From assembly GCA_005222965.1 (NCBI GenBank), contig NJBG01000001.1, positions 896,167 through 960,166 on the forward strand: 64,000 nt of DNA, written 5' to 3'. Shown one piece after another: positions 1-64,000 of this stretch. Position 1 is the stretch's first letter. Each line of letters opens with the position of its first letter. The notes beneath the pieces are model-generated. The model saw only the letters and a program-made list of their open reading frames with translations. It had not been told where the DNA came from and ran no database searches. The translations under genes were made by a program, and so were the position numbers. This DNA is from Candidatus Woesearchaeota archaeon B3_Woes (GTDB lineage Archaea; Nanobdellota; Nanobdellia; Woesearchaeales; B3-WOES).

Positions 1-149
1 TTATCATGTTTAACAAAACCAAAAATATCTGGCCAAGAAACACCTATAAACTTAGGATATTTAACAAAAGCATCTGTGAAAGGATCAACATAAATTGGTC
101 TTCCATCAATAGGCCCCCATTTTAATAGTTCTTGTTTTGGATCTATCAT
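1..149 (-). CDS. hypothetical protein (N-terminal part only; runs off window start)
   Basis: Reverse-strand ATG at 147-149 forms an ATGA overlap with the TGA stop (146-148) of the upstream gene. Translation begins MIDPKQELLKWGPIDGRPIYVDPF. Confidence 0.35.
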   Translation of the reverse strand, partial: MIDPKQELLKWGPIDGRPIYVDPFTDAFVKYPKFIGVSWPDIFGFVKHD

Positions 150-1267
150 TTTATCTTCCTAACAATTCCCTTTTCAGCATCTACTTCTACTCTATCTCCA
201 TTCTTTAAGGAACTTGTAACACCTAAAGCTCCTACAATACAAGGAATTCCCAATTCTCTTGAAACAATTGCAGCATGAGATAATAAACCGCCCTCATTTG
301 TTACAATTGCCCCTGCTTTTTGGCAAGCAACCATTAACTCTGGTGATGTTGTTTCAGTAACTAATATATCTCCTTTATTCATTTCCTGAGTAAGTTTTCT
401 GACTTTGTAAAATTCATAACCATGATTAAATAACTTAACTCTGCCTATAACTTTTCCTTTATTCGCTATTGTTCCTTTCAAAACCTTTTTGGATTTTATT
501 TTTGGAACCATTAAATCAATAATATTCTTATAAATATCATTCTGTAATAATATAACTTTCCCTTTTCCACCCTTTAAAATATAAAAATCCCTTCTTTTAT
601 TAAGAGTTTGTTTATCAACAAATTTGCCATCAAACAAACCAATAACCTCATCAGGATCATACTCCACTAAGTCCTCAAAATCAACTGAAAACTGTTTACT
701 TAATATCCTAAGAACTTTATAAATATAAGAATTTGCATCAAAATATACTCTAATAATCTGCTCTTTTCCTGGGTTTTTTAATTTATTAAAATCATCTAAA
801 TTACGCTTTAAAACAGAATTTTTTTTAGCCACTCTAAAGGCCATATCAAGATAAAAAAATTCACATTTAACATAAAGAGAAAGAGTTTTACCAGCATGCT
901 TGAAAAAAGTTTTAACATCATTCTTTTTAATTACCTTCTTTTTAGTAATTTTTTCAAAAAATGGAATTGATTCATCAAAATGTTTTTTATATTCATTTAG
1001 AAATAAAAGAAATTTTTTCTTATTAGAATAAAACTCAACACCATCATTAAGAGTTTTTTCAAGCATATCTTTTTTAAGAAATGCTGTCCACATATTGTCT
1101 TTCCACGTTATTAAGAAATCAATGGTTCTATAATGATACGCAAACATATAAGAAGTAATATAAGGCATTCCTGGACCGCCAAATACTCTTGTATATTGTT
1201 TTGGGTTTACTAATCCCATATTATTATCTTTAAGCCCCCAATAAATATAAACTAAAAGCAAAATCAA
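146..1267 (-). CDS. PEP-utilising enzyme mobile (phosphohistidine swivel) domain protein
   Basis: The C-terminus GGLLSHAAIVSRELGIPCIVG is the canonical PEP-utilisers mobile-domain motif of the PEP synthase / pyruvate phosphate dikinase family. The N-terminal region is unassigned. The true start may be the internal Met (MGLVNPKQ). Confidence 0.55.
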   Translation of the reverse strand: MILLLVYIYWGLKDNNMGLVNPKQYTRVFGGPGMPYITSYMFAYHYRTIDFLITWKDNMWTAFLKKDMLEKTLNDGVEFYSNKKKFLLFLNEYKKHFDESIPFFEKITKKKVIKKNDVKTFFKHAGKTLSLYVKCEFFYLDMAFRVAKKNSVLKRNLDDFNKLKNPGKEQIIRVYFDANSYIYKVLRILSKQFSVDFEDLVEYDPDEVIGLFDGKFVDKQTLNKRRDFYILKGGKGKVILLQNDIYKNIIDLMVPKIKSKKVLKGTIANKGKVIGRVKLFNHGYEFYKVRKLTQEMNKGDILVTETTSPELMVACQKAGAIVTNEGGLLSHAAIVSRELGIPCIVGALGVTSSLKNGDRVEVDAEKGIVRKIK

Positions 1268-2727
1268 GAACCAATAATAACCTTATTTGAATAGCTTCTC
1301 TTCACTTCTCCTTTCTCATCCTTAAACTTAGCTATTGTAGAAGGCAAAGGCAATTTACCCAAAATACTTAATCTTGATTTTACACCATACTTAATAACAG
1401 TTTCTTCTTCTCTATCAAGGTTATTAATAACCCATTTAGCAATAATTCCTCTTTTAGTATGAACAACTTTCTCAGGCTGTAATGTACCAACCCCTTCTTC
1501 TTTATCAAAATCAGCTATATCAGGTATTCTATCAATTATAGAAACATTATCAATAGGTTTTTTAGATCTGTTTTTGATATGCAGAATAACCTTGAAATTA
1601 GTTATTCCACCTTCTGTTTTAACTATATTTTGAACAGATTTTGTTATAATTACAGGACTTCTAAACTTAAAATAGTAAAAAAAGAACACACCAAGAACAA
1701 CCAAAACAATAAACAAAGGAATATAATTAGTTTTAACAACAACATTATAGGTTTCCTGTGAATCTAATTTAACTTTCCACCCAAGATACCTCTTTCCATC
1801 TTCAACAAAAGACTCTGCTTTTGGATTTGTTCTTGTAAATAAAGCCTTGTAAAAAGGACTTTCAAGTTTAGCAAAACCATCAAACTTAGTATTTCCATCA
1901 TTCACAAACATTACTCTGTCATATTTACCTAAAACCCTAAAACTAGGATTATGATTATCCACAACACCACCATACTTTAATACCTCATACCCATATGGCG
2001 CACTCTTAAGCTCATAAATCTTTTTACCATCTTTTGCAATAACATGTATTCTTAGATTATCCTTAATAGGTGGCGTCCTTTTATCTAATAAAACATTAAA
2101 TTTCAGTGTTTTTTTATCACTTCCAGAATCTAAAGGACCTAAAGAACTAATAGTAGATTCCCTTATTGCATCGCTCTTAAGCTCAACAGTTATTTCCTCT
2201 AAATTTTTTGCATTTCTATTCTCGAGCCAAACAGTTACTTCAAATGGTTCTCTTGGATCAATCTTCTCAGGAACCTTTCCGCTAATACTAACAGCAGGAA
2301 TATTACCCAAAGAAACAACATTTACAATAATATCATTCTTAAACAACTCTCCACTATCTTCATGCTTTATATTTATTCTTAGAGCATACCTTCCAATTCC
2401 AACACCTATTGGTTTTGCAACAAGCAAAACCTCTCTTATTGATTCAGGATATACTTTTACATTATAATCTGAAACAGGTCTTGTCTTAATAAACCACTCC
2501 ACATATGGTGCTGCTGGTTTTATAGTAAAGACCTCAATAGAGTTTCTAGGATTAGTAATTTTTATCTTGAATTCAGCATTTTCTGAAAAATCAATTTTAT
2601 CTTTTATAACACTTAACTCAACTTCAAAAGGGGGTTCTACAACTGTCTCATTCTGAGAATAAACAACACTAGAAAAAATTACTAAAAATGTAAAAATAAG
2701 CATTATTCTACTCATATATATCCCCAC
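1264..2727 (-). CDS. secreted/surface protein with signal peptide and C-terminal TM anchor
   Basis: Hydrophobic N-terminus (MLIFTFLVIFSSVVYS), long beta-rich ectodomain, and a single C-terminal TM helix (IPLFIVLVVLGVFFFYYF). Start overlaps the upstream stop. Confidence 0.4.
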   Translation of the reverse strand: MGIYMSRIMLIFTFLVIFSSVVYSQNETVVEPPFEVELSVIKDKIDFSENAEFKIKITNPRNSIEVFTIKPAAPYVEWFIKTRPVSDYNVKVYPESIREVLLVAKPIGVGIGRYALRINIKHEDSGELFKNDIIVNVVSLGNIPAVSISGKVPEKIDPREPFEVTVWLENRNAKNLEEITVELKSDAIRESTISSLGPLDSGSDKKTLKFNVLLDKRTPPIKDNLRIHVIAKDGKKIYELKSAPYGYEVLKYGGVVDNHNPSFRVLGKYDRVMFVNDGNTKFDGFAKLESPFYKALFTRTNPKAESFVEDGKRYLGWKVKLDSQETYNVVVKTNYIPLFIVLVVLGVFFFYYFKFRSPVIITKSVQNIVKTEGGITNFKVILHIKNRSKKPIDNVSIIDRIPDIADFDKEEGVGTLQPEKVVHTKRGIIAKWVINNLDREEETVIKYGVKSRLSILGKLPLPSTIAKFKDEKGEVKRSYSNKVIIGS

Positions 2728-2779
2728 CTCTATACTTTAACCTATATTAAATAACATCTATATATAAATTTTGCTATAA

Positions 2780-3232
2780 CTAACTAACCCTAATAACTCC
2801 ATGCATGTATGTAAAAACACCATCATTAAAATAATAAGTGCCTTTTTCATCAAAAGTATAACTAAAATTCTCAAAAGGCTCTATCCGAGAACTATAAAAC
2901 CTTTTATTAGCAGATCTCTCATAAACCAAATAATTCCTATTAGGATCACTATTAACCCAAAAAACAGTTGTTCCAACAGGAATATCCAATTCACTAGGAG
3001 AATATTTAGTATCTTTAATATCAATAATCCTAAAATCCTGTTCTGGTTCTTCTATTAGAGCAGGCATTTCCTCAATAATCTCTTTTGCGTTTCTTCCACT
3101 ACCCCACATAGCTTCTACATCCACAACCTTTTCCCCATTAATATCTTTTAAACCAATATAAGAACCAAAACCAAAGAACAATAGAACAAACACTACCATA
3201 AGCACTACATCAACCTCTTTTTTTATTCGCAT
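2780..3232 (-). CDS. membrane-anchored cupredoxin-like domain protein (no Cu ligands)
   Basis: N-terminal TM helix. The C-terminal beta pattern (IPVGTTVFWVN ... FSYTF ... GVIRVS) resembles plastocyanin-like folds but lacks the Cys/His copper ligands. Paralogous to 11893..12354. Confidence 0.4.
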   Translation of the reverse strand: MRIKKEVDVVLMVVFVLLFFGFGSYIGLKDINGEKVVDVEAMWGSGRNAKEIIEEMPALIEEPEQDFRIIDIKDTKYSPSELDIPVGTTVFWVNSDPNRNYLVYERSANKRFYSSRIEPFENFSYTFDEKGTYYFNDGVFTYMHGVIRVS

Positions 3233-3250
3233 TACACATATAACAACAAA

Positions 3251-3274
3251 ACAACTATATAAACTTTATCCAAA
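3251..3274. repeat. 24-nt exact direct repeat acaactatataaactttatccaaa, copy 1 (TATA-box-like)
   Basis: Exact 24-mer also at 4435..4458. Contains tatataaa. Copy 1 lies 26-32 bp upstream of the reverse-strand ATG at 3232. Confidence 0.7.
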
Positions 3275-3490
3275 ACACAAACCCCAATTTGATTTATAGG
3301 AATGTTTATATAATATATATTCATTACTATCTATTATGGTAGAAACTATCAAGAAAACATTTGATTCTGTACTTCTTTTTTGTAGTGAACAGCCTACACC
3401 AACACCGGCACAGTAAGTGCCATCATTGTTCTGATATCTGAATTTATTCTTTAGAACTGAATATTCTTTAAATCAATGGAGGTAAACAAA

Positions 3491-3571
3491 ATGGAACTAG
3501 AAAAACGAATAGAAAATGAATATAAAGGGGGACAAACTCTCGGGAACACCGATGGTTGTATTCCTTGTTAA
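3491..3571 (+). CDS. candidate small ORF (26 aa, MELEKRIENEYKGGQTLGNTDGCIPC)
   Basis: Preceded by GGAGGT, a 7-nt spacer and ATG. The 17-mer ggaggtaaacaaaatgg is repeated exactly at 33346. Overlaps the start of the next gene in another frame. No homology call possible. Confidence 0.2.
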   Translation: MELEKRIENEYKGGQTLGNTDGCIPC

Positions 3572-4352
3572 GACTATAGGCATAATTGGAGCAGGTTGTC
3601 TTGGACAAGAAGTAATTGATGCACTTTATAACAAAGGACATAGGAACATTATCGCTACGCGTCGCAACCAGGATAAACTAAGATCATTAGGTGAAAAGTA
3701 CCAAGGAATCCAGACGAGTTCTGATAATAATTATGCTGCTAAGGAATCTGATGTGCTGATTCTAGCTGTAAAACCCCCATTGATTGATACTGTCTCCAAA
3801 GAGATAAGTTACTATACTAGTAACAAGCTTGTTATTTCATTAGCAGCTGCAAGAACCATTGAACAAATAGAATATGCGTTTAGTGATGAGTCTGCACGAG
3901 TTGCTCGTGTGATAACAGGACTGTTTGTAGCCGAAGAAGTTGCTGCTTACACACTAAGCAATAGATGCATAAATGAAGATGAAAGTGCAATTAGATACAT
4001 CTTTGGCCAAGATGCTAGATCTATAGAAGAAAATCTTCTTGCACATCGTACATTTATTGCTTGCGACACAGGTTTGATACCTAAATCTATTGGAGAGAAA
4101 ATGCAAGAACTAGAAAGATTAGGTATTAGTAAAGAAGAATCTAGATTGTTCTATGCTGCAACACTTCATGCAATAGCTAACCACCTAAGTGAAGGCATAA
4201 GTGGAGAAGAAATTTACGAGGCAGTAGGGGGAAAAGGTAGTTTTACTCAAAAACTAGGAAATGAACAAGAAGGAATTTACAGACTACAACAAAAACAAGT
4301 TACTGAAACAGTAAATGCTTGTTTAGGGAGGAAAGAAAATGGAAGAGATTAG
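3552..4352 (+). CDS. pyrroline-5-carboxylate reductase-like / F420-dependent NADP oxidoreductase family (Rossmann fold)
   Basis: N-terminal IGIIGAGCLG dinucleotide-binding motif, then ESDVLILAVKP, both typical of the ProC family. The 3516 start in the ORF track is probably too far upstream. GC content is visibly higher than the neighbours. Confidence 0.55.
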   Translation: MVVFLVKTIGIIGAGCLGQEVIDALYNKGHRNIIATRRNQDKLRSLGEKYQGIQTSSDNNYAAKESDVLILAVKPPLIDTVSKEISYYTSNKLVISLAAARTIEQIEYAFSDESARVARVITGLFVAEEVAAYTLSNRCINEDESAIRYIFGQDARSIEENLLAHRTFIACDTGLIPKSIGEKMQELERLGISKEESRLFYAATLHAIANHLSEGISGEEIYEAVGGKGSFTQKLGNEQEGIYRLQQKQVTETVNACLGRKENGRD

Positions 4353-4434
4353 CTATTGAGAATTTCAGAAAAGTTGAATTAAGAAAAAGAATCAATGTAA
4401 TGTTGCCACTCATTTAAATACACAAAAGAGGCAT

Positions 4435-4458
4435 ACAACTATATAAACTTTATCCAAA
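4435..4458. repeat. 24-nt exact direct repeat, copy 2
   Basis: Identical to 3251..3274. Followed by a purine-rich 110-nt intergenic stretch. Confidence 0.7.
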
Positions 4459-4581
4459 CAATACCCTTTTTGTTAAACTCCTGTTAGTTGCCTTGAGCCG
4501 AAGGAGAAAGCGCAGTAGGGTTGAGGAAAACGAAGTTTTCGTGCCTAAAATTAAAAACTTGCGACCTAGCCGTTGATTTAT

Positions 4582-5694
4582 TCAAACCCTTTCTTGAATA
4601 ATTAATTTTAGTTCATTAACAATGAGATTTATTAGTTCTTTTGATTTTATCTCATTTATCTTTTTTCTAGGGTTCCAGTCTATTCCAGGATTGGTATTCC
4701 CTTCAATAAAATATAAATTTCCATTATTACTTCGCATAAAATCCAAAGCGTACAGAGAATGTTTTAAATTCAATTTTGCTTCTAATTTTTTAATTATTTT
4801 TCTGGTCATAGTTAGAACGTCTTTATGTATTGTTTTTATGGACATGTAAACCAAATTTCCACCCTGGTGTTCATTGCATTTAAAATTCCCTTTTCTTGCA
4901 ATTCTTATATATGTCTGTATAATTTTATTGTTTAGTATTATAACTCTCAAATCAATAAGTCCATGATATTTTCCAATACTAAAACCCTTATTGCAATTAA
5001 TAAATGGTTGGAGTATGTAAGATAATATTTTTCCACTTTTTTTGTCTAATTCATAGTGTTTCATGATATCTTTAAAGCCAAATTTATCAAAATCTACTTT
5101 ATATATGTTAAAGCCACCTGCACCTGTTTTATCTTTTATTATATAACTATCATTAAAATCAGCTCTATATCTATACCTTTTTAATAATTTATCCAAATTG
5201 GTTTTAGCTAGAATTATTTTTCGTTTTGAAGAGTTAATTATTTCTACTGTAGGTATTGCAAATTCTTTAAAATGTTTATAGGTATTTAATTTATTCTGGA
5301 AAATATCTTTTATTTTTTCATTATTAAACGTATAAACAGATTTGGAAGATGTGAGCAATTTTAATTTATTTTTTTGTTTGATAGTAAAAGGAGTGAATTT
5401 ATCAAAAAGGACTCGGGAATATGCTTTACCATAATTTCTAACCCATTCTTTATCATATGTCCAAAAACTCTGAAAAAGACCAGATCCAATAATATCTTTG
5501 GATGTTGCAAAAGCGGCCTTAATGCCCATTTTTTTGCATCTTAATAAAAAATAAAGATAGCTATCATTGTAACCCCCTCGCCTGTCTTTGAATGAAAAAG
5601 GGAATTTTTCTCTATATTGCTTATCTCTTGCACTATTTGCAAAAGATTCTGAGTAAATTATAATTGCATCATACTGCTTTATTTTAATATCCAT
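4582..5694 (-). CDS. ATP-grasp domain protein (YheC/D- or RimK-like)
   Basis: Motifs YIIKDKTGAGGFNIYKV, DLRVIILNNKII and LYFIEGNTNPG match the ATP-grasp nucleotide-binding core. Confidence 0.45.
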   Translation of the reverse strand: MDIKIKQYDAIIIYSESFANSARDKQYREKFPFSFKDRRGGYNDSYLYFLLRCKKMGIKAAFATSKDIIGSGLFQSFWTYDKEWVRNYGKAYSRVLFDKFTPFTIKQKNKLKLLTSSKSVYTFNNEKIKDIFQNKLNTYKHFKEFAIPTVEIINSSKRKIILAKTNLDKLLKRYRYRADFNDSYIIKDKTGAGGFNIYKVDFDKFGFKDIMKHYELDKKSGKILSYILQPFINCNKGFSIGKYHGLIDLRVIILNNKIIQTYIRIARKGNFKCNEHQGGNLVYMSIKTIHKDVLTMTRKIIKKLEAKLNLKHSLYALDFMRSNNGNLYFIEGNTNPGIDWNPRKKINEIKSKELINLIVNELKLIIQERV

Positions 5695-5902
5695 ACCTAT
5701 CCTAACTTATATTATTTCATAACTGTAGATAAATCTTTCGATGTAATTGATATGTAATCACATAAGTCGGAGGGGTCTCCTTATAATATTTGCACGAAAA
5801 TTGAATATAACACCTATTAACGAAGTAAATTCTTTCCCCAGAGCTAATTATAATACTGTAAAACCGTAATATTTATATAGTCATTGTATATACAATAGCA
5901 AT

Positions 5903-6163
5903 ATGGTAACCGAAATGATAACTGTCAAGCTGGATGATAAATTTTTAGGAGATATAGATTCAGTTGTAAAAAAGGAAGGCTACCAAAATAGAACAGAGTT
6001 TATTAGAAATGCTCTAAGAGAGAAAGTTGAGGAAATCAGGCTTAAAAAAGCCATGATAGAACTAGCTCATATAAAAGGGGCAGCAAAGAAGAAAGTATCT
6101 GGTAATGATTACGAAAAAGTAAGAATGAAGGCTTTTGAAGAAATCTCCAAGAAACTTAAATGA
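5903..6163 (+). CDS. ribbon-helix-helix (CopG-like) DNA-binding protein
   Basis: N-terminal beta strand plus RTEFIRNALREKV is an RHH signature. 86 aa. Confidence 0.5.
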   Translation: MVTEMITVKLDDKFLGDIDSVVKKEGYQNRTEFIRNALREKVEEIRLKKAMIELAHIKGAAKKKVSGNDYEKVRMKAFEEISKKLK

Positions 6164-6572
6164 TGTCTTCAGGTTTATTATGCTCTGAGATATCTTCCAG
6201 TTCTCTGAAATGTTTATCTCTAGTTATGAGAATAAAGTTATTATCTCTTGCCAGGATAGCATGAAGTACATCTCCTGGTGGAATATCTCGTTCATTAGAT
6301 ATCTTCTTTGCTTCATCACGTTGCTCAGCTGTTGCAACAACTTTCTCTATAATTTTCTCAAATGGTTTCATCATGCCATTAATCTCTGCAATTGAGTAAT
6401 TCATCTCTAATTCTCTTATTAGGAGATAAGATATGATTAAATTATGGTTCTTTGCTTTAATTAGAGAGAATAATTTAAGGGCAAAATCTCCAAGAGGTTC
6501 ATTATTATAGCCTTTTCTATCCTCATAGATATCCATCCAGATTGAAGTATCAATATAATATTTTTCTGCCAT
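6156..6572 (-). CDS. PIN-domain protein (VapC-like nuclease)
   Basis: YIDTSIW acidic residue at the N-terminus and ITRDKHF near the C-terminus, consistent with a PIN fold. Convergent with the RHH gene (8-nt 3' overlap), so not an obvious same-strand TA operon. Confidence 0.5.
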   Translation of the reverse strand: MAEKYYIDTSIWMDIYEDRKGYNNEPLGDFALKLFSLIKAKNHNLIISYLLIRELEMNYSIAEINGMMKPFEKIIEKVVATAEQRDEAKKISNERDIPPGDVLHAILARDNNFILITRDKHFRELEDISEHNKPEDII

Positions 6573-6757
6573 TTTAATTATTAAAATATATTACTTTTAT
6601 ATAATTTGCTAATAAATTTAATGGTTAAAAATTAAAAGGGTTGCTTGAGTAATATTTCTTATAACATCTGACCCTGTTACCTATTAAACAAAGCAAATTC
6701 TTTTTATAGAAGATTTCTTATCCAAAAATTTAAATACAAAGCTATCAACCTAAACAT

Positions 6758-7528
6758 ATGCAGAAAAACACCCAAACAAACGAGCAAATACATGAAATAT
6801 TGTTTGAAAAAGACGATGTAACATGGCAGTCTATAATCTATGAACTAGTAAAATCAGAAAAGATTGACCCATGGGACATTGACATAAACAAATTAACACA
6901 AAAATACATAGAAGTAGTTAAACAATTAAAAGAATTTGATTTTAGTATATCTGGAAAAATTCTATTAGCATCAGCTATTTTACTAAGAATAAAATCAAAC
7001 AAACTAGTTGGAGAAGATCTAGACGAATTTGACAGAATAATTGCAGGCCAGCAAGATGAAGATTTCTTTGAAGATGATTTTAATGAAGCATTAACTAACA
7101 GAGAAGAAGGACCACAAACTTTAATCCCAAGACTACCTCAACCAAGAAAAAGAAAGGTTTCTATATATGACCTAATGGGAGCACTAGAAAAAGCATTAGA
7201 AGTAAAACAAAGAAGAGTAGTAAGAGATATACCTTCTTTTGATATTGAACTACCAAAGAAAAAATCAAATATAAGCCTGACAATGCAAAGCCTATACCTA
7301 AAAATAAGAAAATTCTTTGTTACAGGAAACAAAGAATTAACATTTTCAAAACTAATTCCTTCTGAAACAAAAGAAGATAAGGTTTTAACACTAATACCAT
7401 TATTACATCTATCAAACAAAAACCAGGTAAATCTTACACAAAAAGAGCATTTCGGCGAAATACTAATAAATCTTAAGACAAATCAGGACATAAACAAAGA
7501 ATTAGCAGAAGTAAACACTAACTCTTAA
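6758..7528 (+). CDS. scpA: segregation and condensation protein A (ScpA kleisin)
   Basis: WDIDINKLTQKYIEVVKQLKEFDFSISGKILLASAILLRIKS matches the ScpA N-terminal motif. Length 256 aa. Confidence 0.55.
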   Translation: MQKNTQTNEQIHEILFEKDDVTWQSIIYELVKSEKIDPWDIDINKLTQKYIEVVKQLKEFDFSISGKILLASAILLRIKSNKLVGEDLDEFDRIIAGQQDEDFFEDDFNEALTNREEGPQTLIPRLPQPRKRKVSIYDLMGALEKALEVKQRRVVRDIPSFDIELPKKKSNISLTMQSLYLKIRKFFVTGNKELTFSKLIPSETKEDKVLTLIPLLHLSNKNQVNLTQKEHFGEILINLKTNQDINKELAEVNTNS

Positions 7529-7573
7529 ATCCAAAGCTTTTTAAACAGTTTTCATATTCTCTGTTAAGTTAAA

Positions 7574-8002
7574 ATGACTGAAGAAAAGAACAAGGAAAAG
7601 GAAGCAAAAGCACAGGAGCTCTATATGCAGTTGAATACAATGAATCAACAAATGGTAGAGTTACAAAAGCAAATACAAACTATGGAAGAAACAATATTCG
7701 AAGTAAACGAATCTAAAAAAGGATTAGATGATGTTTCTAAATCAGAAAAAGGCAAAGAAATACTTGTTCCTATTATTTCTGGAATATTTGCAAAAGCAGA
7801 ACTAAAAGAACCAAAAGAATTCATAGTAAATGTTGGTTCAAATACAGCAGTTGTAAAATCAATCGAAGATGTTCAAAAGATTCTAGACAAACAACTAACA
7901 GAAATGCAAAAAACCCAAAATACTTTTGTTGATAGTTTAACTCAATTAACAGTTGAAGCAAAAAAAGCTGAAAAAGGACTTAAAGAGCTTATTGAAAAAT
8001 AA
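7574..8002 (+). CDS. pfdA: prefoldin alpha subunit
   Basis: 142-aa coiled-coil protein with central beta-hairpin segments. Lies immediately upstream of ftsY, the conserved archaeal pfdA-ftsY arrangement. Confidence 0.5.
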   Translation: MTEEKNKEKEAKAQELYMQLNTMNQQMVELQKQIQTMEETIFEVNESKKGLDDVSKSEKGKEILVPIISGIFAKAELKEPKEFIVNVGSNTAVVKSIEDVQKILDKQLTEMQKTQNTFVDSLTQLTVEAKKAEKGLKELIEK

Positions 8003-8003
8003 A

Positions 8004-9230
8004 ATGTTTAATAGTTTAAAAGAAAAATTAAAGAAAGCAATTTCTAGATTTTCTAAAAAAGTTGATGAAATAGAAGAACCTGTAGAAGAAGTTAAAGAAA
8101 AGCCAAAGCCAGTTGAGAAAAAACCTATTCAAAAACCTAAAAAAGAGAAAAAAGAAAAAGCAATTAAAAAAAAGAAAGAAGAAGTAAAAGAAGAAAAGCC
8201 AAAACCTGTTATTGAAAAACCGAAAGAAGAACCAATTGTTGAAGAACCTAAAAAAGAGAAAAAATCATTCTTTGGATTTAAGAAAAAGAAAGAAAAACCA
8301 ATCGAAGAAAAGAAAGAAGAACCAATTATTGAAGAACCTAAAGAAGAAAAACCTGTTGAAGAAGAAAAAAAAGGAATCTTCAAAAAAATAACAACAAAGA
8401 AAATAGATCAAGAACAATTTGAAAAATTATTCTGGGAACTGGAATTGGCTCTAATGGAAAATAATGTTGCTATAGAAATCATAGATAAAATTAAACAAGA
8501 TCTAAAACAAAATCTTGTTGATAAACCTCTAACAAGAACAAAAATAGATGAAACAATTAAAAATACTCTGAAAAATTCTATAAAAGAAATATTAGAAGTC
8601 GATAAAATAAATTTACTTGAAAAAATAAAAGAAAAAAAACCCTATGTAATCTGTTTTGTTGGTATAAATGGTTCTGGTAAAACAACAACAATCGCAAGAA
8701 TAGCACATCTTTTACAAAAAAATAATATAAGCAGTGTAATGGCTGCTTCAGATACATTCAGAGCAGCAGCAATCGACCAAATACAACATCACGCAGATAA
8801 ATTAAATGTCAAATTAATTAAACAAGATTATGGATCAGACCCAGCAGCAGTCGCTTTTGATGCAATTAAACATGCAGAATCAAAAAACATAGATGTTGTT
8901 CTAATTGATACAGCAGGAAGAATGCATTCTAATGCTAATTTACTGGATGAAATGAAGAAAATAATTAGAGTTGCAAAACCAGATATGAAAATTTTTGTTG
9001 GAGAATCAATAACAGGGAATGATTGTACTGAACAAGCTAAAAAATTCAACCAAGCAATTGAAATTGATGGAATCATACTAACCAAAGCAGATGTTGATGA
9101 AAAAGGAGGGGCTGCATTATCTGTTAGTTATATAACCAAAAAACCAATCTTGTACATAGGAACAGGCCAAGGATACAATGATTTAAAAGAATTCTCTTCA
9201 GACACTATTCTAGATAATCTAGGACTTTAA
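8004..9230 (+). CDS. ftsY: signal recognition particle receptor FtsY
   Basis: N-terminus MFNSLKEKLKKAI, a Lys/Glu-rich acidic linker, and the SRP GTPase motifs GINGSGKTTT, DTAGR and TKADVDEKGG. The ATG at 8004 sits right after the prefoldin stop. Confidence 0.85.
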   Translation: MFNSLKEKLKKAISRFSKKVDEIEEPVEEVKEKPKPVEKKPIQKPKKEKKEKAIKKKKEEVKEEKPKPVIEKPKEEPIVEEPKKEKKSFFGFKKKKEKPIEEKKEEPIIEEPKEEKPVEEEKKGIFKKITTKKIDQEQFEKLFWELELALMENNVAIEIIDKIKQDLKQNLVDKPLTRTKIDETIKNTLKNSIKEILEVDKINLLEKIKEKKPYVICFVGINGSGKTTTIARIAHLLQKNNISSVMAASDTFRAAAIDQIQHHADKLNVKLIKQDYGSDPAAVAFDAIKHAESKNIDVVLIDTAGRMHSNANLLDEMKKIIRVAKPDMKIFVGESITGNDCTEQAKKFNQAIEIDGIILTKADVDEKGGAALSVSYITKKPILYIGTGQGYNDLKEFSSDTILDNLGL

Positions 9231-9348
9231 ATACTTCGTTTAATAGTTGTTAAATACAATTGAGAAAAAGGCCTTATCTGTTTTTAAGTCACTTCATAGT
9301 GGTAAAAAATAGCAAGATATATATATTAGTTATTGAATTGATCAGTAT

Positions 9349-9855
9349 ATGTTAATAGATACACTCACAGAACCAATGTCAGTAGGAGATAGATGGACTA
9401 TTGAAACTGACAGGAAAAAATCTAAGGAAATGGCAGACGCCCATAAACTTTTCTATGAAGATTTAGTTAATGAAGGTCTATATCATCCAGATACAAAAAT
9501 TTCCATTGTTGTAAAAGATTTTGAAAGAGTACAAAAATTTCAAGTATATGCTTTAGAAGCACATATGCCAGATTTGATCCAAATTCCAGACGAAAAAGAA
9601 ATCCTTGCATTAGATGTTAAAACTGACTTGTATAAATTACTATTTCACATGAATCCTAATGTTGAACTAGATGATTTATTGAATCACCCCGTTTTTGAAT
9701 GTTTAGATTCGATTAAGTATGATGAAAAAACAGATAAAATGTATCTAACAACTTTATTATTATTCATGAGAGCTTTCCCACATAAATTTATTCTAGAACA
9801 ACACAAAAAACAAACTGGTGAAGACTTAGTACCTTATCATAGAAGAAGTTTATAA
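9349..9855 (+). CDS. hypothetical protein
   Basis: 168-aa ORF with no recognisable motifs. Confidence 0.35.
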   Translation: MLIDTLTEPMSVGDRWTIETDRKKSKEMADAHKLFYEDLVNEGLYHPDTKISIVVKDFERVQKFQVYALEAHMPDLIQIPDEKEILALDVKTDLYKLLFHMNPNVELDDLLNHPVFECLDSIKYDEKTDKMYLTTLLLFMRAFPHKFILEQHKKQTGEDLVPYHRRSL

Positions 9856-9970
9856 TTAGGCCTTTTTCTCAACTTCTCCCTCACTTCGTTCGGTCGACCA
9901 CGTTGCATTCTCGCCTACGGCTCGGGGGTATTTAACAGGATCCGATGTTATACGAAATCGAAAGAAAGAC

Positions 9971-10552
9971 CTAGAATTTATTTCTATGAATTATTTTATT
10001 TAGTCTTCTTTTCTGAACATGCAAAACATCATCCATTCTATAGTAGCCTGGTTCACTATCTGTTTCCTCTAGAACTGGTTTTTCTGCAGCATATCCTAAT
10101 GAAATAACCAAATCAACAAAATAATCACTTGAAACACCAAGCACATTATGGATATCTTCTTTTTCAACAGCACCCATCATACATACTCCAATATTATTTT
10201 CATATGCCACTAAAGCAATATTTTGAGCTGCTATACCCACATCATATTTATAAGATTCTCTAGAACCGGTTTTTACAATAATAATAATTAAAGCAGTTGG
10301 CTCAAAACCCTTTTTTGCTTTTTTATCACCTGAAATCTCTCCACCAAAATCAATTAAAGGAAATATTTTTTCCAAAACTGATTTATCATCAATAATAATA
10401 TACTCTAATGGCTGAGAATTTCTTGCAGAAGAACTTACTCTTGCACAATCAACAAATTTTTCCAACAATTTATAGTCTATTTTATCTTGTTTAAACAACC
10501 TTGTTGTTCTTTTATGTCTTATTGATTCCTCAATCATCTTACAAAAAATCAC
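9971..10552 (-). CDS. nitroreductase-family protein
   Basis: NADH/FMN nitroreductase-like core (ARVSSSARNSQP ... LIIIIVKTG ... GIAAQNIALVAYENNIGVCMMG). Confidence 0.6.
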   Translation of the reverse strand: MIFCKMIEESIRHKRTTRLFKQDKIDYKLLEKFVDCARVSSSARNSQPLEYIIIDDKSVLEKIFPLIDFGGEISGDKKAKKGFEPTALIIIIVKTGSRESYKYDVGIAAQNIALVAYENNIGVCMMGAVEKEDIHNVLGVSSDYFVDLVISLGYAAEKPVLEETDSEPGYYRMDDVLHVQKRRLNKIIHRNKF

Positions 10553-11801
10553 TCAAACCCTTTTGCTGTTTTTTTACTTCTACTTCTTCAACAACTCTAT
10601 CTTTTTCTGAAAAAACAGGAACACCATACTCACCATCATAACCAGGAAGAACTTCAATTTCACCTTTCCTATTTTTAATAATCATCTCAGCTAGTTTAGC
10701 ACCAACTACCTTCTCAAGTTCTTCTTCAGGAACATGAAGTAAAACATTTAACTCAGTATTAAATTTACTCATCAGACTATTAAACACATCCCAAACTGTT
10801 TTTGTTGCAATTCCTTTATTAACCAACTTTGCAATTATCTCTGATAAAGGAATTAATTTCTTAAATTCTTTTGCACCTTCTGGTTTAAAACCAAGTGGCC
10901 TGTCAGCTAACTTTTCAACTCTATGCTCAACACCAATTGTTAATGCCTTGCCGCACTTAGGACACAATTTATTTAATTTTGTAGATTGCTCTGGGCTTAA
11001 ACATACTTTACAATTTCTATGACCATCATAATGATACTTTCCATAAGCAGGATCAACCTCAATTGTTCCTGTTAAACCCTCTTTTGTTCTTAGAGCCTTA
11101 ATCAAATTATTATAAGTCAATTCTTTTAAATCAAATAGAGTTGATTCCCTCCCAATACGCCAAGGCCAAAAAGAATGAGAATCTGAAGAACTTACTAGAG
11201 CAAACCTATCTAATTGTGACAATCTCCAGTTCATTTCAGGATCTGAACTTAAACCAGTCTCTAAAGCATGAATATTCTTTGTCTGATCTTTAAAAGCATC
11301 TTTTATAGAATCAAAACCAGACATACTACCCAACAACCCAAACCAAGGGGTCCATACATGAGCAGGAATTACCTCAATATCTTTACTAATGCTCATCATA
11401 TTTTCAACTAAATCAGGACACGGAATCTTGAATATAGGTCTTCCATCATAATCTATTCTACCTTTCTTGAGAAAATATTCTGTTATTTGATCAACAACAT
11501 CAAAATTAGGAGCCAAAATAACATTATGTACACGCCTGCCTTTACCACTATCAGTATAAATTAGTGAAACTTCTGTTTGTAAAATAAAAGGCATCCCTGT
11601 TTTCGTTTTAAAAATTCCATTCCCATCATCTGTTAATTTTGATTTTAACTCTTTTATCCATTCAGGATGTGTAAAATCTCCTGTTCCTAACAGATTTAAT
11701 CCTTTTACTTTAGACCATTTTTCTAAATTATCTATATCAAGCTGTTTAGAAGTAGCTCTTGAATATTTTGAATGTAAATGCAAGTCAGCTATTATTTCCA
11801 T
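10539..11801 (-). CDS. PHP-domain nuclease with Zn ribbon, endonuclease Q-like
   Basis: N-terminal ADLHLHSKYSRATS is the PHP metal-binding motif. C-terminal CKVCLSPEQS...CPKCGK is a zinc ribbon. Size about 420 aa. This architecture matches archaeal EndoQ. Confidence 0.5.
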   Translation of the reverse strand: MEIIADLHLHSKYSRATSKQLDIDNLEKWSKVKGLNLLGTGDFTHPEWIKELKSKLTDDGNGIFKTKTGMPFILQTEVSLIYTDSGKGRRVHNVILAPNFDVVDQITEYFLKKGRIDYDGRPIFKIPCPDLVENMMSISKDIEVIPAHVWTPWFGLLGSMSGFDSIKDAFKDQTKNIHALETGLSSDPEMNWRLSQLDRFALVSSSDSHSFWPWRIGRESTLFDLKELTYNNLIKALRTKEGLTGTIEVDPAYGKYHYDGHRNCKVCLSPEQSTKLNKLCPKCGKALTIGVEHRVEKLADRPLGFKPEGAKEFKKLIPLSEIIAKLVNKGIATKTVWDVFNSLMSKFNTELNVLLHVPEEELEKVVGAKLAEMIIKNRKGEIEVLPGYDGEYGVPVFSEKDRVVEEVEVKKQQKGLSDFL

Positions 11802-11892
11802 CTAAAACCCCTACAACAACTAGAACAAAGTTATATAAAAACCTTCTCATTATTAAGAAAGTTATTTAAAATCCATTAATATTACACTAAAT

Positions 11893-12354
11893 ATGGAGTA
11901 TTTAGAATTACATATTAGTGAAAGAAATTTTGAAAGATTGATTTTTATCTTTATAATTCTAATTTTAGTTCTTGTTGCTGTTTTTATTCCTTCTAAAAAA
12001 TGTTCTGAGCAAACATGTAAACAACCACAAATTACAGGAGAAACAGTTAAAGCTATTGAAACAAAAACAGTTGTTGAAGAACCAGAAGAACAACCAATAT
12101 ATTATGTAGATATACAAAACTTTCATTTTGCTCCACAAGAACTTATTATTAAAAAAGATTCTATAGTAATATTTGCAAATAAGGAAACAACATTAGTTCA
12201 TAAAATATACGAAGTTAAAGGATTATTTCTAGGACCAAGAATGGAACCAATGGAAACATTTAGTTATACTTTTAATCAAACAGGAAACTTCACCCTATTT
12301 AGTGTCATGGGCAAAGACAAAGGAACTAAAATGGAAATAAGAGTTATTTCATAA
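11893..12354 (+). CDS. membrane-anchored cupredoxin-like domain protein (paralog of 2780..3232)
   Basis: N-terminal TM helix. C-terminus FSYTFNQTGNFTLFSVMGKDKGTKMEIRVIS aligns with FSYTFDEKGTYYFNDGVFTYMHGVIRVS of 2780..3232. Confidence 0.4.
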   Translation: MEYLELHISERNFERLIFIFIILILVLVAVFIPSKKCSEQTCKQPQITGETVKAIETKTVVEEPEEQPIYYVDIQNFHFAPQELIIKKDSIVIFANKETTLVHKIYEVKGLFLGPRMEPMETFSYTFNQTGNFTLFSVMGKDKGTKMEIRVIS

Positions 12355-12738
12355 TGTTTTCATACCATTAACATAACCCATTTTCTCCCAAAAACCTTCT
12401 GCATCAGCTTCTACGCTAATAAGATCCATCTTAGTCATACCAACTCTCCTACAAAACTTAGTTCTTGCATCCTCAAGTTTTCTACCATACCCATTCCCAC
12501 TATCTCTAACAAAAAGCGCACCAGTATCCGACACCCTTGTTGCAAAATCTAATACAAAAGAATAGTGCAAACCATGATCTGGTAAAAAATACAAACATTC
12601 AACACATCCTACTCCTTGTTGTGCTTTTACAACTATAGACTCATCTTGGATTGGTAATCCTTGTTCTGAAAAAAATTCTAGCATAAGATGCTCTAATTCA
12701 TCAACATCATATCCACTATCTTCTAATAACCAACCCAT
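12349..12738 (-). CDS. GNAT-family N-acetyltransferase (probable)
   Basis: Size and the motif VRDSGNGYGRKLEDARTKFCRRVG resemble the GNAT motif A region. Confidence 0.4.
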   Translation of the reverse strand: MGWLLEDSGYDVDELEHLMLEFFSEQGLPIQDESIVVKAQQGVGCVECLYFLPDHGLHYSFVLDFATRVSDTGALFVRDSGNGYGRKLEDARTKFCRRVGMTKMDLISVEADAEGFWEKMGYVNGMKTL

Positions 12739-12813
12739 TTTATTAATGAAATATCGCTTCTATTTAAATTATTTATGTAAAAATTTATATAATCTGTAAA
12801 AATTCCAATAACT

Positions 12814-13446
12814 ATGGTTTACAAAGCAGTTATTTTTGATCTTGATGGAACACTGGTTCATACTAAACCAGAATACAGATACAAGATAATAGGACAAACA
12901 CTTAAAGAACTGGGTACTTCTTCTTCTGATCATCATATCGACAGATTCTGGTTTGAAACAAGAAGAGATGAAATCATAAAAAATCATTTCAAATTAGATC
13001 CTGAATTATTCTGGGAAATTTACAGAAAAAACGAAATACCAGAACTAAGAGAAAAATTTACAGAATTATATAAGGATATTGATTTTATAAGAGAATTAAA
13101 ACAAAAAGGCTTCAAAATAGGAATAGTTACAGGTGCACCATCTCATATTGCACATGTTGAAATTAATATGTTAGGAAAAGAAAACTTTGATGAGATTATA
13201 ATAACTAATAGGGAAAACAGAGTAGAATACAAACCCCATCCTCAGGGATTATTAGAATGCTTAAATAAGTTAAAAGTTAAAAAAGAAGAAGCAATCTATG
13301 TTGGAAACTCTGATGAAGATGTACTAACAGCAAAAAACGCAGAAGTATTTGACGTTTTATTAAACAGAGGAGAACATATCTTCCCAGAAATAAATCCCAC
13401 ATTAACTATCCAATCTTTATACGAATTAAGAAAACTACTTACTTAA
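12814..13446 (+). CDS. HAD-superfamily hydrolase, subfamily IA
   Basis: Motif I FDLDGTLVHT at the N-terminus. GNSDEDVLTAKNAE (motif IV) near the C-terminus. Confidence 0.75.
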   Translation: MVYKAVIFDLDGTLVHTKPEYRYKIIGQTLKELGTSSSDHHIDRFWFETRRDEIIKNHFKLDPELFWEIYRKNEIPELREKFTELYKDIDFIRELKQKGFKIGIVTGAPSHIAHVEINMLGKENFDEIIITNRENRVEYKPHPQGLLECLNKLKVKKEEAIYVGNSDEDVLTAKNAEVFDVLLNRGEHIFPEINPTLTIQSLYELRKLLT

Positions 13447-13491
13447 GAAAAGTAAATAACATTTAAATACTAATAGATTGACAATATTCCT

Positions 13492-13767
13492 ATGTTACAT
13501 AAAAGAAAAATAAGCCTATTTGAAAAAATACTACTACTGGTATGTATTTTAGTAATAATCACCGGATATTTCTTTGTTTATGGAATGGTTGCTAAAAAAG
13601 GCCTTAGTTGGGATGCTCTACAAACAACCTTTTTATGGCTGATACTAATTGTAACATTAATTCTGGCAATAATAAACGAAAACACAAAAGAAGAGCTTAA
13701 GATTATCAACTCTAATCAAGCAAAAGAAATAAAACTATTAAGAGAAGATTTAGCAAGAAAAAGATAA
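13492..13767 (+). CDS. small membrane protein
   Basis: Two predicted TM helices. 91 aa. Confidence 0.3.
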   Translation: MLHKRKISLFEKILLLVCILVIITGYFFVYGMVAKKGLSWDALQTTFLWLILIVTLILAIINENTKEELKIINSNQAKEIKLLREDLARKR

Positions 13768-14040
13768 TTACTTGCGATAAGAAATCTTTAAAAAAACCTT
13801 TTCAATTTTCTTTCTATATAATATACCAACAAACAAGCTATGCCATATAATATATATAACCAAACTAAAGATTATAGGTAATCCATCCTTTACAGGGCTT
13901 AACATAAGACCTTCCTGAGCAACCTCAACTGTTTTACTAGTAAAAGATAGAACAAAAACCATAACCAAAGCCAATAAAGGTGGCAAAGATAAGAAAAAAC
14001 CATAAACCTTCTTTCTCTTTTGAGCAAGATTCCCTTTCAT
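13768..14040 (-). CDS. small membrane protein
   Basis: Two predicted TM helices. 90 aa. Confidence 0.3.
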   Translation of the reverse strand: MKGNLAQKRKKVYGFFLSLPPLLALVMVFVLSFTSKTVEVAQEGLMLSPVKDGLPIIFSLVIYIIWHSLFVGILYRKKIEKVFLKISYRK

Positions 14041-14134
14041 AAAATACCTTAATATAACTTAATATTTAAGTATTTCTGTGTTAAAACAGTTAAATTTATA
14101 AGGGAGGAATTATACTTCAACTACCTGATATAAC

Positions 14135-14323
14135 ATGGGAAGAATAAAAACACAGCAAATTAAGAGAGTAACCAAGCAATTAATGAAAGAGCATGGTAAC
14201 GAATTTAAGAAAGATTTCAGTGAAAACAAGAAACTAGTAAGGGATTTTGTAGACGTAAAATCAAAAAAACTAAGAAACACTATTGCAGGTTATGTTACTA
14301 GATTGACAAAGACAAGAGAATAA
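14135..14323 (+). CDS. rps17e: 30S ribosomal protein S17e
   Basis: MGRIKTQQIKRVTKQLMKEHGNEFKKDF is the canonical S17e N-terminus. 62 aa. Confidence 0.85.
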   Translation: MGRIKTQQIKRVTKQLMKEHGNEFKKDFSENKKLVRDFVDVKSKKLRNTIAGYVTRLTKTRE

Positions 14324-14344
14324 ACAACAGACGGGGTGAAGTAA

Positions 14345-14626
14345 ATGGGAGACGACACCACAATTTTTATTGGGAACAAGTCTTTTATGAACTATGTGAC
14401 TGGAGTTGTACTACAATTTACAACAAAAGGAGCAAAAGAAGTATCAGTGAAGGCAAGAGGAAAGTTTATTTCCAGAGCAGTAGATGTAGCAGAAGTGGCA
14501 GTGAAGAGATTTTTAGTAGACCAGATACAAGTAAAAGACATAAAAATTGATTCAGAAGATTTCAAGAACAAAGAGGGAAAACAAGTAAGAGTGTCTACTA
14601 TCGATGTAGTTCTTGAAAAGAAATAA
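14345..14626 (+). CDS. albA: Alba DNA/RNA-binding protein
   Basis: 93 aa. IFIGNKSFMNYVTGVVLQF...AKEVSVKARGKFISRAVDVAEV matches the Alba fold signature. Confidence 0.8.
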   Translation: MGDDTTIFIGNKSFMNYVTGVVLQFTTKGAKEVSVKARGKFISRAVDVAEVAVKRFLVDQIQVKDIKIDSEDFKNKEGKQVRVSTIDVVLEKK

Positions 14627-14775
14627 AAGGATAAAAAATGCAGAAACTGGAAATGTATAAAGTGGAACAGAGTTACTTACAGAGATTTTGGTACTATGTA
14701 AAAGAAAACATACGATTTCTAAAATTTTAATTTTTTACATTAAATTTATATATTCATAAATTTATATTTCTGAAT

Positions 14776-14850
14776 GGGCCTATAGCATAACCTGGATTAG
14801 TGCTTCCGGCTTCGGACCGGCGGATGGGGGTTCAAATCCTCCTAGGCCCA
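14776..14850 (+). tRNA. tRNA-Arg (anticodon TCG)
   Basis: Cloverleaf: acceptor GGGCCTA/TAGGCCC, T-arm GGGGG-TTCAAAT-CCTCC, anticodon stem CCGG/CCGG with loop CTTCGGA. Hand-folded, and one stem mismatch leaves the anticodon call less certain. Confidence 0.65.
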
Positions 14851-14920
14851 TTAAAACATCAGAAGGCATCAAAATTGATGGAATTGGAAACATAATAAAA
14901 ATAGAAAATTTAAATTACCT

Positions 14921-15616
14921 TTATTCAAAGAGATTCCTTCCACAATTAAACTCTTTCCACCCATCTCTCAAAGCAGCAGCACAGGGCTGTACTGATAAGA
15001 ATTCTCCTTTACAATACCAATTCTGGTATTTTCTATTCTTAGCTTCTTTTGATGGAAGAAAATGTTTTATTCGAACTGGAGCCTGCATGATTATTTCTAA
15101 AGATAAATTAAGACCTTCATCTCCTCCATATATATTTCCTTCATATTCAACTCCTTCAACTTCAAATAATCTGGGGTTCATCATATCATATTCATTTATT
15201 AATTGTACCCCATTTGGATAAATAATCCTGAAAGCAAAATCATAACCCCAAACCGGATACGTGACTCTCATATCTTCTTCAATAGATTCAACCATAACTT
15301 CATAATCTTCATGAGTTAATAGTTCATCAGCATCTAATACTAAAACTCTTTTAGTTTTAACTTTTGAAAGAGAATAATTTCTAGATTGAGCAAAATTATC
15401 CCACTCTCTGTGAAAAACTCCTAAATGAGGATATTCCTTATCTAAACTAGATAATATATCTTTTGTACCATCAATTGATCCTGTATCTACAATTACAGCA
15501 GCTTCTACATGAGGAAGAGTAGCTCTTAGAAACCTTTCAATTCCACCTGCCGGATTCATAGCTTCATCTCTAATAATTGCTGCTAATGTAGTTTCAGGTA
15601 ATATGGCATATTCCAT
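14921..15616 (-). CDS. family 2 glycosyltransferase
   Basis: VIVDTGSIDGT nucleotide-sugar binding motif and LVLDADE (DxD) motif. Locally higher GC. Confidence 0.65.
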   Translation of the reverse strand: MEYAILPETTLAAIIRDEAMNPAGGIERFLRATLPHVEAAVIVDTGSIDGTKDILSSLDKEYPHLGVFHREWDNFAQSRNYSLSKVKTKRVLVLDADELLTHEDYEVMVESIEEDMRVTYPVWGYDFAFRIIYPNGVQLINEYDMMNPRLFEVEGVEYEGNIYGGDEGLNLSLEIIMQAPVRIKHFLPSKEAKNRKYQNWYCKGEFLSVQPCAAALRDGWKEFNCGRNLFE

Positions 15617-15722
15617 AAGAGAAACAGGCTTATTAATATTTATAAATCTTTTGATTTGTAACTACTATTACATAACAAATATAGAAACATTTATAAAGAA
15701 CAACTCCTTCTTAATCAAAACA

Positions 15723-16109
15723 ATGGATGCAAAATTAATAGAAGAATTAAGGGAACATCATGTAATGCCTCTTGAATTAGATACAACATTACAGGATTTC
15801 TATACAAAATGTGGTGTCGATTGGACTCAAGTAGAAACTCATTTCTCACCAGGAGCACCTAAGGAACAAATAGATTTACATGAACAAACAGAAGATATGG
15901 TAAGGGGTTTATATAAGTTAGAATTTGAAGGACAAGAAGGAACTCCAGAATATCAAAGACTTGAAACACAAATTAAAGAACTATTACAAGGATTAAAACG
16001 GTCACAAATATGTAGGTACTCAAATAATCTGACTCGTATAATAAACACCCTACCTGCTGAAACAGGAACAGGTGGATATGTAAGAGACTCCAGAGCTATG
16101 AACCCATAA
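15723..16109 (+). CDS. hypothetical protein
   Basis: ORF starting MDAKLIEELREHH. The upstream part of the ORF-track entry overlaps the GT2 gene and is probably not coding. Higher GC. Confidence 0.35.
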   Translation: MDAKLIEELREHHVMPLELDTTLQDFYTKCGVDWTQVETHFSPGAPKEQIDLHEQTEDMVRGLYKLEFEGQEGTPEYQRLETQIKELLQGLKRSQICRYSNNLTRIINTLPAETGTGGYVRDSRAMNP

Positions 16110-16121
16110 GATTTCTAAAAT

Positions 16122-18851
16122 TTATCTAAGAGCTCCTAGAACTTCTCCTAGCTTATCAAAATTAGTGCCAAATCCAATCCAATCCTGTTTATTCATAGAA
16201 TCAAGTATCTGATCATAATAAATTGAAGCTTCTTTAATCAAATCCTTTTGAGATACACCTTCTACAACAACCTTTTTACTAACTGCTTTGCCAAACAAGG
16301 CTTCTAAGGCCAGATCAAAACTCTCTTCCATTACAACTCTTTCACCATCCGAAACTAAAATTCTTTTAAGTTGAGGAAGTTGTCCTTGCTCTGATTGTAT
16401 ATACAAAGGCTCAATATATAGAAGACTATTATCAATTGGAATTACAAGTAAATTCCCTCTTGTAACTTGCGAACCCTGCTGTGACCACAAGGTAATTTGC
16501 TGGGATATCTCAGAATCCTGATCAAACTTAGCTTCTATCTGTAAAGGACCATAAATTAACTTATCTTTTGGAAATTTATACAATATCAACTTGCCATAAT
16601 TTGAACCATCTGAACGTGCAGCCATCCATGCAACCATATTATCTTTTTTAATTGGAGTAAAAGTAGTCATTAAAACAAATTCTTCTTCAGTTTCACCAGG
16701 CAATTTCATTATAATATAATAAGGATCTACTTTTACCTGCTGACCAACACCATAAATCTCATGAGGAATCTGCCATGCATCTTCTTTATTATAGAAAACA
16801 GATATATCATCCATATGATATGTATTATAAATACTTGATTGTATTCTAAACAAATCCTCTGGATATCTTATATGTTTCTTAAGATCCAAAGGCATTGAAT
16901 CAATCAATCTAAACTGTTTTGGGAATATCTTAGCATATGTAATAATTAAAGGATCCGAAGTATCAATAATATAATATGTAATATCCCCATTATATGCATC
17001 AACAACTATTTTCACAGAATTACGTATGTAATTTATAGAACTCTGCTTCTCTGAATAAGGGAAATTTCCAGATAGAGTATATCCATCTACAATCCAAACC
17101 AAACTTCCATTATGCAGAACCAAATAAGGATCATCATCCAACCCTATAAATGGAGTAATCTTAGAAATTCTTTCTATTATGTTTCTTCTGAACATAATTT
17201 TACTGTCAGATGTTATATCAGATGATAAAAGAAGTTTAACATCTTTGAATTTAAAAGCCATTAGGAATTTTTTCATAGTAGAATCTAACCCAACTCCTCC
17301 TCCACCATCATAATTTATGTACTCATTAGTATTCCCTTTTGGATAATCAAATTCATTGGCTTTAGTATTTACTAAAACAAAACCATTATACTTTTCTCCA
17401 TAATATATCTGCGGTTTATCAATTTTTATATTTAAATCATCAACAGTATAGATGGGGGGAATATCTTTTATAAAGAAATTAGGCAAACCCTCCTTTGTTA
17501 CTGAATTTACAGGACTCATTACAACTCCAAATCCATGAGTATAAACCATGTGAATATTAACCCAGGTCTTGGCATTCTGTATAATCTGATTTTGATCTAA
17601 TTCCCTAGGTGCTAGCATAACTTGTGTATACTTTCCATTAATATCATACCTATCAATATCAATTCCAGAAAGGTCATAGTATAATCTTATTTCCTGAGTT
17701 TGTTTATAGGTTTTTACTAATGGCCTCCAATCCAAAATCCTTACATTATCAATTGTTTTAGAAGCCTTAGATAATTTATCAGAAGTTAAATCCATCTCAA
17801 CAGAAAAATCCTTTTCTTCAACATCAGATAATCCATAAGCCATTCTAGTAAATTTAATATTGTTTTCAATATACGGCCTTTCTAAATTTATTTCATTTGG
17901 TGTAACAATAAAAGACTGTACTAATCCAGGAATTATTGTTGGACCAACAAATCCAAATATAAGATAGATCAAAACAACATAACCAAGTATATGTCTTTTC
18001 TTAAGCTGTTTTGAGAAAAACAACATCCAACCAACAAAAACTAATGCAACAACTATTGCCAAGATCATTAAAATCCTAATAATTGGAAGATAAGCAACAA
18101 CATCTGCATAACCTGCTCCTACAACAATGCCTTGTTTAGAATACATAACTGAAAATAATGTAAGATAATGCTTAATAGCAAGTAAAATAAAAATTAAACA
18201 ACCCAAAACAGTTAAATGAATAGTTGAGTTTGCTTTGAATTTTGATAAAACATCTTTGAAATCAAATGAAGGAGAAGAAGGTACTGGTGCTTCAAAATCA
18301 TGTTTCCCATCTGTCTGCCTAAAATTTATTGGTTTAGTTCCTAAAATAAATGATTGTAAGTAATCAAACAAAACCAAAAGGGTTGTAATCATAACACAAG
18401 CCATAACAAATAACCACAATACTGAAAAAAATGGAAGTGAAAAAATATAAAAAGAGACATCTTTCAAAAATATAGGATCCTTTATTGCAAAAGGAACCTG
18501 ATTAAGATACTGCAGTAACAAAAACCACTGTGAAGAAACAGTTATACCAACAAAAAAAGATAGGATACTAACAATCTTTAATTTAGTCTTAAAAGAAATA
18601 ATTTTCTTCTTAGCTTCACTAAATTTCGAAGATATCCATAAATTAAATAGAGCAAAGAAAAAAAACACAAAACCACCAACAAAAAACAAAAATACTTTTG
18701 ATTTAAGACTTATTAAAAAAATAGAAGAAAAACCCAACATATCAAACCACAAATAATCAGTCAAAAGACCAACCAAACCACTGATAAATAAAAAGAACAG
18801 GATTAATACTGTAATTACAACATTTAACACCCAATTTTTTTTATTAGCCAC
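16122..18851 (-). CDS. UPF0182-family large membrane protein
   Basis: 909 aa. N-terminal block of about 7 TM helices followed by a large soluble domain, the architecture and size of the UPF0182/COG1615 family. Confidence 0.55.
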   Translation of the reverse strand: MANKKNWVLNVVITVLILFFLFISGLVGLLTDYLWFDMLGFSSIFLISLKSKVFLFFVGGFVFFFFALFNLWISSKFSEAKKKIISFKTKLKIVSILSFFVGITVSSQWFLLLQYLNQVPFAIKDPIFLKDVSFYIFSLPFFSVLWLFVMACVMITTLLVLFDYLQSFILGTKPINFRQTDGKHDFEAPVPSSPSFDFKDVLSKFKANSTIHLTVLGCLIFILLAIKHYLTLFSVMYSKQGIVVGAGYADVVAYLPIIRILMILAIVVALVFVGWMLFFSKQLKKRHILGYVVLIYLIFGFVGPTIIPGLVQSFIVTPNEINLERPYIENNIKFTRMAYGLSDVEEKDFSVEMDLTSDKLSKASKTIDNVRILDWRPLVKTYKQTQEIRLYYDLSGIDIDRYDINGKYTQVMLAPRELDQNQIIQNAKTWVNIHMVYTHGFGVVMSPVNSVTKEGLPNFFIKDIPPIYTVDDLNIKIDKPQIYYGEKYNGFVLVNTKANEFDYPKGNTNEYINYDGGGGVGLDSTMKKFLMAFKFKDVKLLLSSDITSDSKIMFRRNIIERISKITPFIGLDDDPYLVLHNGSLVWIVDGYTLSGNFPYSEKQSSINYIRNSVKIVVDAYNGDITYYIIDTSDPLIITYAKIFPKQFRLIDSMPLDLKKHIRYPEDLFRIQSSIYNTYHMDDISVFYNKEDAWQIPHEIYGVGQQVKVDPYYIIMKLPGETEEEFVLMTTFTPIKKDNMVAWMAARSDGSNYGKLILYKFPKDKLIYGPLQIEAKFDQDSEISQQITLWSQQGSQVTRGNLLVIPIDNSLLYIEPLYIQSEQGQLPQLKRILVSDGERVVMEESFDLALEALFGKAVSKKVVVEGVSQKDLIKEASIYYDQILDSMNKQDWIGFGTNFDKLGEVLGALR

Positions 18852-18886
18852 AGAACTAAAATATATGTAATCTTTTTAAACCTTTC

Positions 18887-19951
18887 CTAAAATTTCAAAG
18901 GTTTGCCATCAATCTTTATCAGAGGATTCTTAAAAACCTGATCATAATGAATTATTGTCTTGTTTTTGCCGCCAAACCAATAATTAGAGCCAATAGCAAC
19001 ATGTGCAGTTCCATAAGCCTTCTCATCAACAATAGTAGCTCCAATTATTTTTGCTTTAGGATTTGTACCAATCCCAAACTCAGCCAAATATCTAATTCTT
19101 TCAGGATATTTTGCTCTATCCTCTGCCTGTTTTAGACTTTCATCTAATAATTTAGCTTCTTCATCACCTTTTATTGCAACAACTTTATTATCCTCAATTA
19201 TCAAAATAATTGGTTTTTGTATCAAAACAGCATCTTCTGTATTACGAGAACTTCCGTCGATAACAACCTTTCCATTTATATTATATGGTGCAAAATAAAC
19301 TTCTCCTGCTGGCAAATTTCCACCCATCCCGAATTTTACATACTTTCCATCAGCACTTCTAACATCAACGTTTTTCAAATCAATTGTTAAATCAGTACCA
19401 ATACGGGTAGTTACTTTCATAACTTTACCAGAAGCAATCTTATGTTTAAGCAATTTATCATCTTTCTGTACTTTTGAATAATCTACAGATAAAGCAGTTA
19501 TAACACCTTTAACCATAAAAGTATCTATTGAACTTAAACTGATAGTAGATGCAAACTTATGATTATGAGTAGTACAAAACTTCCTAAAACTTTTACCAAC
19601 ATGATCCATCATACCAATCTTTCCAGACATATTAACAATTATTGTACTGTTTATTGGCATATCAAATAATTTCTTAACAATCTTTGTTTCAGCCTTATCT
19701 AACCCTCTTTTAGGTTCTTGTAAAACAAGATCAACATCTAATTTAAGCTCTTTTGCTGCTAAATAATAAGAAGCAGTCAACAAAGGAGCAACCCTTCTTG
19801 TAGGATAACCAACATCACCAACCAACAAAACCTTTTCTTTACCAACATTCAAACATTGTTTAAGAACTTTAGCAAAATAACCTGAATATTTTTTAGCTAG
19901 GTTAAGAATATCCTCGCGTTCTAACCATTCTAGAAACTCTTTTTCTTCCAT
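18887..19951 (-). CDS. M29-family aminopeptidase (AmpS/aminopeptidase T-like)
   Basis: 354 aa. C-terminal AHVAIGSNYWFGGKNKTIIHYD resembles the M29 metal-binding region. Confidence 0.5.
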   Translation of the reverse strand: MEEKEFLEWLEREDILNLAKKYSGYFAKVLKQCLNVGKEKVLLVGDVGYPTRRVAPLLTASYYLAAKELKLDVDLVLQEPKRGLDKAETKIVKKLFDMPINSTIIVNMSGKIGMMDHVGKSFRKFCTTHNHKFASTISLSSIDTFMVKGVITALSVDYSKVQKDDKLLKHKIASGKVMKVTTRIGTDLTIDLKNVDVRSADGKYVKFGMGGNLPAGEVYFAPYNINGKVVIDGSSRNTEDAVLIQKPIILIIEDNKVVAIKGDEEAKLLDESLKQAEDRAKYPERIRYLAEFGIGTNPKAKIIGATIVDEKAYGTAHVAIGSNYWFGGKNKTIIHYDQVFKNPLIKIDGKPLKF

Positions 19952-20010
19952 AATATAATTTAAATATTATTATTATTAAACTTTTCTTTTTTTTAGAATA
20001 ATTAAATAAA

Positions 20011-20382
20011 TTATAGCTTCTTTTTGATCTTTCCTGTTAAAGAAAAATCTTTGATTTTCTTAGGTTTATGTAAAAATACATTGTATCCTTTTTCATTGTA
20101 TCGCGGAATGAGATGCCAATGTACATGACATGTTTCATCCATATATATCAAATATACTTTTTTAATTTTTAATGTTTTTATCAACACATTTCTGATATCA
20201 TCAACTTTATTCATTAAGTACTTATAATCTTTTTTTGATAATAGATGCAAATCTTTAATTGATTTTTTCCAGACAACCACAGTATGACCTTTTACAATTG
20301 GAAAGTTAGCAAGACACACATACAATTTCTTATCTTCATAGATAATGGCATCTTTAAATGGTTTAGGTAAATCAGGTTTCAT
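20011..20382 (-). CDS. HIT-family hydrolase
   Basis: HVHWHLIP histidine triad (HxHxHxx). 123 aa. Confidence 0.55.
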   Translation of the reverse strand: MKPDLPKPFKDAIIYEDKKLYVCLANFPIVKGHTVVVWKKSIKDLHLLSKKDYKYLMNKVDDIRNVLIKTLKIKKVYLIYMDETCHVHWHLIPRYNEKGYNVFLHKPKKIKDFSLTGKIKKKL

Positions 20383-20457
20383 AAATTTATTATAGAAAAG
20401 ATGTTTATAAAATTATCTATATATTAAAATTGTTCATAAATTACTTTTAAAACATAA

Positions 20458-21018
20458 TTATTCTAAACTTAAGAAATCCATTGTTGGTTTATATCCTTCT
20501 TGCAACCAATATCTTGATCTATCTAACATTATATCTGATTCATCTTTATACTGTTGTTTAACACCATCAACCAACAGACGTAGAAACTGATTAAAATTAT
20601 TAGCTACAACCATAGTCTCTCTTGAATCATGAGCTGTATTTAAAACACGTCCTTGCATAATTAGATATTCTGAATTAACATCAATCGTAATTGGATCACC
20701 ATTATCAGATGCTATCTCAACAACATCATCACAACCCTCAATCTCTTTTCCACTTTCTGGATTTGTATCATATAATAAGAGATGTTCTTCCAGTTCACTT
20801 ATACTATGAAAATATATATCTGAAATCTCAGCTCCATTTGAAAATCTTAAAAAAGCTAGATAATCATCTGATATTTCACTCCCTTTTACGGCATATTCCC
20901 TCTTAAGAGATTCTATTTCTTCTTCGCTTGCACCAGTATTAAATTTAATATCTTCTCTTTCTGTTTCAAGTTTTCGAAGCTCTGAAAAAATATCATCAAT
21001 TGAACTATTTTTTACCAT
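20458..21018 (-). CDS. hypothetical acidic protein
   Basis: 186-aa acidic ORF with no recognised motif. Confidence 0.35.
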   Translation of the reverse strand: MVKNSSIDDIFSELRKLETEREDIKFNTGASEEEIESLKREYAVKGSEISDDYLAFLRFSNGAEISDIYFHSISELEEHLLLYDTNPESGKEIEGCDDVVEIASDNGDPITIDVNSEYLIMQGRVLNTAHDSRETMVVANNFNQFLRLLVDGVKQQYKDESDIMLDRSRYWLQEGYKPTMDFLSLE

Positions 21019-21142
21019 GTTATTAAGTATAAAAAGACTAATATATAAATCTTTCGTTTTGTTATTACTTATTAGTAGATATTAAATTTATAAAAACGAA
21101 AAAACAATAAATTTAAATATCCAATAATTAATAAAGAACTAT

Positions 21143-21532
21143 ATGGGTATATTCAACATTGTCAAAAAAAAGAGGCCTTTAGAAGAAACAGAAGATTTTG
21201 AAAGAGATATTCATTCTATAGTAGACTTCTTAGCTCATGTAGGAAGAGACGTAAAAGATCTTTACGAACTAGTCGCTAAAGTAAAAAAAGCAAGAGCAAA
21301 AGAAAGATCAGAAGTTGATGGCAAAAAACAAATCAAACTGTTAGAAGAAGAAATAAAGGCATGGGACAAATTCCTTGAAATGTTTGTTATGTTTGATAGA
21401 GACATAGACATAACAGGCGAAAGAGTAAAAAAGATTTCTCAAATTCTAAAAGAAGAAGCAAAAACAATGAAAATAGACCAAGACTTACTAAAAAAAATCA
21501 ACAAAAAAAGAGAATGGGTCTTTAATTGGTAA
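21143..21532 (+). CDS. hypothetical coiled-coil protein
   Basis: 129-aa ORF, Lys/Glu-rich helical. Confidence 0.35.
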   Translation: MGIFNIVKKKRPLEETEDFERDIHSIVDFLAHVGRDVKDLYELVAKVKKARAKERSEVDGKKQIKLLEEEIKAWDKFLEMFVMFDRDIDITGERVKKISQILKEEAKTMKIDQDLLKKINKKREWVFNW

Positions 21533-21569
21533 CCAATAATCTTTTATACTTCTAAACTACTCCCTCATC

Positions 21570-23489
21570 ATGGAAACAAAAGTACCTGCACTAAAAAAAT
21601 TCCTAGAGGAAGTTAAAAGTTATAATCCAAAAGCAGACTTTAAAATAATTGAAAAAGCATTCAATCTATCAAAAAAAGCCCACAAAGGCCAAAAAAGAGC
21701 ATCAGGCAAACCCTACTTCTCTCATCCAATTGCAGTTGGAAGAACACTAATGGATCTTAATGTAGATTCTGCCACAATATGCGCATCTCTTTTACATGAT
21801 GTTATAGAAGATACAAAAATAACATATGAACAACTATCAAAAGAATTCAATAAAGAAATAGCAAATATTGTTGATGGCTTAACTCATATAGAAAAGATAA
21901 AATTTCAAAGCAGGGAAGAATATACTAATAAAAATATAAGAAAAGTTTTGCTAGCATCATCTAAAGATATTAGAATAATCTTAATCAAGTTAGCAGACAG
22001 GCTCCACAACATGCAAACCCTAAAATACATAAATCAAGGGAATCAAAAAAGGATAGCTAGAATAACTTTAGATATATTTGCACCGATTGCTGAAAAATTA
22101 GGATTATGGACTATTAAAGGAGAATTAGAAGACCTTTCATTAAAATTCCTAGAACCAAAAACATACGAATCTCTTAAAAAGAAGATTGGTGAAAAAAGAA
22201 CAAAAAGAGAACAACAAACAATAGAGATTGTTAACCTAATCCAAAAAGAACTTGAACACAACCATATAAAAGCAAAAACATTTGGAAGAGCAAAATATTT
22301 CTACAGCATCTACAAAAAGATGACGAAAAAGGATAAGAGATTTGATGAAATATTCGATTTAATTGGTATCAGAATAATTACTTCTAATGAAAGAGAGTGT
22401 TACGCAGCATTAAATTTAGTGCATAATCTATGGCCTCACAAAAAAACACAACTCAAAGATTATATAAAATACCCAAAAGACAACGGCTATCAATCAATGC
22501 ACACAACCGTCTATGGTCCTTATAATAAAGTACTGGAAATCCAGATAAGAGATCTTAAAATGCATTATGAAGCAGAAGGAGGTATTGCTGCTCATTGGAG
22601 ATATGCTGGAACAGAAAGAGACAAAGAATTTGACAGGCGTATCCAATGGTTTAAACAAGCAATAGAATGGAGAAGGTTTTCAAAAAACGCAAAAGAGTTT
22701 ATAGAAAACCTTAAAATGGATTTTTATGAAAACGAAATAATAATATTAACACCAAAAGGAGATCCTATTCCATTAAAAGAAGGCTCAACACCTTTGGATT
22801 TTGCTTACGAACTTCACACTTCAATCGGAAATCATTGTTCTGCAGCTATTGTAAATGGAAAAGCAGTTCCATTAGACTATAAATTAAAGAGCGGCCAAGT
22901 AGTTAACATAATAACCAAAGAAAAAGCCCACCCCTCTAGCTCATGGCTTAATATTGTCCAGACAAATCGTGCAAAATCCAAAATAAGAAGTTCTCTTGGA
23001 CTTACAATGAAGAGAAGCAAAATCACAATACCCTCTTTTGAAGAATCAAGCATAGCTCATAAATTACAGCTTAAAGATCCAACAATAAAAGCCAAAATAA
23101 AAATTGCAAGGTGCTGTAATCCTAGACTAAACGACCCTGTGATGGGTTACAAATACAACCACAACATAATAATTGTACACAATATAGAATGTCCTCAGAT
23201 GTCTGTTTTTGATAAAACAAAAAGAGTAAATGTTTTTTGGAAAATTAAGGAAACAGAAATAGATTCTAACACATTTAGAATAAAAGTTACTGACAGGGTT
23301 GGATTATTATCAGAAATACTTAATCTTTTCTCACAATATGGTCTTAAATTAGAATCTGTAACAACAAAAATATCCAAGAAAAGAGTTTTTTTTATAATTA
23401 AGATAAAGAAAATAAATCCAAAAACTTCAAAAGAAATCTTCACAAGACTTAAAACAATACCAAATGTCTTAGATATCTTCTTTGTCTAG
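21570..23489 (+). CDS. long RelA/SpoT homolog (HD hydrolase + (p)ppGpp synthetase + TGS + ACT)
   Basis: HD motif (SHPIAVG...LLHDVIEDT). Synthetase motifs (FGRAKYFYSIYKKM, DLIGIRIITS, YQSMHTTV). TGS region (IILTPKGDPIPLKEGSTPLDFAYELHT). C-terminal ACT-like segment. 639 aa. The last 73 bp of the gene are duplicated at 27301..27376. Confidence 0.85.
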   Translation: METKVPALKKFLEEVKSYNPKADFKIIEKAFNLSKKAHKGQKRASGKPYFSHPIAVGRTLMDLNVDSATICASLLHDVIEDTKITYEQLSKEFNKEIANIVDGLTHIEKIKFQSREEYTNKNIRKVLLASSKDIRIILIKLADRLHNMQTLKYINQGNQKRIARITLDIFAPIAEKLGLWTIKGELEDLSLKFLEPKTYESLKKKIGEKRTKREQQTIEIVNLIQKELEHNHIKAKTFGRAKYFYSIYKKMTKKDKRFDEIFDLIGIRIITSNERECYAALNLVHNLWPHKKTQLKDYIKYPKDNGYQSMHTTVYGPYNKVLEIQIRDLKMHYEAEGGIAAHWRYAGTERDKEFDRRIQWFKQAIEWRRFSKNAKEFIENLKMDFYENEIIILTPKGDPIPLKEGSTPLDFAYELHTSIGNHCSAAIVNGKAVPLDYKLKSGQVVNIITKEKAHPSSSWLNIVQTNRAKSKIRSSLGLTMKRSKITIPSFEESSIAHKLQLKDPTIKAKIKIARCCNPRLNDPVMGYKYNHNIIIVHNIECPQMSVFDKTKRVNVFWKIKETEIDSNTFRIKVTDRVGLLSEILNLFSQYGLKLESVTTKISKKRVFFIIKIKKINPKTSKEIFTRLKTIPNVLDIFFV

Positions 23490-23492
23490 TTT
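23417..23492. repeat. 76-bp direct repeat, left copy (covers the 3' end and stop codon of the RSH gene)
   Basis: tccaaaaacttcaaaagaaatcttcacaagacttaaaacaataccaaatgtcttagatatcttctttgtctagttt. Identical to 27301..27376 apart from one A/G mismatch. Confidence 0.85.
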
Positions 23493-23618
23493 TATCATTA
23501 TATTCAATAATATAACCTTTAACACATTCTTTCCCGAATAATTCTATGTAGAGATGTTGTGTTGATTTAATTTTTCATCAACTTCTTCATATTTATTCAC
23601 AACTCAGTTTTTTGCCTT

Positions 23619-24953
23619 TTAAATACTAAAGTACAAACTTGTTTTCGCTATTCCTGTTTTGATTAATGCATCGTATAGTTTCTGATGTTCTATGTCTCCT
23701 ATCTGTGTTGCTATCTCTAATGCTTTTTCGTATTTCATTTCTTCCTGAAATGCAGTCATTGCTTGTGGTAAGTATTTGTCTTCTCCGGTTATTTCTAGTG
23801 CTTGAAGAAGAAATTCACCCTTATTTCTGTCAGGTTTCGTTTGCCTTTTTTCTTTAGATACGACTACATCAACCGCTTCGATAACTTTACTTTTGTACCC
23901 ATTGCTAATTAACTTTTCAGCATCTGTTAAGAAACGCTCAGCAAGTGAGTCAGTATACTTCATAAAAATACGTTCTGACAAATGTGTTGCAGAAATTATA
24001 AGTTCATACAAGCTATTTTGTACATCATCTTTTTTCCTTTCCTCTACTGTCTGCACATCTATTTCTAACTCTAAATGCTTAAGACAGTGTATCTTATCAT
24101 AACTGCTTACATCATTGTTTACATTGTCTATTCCTTCTTGTGCTATTTTATTAGCATATTCTGGATGAATATTTTTAGCAAAGAAAATTGCCTTGGTATA
24201 AGGGTTAGTATATTGGCCGTCGTTGATTATTTCTTGTGTGTGTTTAATAACTTTTTTTTCAACCCATTTTCTGTTTGTTGGATTTGTTTTGATTCCTATT
24301 AGAGCCTCTCTCAAGTGTGCTAAATAAGACTGCCTTTTTGTTGGTTCTGCTATGAGAGATTCGTAAATTTCTTTGAATAAAGTTACTGCTTTTTTATCTG
24401 CATTTATTCTTTTGTATCCTTGTGCAACTGTGCTGAGAGAAGCTCTAAAAATTTGTCTTTCATCTTGTGCATCGATTTCGTTTGATAAAGATAAAGTGTT
24501 TGCTTTTTCTTTGATGTTTTTAACAACCTTATCAATTGTGTCTTCAGAAGTTGTCCCTCGAAGAACTTTTTCAAAATCATGATCAAACCCATTGATGACT
24601 GTGTTGGAAATGTATGTGTACATTTCTTCAGCACGTTTAGGGTCAATGTTCATTATCCGATCCGCTTCTATTTCCGCAAATGTTAAATATTCTCTTTTTG
24701 GATTCTCATCTTCAATCATAAGATCAATTATTTCTGAGAACTCAGAGTCTTGCTGGAAGCCTTGTACGTCCATAGATACAGAACTTGTTGTGTGCTTCGT
24801 TATTATTTCTCCTGCAAATGCTATCAGAAATCTTTCTCTTTCAGACATATAACCCCACCCTCCACAATCTAGGTTGTGTTGTGTGTTGTCTAATTGTGCT
24901 GTTATTTCTGCTAATGTTAATGTTTGTTCTTCTTGTGTTTGATTTGTTTCCAT
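23619..24953 (-). CDS. alpha-helical repeat protein of unknown function (island paralog A)
   Basis: 444 aa. Its N-terminal 23 aa (METNQTQEEQTLTLAEITAQLDN) and 5' leader are near-identical at the DNA level to those of 24977..26209. Confidence 0.5.
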   Translation of the reverse strand: METNQTQEEQTLTLAEITAQLDNTQHNLDCGGWGYMSERERFLIAFAGEIITKHTTSSVSMDVQGFQQDSEFSEIIDLMIEDENPKREYLTFAEIEADRIMNIDPKRAEEMYTYISNTVINGFDHDFEKVLRGTTSEDTIDKVVKNIKEKANTLSLSNEIDAQDERQIFRASLSTVAQGYKRINADKKAVTLFKEIYESLIAEPTKRQSYLAHLREALIGIKTNPTNRKWVEKKVIKHTQEIINDGQYTNPYTKAIFFAKNIHPEYANKIAQEGIDNVNNDVSSYDKIHCLKHLELEIDVQTVEERKKDDVQNSLYELIISATHLSERIFMKYTDSLAERFLTDAEKLISNGYKSKVIEAVDVVVSKEKRQTKPDRNKGEFLLQALEITGEDKYLPQAMTAFQEEMKYEKALEIATQIGDIEHQKLYDALIKTGIAKTSLYFSI

Positions 24954-24976
24954 TTTTTATTCACTTTCCATGTTTA

Positions 24977-26209
24977 TTACTCTAGCTTCAAGTACGCATC
25001 TATTGACCTGAATATCTGTTTTTGTTTTTTATTTCCAGCTTCTGTTGCAAGTATTGTTAATTCGTCATATTGACCATGTCTTTTGAAAGCGGATATTGCT
25101 TTGTCAAGGTAGTTCTCTCCTCCTAGCAATCTATGTACTTGAAGAAAACGTTCTCCTTCTTGTTCGCTAATCTCTGATTGTTTCATTTCTTCTTTATAGG
25201 TAATCGCTTCAGTGATAGCGTTTTCTGCTTCTTCAGCAAATCCTTTTTCTACTAGTTTTTCAATTGCATACCAGAAAGATAACTCTTTCGATGCATCTCC
25301 TCCCGCAGCGTATTCTTCATCTAAAAACGCGAAAGAGACATCTTCTTTAACTGTTGTCCGGTAATCATCAAGTCTTTGTTTTTCAACATGATTTTTTGTT
25401 TGCTCATCAGGTTCCATGTCAAGTATTTTGTATAGAGTGTGTTTTTCAGAATAGTTATTAGAATTTCTTATTCCTTCTTTGGCCATAGTTCTGGCAAGTT
25501 GTTGATCATATCCTTTAGCAGCATTAAACGCTTGTAAATATTCTTTATTCTCAAAATGTTCATTAGCTTTTGCTATTGCTAATATTTTCAATTTTTCGTT
25601 TGCTTTTTTCGTGCTTGTTCCATTAGCATTTAACTTTACTATTCTTAATAGATCGTCTGTTTCTTCATATAATTCGACTGCTTTTCTTGGATTGCCTAGT
25701 TTGTTATATTTGCTGGCTGCAGAACGAAGTATTTTAGTAAATTGTTCTTCCCCTAGCATTTGTTCTTTATCTCTTGCAATGCTAAGCGCTTGTTCGAGTA
25801 TTCTTTCAGATTTAGTGGACAAAATTACATTGTCTAGATAATTCAATTCTTCGCCTGTGCTTTCTGAGATTTTATCAAGCATAAACTTATACATCTCGCT
25901 TACTCGTTCAGGATTGTGTTTCTCTGACTCATATGCTTCAACGTGTGCAACTTCTAGATGGTGCCTGCTTATTCCTTTTTCATGTAGGATAAAATTTATA
26001 AGTGAACTTTTCTCATCTTCAGATAATCTTCCTCTTTTATCATGAAGATTAATTAAGAAACTTTCCTTTTCAGTTAAGTCTTCAACAGTCTGATAATGTG
26101 ACCTAAGAGTTTTTAGAGGTGCTTGAAAACCTCTTGTTTCATTATCTAGTTGTGCTACTATTTCTTTTAGTGTTAATGTTTGTTCTTCTTGTGTTTGATT
26201 TGTTTTCAT
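24977..26209 (-). CDS. alpha-helical repeat protein of unknown function (island paralog B)
   Basis: 410 aa. Shares the N-terminus MKTNQTQEEQTLTLKEIVAQLDN and the upstream ttttttattcac leader with paralog A. The C-terminal regions are only distantly similar. Confidence 0.5.
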   Translation of the reverse strand: MKTNQTQEEQTLTLKEIVAQLDNETRGFQAPLKTLRSHYQTVEDLTEKESFLINLHDKRGRLSEDEKSSLINFILHEKGISRHHLEVAHVEAYESEKHNPERVSEMYKFMLDKISESTGEELNYLDNVILSTKSERILEQALSIARDKEQMLGEEQFTKILRSAASKYNKLGNPRKAVELYEETDDLLRIVKLNANGTSTKKANEKLKILAIAKANEHFENKEYLQAFNAAKGYDQQLARTMAKEGIRNSNNYSEKHTLYKILDMEPDEQTKNHVEKQRLDDYRTTVKEDVSFAFLDEEYAAGGDASKELSFWYAIEKLVEKGFAEEAENAITEAITYKEEMKQSEISEQEGERFLQVHRLLGGENYLDKAISAFKRHGQYDELTILATEAGNKKQKQIFRSIDAYLKLE

Positions 26210-26340
26210 TTTTTATTCACCTTTTAATTTTTATTTACTTATTAGTAGTTAAAGTATTTCAACAATTATATAAAACTTTTCATTGATTTTTTTACTATTT
26301 AACCACAAAGTATATAAATACAACCAGATTAGTAGATATT

Positions 26341-27300
26341 ATGCTTATAAAACTAGATAAGAAAGATCGAAGAATACTCTACCATCTAGATTTAAACAGC
26401 AGGCAGACCTACAACCAGATAGCAAAGAAAGTAGGACTCAGTAGAGAAGTCATACAATATAGGATAAAGCAACTAGAAAAAAGAGGCGTAATCAGAGGCT
26501 ACCAGACACTAATTGATGTCACTAAGCTTGGCTATCTTAATTGCAGATTCTTCATAAAGTTCCAGAGAGATTCTCCTGAGCAGGAAAAAGAAATAATAGA
26601 GTACTACAAGCAACATCCAAATTTCTGGTGGGTTGACAGCATCGATGGATTCAGGGATCTAGGAATTGCCTGCTGGGTAAAAAACATCTACGAGTTCCAT
26701 GATATAAAAGAAGATTTAGTCAAAAGATTTGGAAACTTCATTCATGATTTTAACATGGCAATCTACTCGAAGTTTTATATCTACAAAAGAACTTATTTGC
26801 TGGATGATAAAATAGAACTTCCTCCTGTAAAAACAATGTTCTCGCAGGAAAAGGCAAAGTTTGACGATAAGGATATCGAACTCTTAAGATTAATAGCTCC
26901 AAATGCAAGAATGAGTTCAGTAGATCTTTCACAACAAACAGGAATAAGTGTTACAAACATCAACTACAGAATAAAGAAGTTGATTGAAAGGAAAATAATA
27001 GTTGAGTTCAGAGTGATAATTGATCTAAAGAAAATAGGTTATTACTGGTATAAGATAGAGTTCCAACTGGAAGACTTAAACATAAAAAAAGGATTGTTAG
27101 AATACTCTCACAAACACAAAAACATTATCTACGCGTATGAAACAATAAGCGAAAACGACATAGAAATAGAGCTTGAAGTGCAGAGTTATGAAGAGTTCAG
27201 AGAGATACTTGATGATATCAGAAAAACATTCGGCAAAGACATAAAGAAATATCATCACTTATTATGGTATAAGGAGCACAAGTTCCTGTTTATGCCATAA
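26341..27300 (+). CDS. tandem (duplicated) Lrp/AsnC-family transcriptional regulator
   Basis: Two successive HTH_AsnC-like segments (DRRILYHLDLNSRQTYNQIAKKVGLSREVIQYRIKQLEKRGVI and DIELLRLIAPNARMSSVDLSQQTGISVTNINYRIKKLIERKII). Each is followed by a RAM-like beta-alpha-beta domain. Confidence 0.7.
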   Translation: MLIKLDKKDRRILYHLDLNSRQTYNQIAKKVGLSREVIQYRIKQLEKRGVIRGYQTLIDVTKLGYLNCRFFIKFQRDSPEQEKEIIEYYKQHPNFWWVDSIDGFRDLGIACWVKNIYEFHDIKEDLVKRFGNFIHDFNMAIYSKFYIYKRTYLLDDKIELPPVKTMFSQEKAKFDDKDIELLRLIAPNARMSSVDLSQQTGISVTNINYRIKKLIERKIIVEFRVIIDLKKIGYYWYKIEFQLEDLNIKKGLLEYSHKHKNIIYAYETISENDIEIELEVQSYEEFREILDDIRKTFGKDIKKYHHLLWYKEHKFLFMP

Positions 27301-27376
27301 TCCAAAAACTTCAAAAGAAATCTTCACAAGACTTAAAGCAATACCAAATGTCTTAGATATCTTCTTTGTCTAGTTT
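27301..27376. repeat. 76-bp direct repeat, right copy (duplicated RSH 3' end)
   Basis: Single mismatch to 23417..23492. Contains an in-frame copy of the RSH C-terminal codons and stop, with no upstream gene body. Confidence 0.85.
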
Positions 27377-27421
27377 ATAAAAACATTTAAATACATTCTT
27401 CTACAGTAGTAGACTAGTAAA

Positions 27422-30073
27422 ATGCCTGATTACCATACTAAATCAATTGAAGAAACTCTGAAAAACCTGGAAACAAAAGATAAAGGGCTGACTCAGGAAG
27501 AAGCAAACAAAAGATTGATTAGATATGGCCCTAATGAAATAAAAGACACAGAACAAATATCTCCATTAAATATATTTATTTCACAATTCAAAAGCTTTCT
27601 TGTAGCAATCTTATTCATAGCTGTTATAGTTTCATTAATAATAGACCATAAGATTGATGCATTTGTAATAGCAATCATTCTTATCCTAAATGCCATCTTG
27701 GGCTTTGTTCAGGAATATAAAGCAGAAAAATCTATTCAAGCATTAAAAAAACTAGCTTCACAACAGTCAGTAGTACTAAGAGATGGAAAAGAAAAAAAGA
27801 TTAATTCAACAGAACTAGTTCCAGGAGATATCATTATTCTGGAAACAGGAGAAAAGATTCCTGCAGACTCAAGATTAATAGAATCTATAAATCTACACAC
27901 CCAGGAAGCAAGCTTAACAGGAGAATCAACACCAGTAACAAAAGACATAAAAACCTTAAATAAAAAATCACCAGTAGCAGACAGAAAAAACATAGTTTTC
28001 TCAGGAACAATCATAACTGCCGGAAGAGGAAAAGCAGCTGTAATCAGAACAGGAATGGATACTGAAATTGGCAAGATAGCCAAGATGATCCAAAAACAAA
28101 CAACAAAACTAACACCCTTGCAAATAAAATTAAAAAAATTAGGAGAACTACTTGGATTAGCAACAATAATAATCTGCTTTTTAGTTTTCTTCACAGGAAT
28201 CCTAGCGGGAATAGATACAATAACAATGTTCATAACAGCAATATCACTGGCAGTTGCAGCAATTCCAGAAGGATTGCCAGCAGTTGTAACAATTTCTTTG
28301 GCATTAGGAACCCAAAGAATGGTAAAAAGAAACGCACTAATCAGAAAACTGCCTTCTGTTGAAACACTTGGAAGCACCACTGTAATCTGTACTGATAAAA
28401 CAGGAACTCTTACATTAAATCAAATGACTGTTAGAAAACTTTTCATAAACGACAAAACAATTACAGTTACAGGGAGAGGATATGAATCAAAAGGAGAATT
28501 CTACCATAATAAAGAAAAGATTAACATAAAAGAAATTGAATTACTCTTAACAGCAGGAACTCTATGCAACAACGCAAAATTTGTAAACAGAGATATTATA
28601 GGAGATCCAACAGAGGGAAGCTTGGTTGTTAGTGCTGCAAAAGCAGAACTTCTAAAAGAAAAACTTGAAGAACAATACCCAAGAATAGATGAAATAGAAT
28701 TTACATCTGAAAGAAAAAGAATGAGCACACTACACAACATTAAAGGCACAAAAACAATTTATTCTAAAGGCGCTCCAGATGTTTTACTTAATTACTGCAA
28801 TAGGGTATACAAAAATGGAAAAATAAAAAAATTAACACAAGAAGAAAAAGAAAAAATTCTACAAATCAATGAAACATTTGCAAAACAAGCCTTAAGAGTT
28901 TTAGGATTTGCATTCAAACCATCAAACAAACTCGAAGAAAAAAACTTAATATTTATTGGATTACAAGCAATGATTGATCCGCCAAGAGAAGAAGTAAAAA
29001 CAGCAATAGAAAAATGCAAGCAGGCAGGAATAAAGGTTGTAATGATTACAGGAGATTTTAAAGTAACAGCAGAAGCAATTGGCCGTGAGTTAGGAATAAC
29101 AGGCCAGGCAATTGATGGAGCAGAACTAGACAACATCCAAAACCTAAAAGAACACGTTGAAAATATATCTATCTATGCAAGGGTTAATCCATCACACAAA
29201 GTAAAAATTCTTGAAGCTCTAAAAGAAAACAAACATATTGTTGCAATGACTGGAGATGGTGTTAATGATGCTCCTGCAATAAAAAAAGCAGATATAGGAA
29301 TATCAATGGGTATTACTGGAACAGATGTTGCAAAAGAAGCCTCTGATATGATTCTAATTGATGATAATTTTGCTTCAATTGTAAATGCAGTTGAAGAAGG
29401 AAGAGGAATTTATGACAACATAAAGAAATTTGTCCAATACCTCTTATCATCAAATATAGGAGAGATTCTAACAATCTTTGTAGCATTAATCATGGCACCA
29501 TTCTTTGCAAATGCCCTACCTCTAATTGCTCTACAAATCTTATGGATTAACTTAGTTACAGATGGACTACCAGCTCTAGCTCTGGGTGTTGATCCTACTG
29601 AACCACATATCATGAGAAAAAAACCAAGAAACCCAAAAGAAAATATAATCAATAAATCAAGAGCAATAAAAATGATTTTTATAGGTATCATAATGATGGT
29701 AGGTACTCTAGGAATATTTAAAATATACAATCCAAACATAAATTTAGTATATGCACAAACAATAGCATTTACAACCTTAGTCATGTTCCAAATGTTTAAC
29801 GTCTTAAACCTAAGATCAGATCAACATTCCTTATTCAAAATTGGTATTTTCTCAAATATGAAACTAATTATAGCAATTATAATATCAATAGCTCTGCAAT
29901 TACTGGTTGTCTATTCACCATTTATGCAAAACCTATTTAGTACAACAACACTATATCTAAAAGATTGGATATACATACTACTTGTTTCATCATCTGTTTT
30001 AATATTTGGAGAAATCATAAAAATATTTAATAAATTAATAAAAAAAAGAAAAAGAATAAGTCCAATACCTTAA
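27422..30073 (+). CDS. P-type Ca2+-transporting ATPase (P2-type, SERCA/PMCA-like)
   Basis: DKTGTLT phosphorylation motif, TGES, KGAPD, and the MITGDFKVTAEAIGRELGI/TGDGVNDAPAIKKADIGISMG hinge. About 10 TM helices. 883 aa. Confidence 0.85.
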   Translation: MPDYHTKSIEETLKNLETKDKGLTQEEANKRLIRYGPNEIKDTEQISPLNIFISQFKSFLVAILFIAVIVSLIIDHKIDAFVIAIILILNAILGFVQEYKAEKSIQALKKLASQQSVVLRDGKEKKINSTELVPGDIIILETGEKIPADSRLIESINLHTQEASLTGESTPVTKDIKTLNKKSPVADRKNIVFSGTIITAGRGKAAVIRTGMDTEIGKIAKMIQKQTTKLTPLQIKLKKLGELLGLATIIICFLVFFTGILAGIDTITMFITAISLAVAAIPEGLPAVVTISLALGTQRMVKRNALIRKLPSVETLGSTTVICTDKTGTLTLNQMTVRKLFINDKTITVTGRGYESKGEFYHNKEKINIKEIELLLTAGTLCNNAKFVNRDIIGDPTEGSLVVSAAKAELLKEKLEEQYPRIDEIEFTSERKRMSTLHNIKGTKTIYSKGAPDVLLNYCNRVYKNGKIKKLTQEEKEKILQINETFAKQALRVLGFAFKPSNKLEEKNLIFIGLQAMIDPPREEVKTAIEKCKQAGIKVVMITGDFKVTAEAIGRELGITGQAIDGAELDNIQNLKEHVENISIYARVNPSHKVKILEALKENKHIVAMTGDGVNDAPAIKKADIGISMGITGTDVAKEASDMILIDDNFASIVNAVEEGRGIYDNIKKFVQYLLSSNIGEILTIFVALIMAPFFANALPLIALQILWINLVTDGLPALALGVDPTEPHIMRKKPRNPKENIINKSRAIKMIFIGIIMMVGTLGIFKIYNPNINLVYAQTIAFTTLVMFQMFNVLNLRSDQHSLFKIGIFSNMKLIIAIIISIALQLLVVYSPFMQNLFSTTTLYLKDWIYILLVSSSVLIFGEIIKIFNKLIKKRKRISPIP

Positions 30074-30074
30074 A

Positions 30075-31229
30075 CTACTGCTTTAGGACATCAACCTTAT
30101 CTGTTTTTTCCCATGTAAAGTCAGGATCTTCTCTTCCAAAATGACCATATGAAGCTGTTTTTCTGTATATTGGTCTTCTTAAGTCAAGCTGTTCTATTAT
30201 ATCCTTTGGTTTTAATGGAAAATGTTTTTTTATTAATTCAACTATTTTTTCTTCTGGTATCTTGTTTGTTCCAAAAGTATCCACAAAAACACCAGTAGGT
30301 TCTGCCACTCCAATTGCATATGCCAGCTCAACTTCACATCTGTCAGCTAATCCTGCAGCAACAAGATTCTTAGCAATATATCTTGCAGCATAAGTAGCAG
30401 ATCTATCTACTTTTGAAGGATCTTTTCCAGAAAAACACCCACCACCATGTCTTCCCATACCACCATAAGTATCTACAATTATCTTTCTCCCTGTAACTCC
30501 TGTATCTCCTTCTGGTCCGCCTACAACAAACTTTCCTGTTGCATTTATATGGACTTTTGTATTTTCATCAAAATAATCCCCGCAAACAGGTTTAATTACT
30601 TTCTCAAGAATTTCCTTTTTTAATTCATCTTCTGAAATAATCTCTAAATGTTGTTGAGCAATAACAACTGCTTCAACTCTTTTTGGCTTTCCATCTTCAT
30701 ATTCAACAGTAACCTGAGATTTGCCATCAGGTCCTAGATCTTTTATTTCGCCATTTTTTCTTACGTCTGCTAGTTTTCTTGTTAATTTATGAGCCAAACT
30801 TATTGGCAATGGCATTAATTCCTCTGTTTCATTACACGCATAACCAAACATCATTCCCTGGTCTCCTGCGCCTTGTTCTCCAGATGCTCCCTGACCTTCT
30901 GTAACTCCTATAGATATATCAGGTGATTGCTCATGAATAGCAACCCAAACACCAGCATCCTCATAATCAATTCCAAAATCTGGATTAGTATAACCTATAT
31001 CTTTTAACACCTCTCTGACAACCTTTTGAACATCTGCAAAACCTTTTGTTGTTACTTCACCTGCAACATGCACAGATCCAGTTGTTGTTAAACACTCAAT
31101 AGCAACTCTTGATTGAGGGTCTTGTTTATACAATTCATCTAAAATCCCATCAGAAATTTGATCACATACTTTATCTGGATGACCTTCTGTTACTGATTCA
31201 GATGTAAATAAAAAATTTTTTTGTTCCAT
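30075..31229 (-). CDS. metK: S-adenosylmethionine synthetase, bacterial/eukaryotic type
   Basis: [21 protein letters not shown]-terminus, the [12 protein letters not shown] motif, and [17 protein letters not shown]. This is not the archaeal-type MAT family. Confidence 0.9.
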
Positions 31230-31257
31230 TTTAATTCCTCCTTATTTTTTAAAATAT

Positions 31258-31512
31258 TTAAGCAATAGCAACACTAGCAATTGCTACAGCAATTTCAGCA
31301 TTAAATCTCTCGCGAGCTTGATGAAATCTCGCAACTTCCCCTTCAGTTAAATGTTCACATAAACTCTTCACAGCTCTTATTCCATGTTTTGGAAAGTATT
31401 GTACTTTTAATCCTGCCTCTTCTCCAATAAACTTTACTTCAGCACCTATTAAATTATAGCCTGAATCACCAGGCATATTTCCATTATAATCACTTAAATC
31501 AATTGTTGTCAA
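31258..31512 (-). CDS. hypothetical small protein
   Basis: 84-aa ORF immediately upstream of metK on the same strand. Locally GC-richer. No motif recognised. Confidence 0.3.
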   Translation of the reverse strand: MTTIDLSDYNGNMPGDSGYNLIGAEVKFIGEEAGLKVQYFPKHGIRAVKSLCEHLTEGEVARFHQARERFNAEIAVAIASVAIA

Positions 31513-31648
31513 TTTTACCCCTCCATTAAATTAATATTAATCTAATTAACACCCCCATTTATAAACCTTATTGACAAAAATATTCCTATAAGAATATTCT
31601 CAAGGATTTTTTAGTAATCTTTAAATAGTAGTTAAACTACTTTAATTT

Positions 31649-32185
31649 ATGGCTTTTGAAATATCCGAGATAAAACCAATAAGGAAAAAACTAGGAATAA
31701 CACAGTCTGAACTAGCTAAACAAGCAAACATTAGTCAAAGCCTTATTGCTAAAATAGAAGCAGGAACCCTAGATCCAACATATTCAAAAGCAAAAAAGAT
31801 ATTCGAAGTACTTAACTCTCTCTCAAAATCTAAAGAACTAAAAGCAAAAAACATTATGAACAAAAAACTAATATCAATTAATCCAGAGACAAAAATTAAA
31901 AATGCAATAAAAGAGATGCGTAAACATGGAATTTCTCAAATACCTGTGTTAAAAAACAACAATTGTGTAGGTTTAGTATCTGAAACAATAATTCTAAATT
32001 CATTCACAAAAAAAGATATAAGTAAAGTTGAAGATATAATGGGAGATTGCCCCCCTATAATCTCAAAAGACACATCAATAGAAATAGTATCAAATCTTCT
32101 AAAATTTTATCCTATTGTTCTTGTATCTGAAAAAGGAGATCTGCAAGGATTAATAACTAAATCAGATATTCTTAAAGCAATATGA
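31649..32185 (+). CDS. XRE-type HTH plus CBS-pair domain regulator
   Basis: N-terminal HTH (LGITQSELAKQANISQSLIAKIE) followed by two CBS-like repeats (ISQIPVL..., ...VLVSEKGDLQGLITKSDIL). Confidence 0.65.
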   Translation: MAFEISEIKPIRKKLGITQSELAKQANISQSLIAKIEAGTLDPTYSKAKKIFEVLNSLSKSKELKAKNIMNKKLISINPETKIKNAIKEMRKHGISQIPVLKNNNCVGLVSETIILNSFTKKDISKVEDIMGDCPPIISKDTSIEIVSNLLKFYPIVLVSEKGDLQGLITKSDILKAI

Positions 32186-32322
32186 GCTAAGCGAATGCAA
32201 CACATCAGGAACAATAATAAGGACTTTGGCGTTTTTTTGGGTTTGTTTTAAGATTATTTGTCATTTAATAGTGGTTATAAAAGCGAAAGGTTTAAATATT
32301 CTATTTAATTATTCTTTTTAAA

Positions 32323-33156
32323 ATGTTGATAACAAAAGTTGAAGATCAAGTGATTAAACAGGCCAAAGAAGCAACGGAAAATCTGTTAAGTTGTTTAGAT
32401 ATAGATAGGTGGAGAATATTGGATGATTTTGATTGGAATCACTTTAGAGTTATTCCTATAAACGATCCTAGGATTGTAAAGAAGCTTGTAAGAAAAAAAC
32501 CAGGGGAGCATGCAAGAGGAACCCTTGTATTAGAACTTGATAACTTTGGAACCGAGAATGATAGGATTGATTTAGTAGCTAAATTCTGCTATACAGGAGA
32601 AGATAATCCTAAGAATCCTAAAAATTATCAATTATGGTCTGGCAGTGGTTCACGTCTTTATCATCACTTAGATAAGACAATTACATTTTTAAAAAAGATG
32701 GGAATTACTAATATCCCTTTCTATCAACAATTTAATGTTGATACACTTGATAAAAACATCTATCCTACTTTCTATCATTTAGCTGTGGATTTAAGAGAAA
32801 GAGAGAGGTATACCTTATATGATATTGATGAATTTCCATTTGAACAAACATTAAATGGGGAAGACGTCCGAATGGATGTTCAAAGAATTCAAAACACCAT
32901 CATCTCAGCTGTATGTTCTGGTGAATATTATCTTGATGTGGATGACCATCACGGTGCTGAGAAAATGGATAAAGCACATAAAGCAATTGAAAGAATAATG
33001 ATTGGAAGAGTAGACAATTATACAAAGAGGGGAGATGTAGTTATTGGAGATTTAGACCATATTGCATTAAGCGATAGTTCAGGTTGGGATGTCGAAAGTA
33101 AAAAACACACACTAAAAAAAGTAGGATTACAATATACCGGTCCCCAAGCCAAATAA
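32323..33156 (+). CDS. hypothetical protein
   Basis: 277-aa ORF, GC-richer than surroundings. No motif recognised. Confidence 0.35.
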   Translation: MLITKVEDQVIKQAKEATENLLSCLDIDRWRILDDFDWNHFRVIPINDPRIVKKLVRKKPGEHARGTLVLELDNFGTENDRIDLVAKFCYTGEDNPKNPKNYQLWSGSGSRLYHHLDKTITFLKKMGITNIPFYQQFNVDTLDKNIYPTFYHLAVDLRERERYTLYDIDEFPFEQTLNGEDVRMDVQRIQNTIISAVCSGEYYLDVDDHHGAEKMDKAHKAIERIMIGRVDNYTKRGDVVIGDLDHIALSDSSGWDVESKKHTLKKVGLQYTGPQAK

Positions 33157-33361
33157 AAAAACTTTTTCTCGAATAAAATAATATTTTGGGTAACACCCAT
33201 TAAACAAAGTATCCTTCCTTTAGAGTCTGAAAATCAATCGAAAGTTTTTTAAATAAATTCATTTCATAAATCTAGTTAATTTTCATGCAAAGCCACCAAT
33301 ATGAAAAGATATTTAAACTAACAGGTTTCGTTATTTTTCAAATATAAAGGAGGTAAACAAA

Positions 33362-33409
33362 ATGGGATGTGACGGATGTAGTTCAGATGATGATAAAGAT
33401 AAAGATTGA
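33362..33409 (+). CDS. candidate micro-ORF (15 aa, MGCDGCSSDDDKDKD)
   Basis: Preceded by the same 17-mer (ggaggtaaacaaaatgg) as the small ORF at 3491. May well be non-coding. Confidence 0.15.
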   Translation: MGCDGCSSDDDKDKD

Positions 33410-33479
33410 GGCATAGAAACTTTTTTAAATAACATAAAAATGCCTTACATAGACTAAATATGATTTAGTCTATAATAAT

Positions 33480-33782
33480 GAGCCCATAGCTCAGTCTGGA
33501 GAAATAAGCGATTGGACCCAACTTTTAATATTGTTCCAATAATTGCTTTTCTTTGTTGATGAAAGTGTTCTGCATTTTTATCATGAAATGAGCTTGCTTG
33601 TTTCGGGCAATTAGAGCGCCGGTCTTATATGGCCGCTTTCGGTTCAATCTAGGAAAGCCGGAGGTCGGGGATTCAAATCAGCTTAAAAGTCAGCTGGCAC
33701 CTTTGTGGGTTTCGCAACTTTGTTGCTCAAGCCCACTTAGTCAAGTGCTTGGCTTTTAGCTATGAAAGTTCCCTTGGGCTCA
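33480..33782 (+). ncRNA. candidate multi-intron tRNA or structured ncRNA (tRNA-like 5' end, 7-bp terminal complementarity)
   Basis: The 5' end gagcccatagctcagtctgga resembles a tRNA acceptor and D-arm. The 3' end tgggctca is the exact complement of the 5' acceptor plus a discriminator A. A T-stem/loop-like GGGGATTCAAAT lies internally at about 33668. The segment attgg-acccaa...ccaat could be an anticodon arm carrying CCA (Trp). No contiguous cloverleaf is present. Confidence 0.3.
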
Positions 33783-33791
33783 TTTTTAAGT

Positions 33792-33912
33792 GCTCCTATA
33801 GTGTAGCCCGGTCAATCACTCTGCCTTTTCGTGTTGGCAATCAAAGATTCCCAAAATTTTTTGATTCCACCAAAAAAAGGCAGGAACAGGGGTTCGAATC
33901 CCCTTAGGAGCA
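33792..33912 (+). tRNA. tRNA-Glu (anticodon TTC) with 46-nt intron at 37/38
   Basis: Exons give acceptor GCTCCTA/TAGGAGC, anticodon arm CTGCC-TTTTCGA-GGCAG and T-arm AGGGG-TTCGAAT-CCCCT. The intron is tgttggcaat...ccaccaaaaaa, located between loop positions 37 and 38. Confidence 0.75.
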
Positions 33913-33943
33913 TTTACTTTTAGTTCATAAAATAGAATTAAAA

Positions 33944-34228
33944 ATGAAAAAAGATAAAGAACTTTTAAAAATAGAATGGGAAAATCATAAAGTGTATACT
34001 TTTGGATCACTTTCTGCTAGTCTCATTATTGCTTTTGGAGTATTATCAAATCTAAATCAACTCAAGGAGAATTTAATTTCTTTGTCTCTTCTAGTACTTA
34101 GTTTTGTTGTATTTATGATAGCTTTTTTTGTCTCTCTCAAAGCAATGGGATCAACATATAAAGAGTTAAGAAATGTGATAATTAACAGAAAGCCTAAGAA
34201 GAACAAACCTAGAAAAAAGAATTTTTAA
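33944..34228 (+). CDS. small membrane protein
   Basis: Two TM helices and a basic C-terminal tail. 94 aa. Confidence 0.3.
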   Translation: MKKDKELLKIEWENHKVYTFGSLSASLIIAFGVLSNLNQLKENLISLSLLVLSFVVFMIAFFVSLKAMGSTYKELRNVIINRKPKKNKPRKKNF

Positions 34229-34271
34229 GAAAAAATGAGCAAAAGAAGATTAAGATGGTAAGTTTGTCAAA

Positions 34272-34676
34272 ATGAAAAAAACAATTTTGTTAATATTGAT
34301 TTTAAGTATATTTTTGATTAATAGTTGTAACTTAAAAAAAGAAGTTAATAATGTAGATTGTTTATTATTAAATGCCCAAAATTTGGGTATAACTCTTGGT
34401 TTTAAAAATCAACATCCTGATTGTAAAACTCCTCAAATATTGGAATGTAAGAAACAAATTGAAAAGAAAATTAAAGATAGTTGTTTTAGTAAATTGTCTC
34501 TTGATTACTGGGATAGTAATCTTTGTGATTATATAGATGACAGAGATGAATATTGGTATTGTAAAGCTGTTACAAAGTATGGTAAAGGAGCTTGTAGCAA
34601 TATTGAAGATATTGAAAAATTAGAATGGTGTTTAAAAGTAAGTGAAGTAGCAGAAATAGAAGGGTTGATAATATGA
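34272..34676 (+). CDS. Cys-rich secreted/lipoprotein-like protein
   Basis: Signal peptide with LINSC lipobox-like site. 10 Cys in 134 aa. Confidence 0.4.
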   Translation: MKKTILLILILSIFLINSCNLKKEVNNVDCLLLNAQNLGITLGFKNQHPDCKTPQILECKKQIEKKIKDSCFSKLSLDYWDSNLCDYIDDRDEYWYCKAVTKYGKGACSNIEDIEKLEWCLKVSEVAEIEGLII

Positions 34677-34704
34677 AAATAAAAAATAAAGACATTATTT
34701 CCCA

Positions 34705-35331
34705 CTAAAACAATCCTCTAAAGAAATCTATTATTTTTCTGAAAAAACCTTTTTTTGCTGCTTTCTTTTCTTCTACTATTTTATCTTTAGGTATTTCTAC
34801 CATCTTTTGCTCTTCTATTATTACTTCTTTAGAAAAAGTAGTTATTCCTCCTGATGCATCTCTTGCAGTAATCACAACATTAAATGTTCCATTTGTCTTA
34901 TAATCATGTATAACATTAGGTTTATTACTGGCCTTCTCACCATCTCCAAACTCTATTGTATATACAACCATTTCTTTATCCAAATCAGAAACTTCAGCCT
35001 TAAACACAACTTCTGTTTTTCCAGGAGTTGTCAAAACAAACAAATCAACTTCAGGAGGCCGATTAACCTCTATTATATCATCTGCTTCTTTACTAAGGCA
35101 AACACCATCTTCACACTCTGAACAAATCTTCATCTGAGCTTTACAAAAACCATCATGACAAAAATACTCAATCAATTCACCAGGTCTACAGAAATCTGTA
35201 CCTTCATTATCATTATTGTCTTTACAAAACCCTTTTTGTTTGTAGTTTATTCCATTATCATCATCAAAACAAGCAGCATATACAGAAGGAATTAACATTA
35301 TTATCAAAATAAACACAATACCTCTTTTCAT
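34705..35331 (-). CDS. secreted Cys-rich protein with PKD-like domain
   Basis: Signal peptide and a Cys-rich N-terminal module. C-terminal IHDYKTNGTFNVVITARDASGG matches the PKD-domain consensus. Confidence 0.5.
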   Translation of the reverse strand: MKRGIVFILIIMLIPSVYAACFDDDNGINYKQKGFCKDNNDNEGTDFCRPGELIEYFCHDGFCKAQMKICSECEDGVCLSKEADDIIEVNRPPEVDLFVLTTPGKTEVVFKAEVSDLDKEMVVYTIEFGDGEKASNKPNVIHDYKTNGTFNVVITARDASGGITTFSKEVIIEEQKMVEIPKDKIVEEKKAAKKGFFRKIIDFFRGLF

Positions 35332-35405
35332 AACTACATATTATTTTTGATATATTTAAATTTTTGTACTATATATTTATATATCCAAGATTTCTACAAT
35401 ACTAC

Positions 35406-36281
35406 ATGGCCAATATTGATTTCAAAAACAAAATAAAATCTCTACTTAAAGATTTAACACATAAAAAAAATATTATTATTACCAGAAGGGGAAACGCTTC
35501 TATTCTTGAAATAATAAAACTAGCTAAAAATCTAAAAAAAGAAAAAGTTCTTATCCAGGACCAAGGTGGTTGGATAACTTATAAACAATATGCAAATAAA
35601 CTAGGATTAATGTGTATTGAAATAAAAACAGATTATGGATTAACTAATTTAGAAGATCTAGAAAAAAAAGCAGATGGAAAATCAATATTTATTGTAAATT
35701 CATTAACAGGATATTATGCAGATGAAAAAATGGATAAAATCTTAAAAATATGTAATAAAAAACACTGTCTATTAATCAACGATGTTTCTGGTTCTATTGG
35801 ATTAAAACTTGCAAAATATGGAGATATAATGTTAAGCTCTTTTAATCAATGGAAACCAATCAATCTGGGTTTAGGAGGATTTATAGCTTTTGATCAAAAA
35901 ATACCTTCTAATTATGAACTTGTACCCGAAACACAAAAATTAGTTCAAAAATTCTTTGATATAAAAGAATATTTTAATGAATTTGAGGAATATGAATTTA
36001 AAGAAAGAGATTTAAAAAAACTCTATCAAAAAATAAAAGATATTAACAAAAGACACAAGTTTTTCACTAAAAAACATAACCAAATAAAACAAGACCTGAA
36101 AAAACACCAAATAATCCACCCTAAGAAAAAAGGAATAAATGTTATAATAAAATACAATAATGAAGAAGAAAAAAACAAAATAATTAAATACTGTGAAGAT
36201 AATAAACTAGAATATACTGAATGTCCAAGGTATATACGGGTGGATGAACAAGCAATAAGCATTGAGGTAAAGAGGTTATAA
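35406..36281 (+). CDS. PLP-dependent DegT/DnrJ/EryC1-like enzyme (short form, tentative)
   Basis: SSFNQWKPINLGLGGF resembles the SFHxxKxxxxGEGG lysine motif of the DegT aminotransferase family. The protein is only about 290 aa from the MANIDFK start. Confidence 0.35.
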   Translation: MANIDFKNKIKSLLKDLTHKKNIIITRRGNASILEIIKLAKNLKKEKVLIQDQGGWITYKQYANKLGLMCIEIKTDYGLTNLEDLEKKADGKSIFIVNSLTGYYADEKMDKILKICNKKHCLLINDVSGSIGLKLAKYGDIMLSSFNQWKPINLGLGGFIAFDQKIPSNYELVPETQKLVQKFFDIKEYFNEFEEYEFKERDLKKLYQKIKDINKRHKFFTKKHNQIKQDLKKHQIIHPKKKGINVIIKYNNEEEKNKIIKYCEDNKLEYTECPRYIRVDEQAISIEVKRL

Positions 36282-36508
36282 TGGGGAAAATAATTTTAAT
36301 TGTCATAATATTCTTAGTAATTGGGGGCTATCTAATAAAAACAAATCTTAACGCAGATTTTGACGAATCTGGGGATAGGGTCAATTTCATAAAAGAATTT
36401 GCTAGATGGGTCTTCCAATTAGGGAAATCTACAAAAAATACAGTGGGTTACGCAGTATCTCAGGAATGGCTGCCAGAAACTAATAAAACAAATATTACAG
36501 AAAATTAG
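36281..36508 (+). CDS. small membrane protein
   Basis: One N-terminal TM helix. 75 aa. Confidence 0.3.
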   Translation: MGKIILIVIIFLVIGGYLIKTNLNADFDESGDRVNFIKEFARWVFQLGKSTKNTVGYAVSQEWLPETNKTNITEN

Positions 36509-36535
36509 TTAATTCTTTTATTTTTCATTAAAAAA

Positions 36536-36600
36536 CCGAAATATTTATAAATATTGATTATTAATATTAAGAATATCAATAAAATTATTAATATTAATAA
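36536..36600. promoter_or_regulatory. AT-rich imperfect palindrome / repeated tattaatattaa motifs upstream of the AbrB-like gene (candidate operator/promoter)
   Basis: atattgat...atcaata inverted repeat and two copies of attattaatattaa, within 70 bp of the first gene of the MoxR/vWA operon. Confidence 0.3.
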
Positions 36601-36603
36601 TAA

Positions 36604-36873
36604 GGTGCAAAGAAAATAGCTAAAAGTAAGTTTATAGGAAAAGTAAAGATAACCACACAAGGCCAACTAACTTTGCCTTTAGAAGCAAGAAAAGAACTAG
36701 GAATTGACTTAGGAGATGAAGTTTATTGGTACGAAATAGATGGAGTTCTCGTTGTTACAAAAGAATTACTTAGTCAAAAAGATCTAGATAAAACACTAAG
36801 AAATTCCGTAGGAATTTCTGGTGCCAAGAAAATTTCTTCAAAATTTTCTAGGGAAATAAGAGGTAGTAAATAA
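36604..36873 (+). CDS. AbrB/MazE-like SpoVT_AbrB (swapped-hairpin) DNA-binding protein
   Basis: KFIGKVKITTQGQLTLPLEARKELGI matches the AbrB N-domain consensus. The open frame begins at 36604 but has no canonical ATG upstream of TTG 36673, so the start is uncertain. Confidence 0.45.
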   Translation, partial: GAKKIAKSKFIGKVKITTQGQLTLPLEARKELGIDLGDEVYWYEIDGVLVVTKELLSQKDLDKTLRNSVGISGAKKISSKFSREIRGSK

Positions 36874-38630
36874 TGGGTATTGGAAACATATTAGGACTCT
36901 ATGGATTCTTGGTTCTTATCCCTTTTATTCTAATCTACTTATTTAAACCAAAACCAATCGATAAAGCAATACCTTCTTTAATGTTTTTTATCAGAGAACA
37001 AAAACAAAAAAAAGAATTCTCTTTCCTAAAAAGATTACTAACAAACCTACTATTTTTACTACAGTTATTCGCAATACTCGCTCTAGCTTCATCACTTATA
37101 GAACCATTCATAACAGTAACAGAAGATGCAAAATCAGGAAACACAGTTTTAATTATAGATTCATCAGCTTCAATGCAAACTAAAAACAATGGAAATACGA
37201 GATTTGAATTAGCACTAAGTGAAGCAAAAAAAAGAATGCATGGAAAGATTAGTATTGTTTTAGCTTCACTAACTCCTACAATCACTCTGGAAAATGGATT
37301 ACAAAGCGAAGCTTCTAAACATCTCTCAACAGTAATTCCAAAAGAAGCATCTACAAACATCAAAGGATCAATGGATCTAGCAGACGCTTTACTGGAAAAA
37401 ACAAAAGGTAATGTAGTTGTCTTAAGCGACTTTATAACAACAATGGAAAACGATGATCCAATCATCTCTAAAAGATTATTAAACTCAAGGGGAAATTCTG
37501 TTGAATTTGTTAATCTAGCTTCAAAAGCAAACAACCTTGGATTTGTTGATTTAAATATCCAAAAGGATTTTACAGAAGCGTATATAAAGAATTTTAATGA
37601 AGAAGAAAAAGCAATAACAATATCCTTAATAAAAAATAAAGAGACAATAACAAAAAAAGATCTAACAATAAATCCAAGATCAAAAGAAAAAATTGTTTTT
37701 GAAACTTTACCAGGATTATCAACTCTAAAAATCTCTCCAGATGACGATTTAAAAGTAGACAATATTGTATATCTAAGTTCCCCTTTAAAAGACAACATAA
37801 ATATCTTATTAATAACTAACACAATACCAAAAGCACTAAAAAATGCCTTAGAAGCAGCCAAATACATAACAGTTGAAATAGCAGAACCACCTATCATCCC
37901 GGATATTGATCATGATGTTGTAATTGTAAGCAATGTAAACAAAGACGAACTGCTTCCTGGAACATTTAACGACATCAAAAGATATGTTGAAAAAGGAGGA
38001 AACCTAATAATAACATCCCAAGAAGGAATAGCACAACTAGATACATTAGATCTGCTGCCTGTCAACATAATAGGCATGGGTGAACAATCAAACACAATAA
38101 TCTCATCACAAAACGAAATAACAAAAGATATTGAATTTGGAGTAGTTAAAAGATATATTGTTGCAACACCTTTCAAAGATGCTATGTCTTTCCTAAATAC
38201 AGAAGATGAGTCAAGCTTAATAGCCTATAAATCATATCAAAACGGAAAAATCATCTACTATGGTTTATTTGATGATGAAAATGATTTTAAATTTAGCCCA
38301 GACTACCCCATCTTCTGGAACAACCTAATCAACTTTATGCTTGACACAGAAGATATCAATGATTATAATTTTAAGATTGGAGAAAGAACACTAGTCGATA
38401 AAGCAGGATTCTATAAAGAGGATAGCAAACAAGTTGCTTACAATCTTTTAGATGAAGCAGAAAGCGAGGTTAGCAAAGATCCTTTGCTATTTTCAAAAGA
38501 GTATTCTGATTTTGTAGAAAAAAATGTTAAAGAAAACATTGACAAAGATCTCACAATGATTTTGTTAATCCTAGCATGTTTAATACTAATATTTGAAGTA
38601 GCCTATATAAAATTCAGAGGTGATTTATGA
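36873..38630 (+). CDS. BatA-like membrane protein with von Willebrand factor A domain
   Basis: N-terminal double TM helix (aerotolerance BatA_N-like). vWA MIDAS motif VLIIDSSASM. 585 aa. Translationally coupled to the next gene. Confidence 0.65.
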   Translation: MGIGNILGLYGFLVLIPFILIYLFKPKPIDKAIPSLMFFIREQKQKKEFSFLKRLLTNLLFLLQLFAILALASSLIEPFITVTEDAKSGNTVLIIDSSASMQTKNNGNTRFELALSEAKKRMHGKISIVLASLTPTITLENGLQSEASKHLSTVIPKEASTNIKGSMDLADALLEKTKGNVVVLSDFITTMENDDPIISKRLLNSRGNSVEFVNLASKANNLGFVDLNIQKDFTEAYIKNFNEEEKAITISLIKNKETITKKDLTINPRSKEKIVFETLPGLSTLKISPDDDLKVDNIVYLSSPLKDNINILLITNTIPKALKNALEAAKYITVEIAEPPIIPDIDHDVVIVSNVNKDELLPGTFNDIKRYVEKGGNLIITSQEGIAQLDTLDLLPVNIIGMGEQSNTIISSQNEITKDIEFGVVKRYIVATPFKDAMSFLNTEDESSLIAYKSYQNGKIIYYGLFDDENDFKFSPDYPIFWNNLINFMLDTEDINDYNFKIGERTLVDKAGFYKEDSKQVAYNLLDEAESEVSKDPLLFSKEYSDFVEKNVKENIDKDLTMILLILACLILIFEVAYIKFRGDL

Positions 38631-41020
38631 AATTTTTTATTGAATACCCTTTTGTATTGGCTTTAATCATCCCTGTAATCATAGCTTTGATAATCTTAAT
38701 AAATAGAACATTTATCAAATTTAATAATGAACAGGAAAAAAGAGAATATAACAGAGCCCATAAAGGAAAAAGAATATTCATAACAATAACAAGATCCTTA
38801 ATAGCTTTATACCTCCTGATTGCTCTATCTTCTCCATACACTCTAAAAGAAGATGTTGTAAAAGGAGATTATTCACTTAAGATATTGGTTGATAATTCAA
38901 CAAGCATGAGTCTATTTGACAATAGTGTTGTCAATGAGGTATTTAATAGTGTTAAAGAAAAAATACCAGTTACAAAAATGCCTATTGCATCAGGAACATC
39001 ATCTCCAATAGGAAACGCAATAATAAATAATATGCATGGGGATGATAATATACTTCTCATATCAGATGGCCAGAATAACAAAGGCAAAGAACTGGCAAGT
39101 GTTATGTTTTTTGCTAATCTCCTAAACACATCTATAAGCGCTGTTAATGTTAATCCGATAAATGATGATTATTCTGTTGTAATAGAAGGCCCTTCAGAAG
39201 CAATAATGGGAACTGAAAATGAATTTTATATTAGAATTAACAAAGCAGGAAACCCTCCTGCTTATGACATCTCTGCAAAAGTTGATGAAAGACCAGTAAA
39301 TCTAGAAAAAATAGAAAACAATCTATTTAAATTTTCAAAACAATTATCAGAAGGATATCATAAAATAACAGCAACAATAGATACTAATGATTTCTTTAAA
39401 GAAAATAATGTTTACTATAAAACACTGCATGTTTTACCTAAACCAAATGTTTTGTATGTAACTGAAAAAGATTCTAAATTCTTAGATATGCTCAAACCAG
39501 TATATACAATAAATAAAAAAACATCTCTTCCAAACGATTTAAGTGAATATGCCTCCATTATAATAGATGATATTGAAGCCAGTAAACTAAACTCAAAAAC
39601 AGAATTACTAAGTGATTATGTAATAGAAGGAGGAGGATTATTTGTTATAGGGGGAGAAAACGCATTTGATAAAGGAGATTACTCAAACTCTTTATTTGAA
39701 ACAATTCTACCTGTTAAGGTTGGTGAAGCCGGATTTGGTGGTGAATTAGTCACAAGCATAGTAATTGTTCTGGATATCTCAGAAAGCACTGGTCAGGATT
39801 TTAGCAGAAGAAATTCTGAAAGCAAAGTTGATGTTGAAAAATCACTTGCTCTAGAAATAATAAAAGGATTAAGCCTATATGATAAAGTAGGAATAGTTGC
39901 ATTTAATCACGCAGCATACCAAATTTCACCTTTAGGAGTTTTAGGTGAAGTAGAAACAAACATAACAAGCAAGATATCCAAACTACACGATTCAGGAGGA
40001 ACATATGTATTTTCAGGATTAAAAAAAGCACAGTACATGTTAGAGAGTTCATTAGGCAGCAAAAATATCATTTTAATATCAGATGGAGTTGATAGTATTC
40101 CATCTCAATCTCTTGCTCTATCAAAAGAGTTTGCAGAAAAAAACATAAAGCTCTACACAGTAGGGGTTGGAGAGGCCACAAATAGAGCATTTCTGCAAAC
40201 TCTTGCTATTGAAACAGGAGCAGAATATTTTGAACCAACAGAATCACAAAAACTACATATAATATTTTCAAAACAACAAGATCTTCCACCACAAAAAGTT
40301 AAATCATTAGTATTATTCAACAATAATCATTTTATCACAAAAAACCTTGATATAATCGCTGAAGTTAGTGGATTTAACTATGTTGTAAAAAAATCATCAT
40401 CCCAAATGATTGTTTCAATGGGAGATGGAAAACCCATAATAACAGTATGGAGATATGGTCTAGGAAGGGTTGTTGCACTATCAACAGATGATGGAGAAAA
40501 ATGGTCTTCAGAATTACTAAGCAAATCAAATTCAAAACTATTAGTAAGATCTCTTAATTGGGCAATAGGAGATCCTCAAAAGAATTTACCATTCTATACA
40601 AGAGTTAAAGATACTTATTTAGGAGACACATCACAAATAATTGTTAAAAGTGATAAAAAACCTGTTTCAGAAAAACTTAAATTTGAAAAAACAGATGAAA
40701 ACAAATACATATCACACTTTACTCCATCTGAAACAGGATATGAAGAATTTTTCAACACAATAATGGCTGTTAACTATCCTCTTGAATACAAAGATATAGG
40801 ATTTAACAAAGAACTTAGAGATTTAATAGAAATCACTGGTGGAAAAATGTTTGATTCTTCTGATGCAAACGAGATTGTTAAATTTATCAAAAACACAAGC
40901 CTAAGAAAAAAATCAACACCACATTATATAAGATGGCCTTTCATCATAGTTGCATTATCAATACTAATACTAGAGATATTTATAAGAAAGATAATTGAAT
41001 CAAGAAGGAGGGGAAAATGA
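38627..41020 (+). CDS. large membrane-anchored protein with two vWA-like domains (BatB-like)
   Basis: N-terminal TM helices. MIDAS-like LKILVDNSTSMS and VIVLDISESTG...GGTYVFSGL...IILISDGVDS. C-terminal TM helix. 797 aa. Confidence 0.6.
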   Translation: MKFFIEYPFVLALIIPVIIALIILINRTFIKFNNEQEKREYNRAHKGKRIFITITRSLIALYLLIALSSPYTLKEDVVKGDYSLKILVDNSTSMSLFDNSVVNEVFNSVKEKIPVTKMPIASGTSSPIGNAIINNMHGDDNILLISDGQNNKGKELASVMFFANLLNTSISAVNVNPINDDYSVVIEGPSEAIMGTENEFYIRINKAGNPPAYDISAKVDERPVNLEKIENNLFKFSKQLSEGYHKITATIDTNDFFKENNVYYKTLHVLPKPNVLYVTEKDSKFLDMLKPVYTINKKTSLPNDLSEYASIIIDDIEASKLNSKTELLSDYVIEGGGLFVIGGENAFDKGDYSNSLFETILPVKVGEAGFGGELVTSIVIVLDISESTGQDFSRRNSESKVDVEKSLALEIIKGLSLYDKVGIVAFNHAAYQISPLGVLGEVETNITSKISKLHDSGGTYVFSGLKKAQYMLESSLGSKNIILISDGVDSIPSQSLALSKEFAEKNIKLYTVGVGEATNRAFLQTLAIETGAEYFEPTESQKLHIIFSKQQDLPPQKVKSLVLFNNNHFITKNLDIIAEVSGFNYVVKKSSSQMIVSMGDGKPIITVWRYGLGRVVALSTDDGEKWSSELLSKSNSKLLVRSLNWAIGDPQKNLPFYTRVKDTYLGDTSQIIVKSDKKPVSEKLKFEKTDENKYISHFTPSETGYEEFFNTIMAVNYPLEYKDIGFNKELRDLIEITGGKMFDSSDANEIVKFIKNTSLRKKSTPHYIRWPFIIVALSILILEIFIRKIIESRRRGK

Positions 41021-41481
41021 AACAAAACATAAACTTTGGTTTGTTAATATTAATAATAGCAATCTTAATCTCTTTTAGCGGAGCTGTCGTCTATTATCAA
41101 ACCACCTTCAAAGACCTATCAACAGAATATAAAACAAAAATGAGCGAACTACAAAAAGTAACATCTACTCTATTGGAGAAAAAGGCAGAATTAGCAGAAA
41201 CAAGCGCAAAACAAGAAAGCCTTACTGAAAAATATACAGACATAAAAGGGGAAAAAGAAGAATTAGAAGATGATATAGGTGCTCTGGAAAACGAATTATC
41301 ATCTAAAAAAGCAGAACTGCTTGATACAAAAGAAACATTAAGAACATCTCAAGATCAAGTTTTAAGCCTGCAAGGAGATATTGAAGATTACAAAGATGAT
41401 ATAGCTCGTTATAAAGGCGATGTAAATGATCTATGCGATTATATATATAGCCAGGGGTTATCCCATGCTGAGTGTGATTAA
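41017..41481 (+). CDS. membrane-anchored coiled-coil protein
   Basis: N-terminal TM helix followed by a long Glu/Lys heptad-like region. 154 aa. Confidence 0.4.
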   Translation: MKQNINFGLLILIIAILISFSGAVVYYQTTFKDLSTEYKTKMSELQKVTSTLLEKKAELAETSAKQESLTEKYTDIKGEKEELEDDIGALENELSSKKAELLDTKETLRTSQDQVLSLQGDIEDYKDDIARYKGDVNDLCDYIYSQGLSHAECD

Positions 41482-41536
41482 ACAATGAAAATCAATGAAA
41501 ATAAAATTTTCAAGATTTCCATTTTAATAAACTAAA

Positions 41537-42529
41537 ATGAAAAGACCAATAAAATTAGATTTAGGATTTATGAAGATTGAACATCATATAAAACCAACTC
41601 AAACTAAACCTAAATTCATTAAAATAGAACATCATAAAGAACCATACAAACCTAATCTCGAATCTAATATAAATATAAATGTTTTACCTAAATCTATGCA
41701 TCATCTCATAAAGAAGGAAAGAATAATCAAACCAAAACACAAACCAACAAGATTCTCAAAACTAATTAAAGAAATAAAAACACTCTTTGACAACATAATA
41801 ATATTTAACTCTCTACTTATGTTCATAATATTATTTTTAGCTGGTTTTATTATTTTAATGATTCTTAACCTAAACAAACTATTCGCTCTTGTAATCCCTT
41901 TTATTTACCTCATAATAACATTGTTCATAAAACTAAAAGAAAATCAATATCTAAAAGTAGAAAAAAAATTCCCTAATCTCAACGAAAAGATCAGAACAGC
42001 TGCCGACAACTTATATGTTGAAAACCCAGTTGTTGATGAATTAAGACATGAAGTATCCCATGACTTAAGGGGTGTGGATTATGCAAGTTTTTTCAAAGGC
42101 AAATCAACTTCCTATAAAATATTCTTTATCATCTTACTATGTTTTGGTGTAATTTTCTTAGCTAAATATGATATTGATTTCAAGCTTAATTTTGAAAGGG
42201 TATTTGGTTTTATTGAAGGTAGAGGAGAAGGAAACTCAACAGGTATTATTTCAGATATAATAAGTGCCACAACAACCGGCCCTGATGAAGATATATTTGG
42301 AGAAGAGTATCTGGCAGAACTAGGAAACGATCAAATAACGATTAGTATGAATAAAGTAGGATATGAAATAAATATGGATGATGTTAGAGATCCATCTCAA
42401 ACAGAGTTTGAAGATAGTTTATTCCCACCAGACATGGGATTGGAAAAAGCCCAAGTCTATATCCAAAAAGACTTAGAAGAACATAAAGAATTAGTTAAAA
42501 ATTACTTTAAAAATATGGCCCAAAGTTAA
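41537..42529 (+). CDS. membrane protein of unknown function
   Basis: Basic N-terminal tail and three central TM helices. 330 aa. Confidence 0.35.
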   Translation: MKRPIKLDLGFMKIEHHIKPTQTKPKFIKIEHHKEPYKPNLESNININVLPKSMHHLIKKERIIKPKHKPTRFSKLIKEIKTLFDNIIIFNSLLMFIILFLAGFIILMILNLNKLFALVIPFIYLIITLFIKLKENQYLKVEKKFPNLNEKIRTAADNLYVENPVVDELRHEVSHDLRGVDYASFFKGKSTSYKIFFIILLCFGVIFLAKYDIDFKLNFERVFGFIEGRGEGNSTGIISDIISATTTGPDEDIFGEEYLAELGNDQITISMNKVGYEINMDDVRDPSQTEFEDSLFPPDMGLEKAQVYIQKDLEEHKELVKNYFKNMAQS

Positions 42530-44425
42530 ATGAAAACAGAAAATCAAATCAAAATAATAGCATATGTTGCTTTAATAGGAGTTATAACTATTTGGACAGT
42601 CATACTTGGCTCTTTGTTTGGATATATAGACAATAGAATTACAGGATTTGCTGTAGGAGATGGTAATGAAAGCAATGAAACAATAGATTGTAACAACAAC
42701 AGCATATGCGACGGAAATGAAACAATATTAACATGCCCATCTGATTGTAATACCACTAACGAAACTACCTGTAACAATAATAGCATATGTGATGGCAATG
42801 AAACAATATTAACATGTCCATCAGATTGTAATACAACCAACACAACAACATGTAATAATAACGGCACATGCGATACCAATGAAACATTTGAAACATGCCC
42901 ATCAGATTGTGTAGAGACCTGTACACCAGAAGAACAAAGAGATTGTGGAATAGAAGAAGGAATATGTATTACAGGTATTCAAACGTGTTATGAGAATGGA
43001 ACATGGGGAAGTTGCAATGGTTCAATCGAGCCCATGAATGAAACATGCAATGAATTAGATGATGATTGCGATGGAAAAGTAGATGAAGGATATGACTGGA
43101 ATAACAATAGCATAATTGATGATAATGAAACATTCGATTATGATGATGACGGATACTTCCCAAGAACAACCATCTATTTTAATCTATCATGCAGTAGTTA
43201 TTCTGAATATGATTGTAATGATACCAATTCAAGTATACATCCTAATGCACCTGAAATAGAAAATAATGTAGATGATGATTGTGATAGAGAGATAGATGAA
43301 ATAATATGGAATATAACCACAACCCATAAAATTAATCTAGGATATATAAAAAGAAACGGAACAAAAGCCTATCTGCGTGTAGGAGATTGGGCTGTCTTTA
43401 GCTACAAAAAACTTTATGGTACTCTTCTTTATGGAAAAATAGAACTAACAACACTTTCCTCAGCAGGAATTGGAATGACCTTCTCTGTTATCAAAGGAAT
43501 AAATATTAATGTTCTACCAGAAACAAATATGATAATTGGAGAATCAAAACAATATGATATGGATAACGATGGTAAAAATGATATTTCTATTAAATTAGAA
43601 GAAATACAATCTGATTTTAAAGCATACTTGATGATAAAAGATGTTTCAGAATACATCATGCCAACTTGCAATGATAATGGTGTTTGTGATGAAGGAGAAA
43701 CAGCAGCAAACTGCCCAGTAGATTGTTTAGTAATAAATTACTGCAATGAAAATGGAACTTGTGATGCAAACGAAACAATTGAAAACTGTCCAGAAGATTG
43801 CAAAGTAATTGAAGAGAAAAAAGCACCACCACCAGAACCAGTAGAAGAAGAACCTACTCAAGATTGGACATGTAATGATAATAATGTTTGTGAAGCATGG
43901 GAAACAAAACAGGACTGTCCATCTGATTGTAAAAAAGGTCCTATGCAATATATCCTTCTTGGTTTAATAACAACAAGTTTAATGCTATTAGTATTAGGAG
44001 GAATATTAATTAAAACCAAAAACCCCTATGGAATTAACAAAAAACTACAAAAAAACCTTGTTCAATCTATTAATAAAGGGTATGACTTAAACAATATCAA
44101 TTACTATCTAACTACCAAAAAACTTAAACAACCAAAGATAAAAAAAGCACTCAAATACGCATCTGATTTCATGGCTCTCAAAAGAGCAGTTATATTCTAC
44201 CTAAAACAAACTCATGATGAAAAGAAAGTAAAAAAGATGTGTATCAAAAATAAATGGTCTAAAAAACTAACAAATGATGTTTTTGACACTATTAAAATTC
44301 AACCAAAACCAGTTGTTCCTCAAAAAAAGATTGTTCCTTTTCAGCAAAAAAAGTTTATCAATCCCCCAAAAGGAAAAACAGCTCCTAAAACTGAAATTCA
44401 AAAAACCAAACTAAAAAAACTATAA
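42530..44425 (+). CDS. secreted Cys-rich glycoprotein-like protein with six 4-Cys 20-aa modules plus PF11617-like metal-binding motifs and a C-terminal TM anchor
   Basis: Signal/TM helix at the N-terminus. Six copies of C-N-[ND]-N-x-x-C-[DE]-x-x-E-T-x-x-x-C-P-x-D-C, two of them protein-identical but synonymously diverged. DCNDTNSSIHPNAPEIENNVDDDCD matches the putative metal-binding motif family. Many N-x-T sequons. TM helix near residue 480 and a basic cytoplasmic tail. Confidence 0.5.
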   Translation: MKTENQIKIIAYVALIGVITIWTVILGSLFGYIDNRITGFAVGDGNESNETIDCNNNSICDGNETILTCPSDCNTTNETTCNNNSICDGNETILTCPSDCNTTNTTTCNNNGTCDTNETFETCPSDCVETCTPEEQRDCGIEEGICITGIQTCYENGTWGSCNGSIEPMNETCNELDDDCDGKVDEGYDWNNNSIIDDNETFDYDDDGYFPRTTIYFNLSCSSYSEYDCNDTNSSIHPNAPEIENNVDDDCDREIDEIIWNITTTHKINLGYIKRNGTKAYLRVGDWAVFSYKKLYGTLLYGKIELTTLSSAGIGMTFSVIKGININVLPETNMIIGESKQYDMDNDGKNDISIKLEEIQSDFKAYLMIKDVSEYIMPTCNDNGVCDEGETAANCPVDCLVINYCNENGTCDANETIENCPEDCKVIEEKKAPPPEPVEEEPTQDWTCNDNNVCEAWETKQDCPSDCKKGPMQYILLGLITTSLMLLVLGGILIKTKNPYGINKKLQKNLVQSINKGYDLNNINYYLTTKKLKQPKIKKALKYASDFMALKRAVIFYLKQTHDEKKVKKMCIKNKWSKKLTNDVFDTIKIQPKPVVPQKKIVPFQQKKFINPPKGKTAPKTEIQKTKLKKL

Positions 44426-44445
44426 ATAAAAAAGAGGTGAGTATA

Positions 44446-45381
44446 ATGAGAGGATATAAAGATGTTTTTGAAAATTTACATAAGGAAATTGGCAAGGTTG
44501 TTGTAGGACAGAGCGAAGCAATTGAGCAGACACTTATAGCAATGCTTTGTAATGGCAACGCTTTATTAGAAGGGTATCCTGGTCTTGCAAAAACACTGGC
44601 AGTGAGGACTTTATCTCAGATAATGAGTCTAAAGTTCAGCAGAATACAAAATACACCAGACTTAATGCCTTCTGATATTACAGGAACATACATAATTGAA
44701 GAAGTATCTGGAAAAAGAAGCTTTAAGTTTCAACCAGGGCCAGTATTTGCTAATGTTGTTTTAGCAGATGAAATAAACAGAGCAACACCAAAAACACAAT
44801 CTGCTCTATTAGAAGCAATGCAGGAAAAACAAGTTACAGTTGGCAATGAAACATACAAATTAGATGAACCCTTTTTTGTTCTAGCTACTCAAAACCCAAT
44901 TGAACAAGAAGGAACATATCCTTTACCAGAAGCGCAATCAGATAGATTTCTACTAAAGATTAATGTTGGCTATCCAACCAAAGATGAAGAATCTAAGATT
45001 GTAGACAGGTTTACTTCTGAAGAAAGAAATGTTAAATTAAGGGAATTGCTCAACAAAACTAATATTATCTCAATGCAGCAACATGTAAGACAGGTTCCTA
45101 TTGCAAATGACATAAAAAAGAGAGTATTAGATATAGTTACATCAACAAGAGAAAATAAAAATCTTATACAATATGGGGCTTCACCAAGAGCATCAATTGG
45201 ATTAATACTAGCAGCAAAAGCAAGAGCCTTGATTAATGGCAGAAATCACGTTAGTAATGAAGACGTGAATATTATGGCTTACCCTGTTTTAAGGCATAGG
45301 ATAATCTTAAACTTCGAAGCAGAAAGAAAAGGATTGTCTCCAGATAACGCTATAAAACACATTTTAGATCATGTAAAATAA
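44446..45381 (+). CDS. MoxR-family AAA+ ATPase
   Basis: Walker A GYPGLAKT, Walker B VVLADEINRA and sensor regions typical of MoxR. The preferred start is ATG 44446, after an agaggtga SD-like sequence. Confidence 0.85.
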   Translation: MRGYKDVFENLHKEIGKVVVGQSEAIEQTLIAMLCNGNALLEGYPGLAKTLAVRTLSQIMSLKFSRIQNTPDLMPSDITGTYIIEEVSGKRSFKFQPGPVFANVVLADEINRATPKTQSALLEAMQEKQVTVGNETYKLDEPFFVLATQNPIEQEGTYPLPEAQSDRFLLKINVGYPTKDEESKIVDRFTSEERNVKLRELLNKTNIISMQQHVRQVPIANDIKKRVLDIVTSTRENKNLIQYGASPRASIGLILAAKARALINGRNHVSNEDVNIMAYPVLRHRIILNFEAERKGLSPDNAIKHILDHVK

Positions 45382-45391
45382 AAGAGGTAGA

Positions 45392-46948
45392 ATGAAGTAT
45401 AGTCCTTTAGAGAAAAAAGTAGAGAGAATTACTAAAAAGAATAAAATTCCTATAACTATAGTTACTTTTATCCTTCTTGTTGGACTGTTTATTGTTTATA
45501 ATTACAAACCCTCTGAAGAAAGTATAGAAAGGGAGTTTCTTGCACCACCAATAACTAATAAAACTTTTATGTTTAAAGAAGGGATCATATCAAATAATCT
45601 TTTTATTGAATTTAATATAACTCTTGAAGAAACAGGGATATATAGAATTAATGCAGAATTAAAAGATAATGAAGATAACATATTTTATCCTACTGGATCT
45701 AATAAATTTAATCTTAGCTCCGGCGAAAATACAGTCTTTCTTAATTTTAATGCAACTCAACTATACCTAAATAAAATAAATGGGTCTTATGAATTAACAA
45801 GATTAGATATTCAAAGAAAAGACTTTAAAATAAAGCTTAAGAATGTTTATAACACATCTGTTTACAATTATACTGATTTTGAATATATAAAAATATCAAT
45901 TAATCAAACACCAGAAGAATTAATTAACCAAACTCCAGAAGAAACAATCAACCAAACCCCTGAAGAAACCATTAATCAAACACCAGAAGAATTAATTAAC
46001 CAAACTCCAGAAGAAACAATCAACCAAACCCCTGAAGAAACCATTAATCAAACTCCAGAAGAGGTAATAAATAAAACACCTGAAGAAACCATAAACCAAA
46101 CTCCAGAAGAAACAATCAATCAAACACAAGATATCATTAACCAAACAAAAGAAATAATCAACCAAACCATAGAAGAAACAATAAATCAGACAGACAATCA
46201 AACAATAAACCAAACCCCTGAAGAAACCATTAATCAAACACCAGAAGAAACAATAAACAAAACAATCAATGACACAAACAATGAAATAATTGAAGAAATA
46301 AACACTAGAACCATCACCAGCGGTGGAGGAGGAGGGGGAGGTGGAGGAAGCTCTAACACAAAAACATACGCTTTTGGGGAATTAACTTCTCCTATCCAAC
46401 TAAGCTTAATTAGAAACAATATAGTTACATTTTATTTAAAAGAAGAATATCATAAAATTAACGTTATTAAAATAGGAAAAGATTATGTAGAACTAACAAT
46501 AAAATCAGATCCTATAACTGTTTTAGTTTATATAGGCCTAACAAAAAGGTTAGACATTAATAATGACAGGGTAGATGATATATATATAAAATTAAATGAT
46601 ATCAAATCAAGAAAAGCTGAAATTACTATAGGCAGAATTAAGCCAAAAATAAAATTAATATTCTGTAATAATAATGGGGTTTGTGATAAAGGAGAGAACT
46701 CAGCAAACTGCCCTAAAGATTGTCCTAAAGAAAAAGTTATCTCAGAACCAGTAAAAAAAGCACCAAAATATATTGAAAAGATAATATGCGATTATAATGA
46801 AATATGCGATAATGATGAAACCACTATGACATGCCCAACTGATTGTAAAAGAAACTATAAAGACAAGATTATTGTTAGTTTAATAACACTACTTGCAATA
46901 ATTATGATTTGTTTTATTGTTTTTGAGTATAAACATCATCAGGAATAA
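45392..46948 (+). CDS. membrane-anchored repeat protein: NQT octapeptide tandem repeats, poly-Gly, two C-terminal 4-Cys modules
   Basis: N-terminal TM helix. About 25 copies of INQTPEET-like units, each carrying an N-glycosylation sequon. A G9 tract. CNNNGVCDKGENSANCPKDC and CDYNEICDNDETTMTCPTDC modules. C-terminal TM helix. Confidence 0.5.
   Translation: MKYSPLEKKVERITKKNKIPITIVTFILLVGLFIVYNYKPSEESIEREFLAPPITNKTFMFKEGIISNNLFIEFNITLEETGIYRINAELKDNEDNIFYPTGSNKFNLSSGENTVFLNFNATQLYLNKINGSYELTRLDIQRKDFKIKLKNVYNTSVYNYTDFEYIKISINQTPEELINQTPEETINQTPEETINQTPEELINQTPEETINQTPEETINQTPEEVINKTPEETINQTPEETINQTQDIINQTKEIINQTIEETINQTDNQTINQTPEETINQTPEETINKTINDTNNEIIEEINTRTITSGGGGGGGGGSSNTKTYAFGELTSPIQLSLIRNNIVTFYLKEEYHKINVIKIGKDYVELTIKSDPITVLVYIGLTKRLDINNDRVDDIYIKLNDIKSRKAEITIGRIKPKIKLIFCNNNGVCDKGENSANCPKDCPKEKVISEPVKKAPKYIEKIICDYNEICDNDETTMTCPTDCKRNYKDKIIVSLITLLAIIMICFIVFEYKHHQE
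45895..46270 (+). repeat. 24-nt-period tandem repeat array (encodes the INQTPEET units), including an exact 72-nt higher-order duplication
   Basis: aaccaaactccagaagaaacaatcaaccaaacccctgaagaaaccattaatcaaacaccagaagaattaatt occurs twice, at about 45927 and about 45999. Confidence 0.8.
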
Positions 46949-47036
46949 TGAAATATGCCAATAACTTTAAAAACAACAAATGGTCCATAATGTTAATTAA
47001 TGATGTTTTAAACAGCTTTAAAAAAAGAGGCAACAA

Positions 47037-47888
47037 ATGATAGACACATCTTTTTTAGATCATCTAAAGAAATTTAGTCTAATTGTAAACAAAAGAGTAA
47101 CATCTATTTATTCAGGCCAAAAACTATCAACAGCAGCTGGAAGAGGAATAAGCTTTAGAGACCACAGAATCTATTCTTTTGGAGATGACTTTAGATCAAT
47201 TGATTGGAAAGTCTTTGCACGTACAGACGACCTATACATTAAAAATTATGAAGAAGAAAGAAATCTTAGTGTTCATATCCTTGTTGATTATTCTGCTTCA
47301 ATGAATTTTGGAAAACCAAGATCAAAATTTGATTACGCTGCAATGATTGGTGTTGGATTTGCATACTTAGCAATGAAAGATAATGAAAAATTCCAATTTG
47401 CGACATTCTCAGATAAATTAGACCTATTCCAACCTAGAAGGGGAATGCACCAACTAGCATCAATGGTAGATCACCTAAACAATATAAAAATTGAAGGCAA
47501 AACAGACCTATTCAACACTTTATTATCTTATAAAAATTTAATCGGATCAAAATCCCTTATAATAATTATCTCAGATTTGTTATTTGACCCAGAACAGATC
47601 AAAGATTCATTAATAATGTTAGGAAAGCACGATATAAAATTAATCCAGGTTTTAGATAAACAAGAAAGAAACATTAATATGGAAGGAGATTTTAGATTAA
47701 AAGATTCTGAAACAAAAGACGAACTAAGAACTTTTATAAGCCCAAGACTAGTGCAAAACTATAACAAAATGCTGGATGGACATACTGCAAAAATAAAAGA
47801 TATATGCAATGGTTTAGGGGTAGAATTTTATCAAGCAACTTCAAGTACTCCAATCTTTGATACATTTTATGAGGTTCTTAAAAGATGA
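47037..47888 (+). CDS. DUF58-family protein (vWA-like, MoxR partner)
   Basis: GISFRDHRIYSFGDDFRSIDWKVFARTDDLYIKNYEEERNLSVHILVDYSASM is the conserved DUF58 core. Confidence 0.75.
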   Translation: MIDTSFLDHLKKFSLIVNKRVTSIYSGQKLSTAAGRGISFRDHRIYSFGDDFRSIDWKVFARTDDLYIKNYEEERNLSVHILVDYSASMNFGKPRSKFDYAAMIGVGFAYLAMKDNEKFQFATFSDKLDLFQPRRGMHQLASMVDHLNNIKIEGKTDLFNTLLSYKNLIGSKSLIIIISDLLFDPEQIKDSLIMLGKHDIKLIQVLDKQERNINMEGDFRLKDSETKDELRTFISPRLVQNYNKMLDGHTAKIKDICNGLGVEFYQATSSTPIFDTFYEVLKR

Positions 47889-48679
47889 TAACAAAAAAAG
47901 ATATCAAACTTCCAAAACATAAATCAACTTCACATAAAGGACAGAATGGAGAAGTGTTAATCATTGGTGGAAATGAAGATTATATTGGTTGTCTAGCTCT
48001 AGCTGGTTTAGCAGCATTAAGAACAGGAATTGACTGGATTACAATAGCAGCTCCGGAAAAAACAGCATGGGCAATAAGCTGCCTATCTTCAGACTTAATA
48101 ACAAAAAAATGTAAAGGGAAATATTTCACACTAAAAAATTACAAAGAAATAATGGATTTAGTTGAAAAACACGATGCTATCTTAATAGGAAATGGCATTG
48201 GACAAAATAAAGAAACAAAATTATTCATTAAAAAGTTGGTAAAAAATATTAAAAAGCCAAAAGTCATAGATGCAGATGGAATAAAAGCAATCAGCCTAAA
48301 AGAACTAGATAATTCAATACTATGCCCTCATAAAAAAGAATTTGAATTATTACTAAAAAACACAAAAATTAAAGAAAAAAATCTAAAAAAACACATCAAA
48401 AATAATATAATTGTAAGAAAAGGAAAAATAGATCAAATAATAACCAAAACTAAAACATTCCATAATAAAACAGGAAACGAGGCAATGACAAAAGCAGGAA
48501 CAGGAGATGTTTTAGCTGGTCTAGCAGTTGGTTTTTTAGCTCAGGGATTAACTCCAAAACAATCTGCAATAAACGCAGCATATATAAATGGAAAAATGGG
48601 AGATTATTTAAAAAAGAAAAAAGGATACAGCTTTATAGCATCAGATTTAATCCAGGATTATAAAAAATTATTAAAATAA
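47885..48679 (+). CDS. YjeF C-terminal domain protein / ADP-dependent NAD(P)H-hydrate dehydratase-like
   Basis: GGNEDYIGCLALAGLAALRTG, VIDADGI and AGTGDVLAGLAVGFLAQG are YjeF_C (carbohydrate kinase-like) motifs. Confidence 0.65.
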   Translation: MITKKDIKLPKHKSTSHKGQNGEVLIIGGNEDYIGCLALAGLAALRTGIDWITIAAPEKTAWAISCLSSDLITKKCKGKYFTLKNYKEIMDLVEKHDAILIGNGIGQNKETKLFIKKLVKNIKKPKVIDADGIKAISLKELDNSILCPHKKEFELLLKNTKIKEKNLKKHIKNNIIVRKGKIDQIITKTKTFHNKTGNEAMTKAGTGDVLAGLAVGFLAQGLTPKQSAINAAYINGKMGDYLKKKKGYSFIASDLIQDYKKLLK

Positions 48680-48721
48680 GGAAATTTACTAGACCACCAC
48701 TATCCAATACATAAGAAATAA

Positions 48722-48979
48722 ATGAAAAACAAAGAACTATTAGAAAAAACAAACATGCTTAAACCTGTTTTAAGAATTGGAAAAAACGGTTTAACAGAAA
48801 GCGTAATAAAAGAACTAAAAAATCACCTAAAAAAGAAAAAATTAATTAAGGTAAAACTCTTAAAGTCCTTTATACAGAATAAAGACAGGAAAAAAATAGC
48901 AGCAGAATTAGTTGCAAAAACAAATTCAGAAATAATACAACAAGTTGGTTTTGTTGTTGTACTACACAAGGAAAAATAA
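48722..48979 (+). CDS. YhbY/CRS1 (CRM-domain) RNA-binding protein
   Basis: 85 aa. LKPVLRIGKNGLTESVIKELKNHLKKKKLIKVKLL matches the CRM-domain GxxG motif region. Confidence 0.5.
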   Translation: MKNKELLEKTNMLKPVLRIGKNGLTESVIKELKNHLKKKKLIKVKLLKSFIQNKDRKKIAAELVAKTNSEIIQQVGFVVVLHKEK

Positions 48980-48980
48980 A

Positions 48981-50432
48981 ATGGCAGATGATTATTTTAC
49001 AGATATATTAAACTTTGATAAAAAAGCCTATTTTGATAAATATAAAGAAGAAATAATGGAGAAATCCATGAATCAGTATGTATATACTGGTTACCCTGCT
49101 GTTAAAACTCCTGAGCATAGACGTAGAAGCGTATATGAAACCTACACAAAACCAATAGAAGAAACATACTTCTGGATACTCGAACACATGACTACAGGAA
49201 GAGAAGGATTCCCTCTAATTGAAAAAATAACAGATGTTTTTACTGCTGCAGAACAATCCGCATTTTGGGGTCAATCCTCTACAAGATTAGGAGTTCAACA
49301 AGATAAAGTAAGCCAATATTTAGCTACAATAGGCAAGATGGTAAAAGATATGTTTCAGTTGGTGAGGGAATTAAGAATCTTAGATGAAAGAATAGGTTAT
49401 TATGAAGATAGTAATGATAGAAGTAGCAAAAGCAGAGAAAGCGCAGAAATAACACTAAAAGGAATCTATGTAGATATGGCAGAAGGAGGAAGCAAAAACC
49501 CCTCTTCTGTATTTGGTATGGCTCGTGAACTGCAATTTACATCTCTACCAGATCTATTCTTTAGTGTCCATCCTCCTACTTCAAGAGAAGTTGACGAATA
49601 TGTAAACAAACTGGAATTTAATGAAGCTGTTAAAAGAGTTTTAAAGAGAAAATTAAGAAGCTTTATGCAGTGGAAAGAACATACTAGTAAAGAAATCAAA
49701 ACAAGAAAAAAATTTACATTAAAATATATGCGCCAGCACTATGATGTTATCCATATGTATCTTTCATGGATAAGACCTTATCTAAGAAATATCGCAAGAA
49801 TCCTTTCAGAATCAATGGAAAACAAAAAAATAACATCCGCTGATTTAGTTTCAGCATTTGAAGGAAGTTTAATAGAAGTTGAATACATAGTTAGGAGAAT
49901 GCCAAAAAAAAACAAAGATTACTTTGCATGCGTCCTAGCAACATTCATAATGAGAACAAGACCAGATATGTCCTATCACCAAGAAGGATATCGTCATCAA
50001 GGACCATTACATACTGGTAAAATAGAGGTTATAACAAGAAGATATGCATGGACTGAAGAGGATTTTCAAAATTATAAAAAATTAAGAGCAGCAGAAGACT
50101 TTGAAATAATAGGGAGAATTGACAGATCTGTAAAAGAAGCAATGGAAGGATTAGGAAACGAATTACAAAAGTATCTTGAAGAAGCAGGAGAGGAAACAAT
50201 GTTAATGGAAAAGAGAAAAAAAGAACCCAAAAAACAGAAAAAAAAATGGGTTAATAATCTTGTAGGTACATTCATAACTATAAAACCTAAGCAAGAAAAA
50301 CCAAAAAAGAAAACAAAAAAAGATCTTGTAAGAATAGAAAAAGAGAAAAAAGCAGCTGATAAGGCTGGAGCATTCTGCCAGTGGCTTACATATAAAAATT
50401 ATAAAAAATCTCATGGATTCTTATCATGGTAA
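48981..50432 (+). CDS. hypothetical protein with basic Lys-rich C-terminal tail (first gene of a compositionally distinct operon)
   Basis: Probable start MADDYFTDIL immediately after the YhbY stop. 484 aa with no recognised domain. GC-richer codons than neighbouring genes. Confidence 0.4.
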   Translation: MADDYFTDILNFDKKAYFDKYKEEIMEKSMNQYVYTGYPAVKTPEHRRRSVYETYTKPIEETYFWILEHMTTGREGFPLIEKITDVFTAAEQSAFWGQSSTRLGVQQDKVSQYLATIGKMVKDMFQLVRELRILDERIGYYEDSNDRSSKSRESAEITLKGIYVDMAEGGSKNPSSVFGMARELQFTSLPDLFFSVHPPTSREVDEYVNKLEFNEAVKRVLKRKLRSFMQWKEHTSKEIKTRKKFTLKYMRQHYDVIHMYLSWIRPYLRNIARILSESMENKKITSADLVSAFEGSLIEVEYIVRRMPKKNKDYFACVLATFIMRTRPDMSYHQEGYRHQGPLHTGKIEVITRRYAWTEEDFQNYKKLRAAEDFEIIGRIDRSVKEAMEGLGNELQKYLEEAGEETMLMEKRKKEPKKQKKKWVNNLVGTFITIKPKQEKPKKKTKKDLVRIEKEKKAADKAGAFCQWLTYKNYKKSHGFLSW

Positions 50433-50953
50433 AAAAAGAAAACGTTGAAGATGTTAAAAATCTATCTCCTGAAGAAAGGATAAGAAGATTAAAAAGCATT
50501 GAAGAAAAGAACAAACAAGAGATAGAACAAGCTCAAAAATTAATAAAAGAAAGCGAAGAAGAAATCAAGATTGAAGAAAAAATTCAGCAGGTTGAAATAC
50601 CTGATAATAAAGAAGTTAATGTTACTAATTTATTCCAACAAGAAGAAAGTTTAGAAGAAACAGTTGAAAGAGAAAAACCACAAATTAGTGAAGAAGAACT
50701 CAAACAACAACAGGATTATTTGAGAGAACTACCTACCAATCAACTAGAACAAAAAGCAGAATATATCCAGCAAAGAGTTGAAGAAACAGGATATGTAAGT
50801 AATGAACAGAGAAACGAAATAACTAATATGTACCAGGAGTTAAAACAAAGAGAAGATGGACTTAAACAAGGCTCTTATAGATCATCATCACAAAATATAG
50901 AAGAACAAATAAGCATGACAAAAAAAATCTTAGGAGACATGTATAAAAGATGA
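50426..50953 (+). CDS. acidic coiled-coil protein
   Basis: 175-aa Glu/Gln-rich helical ORF. Overlaps its neighbours by 4-7 nt, indicating translational coupling. Confidence 0.4.
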   Translation: MVKKENVEDVKNLSPEERIRRLKSIEEKNKQEIEQAQKLIKESEEEIKIEEKIQQVEIPDNKEVNVTNLFQQEESLEETVEREKPQISEEELKQQQDYLRELPTNQLEQKAEYIQQRVEETGYVSNEQRNEITNMYQELKQREDGLKQGSYRSSSQNIEEQISMTKKILGDMYKR

Positions 50954-53070
50954 TATTCCAAACAGCATATCGTTCTCCAATGGATAGAGAATATAGCGGA
51001 AATAATATACCTGAAGTTAGTCCTGATGCTAATATAGAAGAACCAATCATACCAATACAAGAACTTGGTCAATCTGTTACAGAAGGAAGACAATTTGGAA
51101 CTCTGATTCAAACATCAACAGCAGCTATAAGAGCAGGAGCAGGCCAAATAGAACTACAACCAGGAATGGGTGGAGGCGAAGAACCAGTTGGTGCTGAAAA
51201 TTATGGAAAAGATGCAAGAGAGGCATTAAGAGAATTAGCAAAAGTTAATGAAGTAACATTTAGTTCTGTTCATACCCCCCCTCAAATAGGAAACATGTCA
51301 GGATTTAATCCACAGCAAGGAGGATTTAGTGATGAATATCGTAAAAAAGAGATAGAAGAGGTTAGAGCAGCAATACTTTTTGCAGCAGAAACATCACAAG
51401 GAGGAGCTGTTGTAATTCATACTGGGGAATTCCAAAGACCAATGTTTGATGCTCCTTGGAATAGAGATGGCTTGTTTAAAAGTTATGAAGAGGAGCCAGA
51501 GAGGGCTATAAAACCTCTTGTGGATATAAGAACAGGAAAAACAATCCAGGAAGTTAGAATGAATCAACTTGTTCCAAGAGCTGTCTGGAACAGATATGAA
51601 GAAGGAAATGAATTCTGGGAAAAAAATAATGGTAACTCATATCCAGATGACCAAAAAAATATGGTCAAACCAGGAGATTATATTGATTATGAAGGAAATG
51701 TTGTTGACAGATTCAATAGGGTACCCGTATATGATGAAAAAAATAATACATTTGTTGTTCATAGGGAAAAATGGGGAAATCTTGTTAAAGAAGCAGAAGA
51801 ATTGAATAAAGCAAAAAAAAGAGAATTAGGAAGACCTTTAACAAGAGAAGAAACACTAACACCAGAAGAAGCATTTCTTCATGCTACTACAGAAACACAA
51901 GAAGCAATTGCAAGAGGATGGGCTGGAAATTATGGTTCACACGCAAGAAATTATTTTAGATCTATCAAAAAATATAAAGAAGCACTTAAATTCTACGAAG
52001 AATTAGAAGGAAAAATTCCAGAAGAAGAAATGTGGAAATTAGAAAGACAACATACTGAATTTAATTTACAAGGACTAGGTCTAATACCAATAGAATCAAA
52101 AAGACCAACTGAAATCATAAAGGATGCACTTAGAGATGCAAGAGAGGGCTTTGCGTCTGTAAAAGAGATGGTAACTGGTCAGCTTCAATCAGCAGAAGAT
52201 CAAAAAATACTAAGAGAACACGCTGTTAGCGCTTCCAAATACGCTATGAGACAATCAATGAAAAGCTATGCAGAAGCAGGAATAGAAGCAATGCAACAAA
52301 CTGATAACAACAAATACGCACAAAGAGATATATTTGTAGCTCCTGAAAACATATTTCCTGACATGGGATTTGGAAGCCACCCCCAAGAGCTAAAAGAATT
52401 AGTTCAGAGTGCAAGGAAAAAAATGGTAGAATATCTTACTGAAAAACAAATTGATGATCCTGCTGGAAGCACAAATGGGACAGGAAAAGTTATCAAAGTT
52501 GATAATCCTTATTATACTGGAATGAAGAAAACACAAGCAGAAAAAGAAGCAAAAGATCATATTAAAGCAACACTAGATACACAACATTTAGGAATGTGGT
52601 TTAATAATTTTAAACCAGATCCAGGAGAAACAAGACAACAAAGAAAAAAACGTTTTGATAAGTGGTATATGGAAGAAATTAATGATTTAAGCAAAGCAGA
52701 TATCATAGGAAATATACATTTAGTAGATGCTGTTGGAGGAAGCCATCAGCATTTACCAGCCGGCCAAGGAGATTTACCATTAAAAGAAACTTTAGCTTTA
52801 CTTAAAAAAAATGGTTTTAGAGGTACTATTAATTCAGAAGGGCATGGAGAAGAGAGGTTTGGTCAGGGTAGAATTCTATTAGAAACATGGAGAGAATTTG
52901 GAACACCAATAGCTGGTGTAGGTGGTTATGGTATGCCTGGAATGCCAAGTCAAAACTGGGCCAATGTCTATCATGGCTACTTTGGAAGACCTCATCCCCC
53001 TTATTTTATACATGGAGCCTATTCTCCTTCAAACGACTGGACTCTGTGGAGCGAAGTTCCTATGGAATAA
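50950..53070 (+). CDS. large protein with xylose-isomerase-like TIM-barrel / endonuclease IV-type metal-site signature
   Basis: C-terminal IGNIHLVDAVGGSHQHLPAGQGDLP...SEGHGEE resembles motif 3 of the AP-endonuclease-2/xylose isomerase-like TIM-barrel fold. VTFSSVHTPP and GGAVVIHTGEF near the N-terminus may be the first barrel strands. 706 aa with a roughly 350-aa insertion. Confidence 0.4.
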   Translation: MIFQTAYRSPMDREYSGNNIPEVSPDANIEEPIIPIQELGQSVTEGRQFGTLIQTSTAAIRAGAGQIELQPGMGGGEEPVGAENYGKDAREALRELAKVNEVTFSSVHTPPQIGNMSGFNPQQGGFSDEYRKKEIEEVRAAILFAAETSQGGAVVIHTGEFQRPMFDAPWNRDGLFKSYEEEPERAIKPLVDIRTGKTIQEVRMNQLVPRAVWNRYEEGNEFWEKNNGNSYPDDQKNMVKPGDYIDYEGNVVDRFNRVPVYDEKNNTFVVHREKWGNLVKEAEELNKAKKRELGRPLTREETLTPEEAFLHATTETQEAIARGWAGNYGSHARNYFRSIKKYKEALKFYEELEGKIPEEEMWKLERQHTEFNLQGLGLIPIESKRPTEIIKDALRDAREGFASVKEMVTGQLQSAEDQKILREHAVSASKYAMRQSMKSYAEAGIEAMQQTDNNKYAQRDIFVAPENIFPDMGFGSHPQELKELVQSARKKMVEYLTEKQIDDPAGSTNGTGKVIKVDNPYYTGMKKTQAEKEAKDHIKATLDTQHLGMWFNNFKPDPGETRQQRKKRFDKWYMEEINDLSKADIIGNIHLVDAVGGSHQHLPAGQGDLPLKETLALLKKNGFRGTINSEGHGEERFGQGRILLETWREFGTPIAGVGGYGMPGMPSQNWANVYHGYFGRPHPPYFIHGAYSPSNDWTLWSEVPME

Positions 53071-53074
53071 ATTT

Positions 53075-53620
53075 CTAAGAAAAAGCCATATCATACTTTA
53101 CTTTTACTAACGCATGATTGAATAATCTATAATATTTGAACATATCTCTGGTAGTTGGGTCTACTAGGGTTGTGACAATCTTTAATTTATCTGCATAAAC
53201 CTTTTCCTCAATAACCTTATTAACATCATCTACACTTATGGTTTCTTCAGAAACAAACCTTATTCCTTTTTTCTTATCATTTGGATTATCATCTGGATTA
53301 TACTGACTATAATCCCACTGAATAGCTAATGGTTCTGCTATTTTTCCATACTCTAATTTTGAATAATCCAAACCTTTTTCTTCACCAAGAGCTTCGTACA
53401 TAATCCTGTCTTCTGCAGAAAAATCAACCCTTTCACCAACTCTCCCTTCCAAAGAAGTTTCTTCTTCTAATACTTCAAGAATAGCATCACTTATCTCTTT
53501 TTGACTATCATCCAAAGAACTATCTTCATCTAATTTAGGAGCATCATCTAATAAATCAGTTTGCCCAAATATCACCTCTGGAGAAACACATAAACAATCA
53601 TCAAAACCCGATATATTCAT
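53075..53620 (-). CDS. hypothetical acidic protein
   Basis: 181-aa ORF with no motif. Confidence 0.3.
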   Translation of the reverse strand: MNISGFDDCLCVSPEVIFGQTDLLDDAPKLDEDSSLDDSQKEISDAILEVLEEETSLEGRVGERVDFSAEDRIMYEALGEEKGLDYSKLEYGKIAEPLAIQWDYSQYNPDDNPNDKKKGIRFVSEETISVDDVNKVIEEKVYADKLKIVTTLVDPTTRDMFKYYRLFNHALVKVKYDMAFS

Positions 53621-53665
53621 AAAAATCTAAACATATAAATAATATATAACTTTATTGGTTTAGTA

Positions 53666-54196
53666 ATGCATAAAGATACATTTGAAAACATAAAACAAGA
53701 GTATGATACTTTCTATAAATCATTTCTAAAAAAAGGCAAAATCCCCTACTATGAAACAGAAAAAGGAGTATGGGGAATTTCAGTAGCAGAATATCTCTAC
53801 AAATTCTTTAAAGAAATAAACCTAAAAAAATATAAAAATTTCTTAGACCTAGGCTCAGGTGATGGAAAAGTAGTTTTAATAGCTTCTTTATTCACAAAAG
53901 CAACAGGAATAGAATACGATAAAAAACTATCTGAAAAAAGCATAAAGATAAGAGATAAACTAAAATTAAATGCAAATTTCATACAAGGAGATTTTTTAAA
54001 AGAGAATTTAAGCAAATACGATATAATATTTATTAACCCAGATAAAGGATTCCATAATGAAACAGAAACCAAACTTCTTGAAGAACTAAAAGGAATTCTA
54101 ATTGTTTACAATTTTATTTACCATCCAAGATTTCTTCAAAAAGGAAAAACATATCAGTTTGATCAAACACCAATAACAATCTATACTAAAAACTGA
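53666..54196 (+). CDS. small class I SAM-dependent methyltransferase (probable)
   Basis: LDLGSGDGKVVLIASLF motif I, followed by an acidic residue at the end of strand 2 (IEYD). Confidence 0.5.
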   Translation: MHKDTFENIKQEYDTFYKSFLKKGKIPYYETEKGVWGISVAEYLYKFFKEINLKKYKNFLDLGSGDGKVVLIASLFTKATGIEYDKKLSEKSIKIRDKLKLNANFIQGDFLKENLSKYDIIFINPDKGFHNETETKLLEELKGILIVYNFIYHPRFLQKGKTYQFDQTPITIYTKN

Positions 54197-54260
54197 TACT
54201 TTTATCATTATAAAATAGTCAATAAACTTATTAAAGGTTCTTGCTGGATTAGACACTATA

Positions 54261-55076
54261 ATGAAGTTTAAGATAGAAAAAACCAGGCATCATAATATTT
54301 CTAAGTATAGGCAAGCAGACCTTCGAATAGCTACTGCATTTGGAAACGAAGTATTGAAAGAAGTTAAAGATTATGTTAAAGCAATAGCACTATTTGGTTC
54401 AACAGTTAAAGAAACCAAACCAATTGTAGGTGGAGAAAAAGATATAGATGTTTTAATTATAATTAATGATATCTCAACAAAAATAACACCTGATTTTGTT
54501 GAAGCATACAGAATCATTATAAGAAAACTAGCTCTAAAACACTCAAAAAGACTGCATATAACAACCCTTAAATTCACAAATTTTTGGGAATACATGAGAG
54601 TAGGAGATCCAATTGGAATAAACATGCTAAGAACATCATACCCTTTGTATGACTCTGGTTTTTTTGAACCTTTACAATCTTTACTAAAAAATGGAAGAAT
54701 AAGACCAACTCAGGAAAGTGTTTGGACATACTTTGCAAGAGCACCAACAACTCTAAAAAATTCAAGATGGCATCTATTACAAGCTACCTTAGATTTGTAT
54801 TGGGGGGTCATAGACTCTGCTCACGCTGCCTTAATGGCTGTTGGTGAAATACCACCTTCTCCTGGACACGTTGCAGACCTTATGCATAAAACATTAGTAA
54901 AACATAGATTAACCAAAGCAAAATATGTTGAGACCATGAGAAAATTCTATAATTTATCAAAAATGATTACACACAGACAAATCCAGGAAATAAAAGGCCA
55001 GGAATTTGAAACTTATTATAGTGAAGCAGAAGAATTTATAGAAGAAATGAGAAAACTAATTGAGAAAAAATTCTAA
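54261..55076 (+). CDS. nucleotidyltransferase-domain protein with helical C-terminal (HEPN-like?) domain
   Basis: LFGSTVKETKPIVGGEKDIDVLIII is the minimal NTase G[SG]...D.D signature. The C-terminal half is all-helical. Confidence 0.45.
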   Translation: MKFKIEKTRHHNISKYRQADLRIATAFGNEVLKEVKDYVKAIALFGSTVKETKPIVGGEKDIDVLIIINDISTKITPDFVEAYRIIIRKLALKHSKRLHITTLKFTNFWEYMRVGDPIGINMLRTSYPLYDSGFFEPLQSLLKNGRIRPTQESVWTYFARAPTTLKNSRWHLLQATLDLYWGVIDSAHAALMAVGEIPPSPGHVADLMHKTLVKHRLTKAKYVETMRKFYNLSKMITHRQIQEIKGQEFETYYSEAEEFIEEMRKLIEKKF

Positions 55077-55077
55077 T

Positions 55078-56106
55078 CTATTTTTTTAAAAGAATAACAC
55101 TCACTATCATAATCATTCCAATCAGAATAAAAAGTCCGATTATTGGAATAAAATAAGGAGATTTAGTTGAAGTTTCTATGATTACTGTTGGTATTTCATT
55201 ATCTACTTCTTCATCTGTTGATTCATCAACAACTTCTTCTGTTTCATTTTCAATAACTTCTTCTTCAACAACATCTTCACACTCTTTAATCTCTAAATTA
55301 AGTTTTACCTGATCATCCAATTCATCATTATCAAAATATACATTTAATGTTGTCTCATAAACACCTTCAACTGCAAACTGTTCTTCAAAACTTAATTGTA
55401 TATCTTTTTCATATACAGCATCTTTATCATAATCTTTGCCTAATCTAATATTTGTAAATTTCTCATTTATATTAAGATCACTGTTTCTAACTTCTAAAGC
55501 TATCTCATCTTCATTTCTATCACCAAAATTACGCATCTTAATTTGTAACATTGTTTGTGTTGTACCACAACTTAACACAGCAGGCACAAATTCATACTCT
55601 ACAAACCTTACATCATGTCTTTTCTTTTCAACTTCAATCTGCAAATTCCATAAAATGTTGTATCTTGTATTATTTTCTGCGTTTTTACCTTCAACAGTTA
55701 ATATTATATCATAAATATCACTCTTAATAATATCAGGAATAGTAATTGATAGTGTTTTTGTCTTTTCATCACCAGCATCAATTGCAAATTTATCTGTTCT
55801 TGCTTCAATATCAGCACCATCATCTATATTTTCAACACTTATCTCAATTCTAATAGATTCTATTTCAAATTCCTCATCCGTACTGTTAAACAAATTCTCT
55901 AATTTAACTGAAAATTCTACAACATCACCTGGTTTTGCATTCTTATCTATCTTTGAATCATTTTCTAGGTTAGTATCTGTATTTCCACCAACATCAACAT
56001 CCAAATCAACTATAGCAAGCCCACCTATTTCATTAACAGCAAAAACACTATTGATAGATATAGTAAACAATAAAACAACAAATATTGATAAGATAAATTT
56101 TTTCAT
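55078..56106 (-). CDS. secreted acidic surface protein with C-terminal TM anchor
   Basis: Signal peptide, beta-rich acidic ectodomain, C-terminal TM helix. 342 aa. Confidence 0.4.
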   Translation of the reverse strand: MKKFILSIFVVLLFTISINSVFAVNEIGGLAIVDLDVDVGGNTDTNLENDSKIDKNAKPGDVVEFSVKLENLFNSTDEEFEIESIRIEISVENIDDGADIEARTDKFAIDAGDEKTKTLSITIPDIIKSDIYDIILTVEGKNAENNTRYNILWNLQIEVEKKRHDVRFVEYEFVPAVLSCGTTQTMLQIKMRNFGDRNEDEIALEVRNSDLNINEKFTNIRLGKDYDKDAVYEKDIQLSFEEQFAVEGVYETTLNVYFDNDELDDQVKLNLEIKECEDVVEEEVIENETEEVVDESTDEEVDNEIPTVIIETSTKSPYFIPIIGLFILIGMIMIVSVILLKK

Positions 56107-56190
56107 ATTATAATCCCCTAATACCTGTAATAAAGAACTGATATATAAACCTTATTATTAAAGCTACTTTAGAGTAGTATCTTTATTGAT

Positions 56191-57450
56191 TTAACTCCAC
56201 TTCTCTAAAGCCTTTTTTAATTCTGAATGAGAAATTGCATATTTTTTCAAACTCTTTTTCTTTAATACAGCATCAACAGCCTGTCTTGCTGCTTGTGCAC
56301 CTTTTAAAGTTCCCAGAGGATGGCCATGAATCCCTCCACCCATCTGAATAATTATATTCTTTCCCATCATCTTAATTAAATCAGGAACCATTCCAGGATG
56401 TAATCCACCAGAACAAACAGCAAAAGTTGGTTTTAGATTATACCATCTTTGCTCTAAACAATGAATATTTTTATTTGGCTGTACAATTCTTTCCTCAATC
56501 TCAATCTCACATCCCATAACTTCAGCAGAAGAACCTTCCATTTTTCCAACAACAGTTCCTATATGAAGCTGATCAACACCAACTAATCTAGATAATTTAG
56601 AAATTGTCAGCATTGAAATACCATGTTTAGGATTTCTGGTTAAAGCAGCATGCATTGCTCTGTGAGCATGAATAACCAATCCTAAATTAAGGTTTCTTAT
56701 TGTTTGTACAGCACTCCAACCAGCTGTTAAAATATCAATCATAATGTATCTTCCACCAGATTTCTTTACAAACTCTGCTCTTTTTATCATCTCTTGAGTT
56801 TCAGCAGTTATATTAGGCATGTAAACCTTTTTTTCACCAGTCATATCCTCTGCCTTGTTTCTTGCATCTATTGTATGAATAACCCTGTCTTCAAATCTGT
56901 TAAATGACTGATCTGTTAAATTCTCATCATCTTTTACAACATCACAACCACCAACCCAGGCGTGTTTAGCTACTTGTGCGTGCTCTTTTGCACTTAACCC
57001 AACCTTTGGTTTTACAATTGTTCCAACTAAAGGTCTATTTTTAACTCCTACTATCTTCCTAACACCTTGAATCCCAAAAGCAGGCCCTTTATATTTATCA
57101 ACAATCTTTTTTGGCAGACTTATATCTTCTAATCTCAAATTTTTAAGAAGTTTCATTCCAAAAACATTTCCTGCAACAGCACTTAGTATCTGAGGAATAT
57201 TATCATATTCAAAAAGTTCAGGAGGATAAGCAATTTTTATGTAACTTCCTTTTATTGAAAATACAGTTGGCTTTAATTTTTTAGCAATCTTTGGACTCAT
57301 AGTTACAATACTAGTCCATGTTCCAATAGAAGATTCAGCTGCAATCTGTTCAGCAGCTTCACTCACAGAAATCTTATTTGGTTCAACAAAGTATTCCACA
57401 ATAACATCATCAAGAGAAGGTTTGTATTTAAGATCAATATAATTAAGCAT
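56191..57450 (-). CDS. rbcL: ribulose-1,5-bisphosphate carboxylase/oxygenase large subunit, form III (archaeal type)
   Basis: VKPKVGLS, GGCDVVKDDENLTDQ and the C-terminal GGGIHGHP motifs. 419 aa. No small-subunit gene is adjacent. Confidence 0.9.
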   Translation of the reverse strand: MLNYIDLKYKPSLDDVIVEYFVEPNKISVSEAAEQIAAESSIGTWTSIVTMSPKIAKKLKPTVFSIKGSYIKIAYPPELFEYDNIPQILSAVAGNVFGMKLLKNLRLEDISLPKKIVDKYKGPAFGIQGVRKIVGVKNRPLVGTIVKPKVGLSAKEHAQVAKHAWVGGCDVVKDDENLTDQSFNRFEDRVIHTIDARNKAEDMTGEKKVYMPNITAETQEMIKRAEFVKKSGGRYIMIDILTAGWSAVQTIRNLNLGLVIHAHRAMHAALTRNPKHGISMLTISKLSRLVGVDQLHIGTVVGKMEGSSAEVMGCEIEIEERIVQPNKNIHCLEQRWYNLKPTFAVCSGGLHPGMVPDLIKMMGKNIIIQMGGGIHGHPLGTLKGAQAARQAVDAVLKKKSLKKYAISHSELKKALEKWS

Positions 57451-57653
57451 TCTTCACCTCTTTTTTAATTTTAGTGATTTAAGAGCTATATAAATGTTGC
57501 TAAATTAAGACTATTAAACACTTATTTATCCTCTTGATAGATGTTATACTAAATTGAAAAAGGACAAATTGGTGAATAGGGCAAGAATCTTTGTTACTCT
57601 ATAGAAGATACATAATAGAAACATTTATATCTAATTGTAAGATACTAGTTAAT

Positions 57654-58130
57654 ATGGCAAATATTAGAGTAACTAAAGATGATATTGAAGCATTGGAAGA
57701 TAAAGCAGAGTTAGCATATGAAGTTCTTAAACTTGCAGTAAATGATCCAAGACCTTGGAAATATTCTTCTGCTAAATGTCTTTATGAGAATGACCTTGGA
57801 AATTGTCTTTCAAATTTAGTTAGACCCACAAGGCATGTTGAGTTGCTAAATAAAGGCGGTAAACGAAGTGAAAAAATTGAAAAATTTATTCTACAATATG
57901 TCCTCATGATTTGTACATCATCAGCAAAAGAGGGTGGTTATAAAATAGAAATTACTGAAAATGTTGATGATGGTATGGGCGGTTTAAAAGCCTATATTGA
58001 TGCTGAGGATGATTTAAGTTCTGGAGAGGGCGAAGTTTACAGATTAATTTCTCATAAAGCTTTTGAATTAAGAGATTCAGGAAAACATGCATTAATATTG
58101 AAAGCTATTGAATATGTAAGAGATAAATAA
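57654..58130 (+). CDS. hypothetical protein
   Basis: ORF from MANIRVTKDD. 158 aa. Confidence 0.35.
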   Translation: MANIRVTKDDIEALEDKAELAYEVLKLAVNDPRPWKYSSAKCLYENDLGNCLSNLVRPTRHVELLNKGGKRSEKIEKFILQYVLMICTSSAKEGGYKIEITENVDDGMGGLKAYIDAEDDLSSGEGEVYRLISHKAFELRDSGKHALILKAIEYVRDK

Positions 58131-58200
58131 TTCTCCTGATAAAACAATTTTGCTTTGCAAATAGAAAATATTTTTAAACTAAACCTTTATCTTTATTCTT

Positions 58201-58878
58201 ATGCAAAGAGTTCAAAAATTACTCAGTAACTATGGGTATTGTAGTAGACGAAAAGCTGAAGAATTAATTATAGCTGGAAAAGTAAAAGTAAATAATAAAA
58301 CAATAACAATTGGAGACAAAGCATCAGAAGAGGATAAGATTTCAGTTGATGGAAAAACAGTAAATAAAGAAAAAAAAGTATATTTAATGTTGAATAAACC
58401 AGTAAAATGCGTAACAGCACTTAATGACCCTAACCATACTACTGTTATGAAATATATTAATGTCAAAGAAAGAGTTTTTCCAATTGGAAGATTGGATTTT
58501 TATACTTCTGGATTATTACTTTTAACTAACGATGGAGATTTTGCAAATAATATTATGCATCCACGATATGAAATAAAAAAAACATATCAGGTTGAACTAG
58601 ACAAACCAATAACTAAAGATTCTCTAATTGAAATTGAGAAAGGAATAGACTTAGAAGATGGAAAAACTTCACCTGCAAAAGTAAAAAAAATAAAAGATAA
58701 TATTGTTGAAATTACAATTCATGAAGGAAGAAACAGAATCATTAGAAGAATGGTTAAAAAATTAGGATATAGTGTTAAATCTTTAGAAAGAATAAAAATT
58801 GGGAATTTAAGTCTAGGAACTCTAGACCAAGGAGAATATAGAGAATTAACAAAACAAGAAAAAAATATTTCGTTCTAG
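58201..58878 (+). CDS. S4-domain pseudouridine synthase, RsuA/RluB family
   Basis: N-terminal S4 motif (RVQKLLSNYGYCSRRKAEELI) and the catalytic PIGRLDFYTSGLLLLTNDG aspartate motif. Confidence 0.75.
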   Translation: MQRVQKLLSNYGYCSRRKAEELIIAGKVKVNNKTITIGDKASEEDKISVDGKTVNKEKKVYLMLNKPVKCVTALNDPNHTTVMKYINVKERVFPIGRLDFYTSGLLLLTNDGDFANNIMHPRYEIKKTYQVELDKPITKDSLIEIEKGIDLEDGKTSPAKVKKIKDNIVEITIHEGRNRIIRRMVKKLGYSVKSLERIKIGNLSLGTLDQGEYRELTKQEKNISF

Positions 58879-58906
58879 TTTGTGAAGAACAAACCACTTT
58901 AGAAAT

Positions 58907-60619
58907 CTAATGCCCTTCATGTTTAGGATGTTCATGTCCTCTCTTTTTCTTAGTTCTTAAATTTTCAATATGAGCAACTTTTTCTTTTAGAAATTTATTA
59001 AAACCTAGTCCATACTTTTCAATCAATGTAGAGGCATGACTTCCTCCTAAAAAGTGAGGCATAATTACATAAGTAGCACCTTTATCATATAATTCTAAAG
59101 CCTCATCAATCTGATGAGAAACAACAATTATAATCGCTTTTTTATTAGACTCTCTAATTTTATTAATTAATAAAAGATTTGTATCAAAGTCAGGTATTGT
59201 TGAATATATCATCTTAGCTTTTGAAAAACTCAATTCATTTAATAATTCTGGATCGCTGGCATCACCATATCTGCAATCAATTTTTTCTTTTGCAAGACCC
59301 CTTATTGTTTCTGGGTTATAGTCAATAACCAAAAATTTCTTTTTTATCTTTTTAAAAGATTCTATTAAATCATAACCAATCCGATTGCATCCAAAAAGAA
59401 TAATATCATAGAGGTCACGCTCGTGGTATTTATGTTCATCTACTTTACTTCCTCTTTTTTCAAAAATCTTCAAATATTTTGACAGATAGGGATATATCTT
59501 GTTTGCATAAATTATCATATAACTAGAACCCGCAATAGTTATTAAACCAATGACTGTTACTAATGACAAAATTTCATTTGTTAGATGACCTACTTGAACT
59601 CCTAATGCAACAAGGATTAAAGAGAATTCGCTGATTTGAGCCACAGTTAATCCAGCTAAGAAACTATTCCTTCTTGTATACCCAAGTAACCCCATTAATG
59701 TCATTACTATTATAGGATTTCCAATCAATATGAATATTGAAAGTGCGAGTATAGCAGGAATATACTGATGCATACTTGTAAAAACCATTTGAGAACCCAA
59801 TAATATAAAAAACAGAACAATAAAAAAATCACGTAAAGGTCGCATTCTAGAGCTAATTTCATAGCGATAAGGAGATAAAGATAATGTAACTCCTGCTAAT
59901 AAAGCCCCAATTTCCATTGAAAAATTAAAGTAATGAAAAAGAGAAGCTAATGCCAAACACCAACTAATTGAAAATAATAATAATAATTCTTGGGATTTCG
60001 CAAATAATTTGGTTACTTTTGGCAATATATAAACACCAACTAAAAATAATATTAATAACAAGCCAAATCCTTTCAAAATTATTTCAAAAATTAAAGTAGT
60101 GAAATCAAATCCAGTAGAAATTGACGAAATAACCATCAAAATGAGCATTACAATTAAGTCTTGAACAATTAAAAAACCTATAGCAATTTTCCCATATAAT
60201 GTCCCAATATCATCTTTGTCTGATAAAAGCTTCATAATAATTATAGTGCTACTGAATGCTAAAGCAATAGCAACATATATTGACGTTGTCGTAGAGAAAC
60301 CAAACAATTTACATATAAAAAAACCAATTAAGGAAGTGAATATAACTTGGCCAATTCCAGTAACTGAAGAAACCTTACCTACTTCTTTTATGACCTTAGG
60401 ACTTAAATTTAAACCAACAATAAAAAGAAGTAAAGCTATGCCCATACGTGAGAATATATCTATAGTTTCAGTTGAACTAATAATATTAAGAAAATAAGGT
60501 CCTGCTACTATACCGCTAAGAATATAGCCCACTATTAAAGGTTGTCTTAACAACCTCATCACCCCTGCAATTAGAGTAGTTATTATAATGATTATTCCTA
60601 TTTCAATTAATATTTCCAT
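58907..60619 (-). CDS. monovalent cation:proton antiporter (CPA2, Kef-type) with C-terminal RCK/TrkA-N domain
   Basis: 12-13 TM helices followed by a Rossmann GxGxxG (ILFGCNRIGYDL) RCK domain. 570 aa. Confidence 0.75.
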   Translation of the reverse strand: MEILIEIGIIIIITTLIAGVMRLLRQPLIVGYILSGIVAGPYFLNIISSTETIDIFSRMGIALLLFIVGLNLSPKVIKEVGKVSSVTGIGQVIFTSLIGFFICKLFGFSTTTSIYVAIALAFSSTIIIMKLLSDKDDIGTLYGKIAIGFLIVQDLIVMLILMVISSISTGFDFTTLIFEIILKGFGLLLILFLVGVYILPKVTKLFAKSQELLLLFSISWCLALASLFHYFNFSMEIGALLAGVTLSLSPYRYEISSRMRPLRDFFIVLFFILLGSQMVFTSMHQYIPAILALSIFILIGNPIIVMTLMGLLGYTRRNSFLAGLTVAQISEFSLILVALGVQVGHLTNEILSLVTVIGLITIAGSSYMIIYANKIYPYLSKYLKIFEKRGSKVDEHKYHERDLYDIILFGCNRIGYDLIESFKKIKKKFLVIDYNPETIRGLAKEKIDCRYGDASDPELLNELSFSKAKMIYSTIPDFDTNLLLINKIRESNKKAIIIVVSHQIDEALELYDKGATYVIMPHFLGGSHASTLIEKYGLGFNKFLKEKVAHIENLRTKKKRGHEHPKHEGH

Positions 60620-60891
60620 CTTTTAACTTTTATTTATTCAATAAGCTTATCAAAAATTAAGTAATAATTAGAATTCATATTATTTAAATGTTTTCATGTC
60701 TCACACATAATTTATTAAAATGGTTCCTTAGATTATTTTTCCATGTAATCCAGACGACACCAAAACCCCCAAAACAGCAGATACAGGCCTTCTACCTCTT
60801 GTTTTCAACCAAAAGCTTTATAAAGAATGCAACACTATTTTATACTATAATCTTACTAATTTTATACTCAAAAATTAGCCAAATTAGATAA

Positions 60892-62799
<1,908 letters not shown>

Positions 62800-62855
62800 T
62801 TTCCTCGCCAATTCCGAAACCTTTTTAAATACCCCACTTATCCAAAACATATCAA

Positions 62856-63596
62856 ATGGCAGACGTAAAATCAAAAAAGAAAAAATTTGTGCAGATAATA
62901 GCACCTAGACAATTTCATGAACAAGTCATAGGAGAAAGTTTAGTGGCTGATCCTAGATTACTTCTTGGAAGAAAAATAAAAGTAAATATGATGAGTCTAA
63001 CAGACAATCCAAAAAATCAAAACATTCAGATCAAATTCCACATTAATAATCTAAAAGGAGAAAATGTTTCAGCTGAAATAATTGGTTTTACTCTTTTACC
63101 AGCTTTTGTAAAAAGACTTGTTAGAAAAGATAAAAAAAGAGTTGATGATTGCTTTAAAGCACAAACAAGCGACAATAAAAAACTTACATTAAAAACTTTC
63201 TTATTAACACTAAACAAAACATCTAAATCTGTTTTAAAAGCATTAAGAAAACAGACACAAGAAACTCTAAAAGATAAAGTTAGTAAAATCTCTTATGATG
63301 AATTACTTAAGGAACTTTTCTCACATCAATTACAAAACGAAACAAGAAAAAAATTAGGAAAAGTATATCCTTTAAGACAATGTGAAATAAGAGATTTACA
63401 AGTTATTTCTGAGAAAAAACATGATGATGAAGAACAAGTCAAAGTAGAAAAACCAGCTCAGAAACAAGAAGAAAAAACTCCTAAAAAAGAAGAAAAGCCA
63501 AAGGAAGAAACAAAAGCAGAGAAAAAAGAAGCAAAACCTGAAGAAAAGCCTAAAGAAAAACCAAAAGAGGAAAAAAATGCCAAAACCGACAATTGA
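62856..63596 (+). CDS. rps3ae: 30S ribosomal protein S3Ae (S1e) with Lys/Glu/Pro-rich C-terminal extension
   Basis: N-terminus KKKKFVQIIAPRQFHEQVIGESLVADPRLLLGRKIKV matches the S3Ae core. A 60-aa low-complexity KPEEK tail follows. Confidence 0.7.
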   Translation: MADVKSKKKKFVQIIAPRQFHEQVIGESLVADPRLLLGRKIKVNMMSLTDNPKNQNIQIKFHINNLKGENVSAEIIGFTLLPAFVKRLVRKDKKRVDDCFKAQTSDNKKLTLKTFLLTLNKTSKSVLKALRKQTQETLKDKVSKISYDELLKELFSHQLQNETRKKLGKVYPLRQCEIRDLQVISEKKHDDEEQVKVEKPAQKQEEKTPKKEEKPKEETKAEKKEAKPEEKPKEKPKEEKNAKTDN

Positions 63597-63759
63597 TTAT
63601 AAAAAATGCACAAACTGCGGAACATGCATAGAAGTTTGTCCTGTAGATGTTTATGAAAAAAAAGGCGATAAAACAGTTGTAGCAAAACCAGATGATTGTA
63701 TTGGTTGTAAAGCCTGTGAAGTTCAGTGCCCTGAAAAAGCAATCACTGTTGAAGATTAA
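63577..63759 (+). CDS. 2x[4Fe-4S] ferredoxin
   Basis: CTNCGTCIEVCP and CIGCKACEVQCP cluster motifs. 60 aa. The 5' end overlaps the S3Ae tail by 20 nt. Confidence 0.75.
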   Translation: MPKPTIDYKKCTNCGTCIEVCPVDVYEKKGDKTVVAKPDDCIGCKACEVQCPEKAITVED

Positions 63760-63807
63760 TTCTTTCTAAATCTTTATAAATAAGATATATTTATTTGACA
63801 CTACTCC

Positions 63808-63880
63808 AGTCCCTTAGTGTAGTGGTCAAGCATAAATGGTTCTGGGCCATTTGACGGCAGTTCAAATCTGCCAGGGACTA
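63808..63880 (+). tRNA. tRNA-Gln (anticodon CTG)
   Basis: Acceptor AGTCCCT/AGGGACT, anticodon arm AATGG-TTCTGGG-CCATT, T-arm GGCAG-TTCAAAT-CTGCC. No intron. Confidence 0.7.
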
Positions 63881-64000
63881 TATTTATAAACTCTTAAAAC
63901 AATATAAACAATATGAAACTAATAGCGCAGGGAGCAGAAGCAAAATTATATCAGGATAAATCTAATCTAATTAAAGACAGGATTAAAAAGAGTTATAGAA

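What the first reader, a model, noticed from the sequence alone, without database searches (positions are those of the whole stretch)
36536..47888. Rearranged MoxR/DUF58/BatA-vWA operon headed by an AbrB-like regulator and interleaved with sequon-rich surface proteins carrying a recurrent 20-aa 4-Cys module
Eight or nine same-strand, translationally coupled genes run in this order: AbrB-like, BatA-like vWA, a double-vWA membrane protein, a coiled-coil anchor, a membrane protein, a Cys-module secreted protein, MoxR AAA+, an NQT-repeat protein and DUF58. The MoxR/DUF58/vWA core is a known partnership (the Bat cluster). Here it is split by two large extracytoplasmic proteins. Both carry the module C-N-[ND]-N-x-[ITV]-C-[DE]-x-x-E-[TN]-x-x-x-C-P-x-D-C: six copies in one protein and two in the other. 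One also has PF11617-like DCxDxxxxxHPxAxExxNxxDDDCD motifs. I do not recognise the 4-Cys module as a named domain. Two protein-identical copies differ at synonymous sites, which implies selection on the peptide rather than recent duplication.
Basis: partly seen in the sequence, partly recalled or inferred. Interest (0 to 1): 0.65.

Follow-up and report, generated by a model that had tools for sequence, protein, structure and literature searches.

The report
Archaeal MoxR operon with surface glycoproteins
This is the ordinary archaeal MoxR ATPase/DUF58/vWA membrane-complex operon which, in one small group of Woesearchaeota, has gained one or two genes for sugar-coated, cysteine-rich surface proteins built partly from a very common but still uncatalogued 20-residue repeat; it is useful for database curation but is not a new kind of system.

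Summary
Nine same-strand genes (36616-47888) encode AbrB-like, BatA/vWA, vWA, coiled-coil, DUF7502, Cys-module protein, MoxR, NQT-repeat protein and DUF58. There are exactly eight 4-Cys modules (6+2). PF11617 motifs are present. Two modules have identical peptides but differ at 7 synonymous sites.

The interpretation needs three corrections:
- The order is not rearranged. BatA-vWA-CC-DUF7502-MoxR-DUF58 is the standard order in other Nanoarchaeia and in Halobacteria; Methanosarcinales use a permuted order.
- The Cys-module gene is an insertion specific to a Woesearchaeal subclade and is conserved in five further metagenome loci. The second gene, between MoxR and DUF58, sits in a variable slot: NQT protein, a 2620-aa S8 protease, or nothing.
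- The module is not lineage-specific. It is a minority (CNNNxxC) variant of a widespread CG[ND]GxC[DE]xGExxxxCPxDC repeat, found in 7,744 protein clusters of Bacteria and Archaea with up to 24 copies. No Pfam, NCBIfam or PDB entry recognises it. Its nearest named relative is TIGR02232/PF13948.

New here: both window proteins and the S8 giant share a C-terminal cassette of a beta-domain, modules and a TM anchor. Two of the three also share a conserved cytoplasmic tail.

Function is inferred: an outward-facing vWA complex driven by cytoplasmic MoxR, with glycosylated stalk proteins as its partners. Interest is moderate.

The parts
36557..36602 (.). Two 19-nt AT-rich, partly palindromic repeats (ATTATTAATATTAA[G/T]AATA, 27 nt apart) just upstream of the AbrB-like gene. 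Candidate promoter or operator; function not shown.
   Evidence: repeat finder. The block is conserved in L005 and partly in L001. In a 29% GC genome, AT palindromes can arise by chance.
36616..36873 (+). AbrB/SpoVT (MazE_antitoxin-fold) small DNA-binding protein of about 85 aa, with a probable ATA start. No toxin partner follows it, so it is most likely the operon regulator.
   Evidence: PF04014, E=3.5e-7, 30.5 bits against a cutoff of 24.7. The Pfam match begins upstream of the first canonical start codon (TTG 36673). ATA 36616 aligns with the ATG of L001 and L006 and is shared by L005. An SD-like AAGGTG lies at 36602-07. Orthologous small ORFs head the operon in L001, L005, L006 and L010.
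36873..38630 (+). Membrane protein with a BatA_N double-TM anchor, a vWA domain (MIDAS DSSAS), DUF7407, DUF7408 (flavodoxin/GATase1-like) and a C-terminal TM. The large domain is predicted to face outward.
   Evidence: Pfam; TIGR02226 weak hit; TM segments at about aa 1-26, 54-83 and 555-583. The loop between TM1 and TM2 is rich in K and R. The vWA domain of a BatA-type protein has been shown experimentally to be periplasmic (BB0173, PMC5700661).
38627..41020 (+). Second membrane protein with the same topology: double TM, an unassigned N-terminal region, a vWA domain (MIDAS DISES, aa 378-546), a GATase1-like domain and a C-terminal TM.
   Evidence: Pfam VWA E=2.5e-14 and GATase1_like E=1.4e-9. 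A second vWA domain is not confirmed.
41017..41481 (+). Protein with an N-terminal TM and a coiled coil, ending in a Cys pair.
   Evidence: Only generic coiled-coil Pfam hits; TM at aa 3-29. The position and the C-terminal Cys pair are conserved as far as Halobacteria (L038 8388-9041).
41537..42529 (+). DUF7502 membrane protein with 3 TMs, a basic N-terminus and an acidic C-terminus. It always lies immediately upstream of MoxR in genomes without the insertion.
   Evidence: PF24334, E=1.7e-10. The haloarchaeal counterpart scores E=5.9e-99. Gene order.
42530..44425 (+). Cys-module surface glycoprotein (631 aa, 35 Cys, 24 sequons). It consists of a signal/anchor, three modules, a MopE-motif region, a beta-domain, three modules, a TM and a conserved cytoplasmic tail. 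It is a subclade-specific insertion.
   Evidence: Orthologues (39-76% identity) sit at the same position in L001/2, L003/4, L005, L006 and L007. The gene is absent from 34 other archaeal loci.
42689..42910 (+). N-terminal array of three 4-Cys modules (42689-42748, 42770-42829, 42851-42910) with an 81-nt period and sequon-rich linkers (NTTNETT).
43211..43300 (+). PF11617 (MopE-type 'putative metal-binding') motif: the best stretch, aa 228-257. A second stretch lies upstream.
43322..43648 (+). All-beta domain of about 110 aa with a DxDxDG loop (DMDNDGKNDISI). This is the first element of the shared C-terminal cassette.
   Evidence: AF2 predicts about 10 strands with pLDDT around 80-88. The domain is homologous to NQT protein aa 332-420 and to L001 giant aa 2338-2430. 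It has no Pfam hit and no significant PDB match.
43667..43930 (+). Membrane-proximal array of three 4-Cys modules (43667-43726, 43742-43801, 43871-43930).
43940..44422 (+). C-terminal TM (aa 471-496) followed by a conserved Lys-rich cytoplasmic tail predicted as a helical domain (aa about 497-590).
   Evidence: TM. Alignment A8 shows strong conservation. AF2 predicts helices with pLDDT about 70-86. The tail is shared with the L001 S8 giant. No Pfam hit.
44437..45381 (+). MoxR AAA+ ATPase (AAA_3 + AAA_lid_2), with no TM and therefore cytoplasmic. The true start is probably ATG 44446, giving the 311 aa seen in orthologues.
   Evidence: Pfam E=1.1e-62. Walker A (GYPGLAKT) and Walker B (LADEINR) were read from the sequence. 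Orthologues are 80-92% identical.
45392..46948 (+). NQT-repeat surface glycoprotein (518 aa, 25 sequons). It consists of an N-terminal TM, a beta region, about 15 copies of an 8-aa INQTPEET sequon repeat, a Gly run, a cassette beta-domain, two modules (46664-46723, 46787-46846) and a C-terminal TM. It occupies the variable slot.
   Evidence: Orthologues are present in L005 and L088 (69-71% identity).
45897..46264 (+). Tandem 24-nt repeat (15.6 copies) encoding the N-Q-T sequon array.
   Evidence: The orthologues carry different repeat units (INITLNET) but keep the sequons.
47037..47888 (+). DUF58 protein (vWA-like, DYSAS motif), with no TM and therefore cytoplasmic. It is the usual immediate neighbour of MoxR.
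   Evidence: Pfam E=7.3e-40. It is adjacent to MoxR in all loci that lack a slot gene.

Best explanation
WHAT IT IS
The locus is the ordinary archaeal version of the MoxR(AAA_3)-DUF58-BatA/vWA membrane-complex operon, headed by a small AbrB/SpoVT-type regulator.

SHOWN
- The seven-gene core (AbrB, BatA-vWA-DUF7407/7408, vWA-GATase1-like, TM-coiled-coil, DUF7502, MoxR, DUF58) occurs in this same order in other Nanoarchaeia and in Halobacteria.
- In one Woesearchaeal subclade a type-I surface glycoprotein gene is inserted between DUF7502 and MoxR.
- In some members a second such gene sits between MoxR and DUF58.
- These inserted proteins share a C-terminal cassette: a beta-domain with a DxDxDG loop, 2-3 copies of a 20-aa 4-Cys module and a TM anchor. 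Two of them also share a conserved cytoplasmic helical tail. Their N-terminal 'payloads' differ: Cys-module/MopE arrays, a sequon-repeat stalk, or an S8 protease.
- The 4-Cys module is a minority variant of a very widespread, uncatalogued extracellular repeat.

INFERRED MECHANISM
- The two BatA-type proteins put their vWA/MIDAS and flavodoxin-like domains on the outside of the membrane.
- Cytoplasmic MoxR, with its DUF58 adaptor, uses ATP to assemble or switch this outward-facing complex through the membrane subunits (DUF7502 and the coiled-coil protein).
- The inserted, heavily N-glycosylated proteins are surface-exposed partners or cargo of that complex, probably stalk- or adhesin-like.
- The 4-Cys modules act as small, cross-linked, rigid spacers.
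- The conserved cytoplasmic tail is the likely contact point with the cytoplasmic components.
For: FAMILY ASSIGNMENTS.

CORE ORDER IN OTHER ARCHAEA
- Present in L008, L009, L010, L014, L021, L025 (Nanoarchaeia/Woesearchaeota, plus L010, a MAG labelled Methanosarcinales) and in L033, L034, L038, L041 (Halobacteria). Found with HMMs built from the operon proteins.
- Pfam confirms L038: DUF7502 at E=5.9e-99 and BatA+DUF7407+DUF7408+DUF7406.

INSERTION CONSERVED AND TIGHTLY PACKED
- Seen in five further loci at 39-76% identity.
- The stop of DUF7502 abuts or overlaps the start of the inserted gene.

SHARED CASSETTE
- Cys-module protein against NQT protein: E=2e-19.
- NQT protein against the L001 S8 giant: 43% identity over 194 aa, E=3e-48.
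- Cys-module protein against the L001 giant, including the cytoplasmic tail: E=7e-34.
- AF2 gives a confident beta-domain and a helical tail.

EXTRACYTOPLASMIC LOCATION OF THE INSERTED PROTEINS
- TM segments at both ends, 35 and 9 Cys, and a threefold sequon excess.

OUTWARD vWA TOPOLOGY
- Basic loop between TM1 and TM2 (sequence), a weak TIGR02226 hit, and experimental periplasmic placement of the vWA domain of the BatA-type protein BB0173 (PMC5700661).

MODULE
- Profile search: 7,744 protein clusters at E<=1e-3 and 2,379 at E<=1e-10, with up to 24 copies.
- 115 of the 149 best proteins have an N-terminal hydrophobic leader.
- Strong purifying selection.

PRECEDENT
- Makarova et al. 2015 predicted a secretion or membrane-remodelling complex from archaeal operons that combine a MoxR-type ATPase, vWA proteins, a flavodoxin-like membrane-anchored protein and S-layer/Ig-like surface proteins (PMC5898192).
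Against: - No experiment on any member of this archaeal cluster was found.
- Bacterial Bat/MoxR operons still lack a defined biochemical function. PMC3557215, listed, states that no specific function had been shown experimentally.
- Sister Nanoarchaeia run the operon without any Cys-module protein, and the second slot is often empty. The inserted proteins therefore cannot be essential parts of the machine.
- No module-bearing ORF lies near the operon in 34 other archaeal loci.
- The BatA-vWA protein has 0 sequons against 5.4 expected. This is odd for an exposed archaeal domain.
- No physical link between the cytoplasmic tail and MoxR/DUF58 was tested.
Confidence: 0.55

Rival explanations
1. 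Passenger insertion. The two surface-glycoprotein genes are functionally unrelated to the MoxR/vWA machine. They landed in permissive intergenic sites of a well-expressed operon and are kept there only for co-expression.
For: - Closely related Nanoarchaeia and all Halobacteria and Methanosarcinales examined lack them.
- The MoxR-DUF58 slot is empty, holds an NQT protein, or holds a 2620-aa S8 protease.
- Similar module-bearing proteins also lie outside the operon, behind a second AbrB-like ORF, in L006 and L007.
Against: - The first insertion has kept exactly the same position, with abutting or overlapping stop and start codons, across orthologues down to 39% identity.
- Two independently placed operon genes share the same C-terminal cassette. 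This is unexpected for random passengers.
Confidence: 0.3
2. Dedicated export or anchoring machine. The core operon is a secretion or insertion system in the sense of Makarova et al. 2015, and the cassette (beta-domain + modules + TM + tail) is the sorting signal of its substrates.
For: - The published prediction concerns related archaeal MoxR/vWA/flavodoxin-like operons with S-layer-like genes (PMC5898192).
- A conserved cassette combined with freely varying payloads, including a protease, is what one expects of a sorting module.
Against: - The inserted proteins carry ordinary N-terminal hydrophobic leaders, consistent with Sec export.
- No channel-forming component is evident.
- Most genomes with the core operon have no cassette protein nearby.
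- Defining components of the published system are not met here: a DUF4350 protein with a signal peptide and one TM, and PF07760 S-layer proteins.
Confidence: 0.15
3. The 4-Cys module is a metal site (Cys4 Zn/Fe, or Cu together with the MopE motifs) rather than a two-disulfide knot, and the proteins act in metal capture for the MoxR system. MoxR relatives are metal-chelatase and cofactor-insertion chaperones.
For: - Four invariant Cys plus an invariant Glu and Asp in 20 residues.
- The module co-occurs with PF11617 'putative metal-binding motif'.
- MoxR gives weak hits to Mg- and Co-chelatase subunits.
- The organism is probably an anaerobe, in which extracellular disulfides are less certain (inference).
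Against: - Arrays of up to 24 copies, used as linkers between unrelated domains in thousands of secreted proteins, fit a structural spacer better.
- In P0121 the module alternates one-to-one with the TIGR02232 repeat, which NCBI's model name (myxo_disulf_rpt) labels as a disulfide repeat.
- No PDB metal site with this sequence pattern was found.
Confidence: 0.15
4. One reading: a rearranged Bat cluster whose novelty lies in a lineage-specific, previously unseen 4-Cys domain.
For: No Pfam, NCBIfam or PDB match for the module. Gene order is conserved in relatives.
Against: - The order is the standard archaeal one.
- The module occurs in 7,744 protein clusters of Bacteria and Archaea. The window's CNNNxxC form is about 7% of the modules in the best 149 proteins and sits in the same arrays as the common CG[ND]GxC form.
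Confidence: 0.05

Closest known systems
Bacterial MoxR (MRP subfamily)-DUF58-BatA/BatB 'Bat' aerotolerance-type operons (Bacteroides, Leptospira, Borrelia BB0170-0176)
   Same: - An AAA_3 MoxR ATPase next to DUF58.
- BatA_N double-TM membrane proteins with vWA/MIDAS domains.
- The vWA domain lies outside the cytoplasmic membrane, as shown for BB0173 (PMC5700661).
   Different: - No TPR-containing BatB/C/E proteins here.
- Extra archaeal domains (DUF7407/7408, GATase1-like), a TM-coiled-coil protein and DUF7502.
- The vWA genes precede MoxR.
- An AbrB-like gene heads the operon.
- Surface glycoprotein genes are inserted.
Haloarchaeal/Nanoarchaeial BatA(DUF7406/7407/7408)-vWA-CC-DUF7502-MoxR-DUF58 cluster (Pfam DUF families; no published function found)
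   Same: The same seven protein families in the same order. The C-terminal Cys pair of the coiled-coil protein is conserved.
   Different: The window's subclade adds one or two cassette-bearing surface glycoprotein genes inside the operon. DUF7406 was not detected in the window protein.
arCOG01314-associated predicted secretion/membrane-remodelling complex (Makarova, Galperin & Koonin 2015, PMC5898192)
   Same: An archaeal operon that combines a MoxR/GvpN-type ATPase, vWA proteins, a membrane-anchored protein with an extracellular flavodoxin-like domain, small membrane proteins and surface (S-layer/Ig-like) proteins. Its components are mostly extracytoplasmic.
   Different: - The flavodoxin-like domain here is DUF7408/GATase1-like, fused to BatA_N and vWA. 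It is not a signal-peptide DUF4350 protein (the DUF4350 hit is only E=0.026).
- The surface proteins are Cys-module/MopE glycoproteins, not PF07760 S-layer proteins.
TIGR02232 / PF13948 (DUF4215) 'Myxococcus cysteine-rich (acidic) repeat'
   Same: - The same opening, CG[DN]G-x-h-[ED]-x-GE.
- Both occur in tandem in secreted proteins.
- In P0121 the two repeats alternate one-to-one.
   Different: - The module is 20 aa with 4 Cys and ends in C-P-x-D-C. TIGR02232 is 38 aa with 6 Cys.
- Neither TIGR02232 nor PF13948 scores the module: they match 1-2 of 79 module-rich proteins and 0 of 55 module pairs.
PF11617 Cu-binding_MopE 'putative metal-binding motif'
   Same: Present in the same protein (aa 228-257 and a second stretch). 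It is the feature that links this protein to most of its distant database hits.
   Different: It is a separate motif (DCxDxxxxxxPxxxExCNxxDDDCD) in a different part of the protein and does not overlap any 4-Cys module.

Membership tests
MoxR-DUF58-BatA/vWA (Bat-type) operon | AAA_3-type MoxR ATPase with intact Walker A and Walker B motifs | tested here: met
   PF07726 E=1.1e-62 and AAA_lid_2 E=6e-20. GYPGLAKT and LADEINR were read from the translation.
MoxR-DUF58-BatA/vWA (Bat-type) operon | DUF58 gene adjacent to moxR | tested here: met
   PF01882 E=7.3e-40. It is immediately adjacent in L003, L006, L007 and the other archaeal loci; in the window it is separated by the slot gene.
MoxR-DUF58-BatA/vWA (Bat-type) operon | BatA_N double-TM anchor fused to a vWA domain with a DxSxS MIDAS motif | tested here: met
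   PF07584 E=4.7e-10. VWA_2 scores E=8.8e-6 at 26.7 bits, just under its cutoff of 27. DSSAS was read from the sequence.
MoxR-DUF58-BatA/vWA (Bat-type) operon | TPR-containing BatB/BatC/BatE partners | tested here: not met
   No TPR family among the Pfam hits of any of the nine proteins.
MoxR-DUF58-BatA/vWA (Bat-type) operon | Aerotolerance or envelope-stress phenotype | not testable with these tools
   Needs genetics. The organism is uncultured.
Archaeal DUF7407/7408-vWA-CC-DUF7502-MoxR-DUF58 cluster | BatA protein carrying DUF7407 and DUF7408 | tested here: met
   DUF7408 E=8.1e-45. DUF7407 E=0.0032, which is below its cutoff. The orthologues carry both.
Archaeal DUF7407/7408-vWA-CC-DUF7502-MoxR-DUF58 cluster | DUF7502 membrane protein upstream of moxR | tested here: met
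   PF24334 E=1.7e-10. It is directly adjacent to MoxR in loci without the insertion. L038 scores E=5.9e-99.
Archaeal DUF7407/7408-vWA-CC-DUF7502-MoxR-DUF58 cluster | Same gene order across lineages | tested here: met
   Nanoarchaeia loci L008, L009, L014, L021, L025, plus L010 (labelled Methanosarcinales), and Halobacteria loci L033, L034, L038, L041 share the order. The other Methanosarcinales loci use DUF7502-MoxR-DUF58-BatA-vWA.
arCOG01314-associated predicted secretion system (PMC5898192) | [quoted passage not shown] | tested here: not met
   DUF4350 scores only E=0.026 at 15.2 bits against a cutoff of 30.4. The protein has a BatA_N double TM plus vWA instead.
arCOG01314-associated predicted secretion system (PMC5898192) | S-layer-like proteins of COG4743/PF07760 in the operon | tested here: not met
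   No PF07760 hit in any operon protein. One orthologue (P0006) has a weak S_layer_C hit, PF05124.
arCOG01314-associated predicted secretion system (PMC5898192) | COG0714 MoxR/GvpN ATPase plus vWA proteins in one operon with mostly extracytoplasmic components | tested here: met
TIGR02232 / PF13948 cysteine-rich repeat (as identity of the 4-Cys module) | Match to the family HMM; 6 Cys in about 38 aa | tested here: not met
   None of 55 module pairs match at E<=10. TIGR02232 matches 1 and PF13948 matches 2 of 79 module-rich proteins, and where located (TIGR02232 in P0121) the match lies on separate interleaved repeats.
EGF-like domains (as identity of the 4-Cys module) | Six Cys in three disulfides; significant HMM match | tested here: not met
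   Only sub-threshold hits: best E=0.008-0.24 in 5-11 of 55 pairs, with no correction for 55 queries. The module has four Cys, not six.
PF11617 MopE motif (as identity of the 4-Cys module) | HMM match over the module | tested here: not met
   The best PF11617 stretch is at aa 228-257, and the second lies between the two module arrays, not on any module. Module arrays without MopE motifs give no PF11617 hit.
AbrB/SpoVT (MazE-fold) proteins: transcription regulator or antitoxin | Swapped-hairpin SpoVT/AbrB domain | tested here: met
   PF04014, 30.5 bits against a cutoff of 24.7.
AbrB/SpoVT (MazE-fold) proteins: transcription regulator or antitoxin | Adjacent toxin gene (needed to call it an antitoxin) | tested here: not met
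   The next gene, overlapping by 1 nt, is the 585-aa BatA/vWA membrane protein.

The most novel reading that the evidence does not exclude
The operon encodes an integrin-like, inside-out surface device of a DPANN episymbiont. In this reading a cytoplasmic AAA+ motor (MoxR with DUF58) grips the conserved cytoplasmic tail of the cassette-bearing glycoproteins, or acts through DUF7502 and the coiled-coil protein. It thereby assembles, activates or releases an outward vWA/MIDAS adhesion complex. The exposed tips would be interchangeable 'payloads' (Cys-module stalk, sequon stalk, S8 protease) delivered on a common C-terminal cassette. Separately, the 4-Cys module would be a genuinely undescribed, cross-domain mini-fold that deserves its own family.
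Probability: 0.15. Interest if true: 0.7.

Novelty: new variant of a known kind. Interest (0 to 1): 0.4.

Why it matters
1. A 20-residue, 4-Cys repeat is present in at least 7,744 protein clusters (at 50% identity) of Bacteria and Archaea and is recognised by neither Pfam-A nor NCBIfam. A model built from alignment A2 would annotate thousands of 'hypothetical' secreted proteins.

2. The archaeal MoxR/DUF58/vWA/DUF7502 cluster is conserved from DPANN to haloarchaea and methanogens, and I found no published function for it. The Woesearchaeal variant supplies candidate surface partners and a concrete, testable handle: the shared cassette and cytoplasmic tail.

3. For DPANN biology, operon-encoded, heavily glycosylated, anchored surface proteins with swappable payloads are plausible host-contact molecules.

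None of this would overturn current views; it refines them.

Tried and rejected
UNPRODUCTIVE OR UNAVAILABLE SEARCHES
- The search for homologous proteins with the two-module alignment A3 returned only six short fragments.
- The same tool with the NQT-protein cassette returned one fragment. The single-module alignment was too short for the tool.
- The search for related loci with the DUF7502 alignment found nothing in genome contigs. The rerun with MoxR worked.
- The metagenome scan with cassette alignment A8 gave only five loci, three of them already known.
- Foldseek against the PDB gave no match for the two-module model and only insignificant hits (E>=0.01, rmsd>10 A) for the cassette model.
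- PDB sequence searches gave only chance hits: Evasin-1 at E=0.14 and topoisomerase I zinc ribbons at E about 0.7.
- Literature searches found nothing for the module strings, the DUF names or the B3_Woes genome.
- The sigma-70 promoter and terminator scan is uninformative for an archaeon, and it found fewer promoter-like sites than the shuffles did.

READINGS CONSIDERED AND REJECTED
- The module as an EGF, MopE or TIGR02232 domain (HMM tests).
- The AbrB-like gene as an antitoxin (no toxin gene follows).
- A second vWA domain in the 797-aa protein.

LEFT OPEN
- One of 79 module-rich proteins hits NF033662 'acidic double-disulfide repeat'. I could not identify that protein among the ten most acidic candidates.

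Full report
ORIGIN AND ANATOMY

The window comes from Candidatus Woesearchaeota archaeon B3_Woes. The 631-aa product of 42530-44425 is 100% identical to CEE44_05065, on a contig of about 1 Mb. The window is about 30% GC. Rfam finds a 121-nt tRNA match at 33792-33912 that ARAGORN does not call, which looks like an intron-containing archaeal tRNA.

Nine co-directional ORFs fill 36616-47888.
- AbrB/MazE-fold (PF04014).
- BatA_N + VWA_2 + DUF7407 + DUF7408.
- VWA + GATase1_like.
- A TM plus coiled-coil protein.
- DUF7502.
- A Cys-rich protein with PF11617.
- MoxR AAA_3 + AAA_lid_2.
- A repeat protein with no family.
- DUF58.

Four junctions overlap or abut (-1, -4, -4 and 0 nt). The other four have gaps of 10-88 nt.

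A six-frame regex scan of all 64 kb finds exactly eight modules, six in 42530-44425 and two in 45392-46948, and none elsewhere.

Both proteins have hydrophobic segments at each end. One has 35 Cys and 24 sequons (8.4 expected). The other has 9 Cys and 25 sequons (7.7 expected). The NQT array is a 24-nt tandem repeat with 15.6 copies.

Copies 1 and 2 of the module encode the same peptide but differ at 7 synonymous codons. Over the whole 27-codon unit there are 11 synonymous changes and one replaced codon. The 76%-identical orthologue in L005 shows the same pattern between its copies 1 and 3: 6 synonymous and 0 non-synonymous differences. The peptide is therefore under strong purifying selection.

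Three details needed correcting:
- The AbrB-like gene starts not at 36536 but most likely at ATA 36616. The Pfam match begins upstream of the first canonical start codon. The ATA aligns with the ATG of the L001 and L006 orthologues and is shared by L005. An AAGGTG lies 8 nt upstream.
- Only one vWA domain is detectable in the 797-aa protein.
- MoxR probably starts at ATG 44446, which gives the 311 aa seen in all orthologues.

GENE ORDER IN RELATIVES

Contigs encoding homologues of the Cys-module protein (39-76% identity) carry the same order: small AbrB-like ORF, BatA/DUF7407/DUF7408, VWA/GATase1-like, a protein of about 160 aa, DUF7502, the Cys-module protein, MoxR, then DUF58. These are L001/L002, L003/L004, L005, L006 and L007, and also L088 and L090.

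The gene between MoxR and DUF58 varies:
- An NQT-type protein in the window, L005 and L088 (69-71% identity).
- A 2620-aa Peptidase_S8/FG-GAP protein in L001, L002 and L090.
- Nothing in L003, L006 and L007.

THE WIDER ARCHAEAL PICTURE

A genome scan seeded with MoxR returned 80 loci. I searched the 34 loci closest to the window's MoxR, nearly all labelled archaeal, with HMMs built from the operon proteins. The findings were:
- Other Nanoarchaeia/Woesearchaeota (L008, L009, L014, L021, L025), plus L010 (a MAG labelled Methanosarcinales), have BatA-VWA-CC-DUF7502-MoxR-DUF58.
- Halobacteria (L033, L034, L038, L041) have BatA-VWA-CC, then MoxR-DUF58. In L038 Pfam places a DUF7502 gene in the gap before MoxR.
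- In these loci no gene lies between DUF7502 and MoxR or between MoxR and DUF58.
- Methanosarcina, Methanolobus, Methanococcoides and Methanoperedens have DUF7502-MoxR-DUF58-BatA-VWA.
- No module-bearing ORF occurs in any of these loci.

Pfam confirms the haloarchaeal locus L038: DUF7502 at E=5.9e-99, and BatA+DUF7407+DUF7408+DUF7406. Its coiled-coil protein ends in the same kind of Cys pair as the window's.

So the order is not 'rearranged'. It is the standard archaeal arrangement, and the Cys-module gene is an insertion specific to a subclade. MoxR is 80-92% identical within that subclade and at most 73% identical outside it.

THE MODULE

Hits from the first protein search showed the same 4-Cys pattern in unrelated bacterial and CPR proteins, usually as CG[ND]GxC[DE]xGExxxxCPxDC. 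Both forms occur in single arrays, for example in P0018 and P0052.

A profile of 91 copies (A2) was run against 1.84 billion representative proteins. It found 7,744 proteins at E<=1e-3, 2,379 at E<=1e-10 and 358 at E<=1e-30, with up to 24 copies each.

In the best 149 proteins, 1,364 modules have the 4-residue first loop and 102 have the 5-residue loop used in the window. Of those 149 proteins, 115 have an N-terminal hydrophobic leader. Where sources give names, they say Myxococcota, Deltaproteobacteria, Dojkabacteria, 'archaeon' or 'bacterium', and mostly 'hypothetical protein'.

No catalogued family covers the module:
- 8 array-rich proteins gave no Pfam hit on the arrays at E<=1.
- In 79 array-rich proteins, the most frequent Pfam family matched only 10 of them, and it was Somatomedin_B; where I located that hit (P0054) it lay outside the module array.
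- NCBIfam gave likewise nothing general.
- 55 isolated module pairs gave only sub-threshold EGF-type noise in Pfam and nothing meaningful in NCBIfam at E<=10.
- No PDB sequence matches.
- Motif strings are absent from the searchable literature.

The nearest named relative is TIGR02232/PF13948. In P0121 the module alternates one-to-one with that 6-Cys repeat, and the two share the opening CG[DN]Gxh[ED]xGE. The TIGR02232 model nevertheless scores only its own repeats.

AF2 on two modules gave pLDDT 75: mostly coil, with a short helix at CPxDC. Foldseek found no PDB match for it. Disulfide pairing remains unknown.

A SHARED C-TERMINAL CASSETTE (NEW HERE)

The pairwise matches are:
- The Cys-module protein (aa 265-488) aligns with the NQT protein (aa 332-506) at E=2e-19.
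- The NQT protein (aa 325-517) aligns with the C-terminus of the L001 S8 giant (aa 2338-2528) at 43% identity, E=3e-48.
- The Cys-module protein (aa 331-586) aligns with the giant (aa 2389-2617) at E=7e-34, and this alignment includes the region after the TM.

The cassette consists of:
- A beta-domain of about 110 aa containing a DxDxDG loop.
- Two or three modules.
- A TM anchor.
- In two of the three proteins, a conserved Lys-rich cytoplasmic tail.

Alignment A8 shows that the tail is strongly conserved. AF2 predicts the beta-domain at pLDDT about 80-88 and the tail as a helical domain at about 70-86. Neither has a Pfam hit or a significant PDB fold match.

The N-terminal parts differ completely: module/MopE arrays, a sequon stalk, or an S8 protease with FG-GAP repeats. 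In NQT orthologues the repeat unit itself changes (INQTPEET against INITLNET) while the sequons are kept.

MECHANISM

Shown:
- The family memberships, the conserved order, the insertion pattern, the cassette and the selection on the module.

Inferred:
- Topology. The loops between TM1 and TM2 of both BatA-type proteins are rich in K and R, which places the large vWA/flavodoxin-like domains outside. This agrees with the experimental periplasmic location of the vWA domain of Borrelia BB0173 (PMC5700661).
- MoxR and DUF58 have no TM segments and are cytoplasmic.
- I therefore propose that MoxR/DUF58 act through the membrane subunits (DUF7502 and the coiled-coil protein) to assemble or switch an outward-facing vWA/MIDAS complex.
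- I also propose that in this subclade the inserted glycoproteins are its surface partners or cargo, that the modules serve as cross-linked rigid spacers, and that the tail is a possible cytoplasmic handle.

The closest published idea is the secretion or membrane-remodelling complex predicted for arCOG01314 operons, which combine a MoxR-type ATPase, vWA proteins, a flavodoxin-like anchored protein and S-layer/Ig-like proteins (PMC5898192). Two of its defining components are not met here, so this locus works like that system without being a member of it.

The main rival is that the surface-protein genes are passengers. This is supported by their absence from sister lineages and by the variable slot. 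It is opposed by the fixed, tightly packed position of the first insertion across orthologues down to 39% identity, and by the shared cassette.

VERDICT

The finding is real and mostly well described, but it is less exotic than proposed. It is a known kind of operon in its normal archaeal order, with a clade-specific addition of surface glycoproteins. Its Cys module is widespread yet uncatalogued.

It has moderate value in three respects: a clear candidate for a new domain family, a conserved archaeal cluster without a function, and a testable cassette/tail hypothesis. I score interest at 0.4 and classify it as a new variant of a known kind.

Noticed in passing
window 36601-36675: The AbrB-like gene has no ATG, GTG or TTG before its SpoVT/AbrB motif. 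An in-frame ATA at 36616 aligns exactly with the ATG of the L001 and L006 orthologues and is shared by L005, with an SD-like AAGGTG 8 nt upstream. This is a probable non-canonical ATA start.
   Followed up: partly
window 36557-36602: Two 19-nt AT-rich, partly palindromic repeats (ATTATTAATATTAA[G/T]AATA) lie 27 nt apart, upstream of the operon. They are conserved in L005 and partly in L001. They may be an operator for the AbrB-like protein, or AT-rich chance.
   Followed up: partly
window 33792-33912: Rfam finds a 121-nt tRNA (48 bits) that ARAGORN does not report. It is probably an intron-containing archaeal tRNA.
   Followed up: no
window 44018-44300 (Cys-module protein aa 497-590); L001 21700-22037; L006 15200-15354: A conserved cytoplasmic helical tail follows the C-terminal TM (motifs GY.L..I.YYL and KNKWSK.ITNDVF). 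The 908-aa module-bearing protein of L006 ends in a similar motif, GYSKDRIRTVLLRGGWKQDMVDNAF. It has no Pfam family and may be a common tail domain of DPANN surface proteins.
   Followed up: partly
window 47885-48679; L003 15239-16227; L006 12491-16190; L007 7930-10166: In relatives a second 47-50-aa MazE/AbrB-like ORF heads a separate cluster. That cluster carries module-bearing surface proteins in L006 and L007, followed by Carb_kinase and YhbY genes, several kb downstream of DUF58. In the window the Carb_kinase gene overlaps DUF58 by 4 nt, so the intervening region is missing.
   Followed up: partly
window 41440-41481; L038 8990-9041: The TM plus coiled-coil protein ends in a Cys pair (LCDYIYSQGLSHAECD). 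The Halobacteriales counterpart does the same (LCNDEENQNKPEC). This small feature is conserved across phyla and has no known role.
   Followed up: no
window 43580-43620 (aa 351-363) and 46550-46590: The cassette beta-domain contains a DxDxDG-type loop (DMDNDGKNDISI and DINNDRVDDIYI). A weak FG-GAP hit falls on the same loop in the L001 giant, which suggests a Ca2+ site. The same half-domain followed by a TM also occurs in a small ORF of the unrelated contig L092 (9881-10297).
   Followed up: partly
window 36873-38630: The BatA/vWA protein has no N-x-S/T sequon at all (5.4 expected) and one Cys, although its large domain is predicted to be extracytoplasmic. This is the opposite of the two inserted glycoproteins.
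   Followed up: no
window 45897-46264; L005 13380-13629; L088 2500-2950: The sequon-repeat stalk evolves quickly in its unit sequence (INQTPEET against INITLNET/INETINIT) between 70%-identical orthologues, but it always keeps an N-x-T in every unit.
   Followed up: partly
window 34272-35331 and 35364-36281: Immediately upstream lie a small Cys-rich lipoprotein-like ORF, a Cys-rich PKD-domain secreted protein on the minus strand, and an ORF of about 300 aa whose L005 counterpart hits DegT_DnrJ_EryC1 and MJ1341_C (the L001 counterpart hits MJ1341_C only). The PKD gene is syntenic in L005 and the 300-aa ORF in L001 and L005. A link to surface glycan synthesis is possible.
   Followed up: no
P0121, aa 7-412: The 4-Cys module alternates one-to-one with the 6-Cys TIGR02232 repeat, eight times. 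The two repeats share their first 10 residues and are probably sister families.
   Followed up: yes
alignment A4 (79 module-rich proteins): One member hits NCBIfam NF033662 'acidic double-disulfide repeat-containing protein' at E=1.2e-41. I could not identify which protein it is, or whether the match lies on the modules.
   Followed up: partly

What the first reader, a model, noticed from the sequence alone, without database searches (positions are those of the whole stretch)
48981..53070. Compositionally distinct three-gene operon of unknown function ending in a large EndoIV/xylose-isomerase-like TIM-barrel protein
Three tightly coupled genes follow the small CRM-domain RNA-binding gene: a 484-aa protein with a Lys-rich basic tail, a 175-aa acidic coiled-coil protein and a 706-aa protein. 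Codon usage is visibly G/C-enriched relative to neighbouring genes. Only the third gene gives a clue: its C-terminus matches the metal-binding motif of AP-endonuclease-2/xylose isomerase-like TIM barrels, and candidate first strands (VHTPP, VVIHTGEF) lie 500 aa upstream. That implies a very large insertion inside the barrel. The combination of a basic-tail protein, an acidic coiled coil and an unusual metallo-TIM-barrel is not a module I recognise.
Basis: partly seen in the sequence, partly recalled or inferred. Interest (0 to 1): 0.6.

Follow-up and report, generated by a model that had tools for sequence, protein, structure and literature searches.

The report
Conserved Woesearchaeota split-TIM-barrel enzyme operon
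Three tightly coupled genes found across one group of tiny symbiotic archaea (Woesearchaeota/Nanoarchaeota) encode a metal-dependent barrel enzyme split by a ~295-residue inserted domain, plus two partner proteins unlike anything characterised; the genes are native to the genome and their job is unknown.

Summary
The three ORFs are real and translationally coupled: A 48981-50432, B 50426-50953, C 50950-53070. The window matches Ca. Woesearchaeota archaeon B3_Woes. C is a xylose-isomerase-like/EndoIV-superfamily TIM barrel (Pfam PF01261, E 3e-15). A confident AF2 model (pLDDT 85.5) shows a ~295-aa beta-plus-long-helix domain inserted between barrel strands 4 and 5. The closest solved relative is MJ1311 (3WQO, TM 0.76).

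The "G/C-enriched codon usage" claim is not. GC3 of all three genes lies within window variance. Only C's GC1/GC2 are raised, which reflects amino-acid composition.

A has 1677 homologues and B has 183. Neither matches Pfam, NCBIfam, PADLOC or PHROGs, and A has no fold match in PDB or BFVD. Relatives of C occur in at least 316 GTDB species. A lies upstream of C in 55 of 66 loci, far more often than ordinary flanking genes. A CRM/YhbY gene (42%) and a DOT1-like methyltransferase (47%) are second-tier neighbours.

Every candidate metal-ligand position in C is conserved, including histidines that MJ1311 also has and that correspond by motif order to EndoIV ligands. My best guess, at low confidence, is a housekeeping multi-subunit metallo-phosphoesterase acting on nucleic acid. 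A sugar(-phosphate) epimerase is the main rival. Function remains unproven.

The parts
48722..48979 (+). CRM/YhbY RNA-binding gene (85 aa). It is a recurrent upstream neighbour whose stop lies 1 nt before A's ATG.
   Evidence: Pfam CRS1_YhbY E 3e-20 and TIGR00253. Found upstream of A on the same strand in 25 of 60 related GTDB loci, mostly within 100 nt or overlapping.
48981..50432 (+). Gene A: 483-aa basic protein (pI 9.4) with no family assignment. The model has a beta-sheet built from N-terminal (23-88) and C-terminal (297-357) strands, plus long helices at 96-145, 215-275 and 359-406.
   Evidence: 1677 homologues, none with a Pfam domain. 686 clusters at 50% identity. AF2 pLDDT 74, pTM 0.61. 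No PDB or BFVD fold match. 100% identical to CEE44_05095 of Ca. Woesearchaeota archaeon B3_Woes.
50196..50429 (+). Tail of A (residues 406-483): a Lys-rich disordered linker followed by a conserved terminal helix that ends ...YKNYKKxHxxLxW-COOH.
   Evidence: Net +12 for residues 406-445. Family mean tail charge +9.2 with 21% Lys. W483 is invariant as the last residue, and the terminal motif is seen in most of the 60 A tails listed.
50426..50953 (+). Gene B: 175-aa acidic, E/K/Q-rich protein. The N-terminal ~50 residues are conserved (LSPEERIxxLKExEEKxKKEIEEAQKL) and the rest is poorly conserved.
   Evidence: 183 homologues, no Pfam domain, same lineage. Alignment. Family mean net charge -9.6. 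Detected between A and C in most loci and absent in a few, such as L001/L018 and L089.
50950..53070 (+). Gene C: 706-aa xylose-isomerase-like/EndoIV-superfamily TIM-barrel metalloenzyme with a split barrel.
   Evidence: PF01261 E 3e-15. AF2 pLDDT 85.5, pTM 0.81. Foldseek top hit 3wqo (MJ1311), target TM 0.76 over 617 columns. More than 346 full-length homologues of ~700 aa.
51040..51444 (+). C barrel N-half (residues 31-165), strands 1-4, with invariant E45-G46, E68, H108 (VHTP) and H157-T-G-E160.
   Evidence: Strand positions. Invariant columns. HMMER aligns H108 and H157 to MJ1311's HAP and VVVHPG motifs.
51445..52314 (+). Inserted domain (residues 166-455): a beta subdomain (~187-273) plus four long helices (275-293, 305-355, 386-424, 428-453).
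   Evidence: pLDDT above 90 across most of it. No Pfam hit and no PDB sequence hit. Conserved within the family.
52315..52902 (+). C barrel C-half (residues 456-651), strands 5-8, with invariant E466, H477, D543-T-Q-H546, H590-x-x-D593, H599/H601 and E630.
   Evidence: This is the part that matches PF01261 and the MJ1311/UlaE/DTE sequences.
52903..53067 (+). C-terminal tail of C (residues 652-706). It is predicted disordered in the monomer model, yet its last ~30 residues are among the most conserved (...PPYFIFGAYSPSNDWTLWSQVPME-COOH).
   Evidence: pLDDT below 50. Invariant G689, Y691, P693, S694, W700 and E706. Termini across the family are listed.
53666..54196 (+). DOT1-like class-I SAM methyltransferase (176 aa), a second-tier associated gene. 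Here it is separated from C by an antisense orphan gene.
   Evidence: Pfam DOT1 E 3e-10. Found downstream of C, always co-directional, in 32 of 68 related loci, and within ~250 nt in about 18 of those 32.

Best explanation
SHOWN:
- A-B-C is the conserved, vertically inherited core of a gene cluster specific to Woesearchaeota/Nanoarchaeota-type DPANN archaea. It is often led by a CRM/YhbY gene and followed by a DOT1-like methyltransferase. It is not a foreign island.
- C is a (beta/alpha)8 barrel of the xylose-isomerase-like/EndoIV superfamily. A ~295-residue beta-plus-helical domain interrupts it between strands 4 and 5.
- All acidic and His residues at the C-terminal ends of the barrel strands are conserved across 82 diverse homologues, so C is almost certainly an active metalloenzyme.

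INFERRED:
- C keeps the E-D-H-E set used by ketose epimerases (E466, D543, H590, E630).
- It also has extra conserved histidines (H108, H157, H546, H599, H601). MJ1311 has several of them, and by motif order they correspond to the nine ligands of E. coli EndoIV. This suggests a bi- or tri-nuclear hydrolytic centre.
- A (novel fold, Lys-rich tail, no catalytic motif) and B (acidic, helical) are non-catalytic partner subunits. The conserved but 'disordered' termini of A and C are docking or oligomerisation elements.

BEST GUESS (low confidence): a cytoplasmic housekeeping phosphoesterase complex that works on a polyanionic macromolecule, meaning RNA or ribosome-linked ends, or DNA AP sites and 3' blocks. 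A's basic tail would hold the substrate, and the inserted domain of C would act as clamp or lid. I consider this slightly more likely than a free-sugar isomerase.
For: Gene reality and coupling.

Lineage-wide conservation:
- 346+ homologues of C, 1677 of A and 183 of B, all from Woesearchaeota/Nanoarchaeota-type sources.
- At least 316 GTDB species encode a relative of C.
- A lies upstream of C in 55 of 66 loci, and B is detected in 56 of 73. Other neighbours are rarer: CRM 42%, DOT1-like methyltransferase 47%, NTase 30%, Carb_kinase 19%, and 0-7% for the remaining flanking genes.
- Median pairwise identity among 57 species is 49% for A and 43% for C. That is comparable to the 47.4% reported for phylum marker proteins in bioRxiv 10.64898/2026.05.13.725050.

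Native composition: GC3 z-scores of +0.5, -0.4 and -0.55.

Fold of C:
- PF01261.
- AF2 pLDDT 85.5.
- Foldseek hits to 3wqo (target TM 0.76), UlaE (0.68), and partial EndoIV hits 3aal, 1xp3 and 8axy at 16-19% identity.

Active site of C:
- E45 is near-invariant (81 of 82). E68, H108, H157, E160, E466, H477, D543, H546, H590, D593 and E630 are invariant. H599 and H601 are present in 79-80 of 82 sequences.
- H108 and H157 align to MJ1311's HAP and VVVHPG motifs. UlaE has Arg at the H108 position.
- The EcNfo ligand residues were checked on the real sequence, and seven motif blocks occur in the same order in C (the comparison was by eye).
- MJ1311 is listed as the predicted EndoIV homologue of M. 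jannaschii in PMC2770678.

Partner and substrate hints:
- A's tail has mean net charge +9.2, and B has mean net charge -9.6.
- None of the three has a TM segment.
- The recurrent neighbours are an RNA-binding CRM protein, a SAM methyltransferase and a Pol-beta-type nucleotidyltransferase.
Against: - No sequence-level similarity to EndoIV. A barrel-only profile search of the PDB at E <= 10 returns MJ1311, UlaE, D-tagatose 3-epimerases and a 3-keto-D-glucoside 4-epimerase (plus chance hits to dynein light chains), but no EndoIV.
- An hmmsearch of the barrel profile against E. coli Nfo is non-significant, as are hhalign and a global alignment.
- The ligand correspondence is therefore by motif and strand order only.
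- The nearest characterised sequence relatives are sugar(-phosphate) epimerases.
- The A-B-C complex is inferred only from gene coupling and conserved termini. No interaction was modelled.
- A vs C pairwise-identity correlation is weak (Pearson 0.55, Spearman 0.17).
- The CRM and methyltransferase linkage is below 50% and could be residual synteny. In tiny genomes many genes are translation-related anyway.
- C occurs without an adjacent A in about 11 of 66 loci.
Confidence: 0.35

Rival explanations
1. C is a metabolic sugar or sugar-phosphate isomerase/epimerase, for example a pentulose-5-phosphate or ketohexose 3-epimerase feeding the reduced sugar and nucleotide-salvage metabolism of these archaea. 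The insertion and A/B would serve oligomerisation, regulation or channelling.
For: - The best sequence matches after MJ1311 are UlaE L-ribulose-5-P 3-epimerase (E 1.9e-5) and D-tagatose 3-epimerases (about 7e-3).
- NCBI and JGI annotate homologues as 'sugar phosphate isomerase/epimerase'.
- The E-D-H-E set of the epimerase family is invariant.
- Foldseek target TM to UlaE is 0.68.
Against: - The matches cover only the last ~60-80 residues of the barrel, which hold the generic superfamily motif.
- C carries extra conserved His residues (H108, H157, H599, H601). The HMMER alignments show no counterpart in UlaE at the H108 position or in D-tagatose 3-epimerase at H599/H601.
- No known member of that family has a ~295-aa insertion or dedicated non-enzymatic partners with charged tails.
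- No sugar kinase, transporter or pathway gene is a recurrent neighbour.
Confidence: 0.28
2. The three genes are neighbours only through lineage-level synteny and genome compaction. C acts alone, and A and B have unrelated functions such as cytoskeletal or chromatin-like roles.
For: - C occurs without an adjacent A in about 11 of 66 loci (L014, L033, L044, L045 and L069 among them). Unrelated genes, such as secreted surface proteins, are inserted between B and C in several loci.
- The whole region is a long co-directional gene string.
- Spearman correlation of A and C divergence is only 0.17.
Against: - A-C adjacency (83%) far exceeds that of every other flanking gene (0-47%) across species as little as ~31-37% identical in these proteins.
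- The start/stop overlaps ATGGTAA and ATGA indicate translational coupling.
- The order A-B-C is always the same.
Confidence: 0.12
3. C is a protein- or peptide-modifying multinuclear metalloenzyme, analogous to the DUF692/MNIO branch of the same fold. The highly conserved termini of A and/or C would be its substrates or auto-processing sites, and A/B would play the role of the partner proteins such enzymes use.
For: - C has a His/Asp/Glu-rich multinuclear-type ligand set.
- The extreme C-termini are conserved (A ends ...W, C ends ...VPME) yet are predicted disordered.
- Dedicated non-catalytic partner genes are present.
- That MNIO enzymes share this fold and use partner proteins rests on my own knowledge.
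Against: - No DUF692 hit even at E <= 10 on the barrel-only construct.
- From my own knowledge, not checked here: known MNIOs need O2, whereas most source environments are anoxic sediments and groundwater.
- No small precursor-peptide gene is seen in the cluster.
Confidence: 0.07
4. The module is a horizontally acquired, compositionally foreign island, or a mobile or defence element. This is the reading implied by the first reader's title.
For: Bulk GC of C is 36% against 30% for the window.
Against: - GC3 is normal, so the excess sits in codon positions 1 and 2.
- No PADLOC or PHROG hits.
- No integrase, repeat or tRNA boundary was looked for or noticed at the edges.
- Synteny is conserved in hundreds of species of one phylum.
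- No close homologues were named from outside that lineage, apart from MAG labels that are probably wrong.
Confidence: 0.03

Closest known systems
MJ1311 of Methanocaldococcus jannaschii (PDB 3WQO, deposited as 'D-tagatose 3-epimerase-like protein'; function unknown)
   Same: It is the best sequence hit (profile E 3e-9) and the best structural hit (Foldseek target TM 0.76, whole barrel). It shares the HxP and VVVHxG motifs of strands 3 and 4 and the H-x-x-D...xH-L-x-x-G-x-G block of strand 7.
   Different: MJ1311 is a 293-aa plain barrel. It has no ~295-aa insertion and no conserved N- or C-terminal tails, identity is only ~12% overall, and no A/B-type partners are known for it. Its own activity is unresolved: it is listed as a predicted EndoIV homologue in PMC2770678 but deposited in the PDB as DTE-like.
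Endonuclease IV (Nfo) family: trinuclear-Zn AP endonuclease / 3'-diesterase
   Same: Same fold. Foldseek gives partial hits (3aal, 1xp3, 8axy; 16-19% identity over ~120-140 columns). Seven ligand-bearing motifs occur in the same order as in E. coli Nfo: HxxY/Q-I-x-N, HxG, xEN, DTxH, HLxD, xH-x-x-G-x-G and xE.
   Different: No sequence-level match. D229 of Nfo would be a His (H599) in C. C is 2.5 times larger, with an inserted domain. Nfo's DNA-recognition loops were not identified. Nfo acts alone.
Ketose 3-epimerases (D-tagatose/D-psicose 3-epimerase; UlaE L-ribulose-5-P 3-epimerase)
   Same: Same Pfam family (PF01261). There are weak but real sequence matches to the strand 7-8 region (E 2e-5 to 7e-3). 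The E-D-H-E metal set is conserved.
   Different: By the HMMER alignments, the single-metal enzymes have no counterpart of H108 (UlaE has Arg) or of H599/H601 (D-tagatose 3-epimerase has no His there). They are ~290-aa proteins without an insertion or partner proteins. From my own knowledge, their genes usually sit in sugar-utilisation operons, which is not the case here.
'Module 98' of Castelle et al. 2021 (PMC8204110): 51 protein families widespread in Woesearchaeota and Pacearchaeota and mostly absent elsewhere, mostly of unknown function
   Same: Same phyletic pattern and the same 'lineage-specific dark matter' status.
   Different: I could not verify that families A, B or C are listed there. 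PF01261, AP_endonuc_2 and CRS1_YhbY do not occur in the held supplements. That paper gives no structural or neighbourhood analysis of these genes.

Membership tests
Xylose isomerase-like TIM barrel (Pfam PF01261, AP_endonuc_2), for protein C | HMM score above the curated gathering threshold | tested here: met
   56.9 bits against a cut-off of 31.1, E 3.2e-15. The barrel-only construct scores 58.9 bits.
Xylose isomerase-like TIM barrel (Pfam PF01261, AP_endonuc_2), for protein C | (beta/alpha)8 barrel fold superposable on solved members | tested here: met
   The AF2 model has pLDDT 85.5 with eight strands. Foldseek gives 3wqo target TM 0.76 and 3cqj 0.68, both at probability 1.00.
Xylose isomerase-like TIM barrel (Pfam PF01261, AP_endonuc_2), for protein C | Conserved acidic/His metal ligands at the C-terminal ends of strands 5-8 (Glu, Asp, His, Glu) | tested here: met
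   E466, D543, H590 and E630 are invariant in 82 of 82 homologues and lie at the ends of model strands 461-466, 540-543, 586-591 and 626-629. Metal binding itself is not testable here.
Endonuclease IV (Nfo) family | Detectable sequence homology to Nfo proteins | tested here: not met
   There is no EndoIV among the PDB profile hits up to E = 10. The hmmsearch against E. coli Nfo is non-significant, and hhalign probability is 0.2%.
Endonuclease IV (Nfo) family | Nine-residue trinuclear metal site (EcNfo H69, H109, E145, D179, H182, H216, D229, H231, E261) | tested here: inconclusive
   The residue types at those Nfo positions were verified on the real sequence. C has conserved H108, H157, E466, D543, H546, H590, H599, H601 and E630 in the same order. 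The equivalence rests on motif and strand order, not on a superposition.
Endonuclease IV (Nfo) family | AP-endonuclease / 3'-diesterase activity and DNA-kinking recognition loops | not testable with these tools
   This needs biochemistry or a superposition on an Nfo-DNA complex.
Ketose 3-epimerase family (DTE / DPE / UlaE) | Full-length sequence similarity to characterised epimerases | tested here: inconclusive
   Only the strand 7-8 segment matches (UlaE E 1.9e-5, DTE about 7e-3). The NCBIfam fructoselysine 3-epimerase model scores 14.5 bits against a cut-off of 305.
DUF692 / MNIO multinuclear iron oxidases | Match to the DUF692 family model | tested here: not met
   The Pfam scan of the barrel-only construct at E <= 10 returns only PF01261.
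CRM / YhbY RNA-binding domain (upstream gene 48722-48979) | HMM score above the gathering threshold | tested here: met
   PF01985 scores 72.7 bits against 27. TIGR00253 scores 63.5 bits, below its equivalog cut-off of 78.5. The domain membership holds, but bacterial-YhbY equivalog status does not.
Known anti-phage defence systems, phage protein families, or any Pfam/NCBIfam family, for proteins A and B | Any HMM match | tested here: not met
   There are no PADLOC hits and only chance-level PHROG hits. No Pfam or NCBIfam match reaches a threshold. Across 86 A homologues only sporadic sub-threshold coiled-coil-type hits appear, with DivIVA in 16 of 86 at best E 0.02.

The most novel reading that the evidence does not exclude
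A, B and C form a previously undescribed, phylum-specific ribonucleoprotein- or nucleic-acid-processing machine. An EndoIV-like multinuclear TIM-barrel phosphoesterase would have acquired a large clamp domain. It would be targeted to rRNA/ribosome precursors, or to damaged RNA or DNA ends, by a novel-fold basic scaffold (A) and an acidic adaptor (B). It would work together with the co-transcribed CRM/YhbY RNA-binding protein, a DOT1-like methyltransferase and a Pol-beta-type nucleotidyltransferase. That makes it an end-healing and modification module loosely analogous in logic to bacterial Pnkp-Hen1 RNA repair, but built from unrelated parts.
Probability: 0.12. Interest if true: 0.8.

Novelty: new variant of a known kind. 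Interest (0 to 1): 0.55.

Why it matters
Woesearchaeota/Nanoarchaeota account for a large share of archaeal diversity. They have tiny genomes, and most of their lineage-specific conserved genes have no known function.

This module evolves as slowly as phylogenomic marker proteins: median identity is 49% for A and 43% for C across species. At least 316 species representatives carry a relative of C. It also contains a protein (A) with no detectable relative or fold match. That pattern suggests a core process this lineage carries out in its own way.

If C is the lineage's AP endonuclease/3'-end-processing enzyme or an RNA-maturation enzyme, it would fill a gap in reconstructions of DPANN information processing. 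If it is a sugar epimerase, current metabolic models annotate it by default without explaining the ~295-residue insertion or the two dedicated partner proteins.

Either way the finding gives a concrete, testable three-protein target: expression, metal content, substrate panel and complex structure.

Tried and rejected
1. Foreign-island idea. Rejected on GC3, on conserved synteny and on the absence of PADLOC or PHROG hits.
3. Profile searches of A and of C's insertion alone against PDB sequences found nothing significant.
4. A Pfam scan of all 86 A homologues gave only scattered coiled-coil-type sub-threshold hits.
5. The profile of A against 1.84 billion cluster representatives returned only full-length proteins or fragments of the same family. 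No alternative architecture or distant annotated relative appeared among the best 150.
6. Direct alignment of C's barrel to E. coli Nfo by hhalign, hmmsearch --max and global alignment showed no sequence-level similarity. The EndoIV link stays at motif and fold level.
7. I tested whether A's tail charge tracks B's presence or charge. There was no significant relation (Spearman -0.22, p = 0.12; only 4 clearly B-less loci).
8. A mirror-tree-style correlation of A and C divergence was weak, with a star-like or saturated signal. It is uninformative.
9. Literature searches (MJ1311; PF01261 + DPANN; B3_Woes; DPANN dark-matter terms) and the supplements of PMC8204110 turned up no description of this module.
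10. Genes inserted between B and C in some genomes are secreted or membrane surface proteins and other unrelated ORFs. They do not represent a consistent fourth subunit.

Full report
**What is at the coordinates**

The window is ~30% GC. It carries an intron-containing tRNA that Rfam detects and ARAGORN misses, which points to an archaeon. Protein A is 100% identical to CEE44_05095 of Candidatus Woesearchaeota archaeon B3_Woes, on a 1.0-Mb contig. B is identical to CEE44_05100.

- A: 48981-50432, 483 aa
- B: 50426-50953, 175 aa
- C: 50950-53070, 706 aa

The CRM/YhbY gene (48722-48979; PF01985, 72.7 bits) stops 1 nt before A's ATG. A and B overlap as ATGGTAA, and B and C overlap as ATGA. This is classic translational coupling. 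In 30% GC DNA a stop-free frame of 706 codons has a probability of about 1e-26 (my estimate). All three proteins have large homologue families, so these are real genes.

**Composition**

For 56 ORFs of the window I computed GC by codon position.
- GC3 of A, B and C is 0.217, 0.176 and 0.171, against 0.195 +/- 0.043 for the other 53 ORFs. The z-scores are +0.5, -0.4 and -0.55.
- Only C has raised overall GC (0.362, z = 2.0), and the excess sits in codon positions 1 and 2 (z about 2.1 each).
- This is an amino-acid-composition effect, not a codon-usage signature.

The 'compositionally distinct / G/C-enriched codon usage' part of the finding is therefore not supported, and nothing suggests horizontal acquisition. 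The real codon-usage outlier of the window lies elsewhere: 26341-27300, with GC3 of 0.40.

**Protein C**

Pfam places C in PF01261 (AP_endonuc_2 / xylose isomerase-like TIM barrel; E 3.2e-15, best stretch 535-634). An AF2 model built on 82 homologues is confident (pLDDT 85.5, pTM 0.81). Its layout is:
- barrel strands at 39-44, 66-70, 103-108 and 152-157
- a well-ordered inserted domain at about 166-460, with a beta subdomain (187-273) and four long helices
- barrel strands at 461-466, 540-543, 586-591 and 626-629
- low-confidence termini at 1-30 and 652-706

Foldseek against the PDB aligns the whole barrel across the insertion to 3WQO (MJ1311 of M. jannaschii; target TM 0.76 over 617 columns) and to UlaE (0.68). 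It also gives partial hits to endonuclease IV structures at 16-19% identity.

The insertion alone has no Pfam hit and no PDB sequence hit.

**Active site of C**

Across 82 homologues that are 45-72% identical to the query:
- E68, H108, H157, E160, E466, H477, D543, H546, H590, D593 and E630 are invariant, and E45 is near-invariant (81 of 82).
- H599 and H601 are present in 79-80 of 82.
- E466, D543, H590 and E630 sit at the ends of strands 5-8. They correspond to the single-metal set of ketose 3-epimerases.
- H108 and H157 align to MJ1311's 'HAP' and 'VVVHPG' motifs. UlaE has Arg at the H108 position.

I verified on the real E. coli Nfo sequence (fetched) that its nine literature ligands are H69, H109, E145, D179, H182, H216, D229, H231 and E261. 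C carries seven motif blocks in the same order:

| C | E. coli Nfo |
|---|---|
| SVHTPPQIGNMSG | LPHDSYLINLG |
| VVIHTGE | LNFHPGS |
| VAPENIF | AVIENTA |
| TLDTQHLG | CIDTCHAF |
| NIHLVDA | GMHLNDA |
| SHQHLPAGQGDL | VDRHHSLGEGNI |
| INSEGH | LILETI |

This correspondence is by motif and strand order only. hhalign, hmmsearch and global alignment find no significant sequence similarity to Nfo. A barrel-only profile finds MJ1311 (9e-8), UlaE (2e-5) and D-tagatose 3-epimerases (about 7e-3), but no EndoIV up to E = 10.

MJ1311 is itself ambiguous. It is listed as the predicted EndoIV homologue of M. jannaschii in PMC2770678 and was deposited in the PDB as 'D-tagatose 3-epimerase-like'.

My conclusion is that C is a catalytically intact member of the superfamily, closest to the uncharacterised MJ1311 branch, probably with a bi- or tri-nuclear centre. 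Its chemistry cannot be decided with these tools.

**Proteins A and B**

A has 1677 homologues at E <= 1e-3, none with a Pfam domain. A profile search over 1.84 billion cluster representatives gives 686 clusters, and the best 150 are all ~450-560 aa or fragments.
- The AF2 model is moderate (pLDDT 74, pTM 0.61).
- It shows a sheet assembled from N-terminal (23-88) and C-terminal (297-357) strands, very long helices (96-145, 215-275, 359-406), a disordered Lys-rich linker (406-440) and a terminal helix.
- Foldseek finds nothing credible in PDB or BFVD (TM about 0.1).
- Profile-vs-PDB, Pfam on all 86 members, NCBIfam, PADLOC and PHROGs are all negative.
- The long helices are not generic coiled coil. 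Residues 110-195 are among the most conserved in the protein.
- The basic tail is a family trait (mean net charge +9.2, 21% Lys). The protein ends in a near-universal ...YKNYKKxHxxLxW-COOH.

B has 183 homologues, no Pfam domain, and comes from the same lineage. It is acidic (family mean net charge -9.6). It has a conserved N-terminal helix-prone segment and a variable remainder. Median pairwise identity is only 26%.

None of the three has a TM segment or signal peptide, so all are cytoplasmic.

C's termini are also strongly conserved although the monomer model leaves them disordered. They read MxFxTxYYxPMDRxY... at the N-terminus and ...PPYFIFGAYSPSNDWTLWSQVPME-COOH at the C-terminus, with the final Glu invariant. 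This is the signature of inter-subunit contacts. That interpretation is an inference.

**Gene neighbourhood**

Individual look-ups and a scan of GTDB species representatives (316 species encode a relative of C; best 80 loci fetched) were analysed with HMMs for A, B and C, and with phmmer for the window's flanking genes.

| Gene relative to C | Loci with the gene / loci with enough flank |
|---|---|
| A upstream, same strand | 55 / 66 (83%) |
| B | 56 / 73 |
| CRM/YhbY upstream | 25 / 60 (42%), mostly within 100 nt of A or overlapping it |
| DOT1-like SAM methyltransferase downstream | 32 / 68 (47%), always co-directional, about 18 within 250 nt |
| Pol-beta-type nucleotidyltransferase | 18 / 60 |
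| Carb_kinase | 9 / 48 |
| DUF58 | 0 / 35 |
| antisense 181-aa orphan | 3 / 71 |

A-B-C is therefore the conserved core, well above background synteny, and CRM and the methyltransferase are second-tier partners.

Exceptions exist:
- B is missing in some lineages, for example L001/L018 and L089.
- C lacks an adjacent A in about 11 loci.
- Unrelated surface-protein genes are inserted between B and C in L032, L035, L060 and L068.

Median pairwise identity among 57 species is 49% for A and 43% for C. That is similar to the 47.4% reported for phylum marker proteins in a 2026 preprint.

Castelle et al. 2021 (PMC8204110) describe a 'Module 98' of 51 mostly unknown families specific to Woesearchaeota and Pacearchaeota. 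This module fits that pattern, but I could not confirm its inclusion there. No paper describing the module was found.

**Interpretation**

Shown:
- The module is native, lineage-wide and translationally coupled.
- Its enzyme is an intact xylose-isomerase-like/EndoIV-superfamily barrel split by a large inserted domain.
- Its other two proteins are uncharacterised, and one of them has no recognisable fold.

Inferred:
- A, B and C form a complex, with A and B as non-catalytic subunits.
- C's metal centre is multinuclear.

My best guess is about 35% for the full statement. Within it, the structural and evolutionary parts are near-certain and the choice of substrate class carries most of the doubt. 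The guess is a housekeeping phosphoesterase acting on nucleic acid. It rests on the EndoIV/MJ1311-like extra histidines, A's polycationic tail, marker-like conservation, and the recurrent RNA-type neighbours (CRM, methyltransferase, nucleotidyltransferase).

The main rival (about 28%) is an unusual sugar(-phosphate) epimerase, which the closest characterised sequence relatives favour. Lesser rivals are mere synteny (12%), an MNIO-like protein-modifying enzyme (7%) and a foreign island (3%, effectively refuted).

**Verdict**

The compositional claim is wrong.

The thing itself is a genuinely uncharacterised, phylum-specific core module. I rate it a new variant of a known enzyme kind embedded in an undescribed three-protein context, with moderate-to-good interest (0.55). 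It would be much more interesting if the nucleic-acid-processing reading proves true.

Noticed in passing
window 26341-27300 (+): This 319-aa protein has two AsnC/Lrp-type winged-HTH domains (HTH_24 E 5e-26). Its GC3 is 0.40 against a window mean of 0.195 +/- 0.043 (z about +4.8). It is the real codon-usage outlier of the window, unlike the operon under study.
   Followed up: partly
window 33792-33912 (+): A 121-nt tRNA is detected by Rfam (48.4 bits) but missed by ARAGORN. It presumably contains an intron, which is consistent with an archaeal genome.
   Followed up: no
window 44437-47888 (+): A MoxR-type AAA+ ATPase (44437-45381) is followed by a 518-aa membrane-anchored protein (45392-46948) and then a DUF58/vWA-type protein (47037-47888). 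The 518-aa protein has about 20 tandem 'INQTPEE[TL]' octapeptide repeats and a Gly9 run. Together they look like a MoxR-DUF58 type cluster with an unusual repeat protein inserted.
   Followed up: partly
window 55078-56106 (-); L032:4089-5846; L035:4228-5913; also L038, L047, L065, L077: A secreted, C-terminally TM-anchored surface protein with no Pfam hit has homologues that recur near the module. In L032 and L035 they sit between B and C on the same strand, and in four other loci they lie within ~6 kb downstream. It is probably a common cell-surface protein, but the recurrence is unexplained.
   Followed up: partly
window 53075-53620 (-): An acidic 181-aa orphan ORF converges on C with only 4 nt between the two stop codons. 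It separates C from the DOT1-like methyltransferase, which directly follows C in many other genomes. Homologues were found in only 3 of 71 related loci, so it looks like a recent insertion.
   Followed up: partly
window 53666-55076 (+): A DOT1-like class-I SAM methyltransferase (176 aa) and a Pol-beta-type nucleotidyltransferase (271 aa) follow the module co-directionally in 47% and 30% of related loci. The methyltransferase also gives weak hits to Erm rRNA and archaeal protein-lysine methyltransferase models. It could plausibly target RNA or A's Lys-rich tail, but this was not tested.
   Followed up: partly
L001/L002/L018 (GCA_038873495, GCA_038873055, JAVZCZ01) and L089: In these lineages A and C are only ~80 nt apart and gene B is absent. 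In L001, A has a less basic tail and an extra basic N-terminal extension. B is therefore dispensable or has been replaced in some members.
   Followed up: partly
L012, L013, L016 and other 'uncultured Methanosarcinales' records; L035 ('Aminicenantes bacterium'); L004 ('Hadarchaeum'); L006 ('Thermoproteota'): Many public MAG records that carry this Woesearchaeota-type module, some with the full CRM-A-B-C synteny, bear taxonomic labels that look wrong. Either the labels are placeholders or the contigs were mis-binned.
   Followed up: no
L004:2282-3032 ('Hadarchaeum' contig): Here C (749 aa) stands alone after a 750-nt stretch with no called gene. Neither the A nor the B HMM matches anywhere in the 6.8-kb contig.
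   Followed up: no
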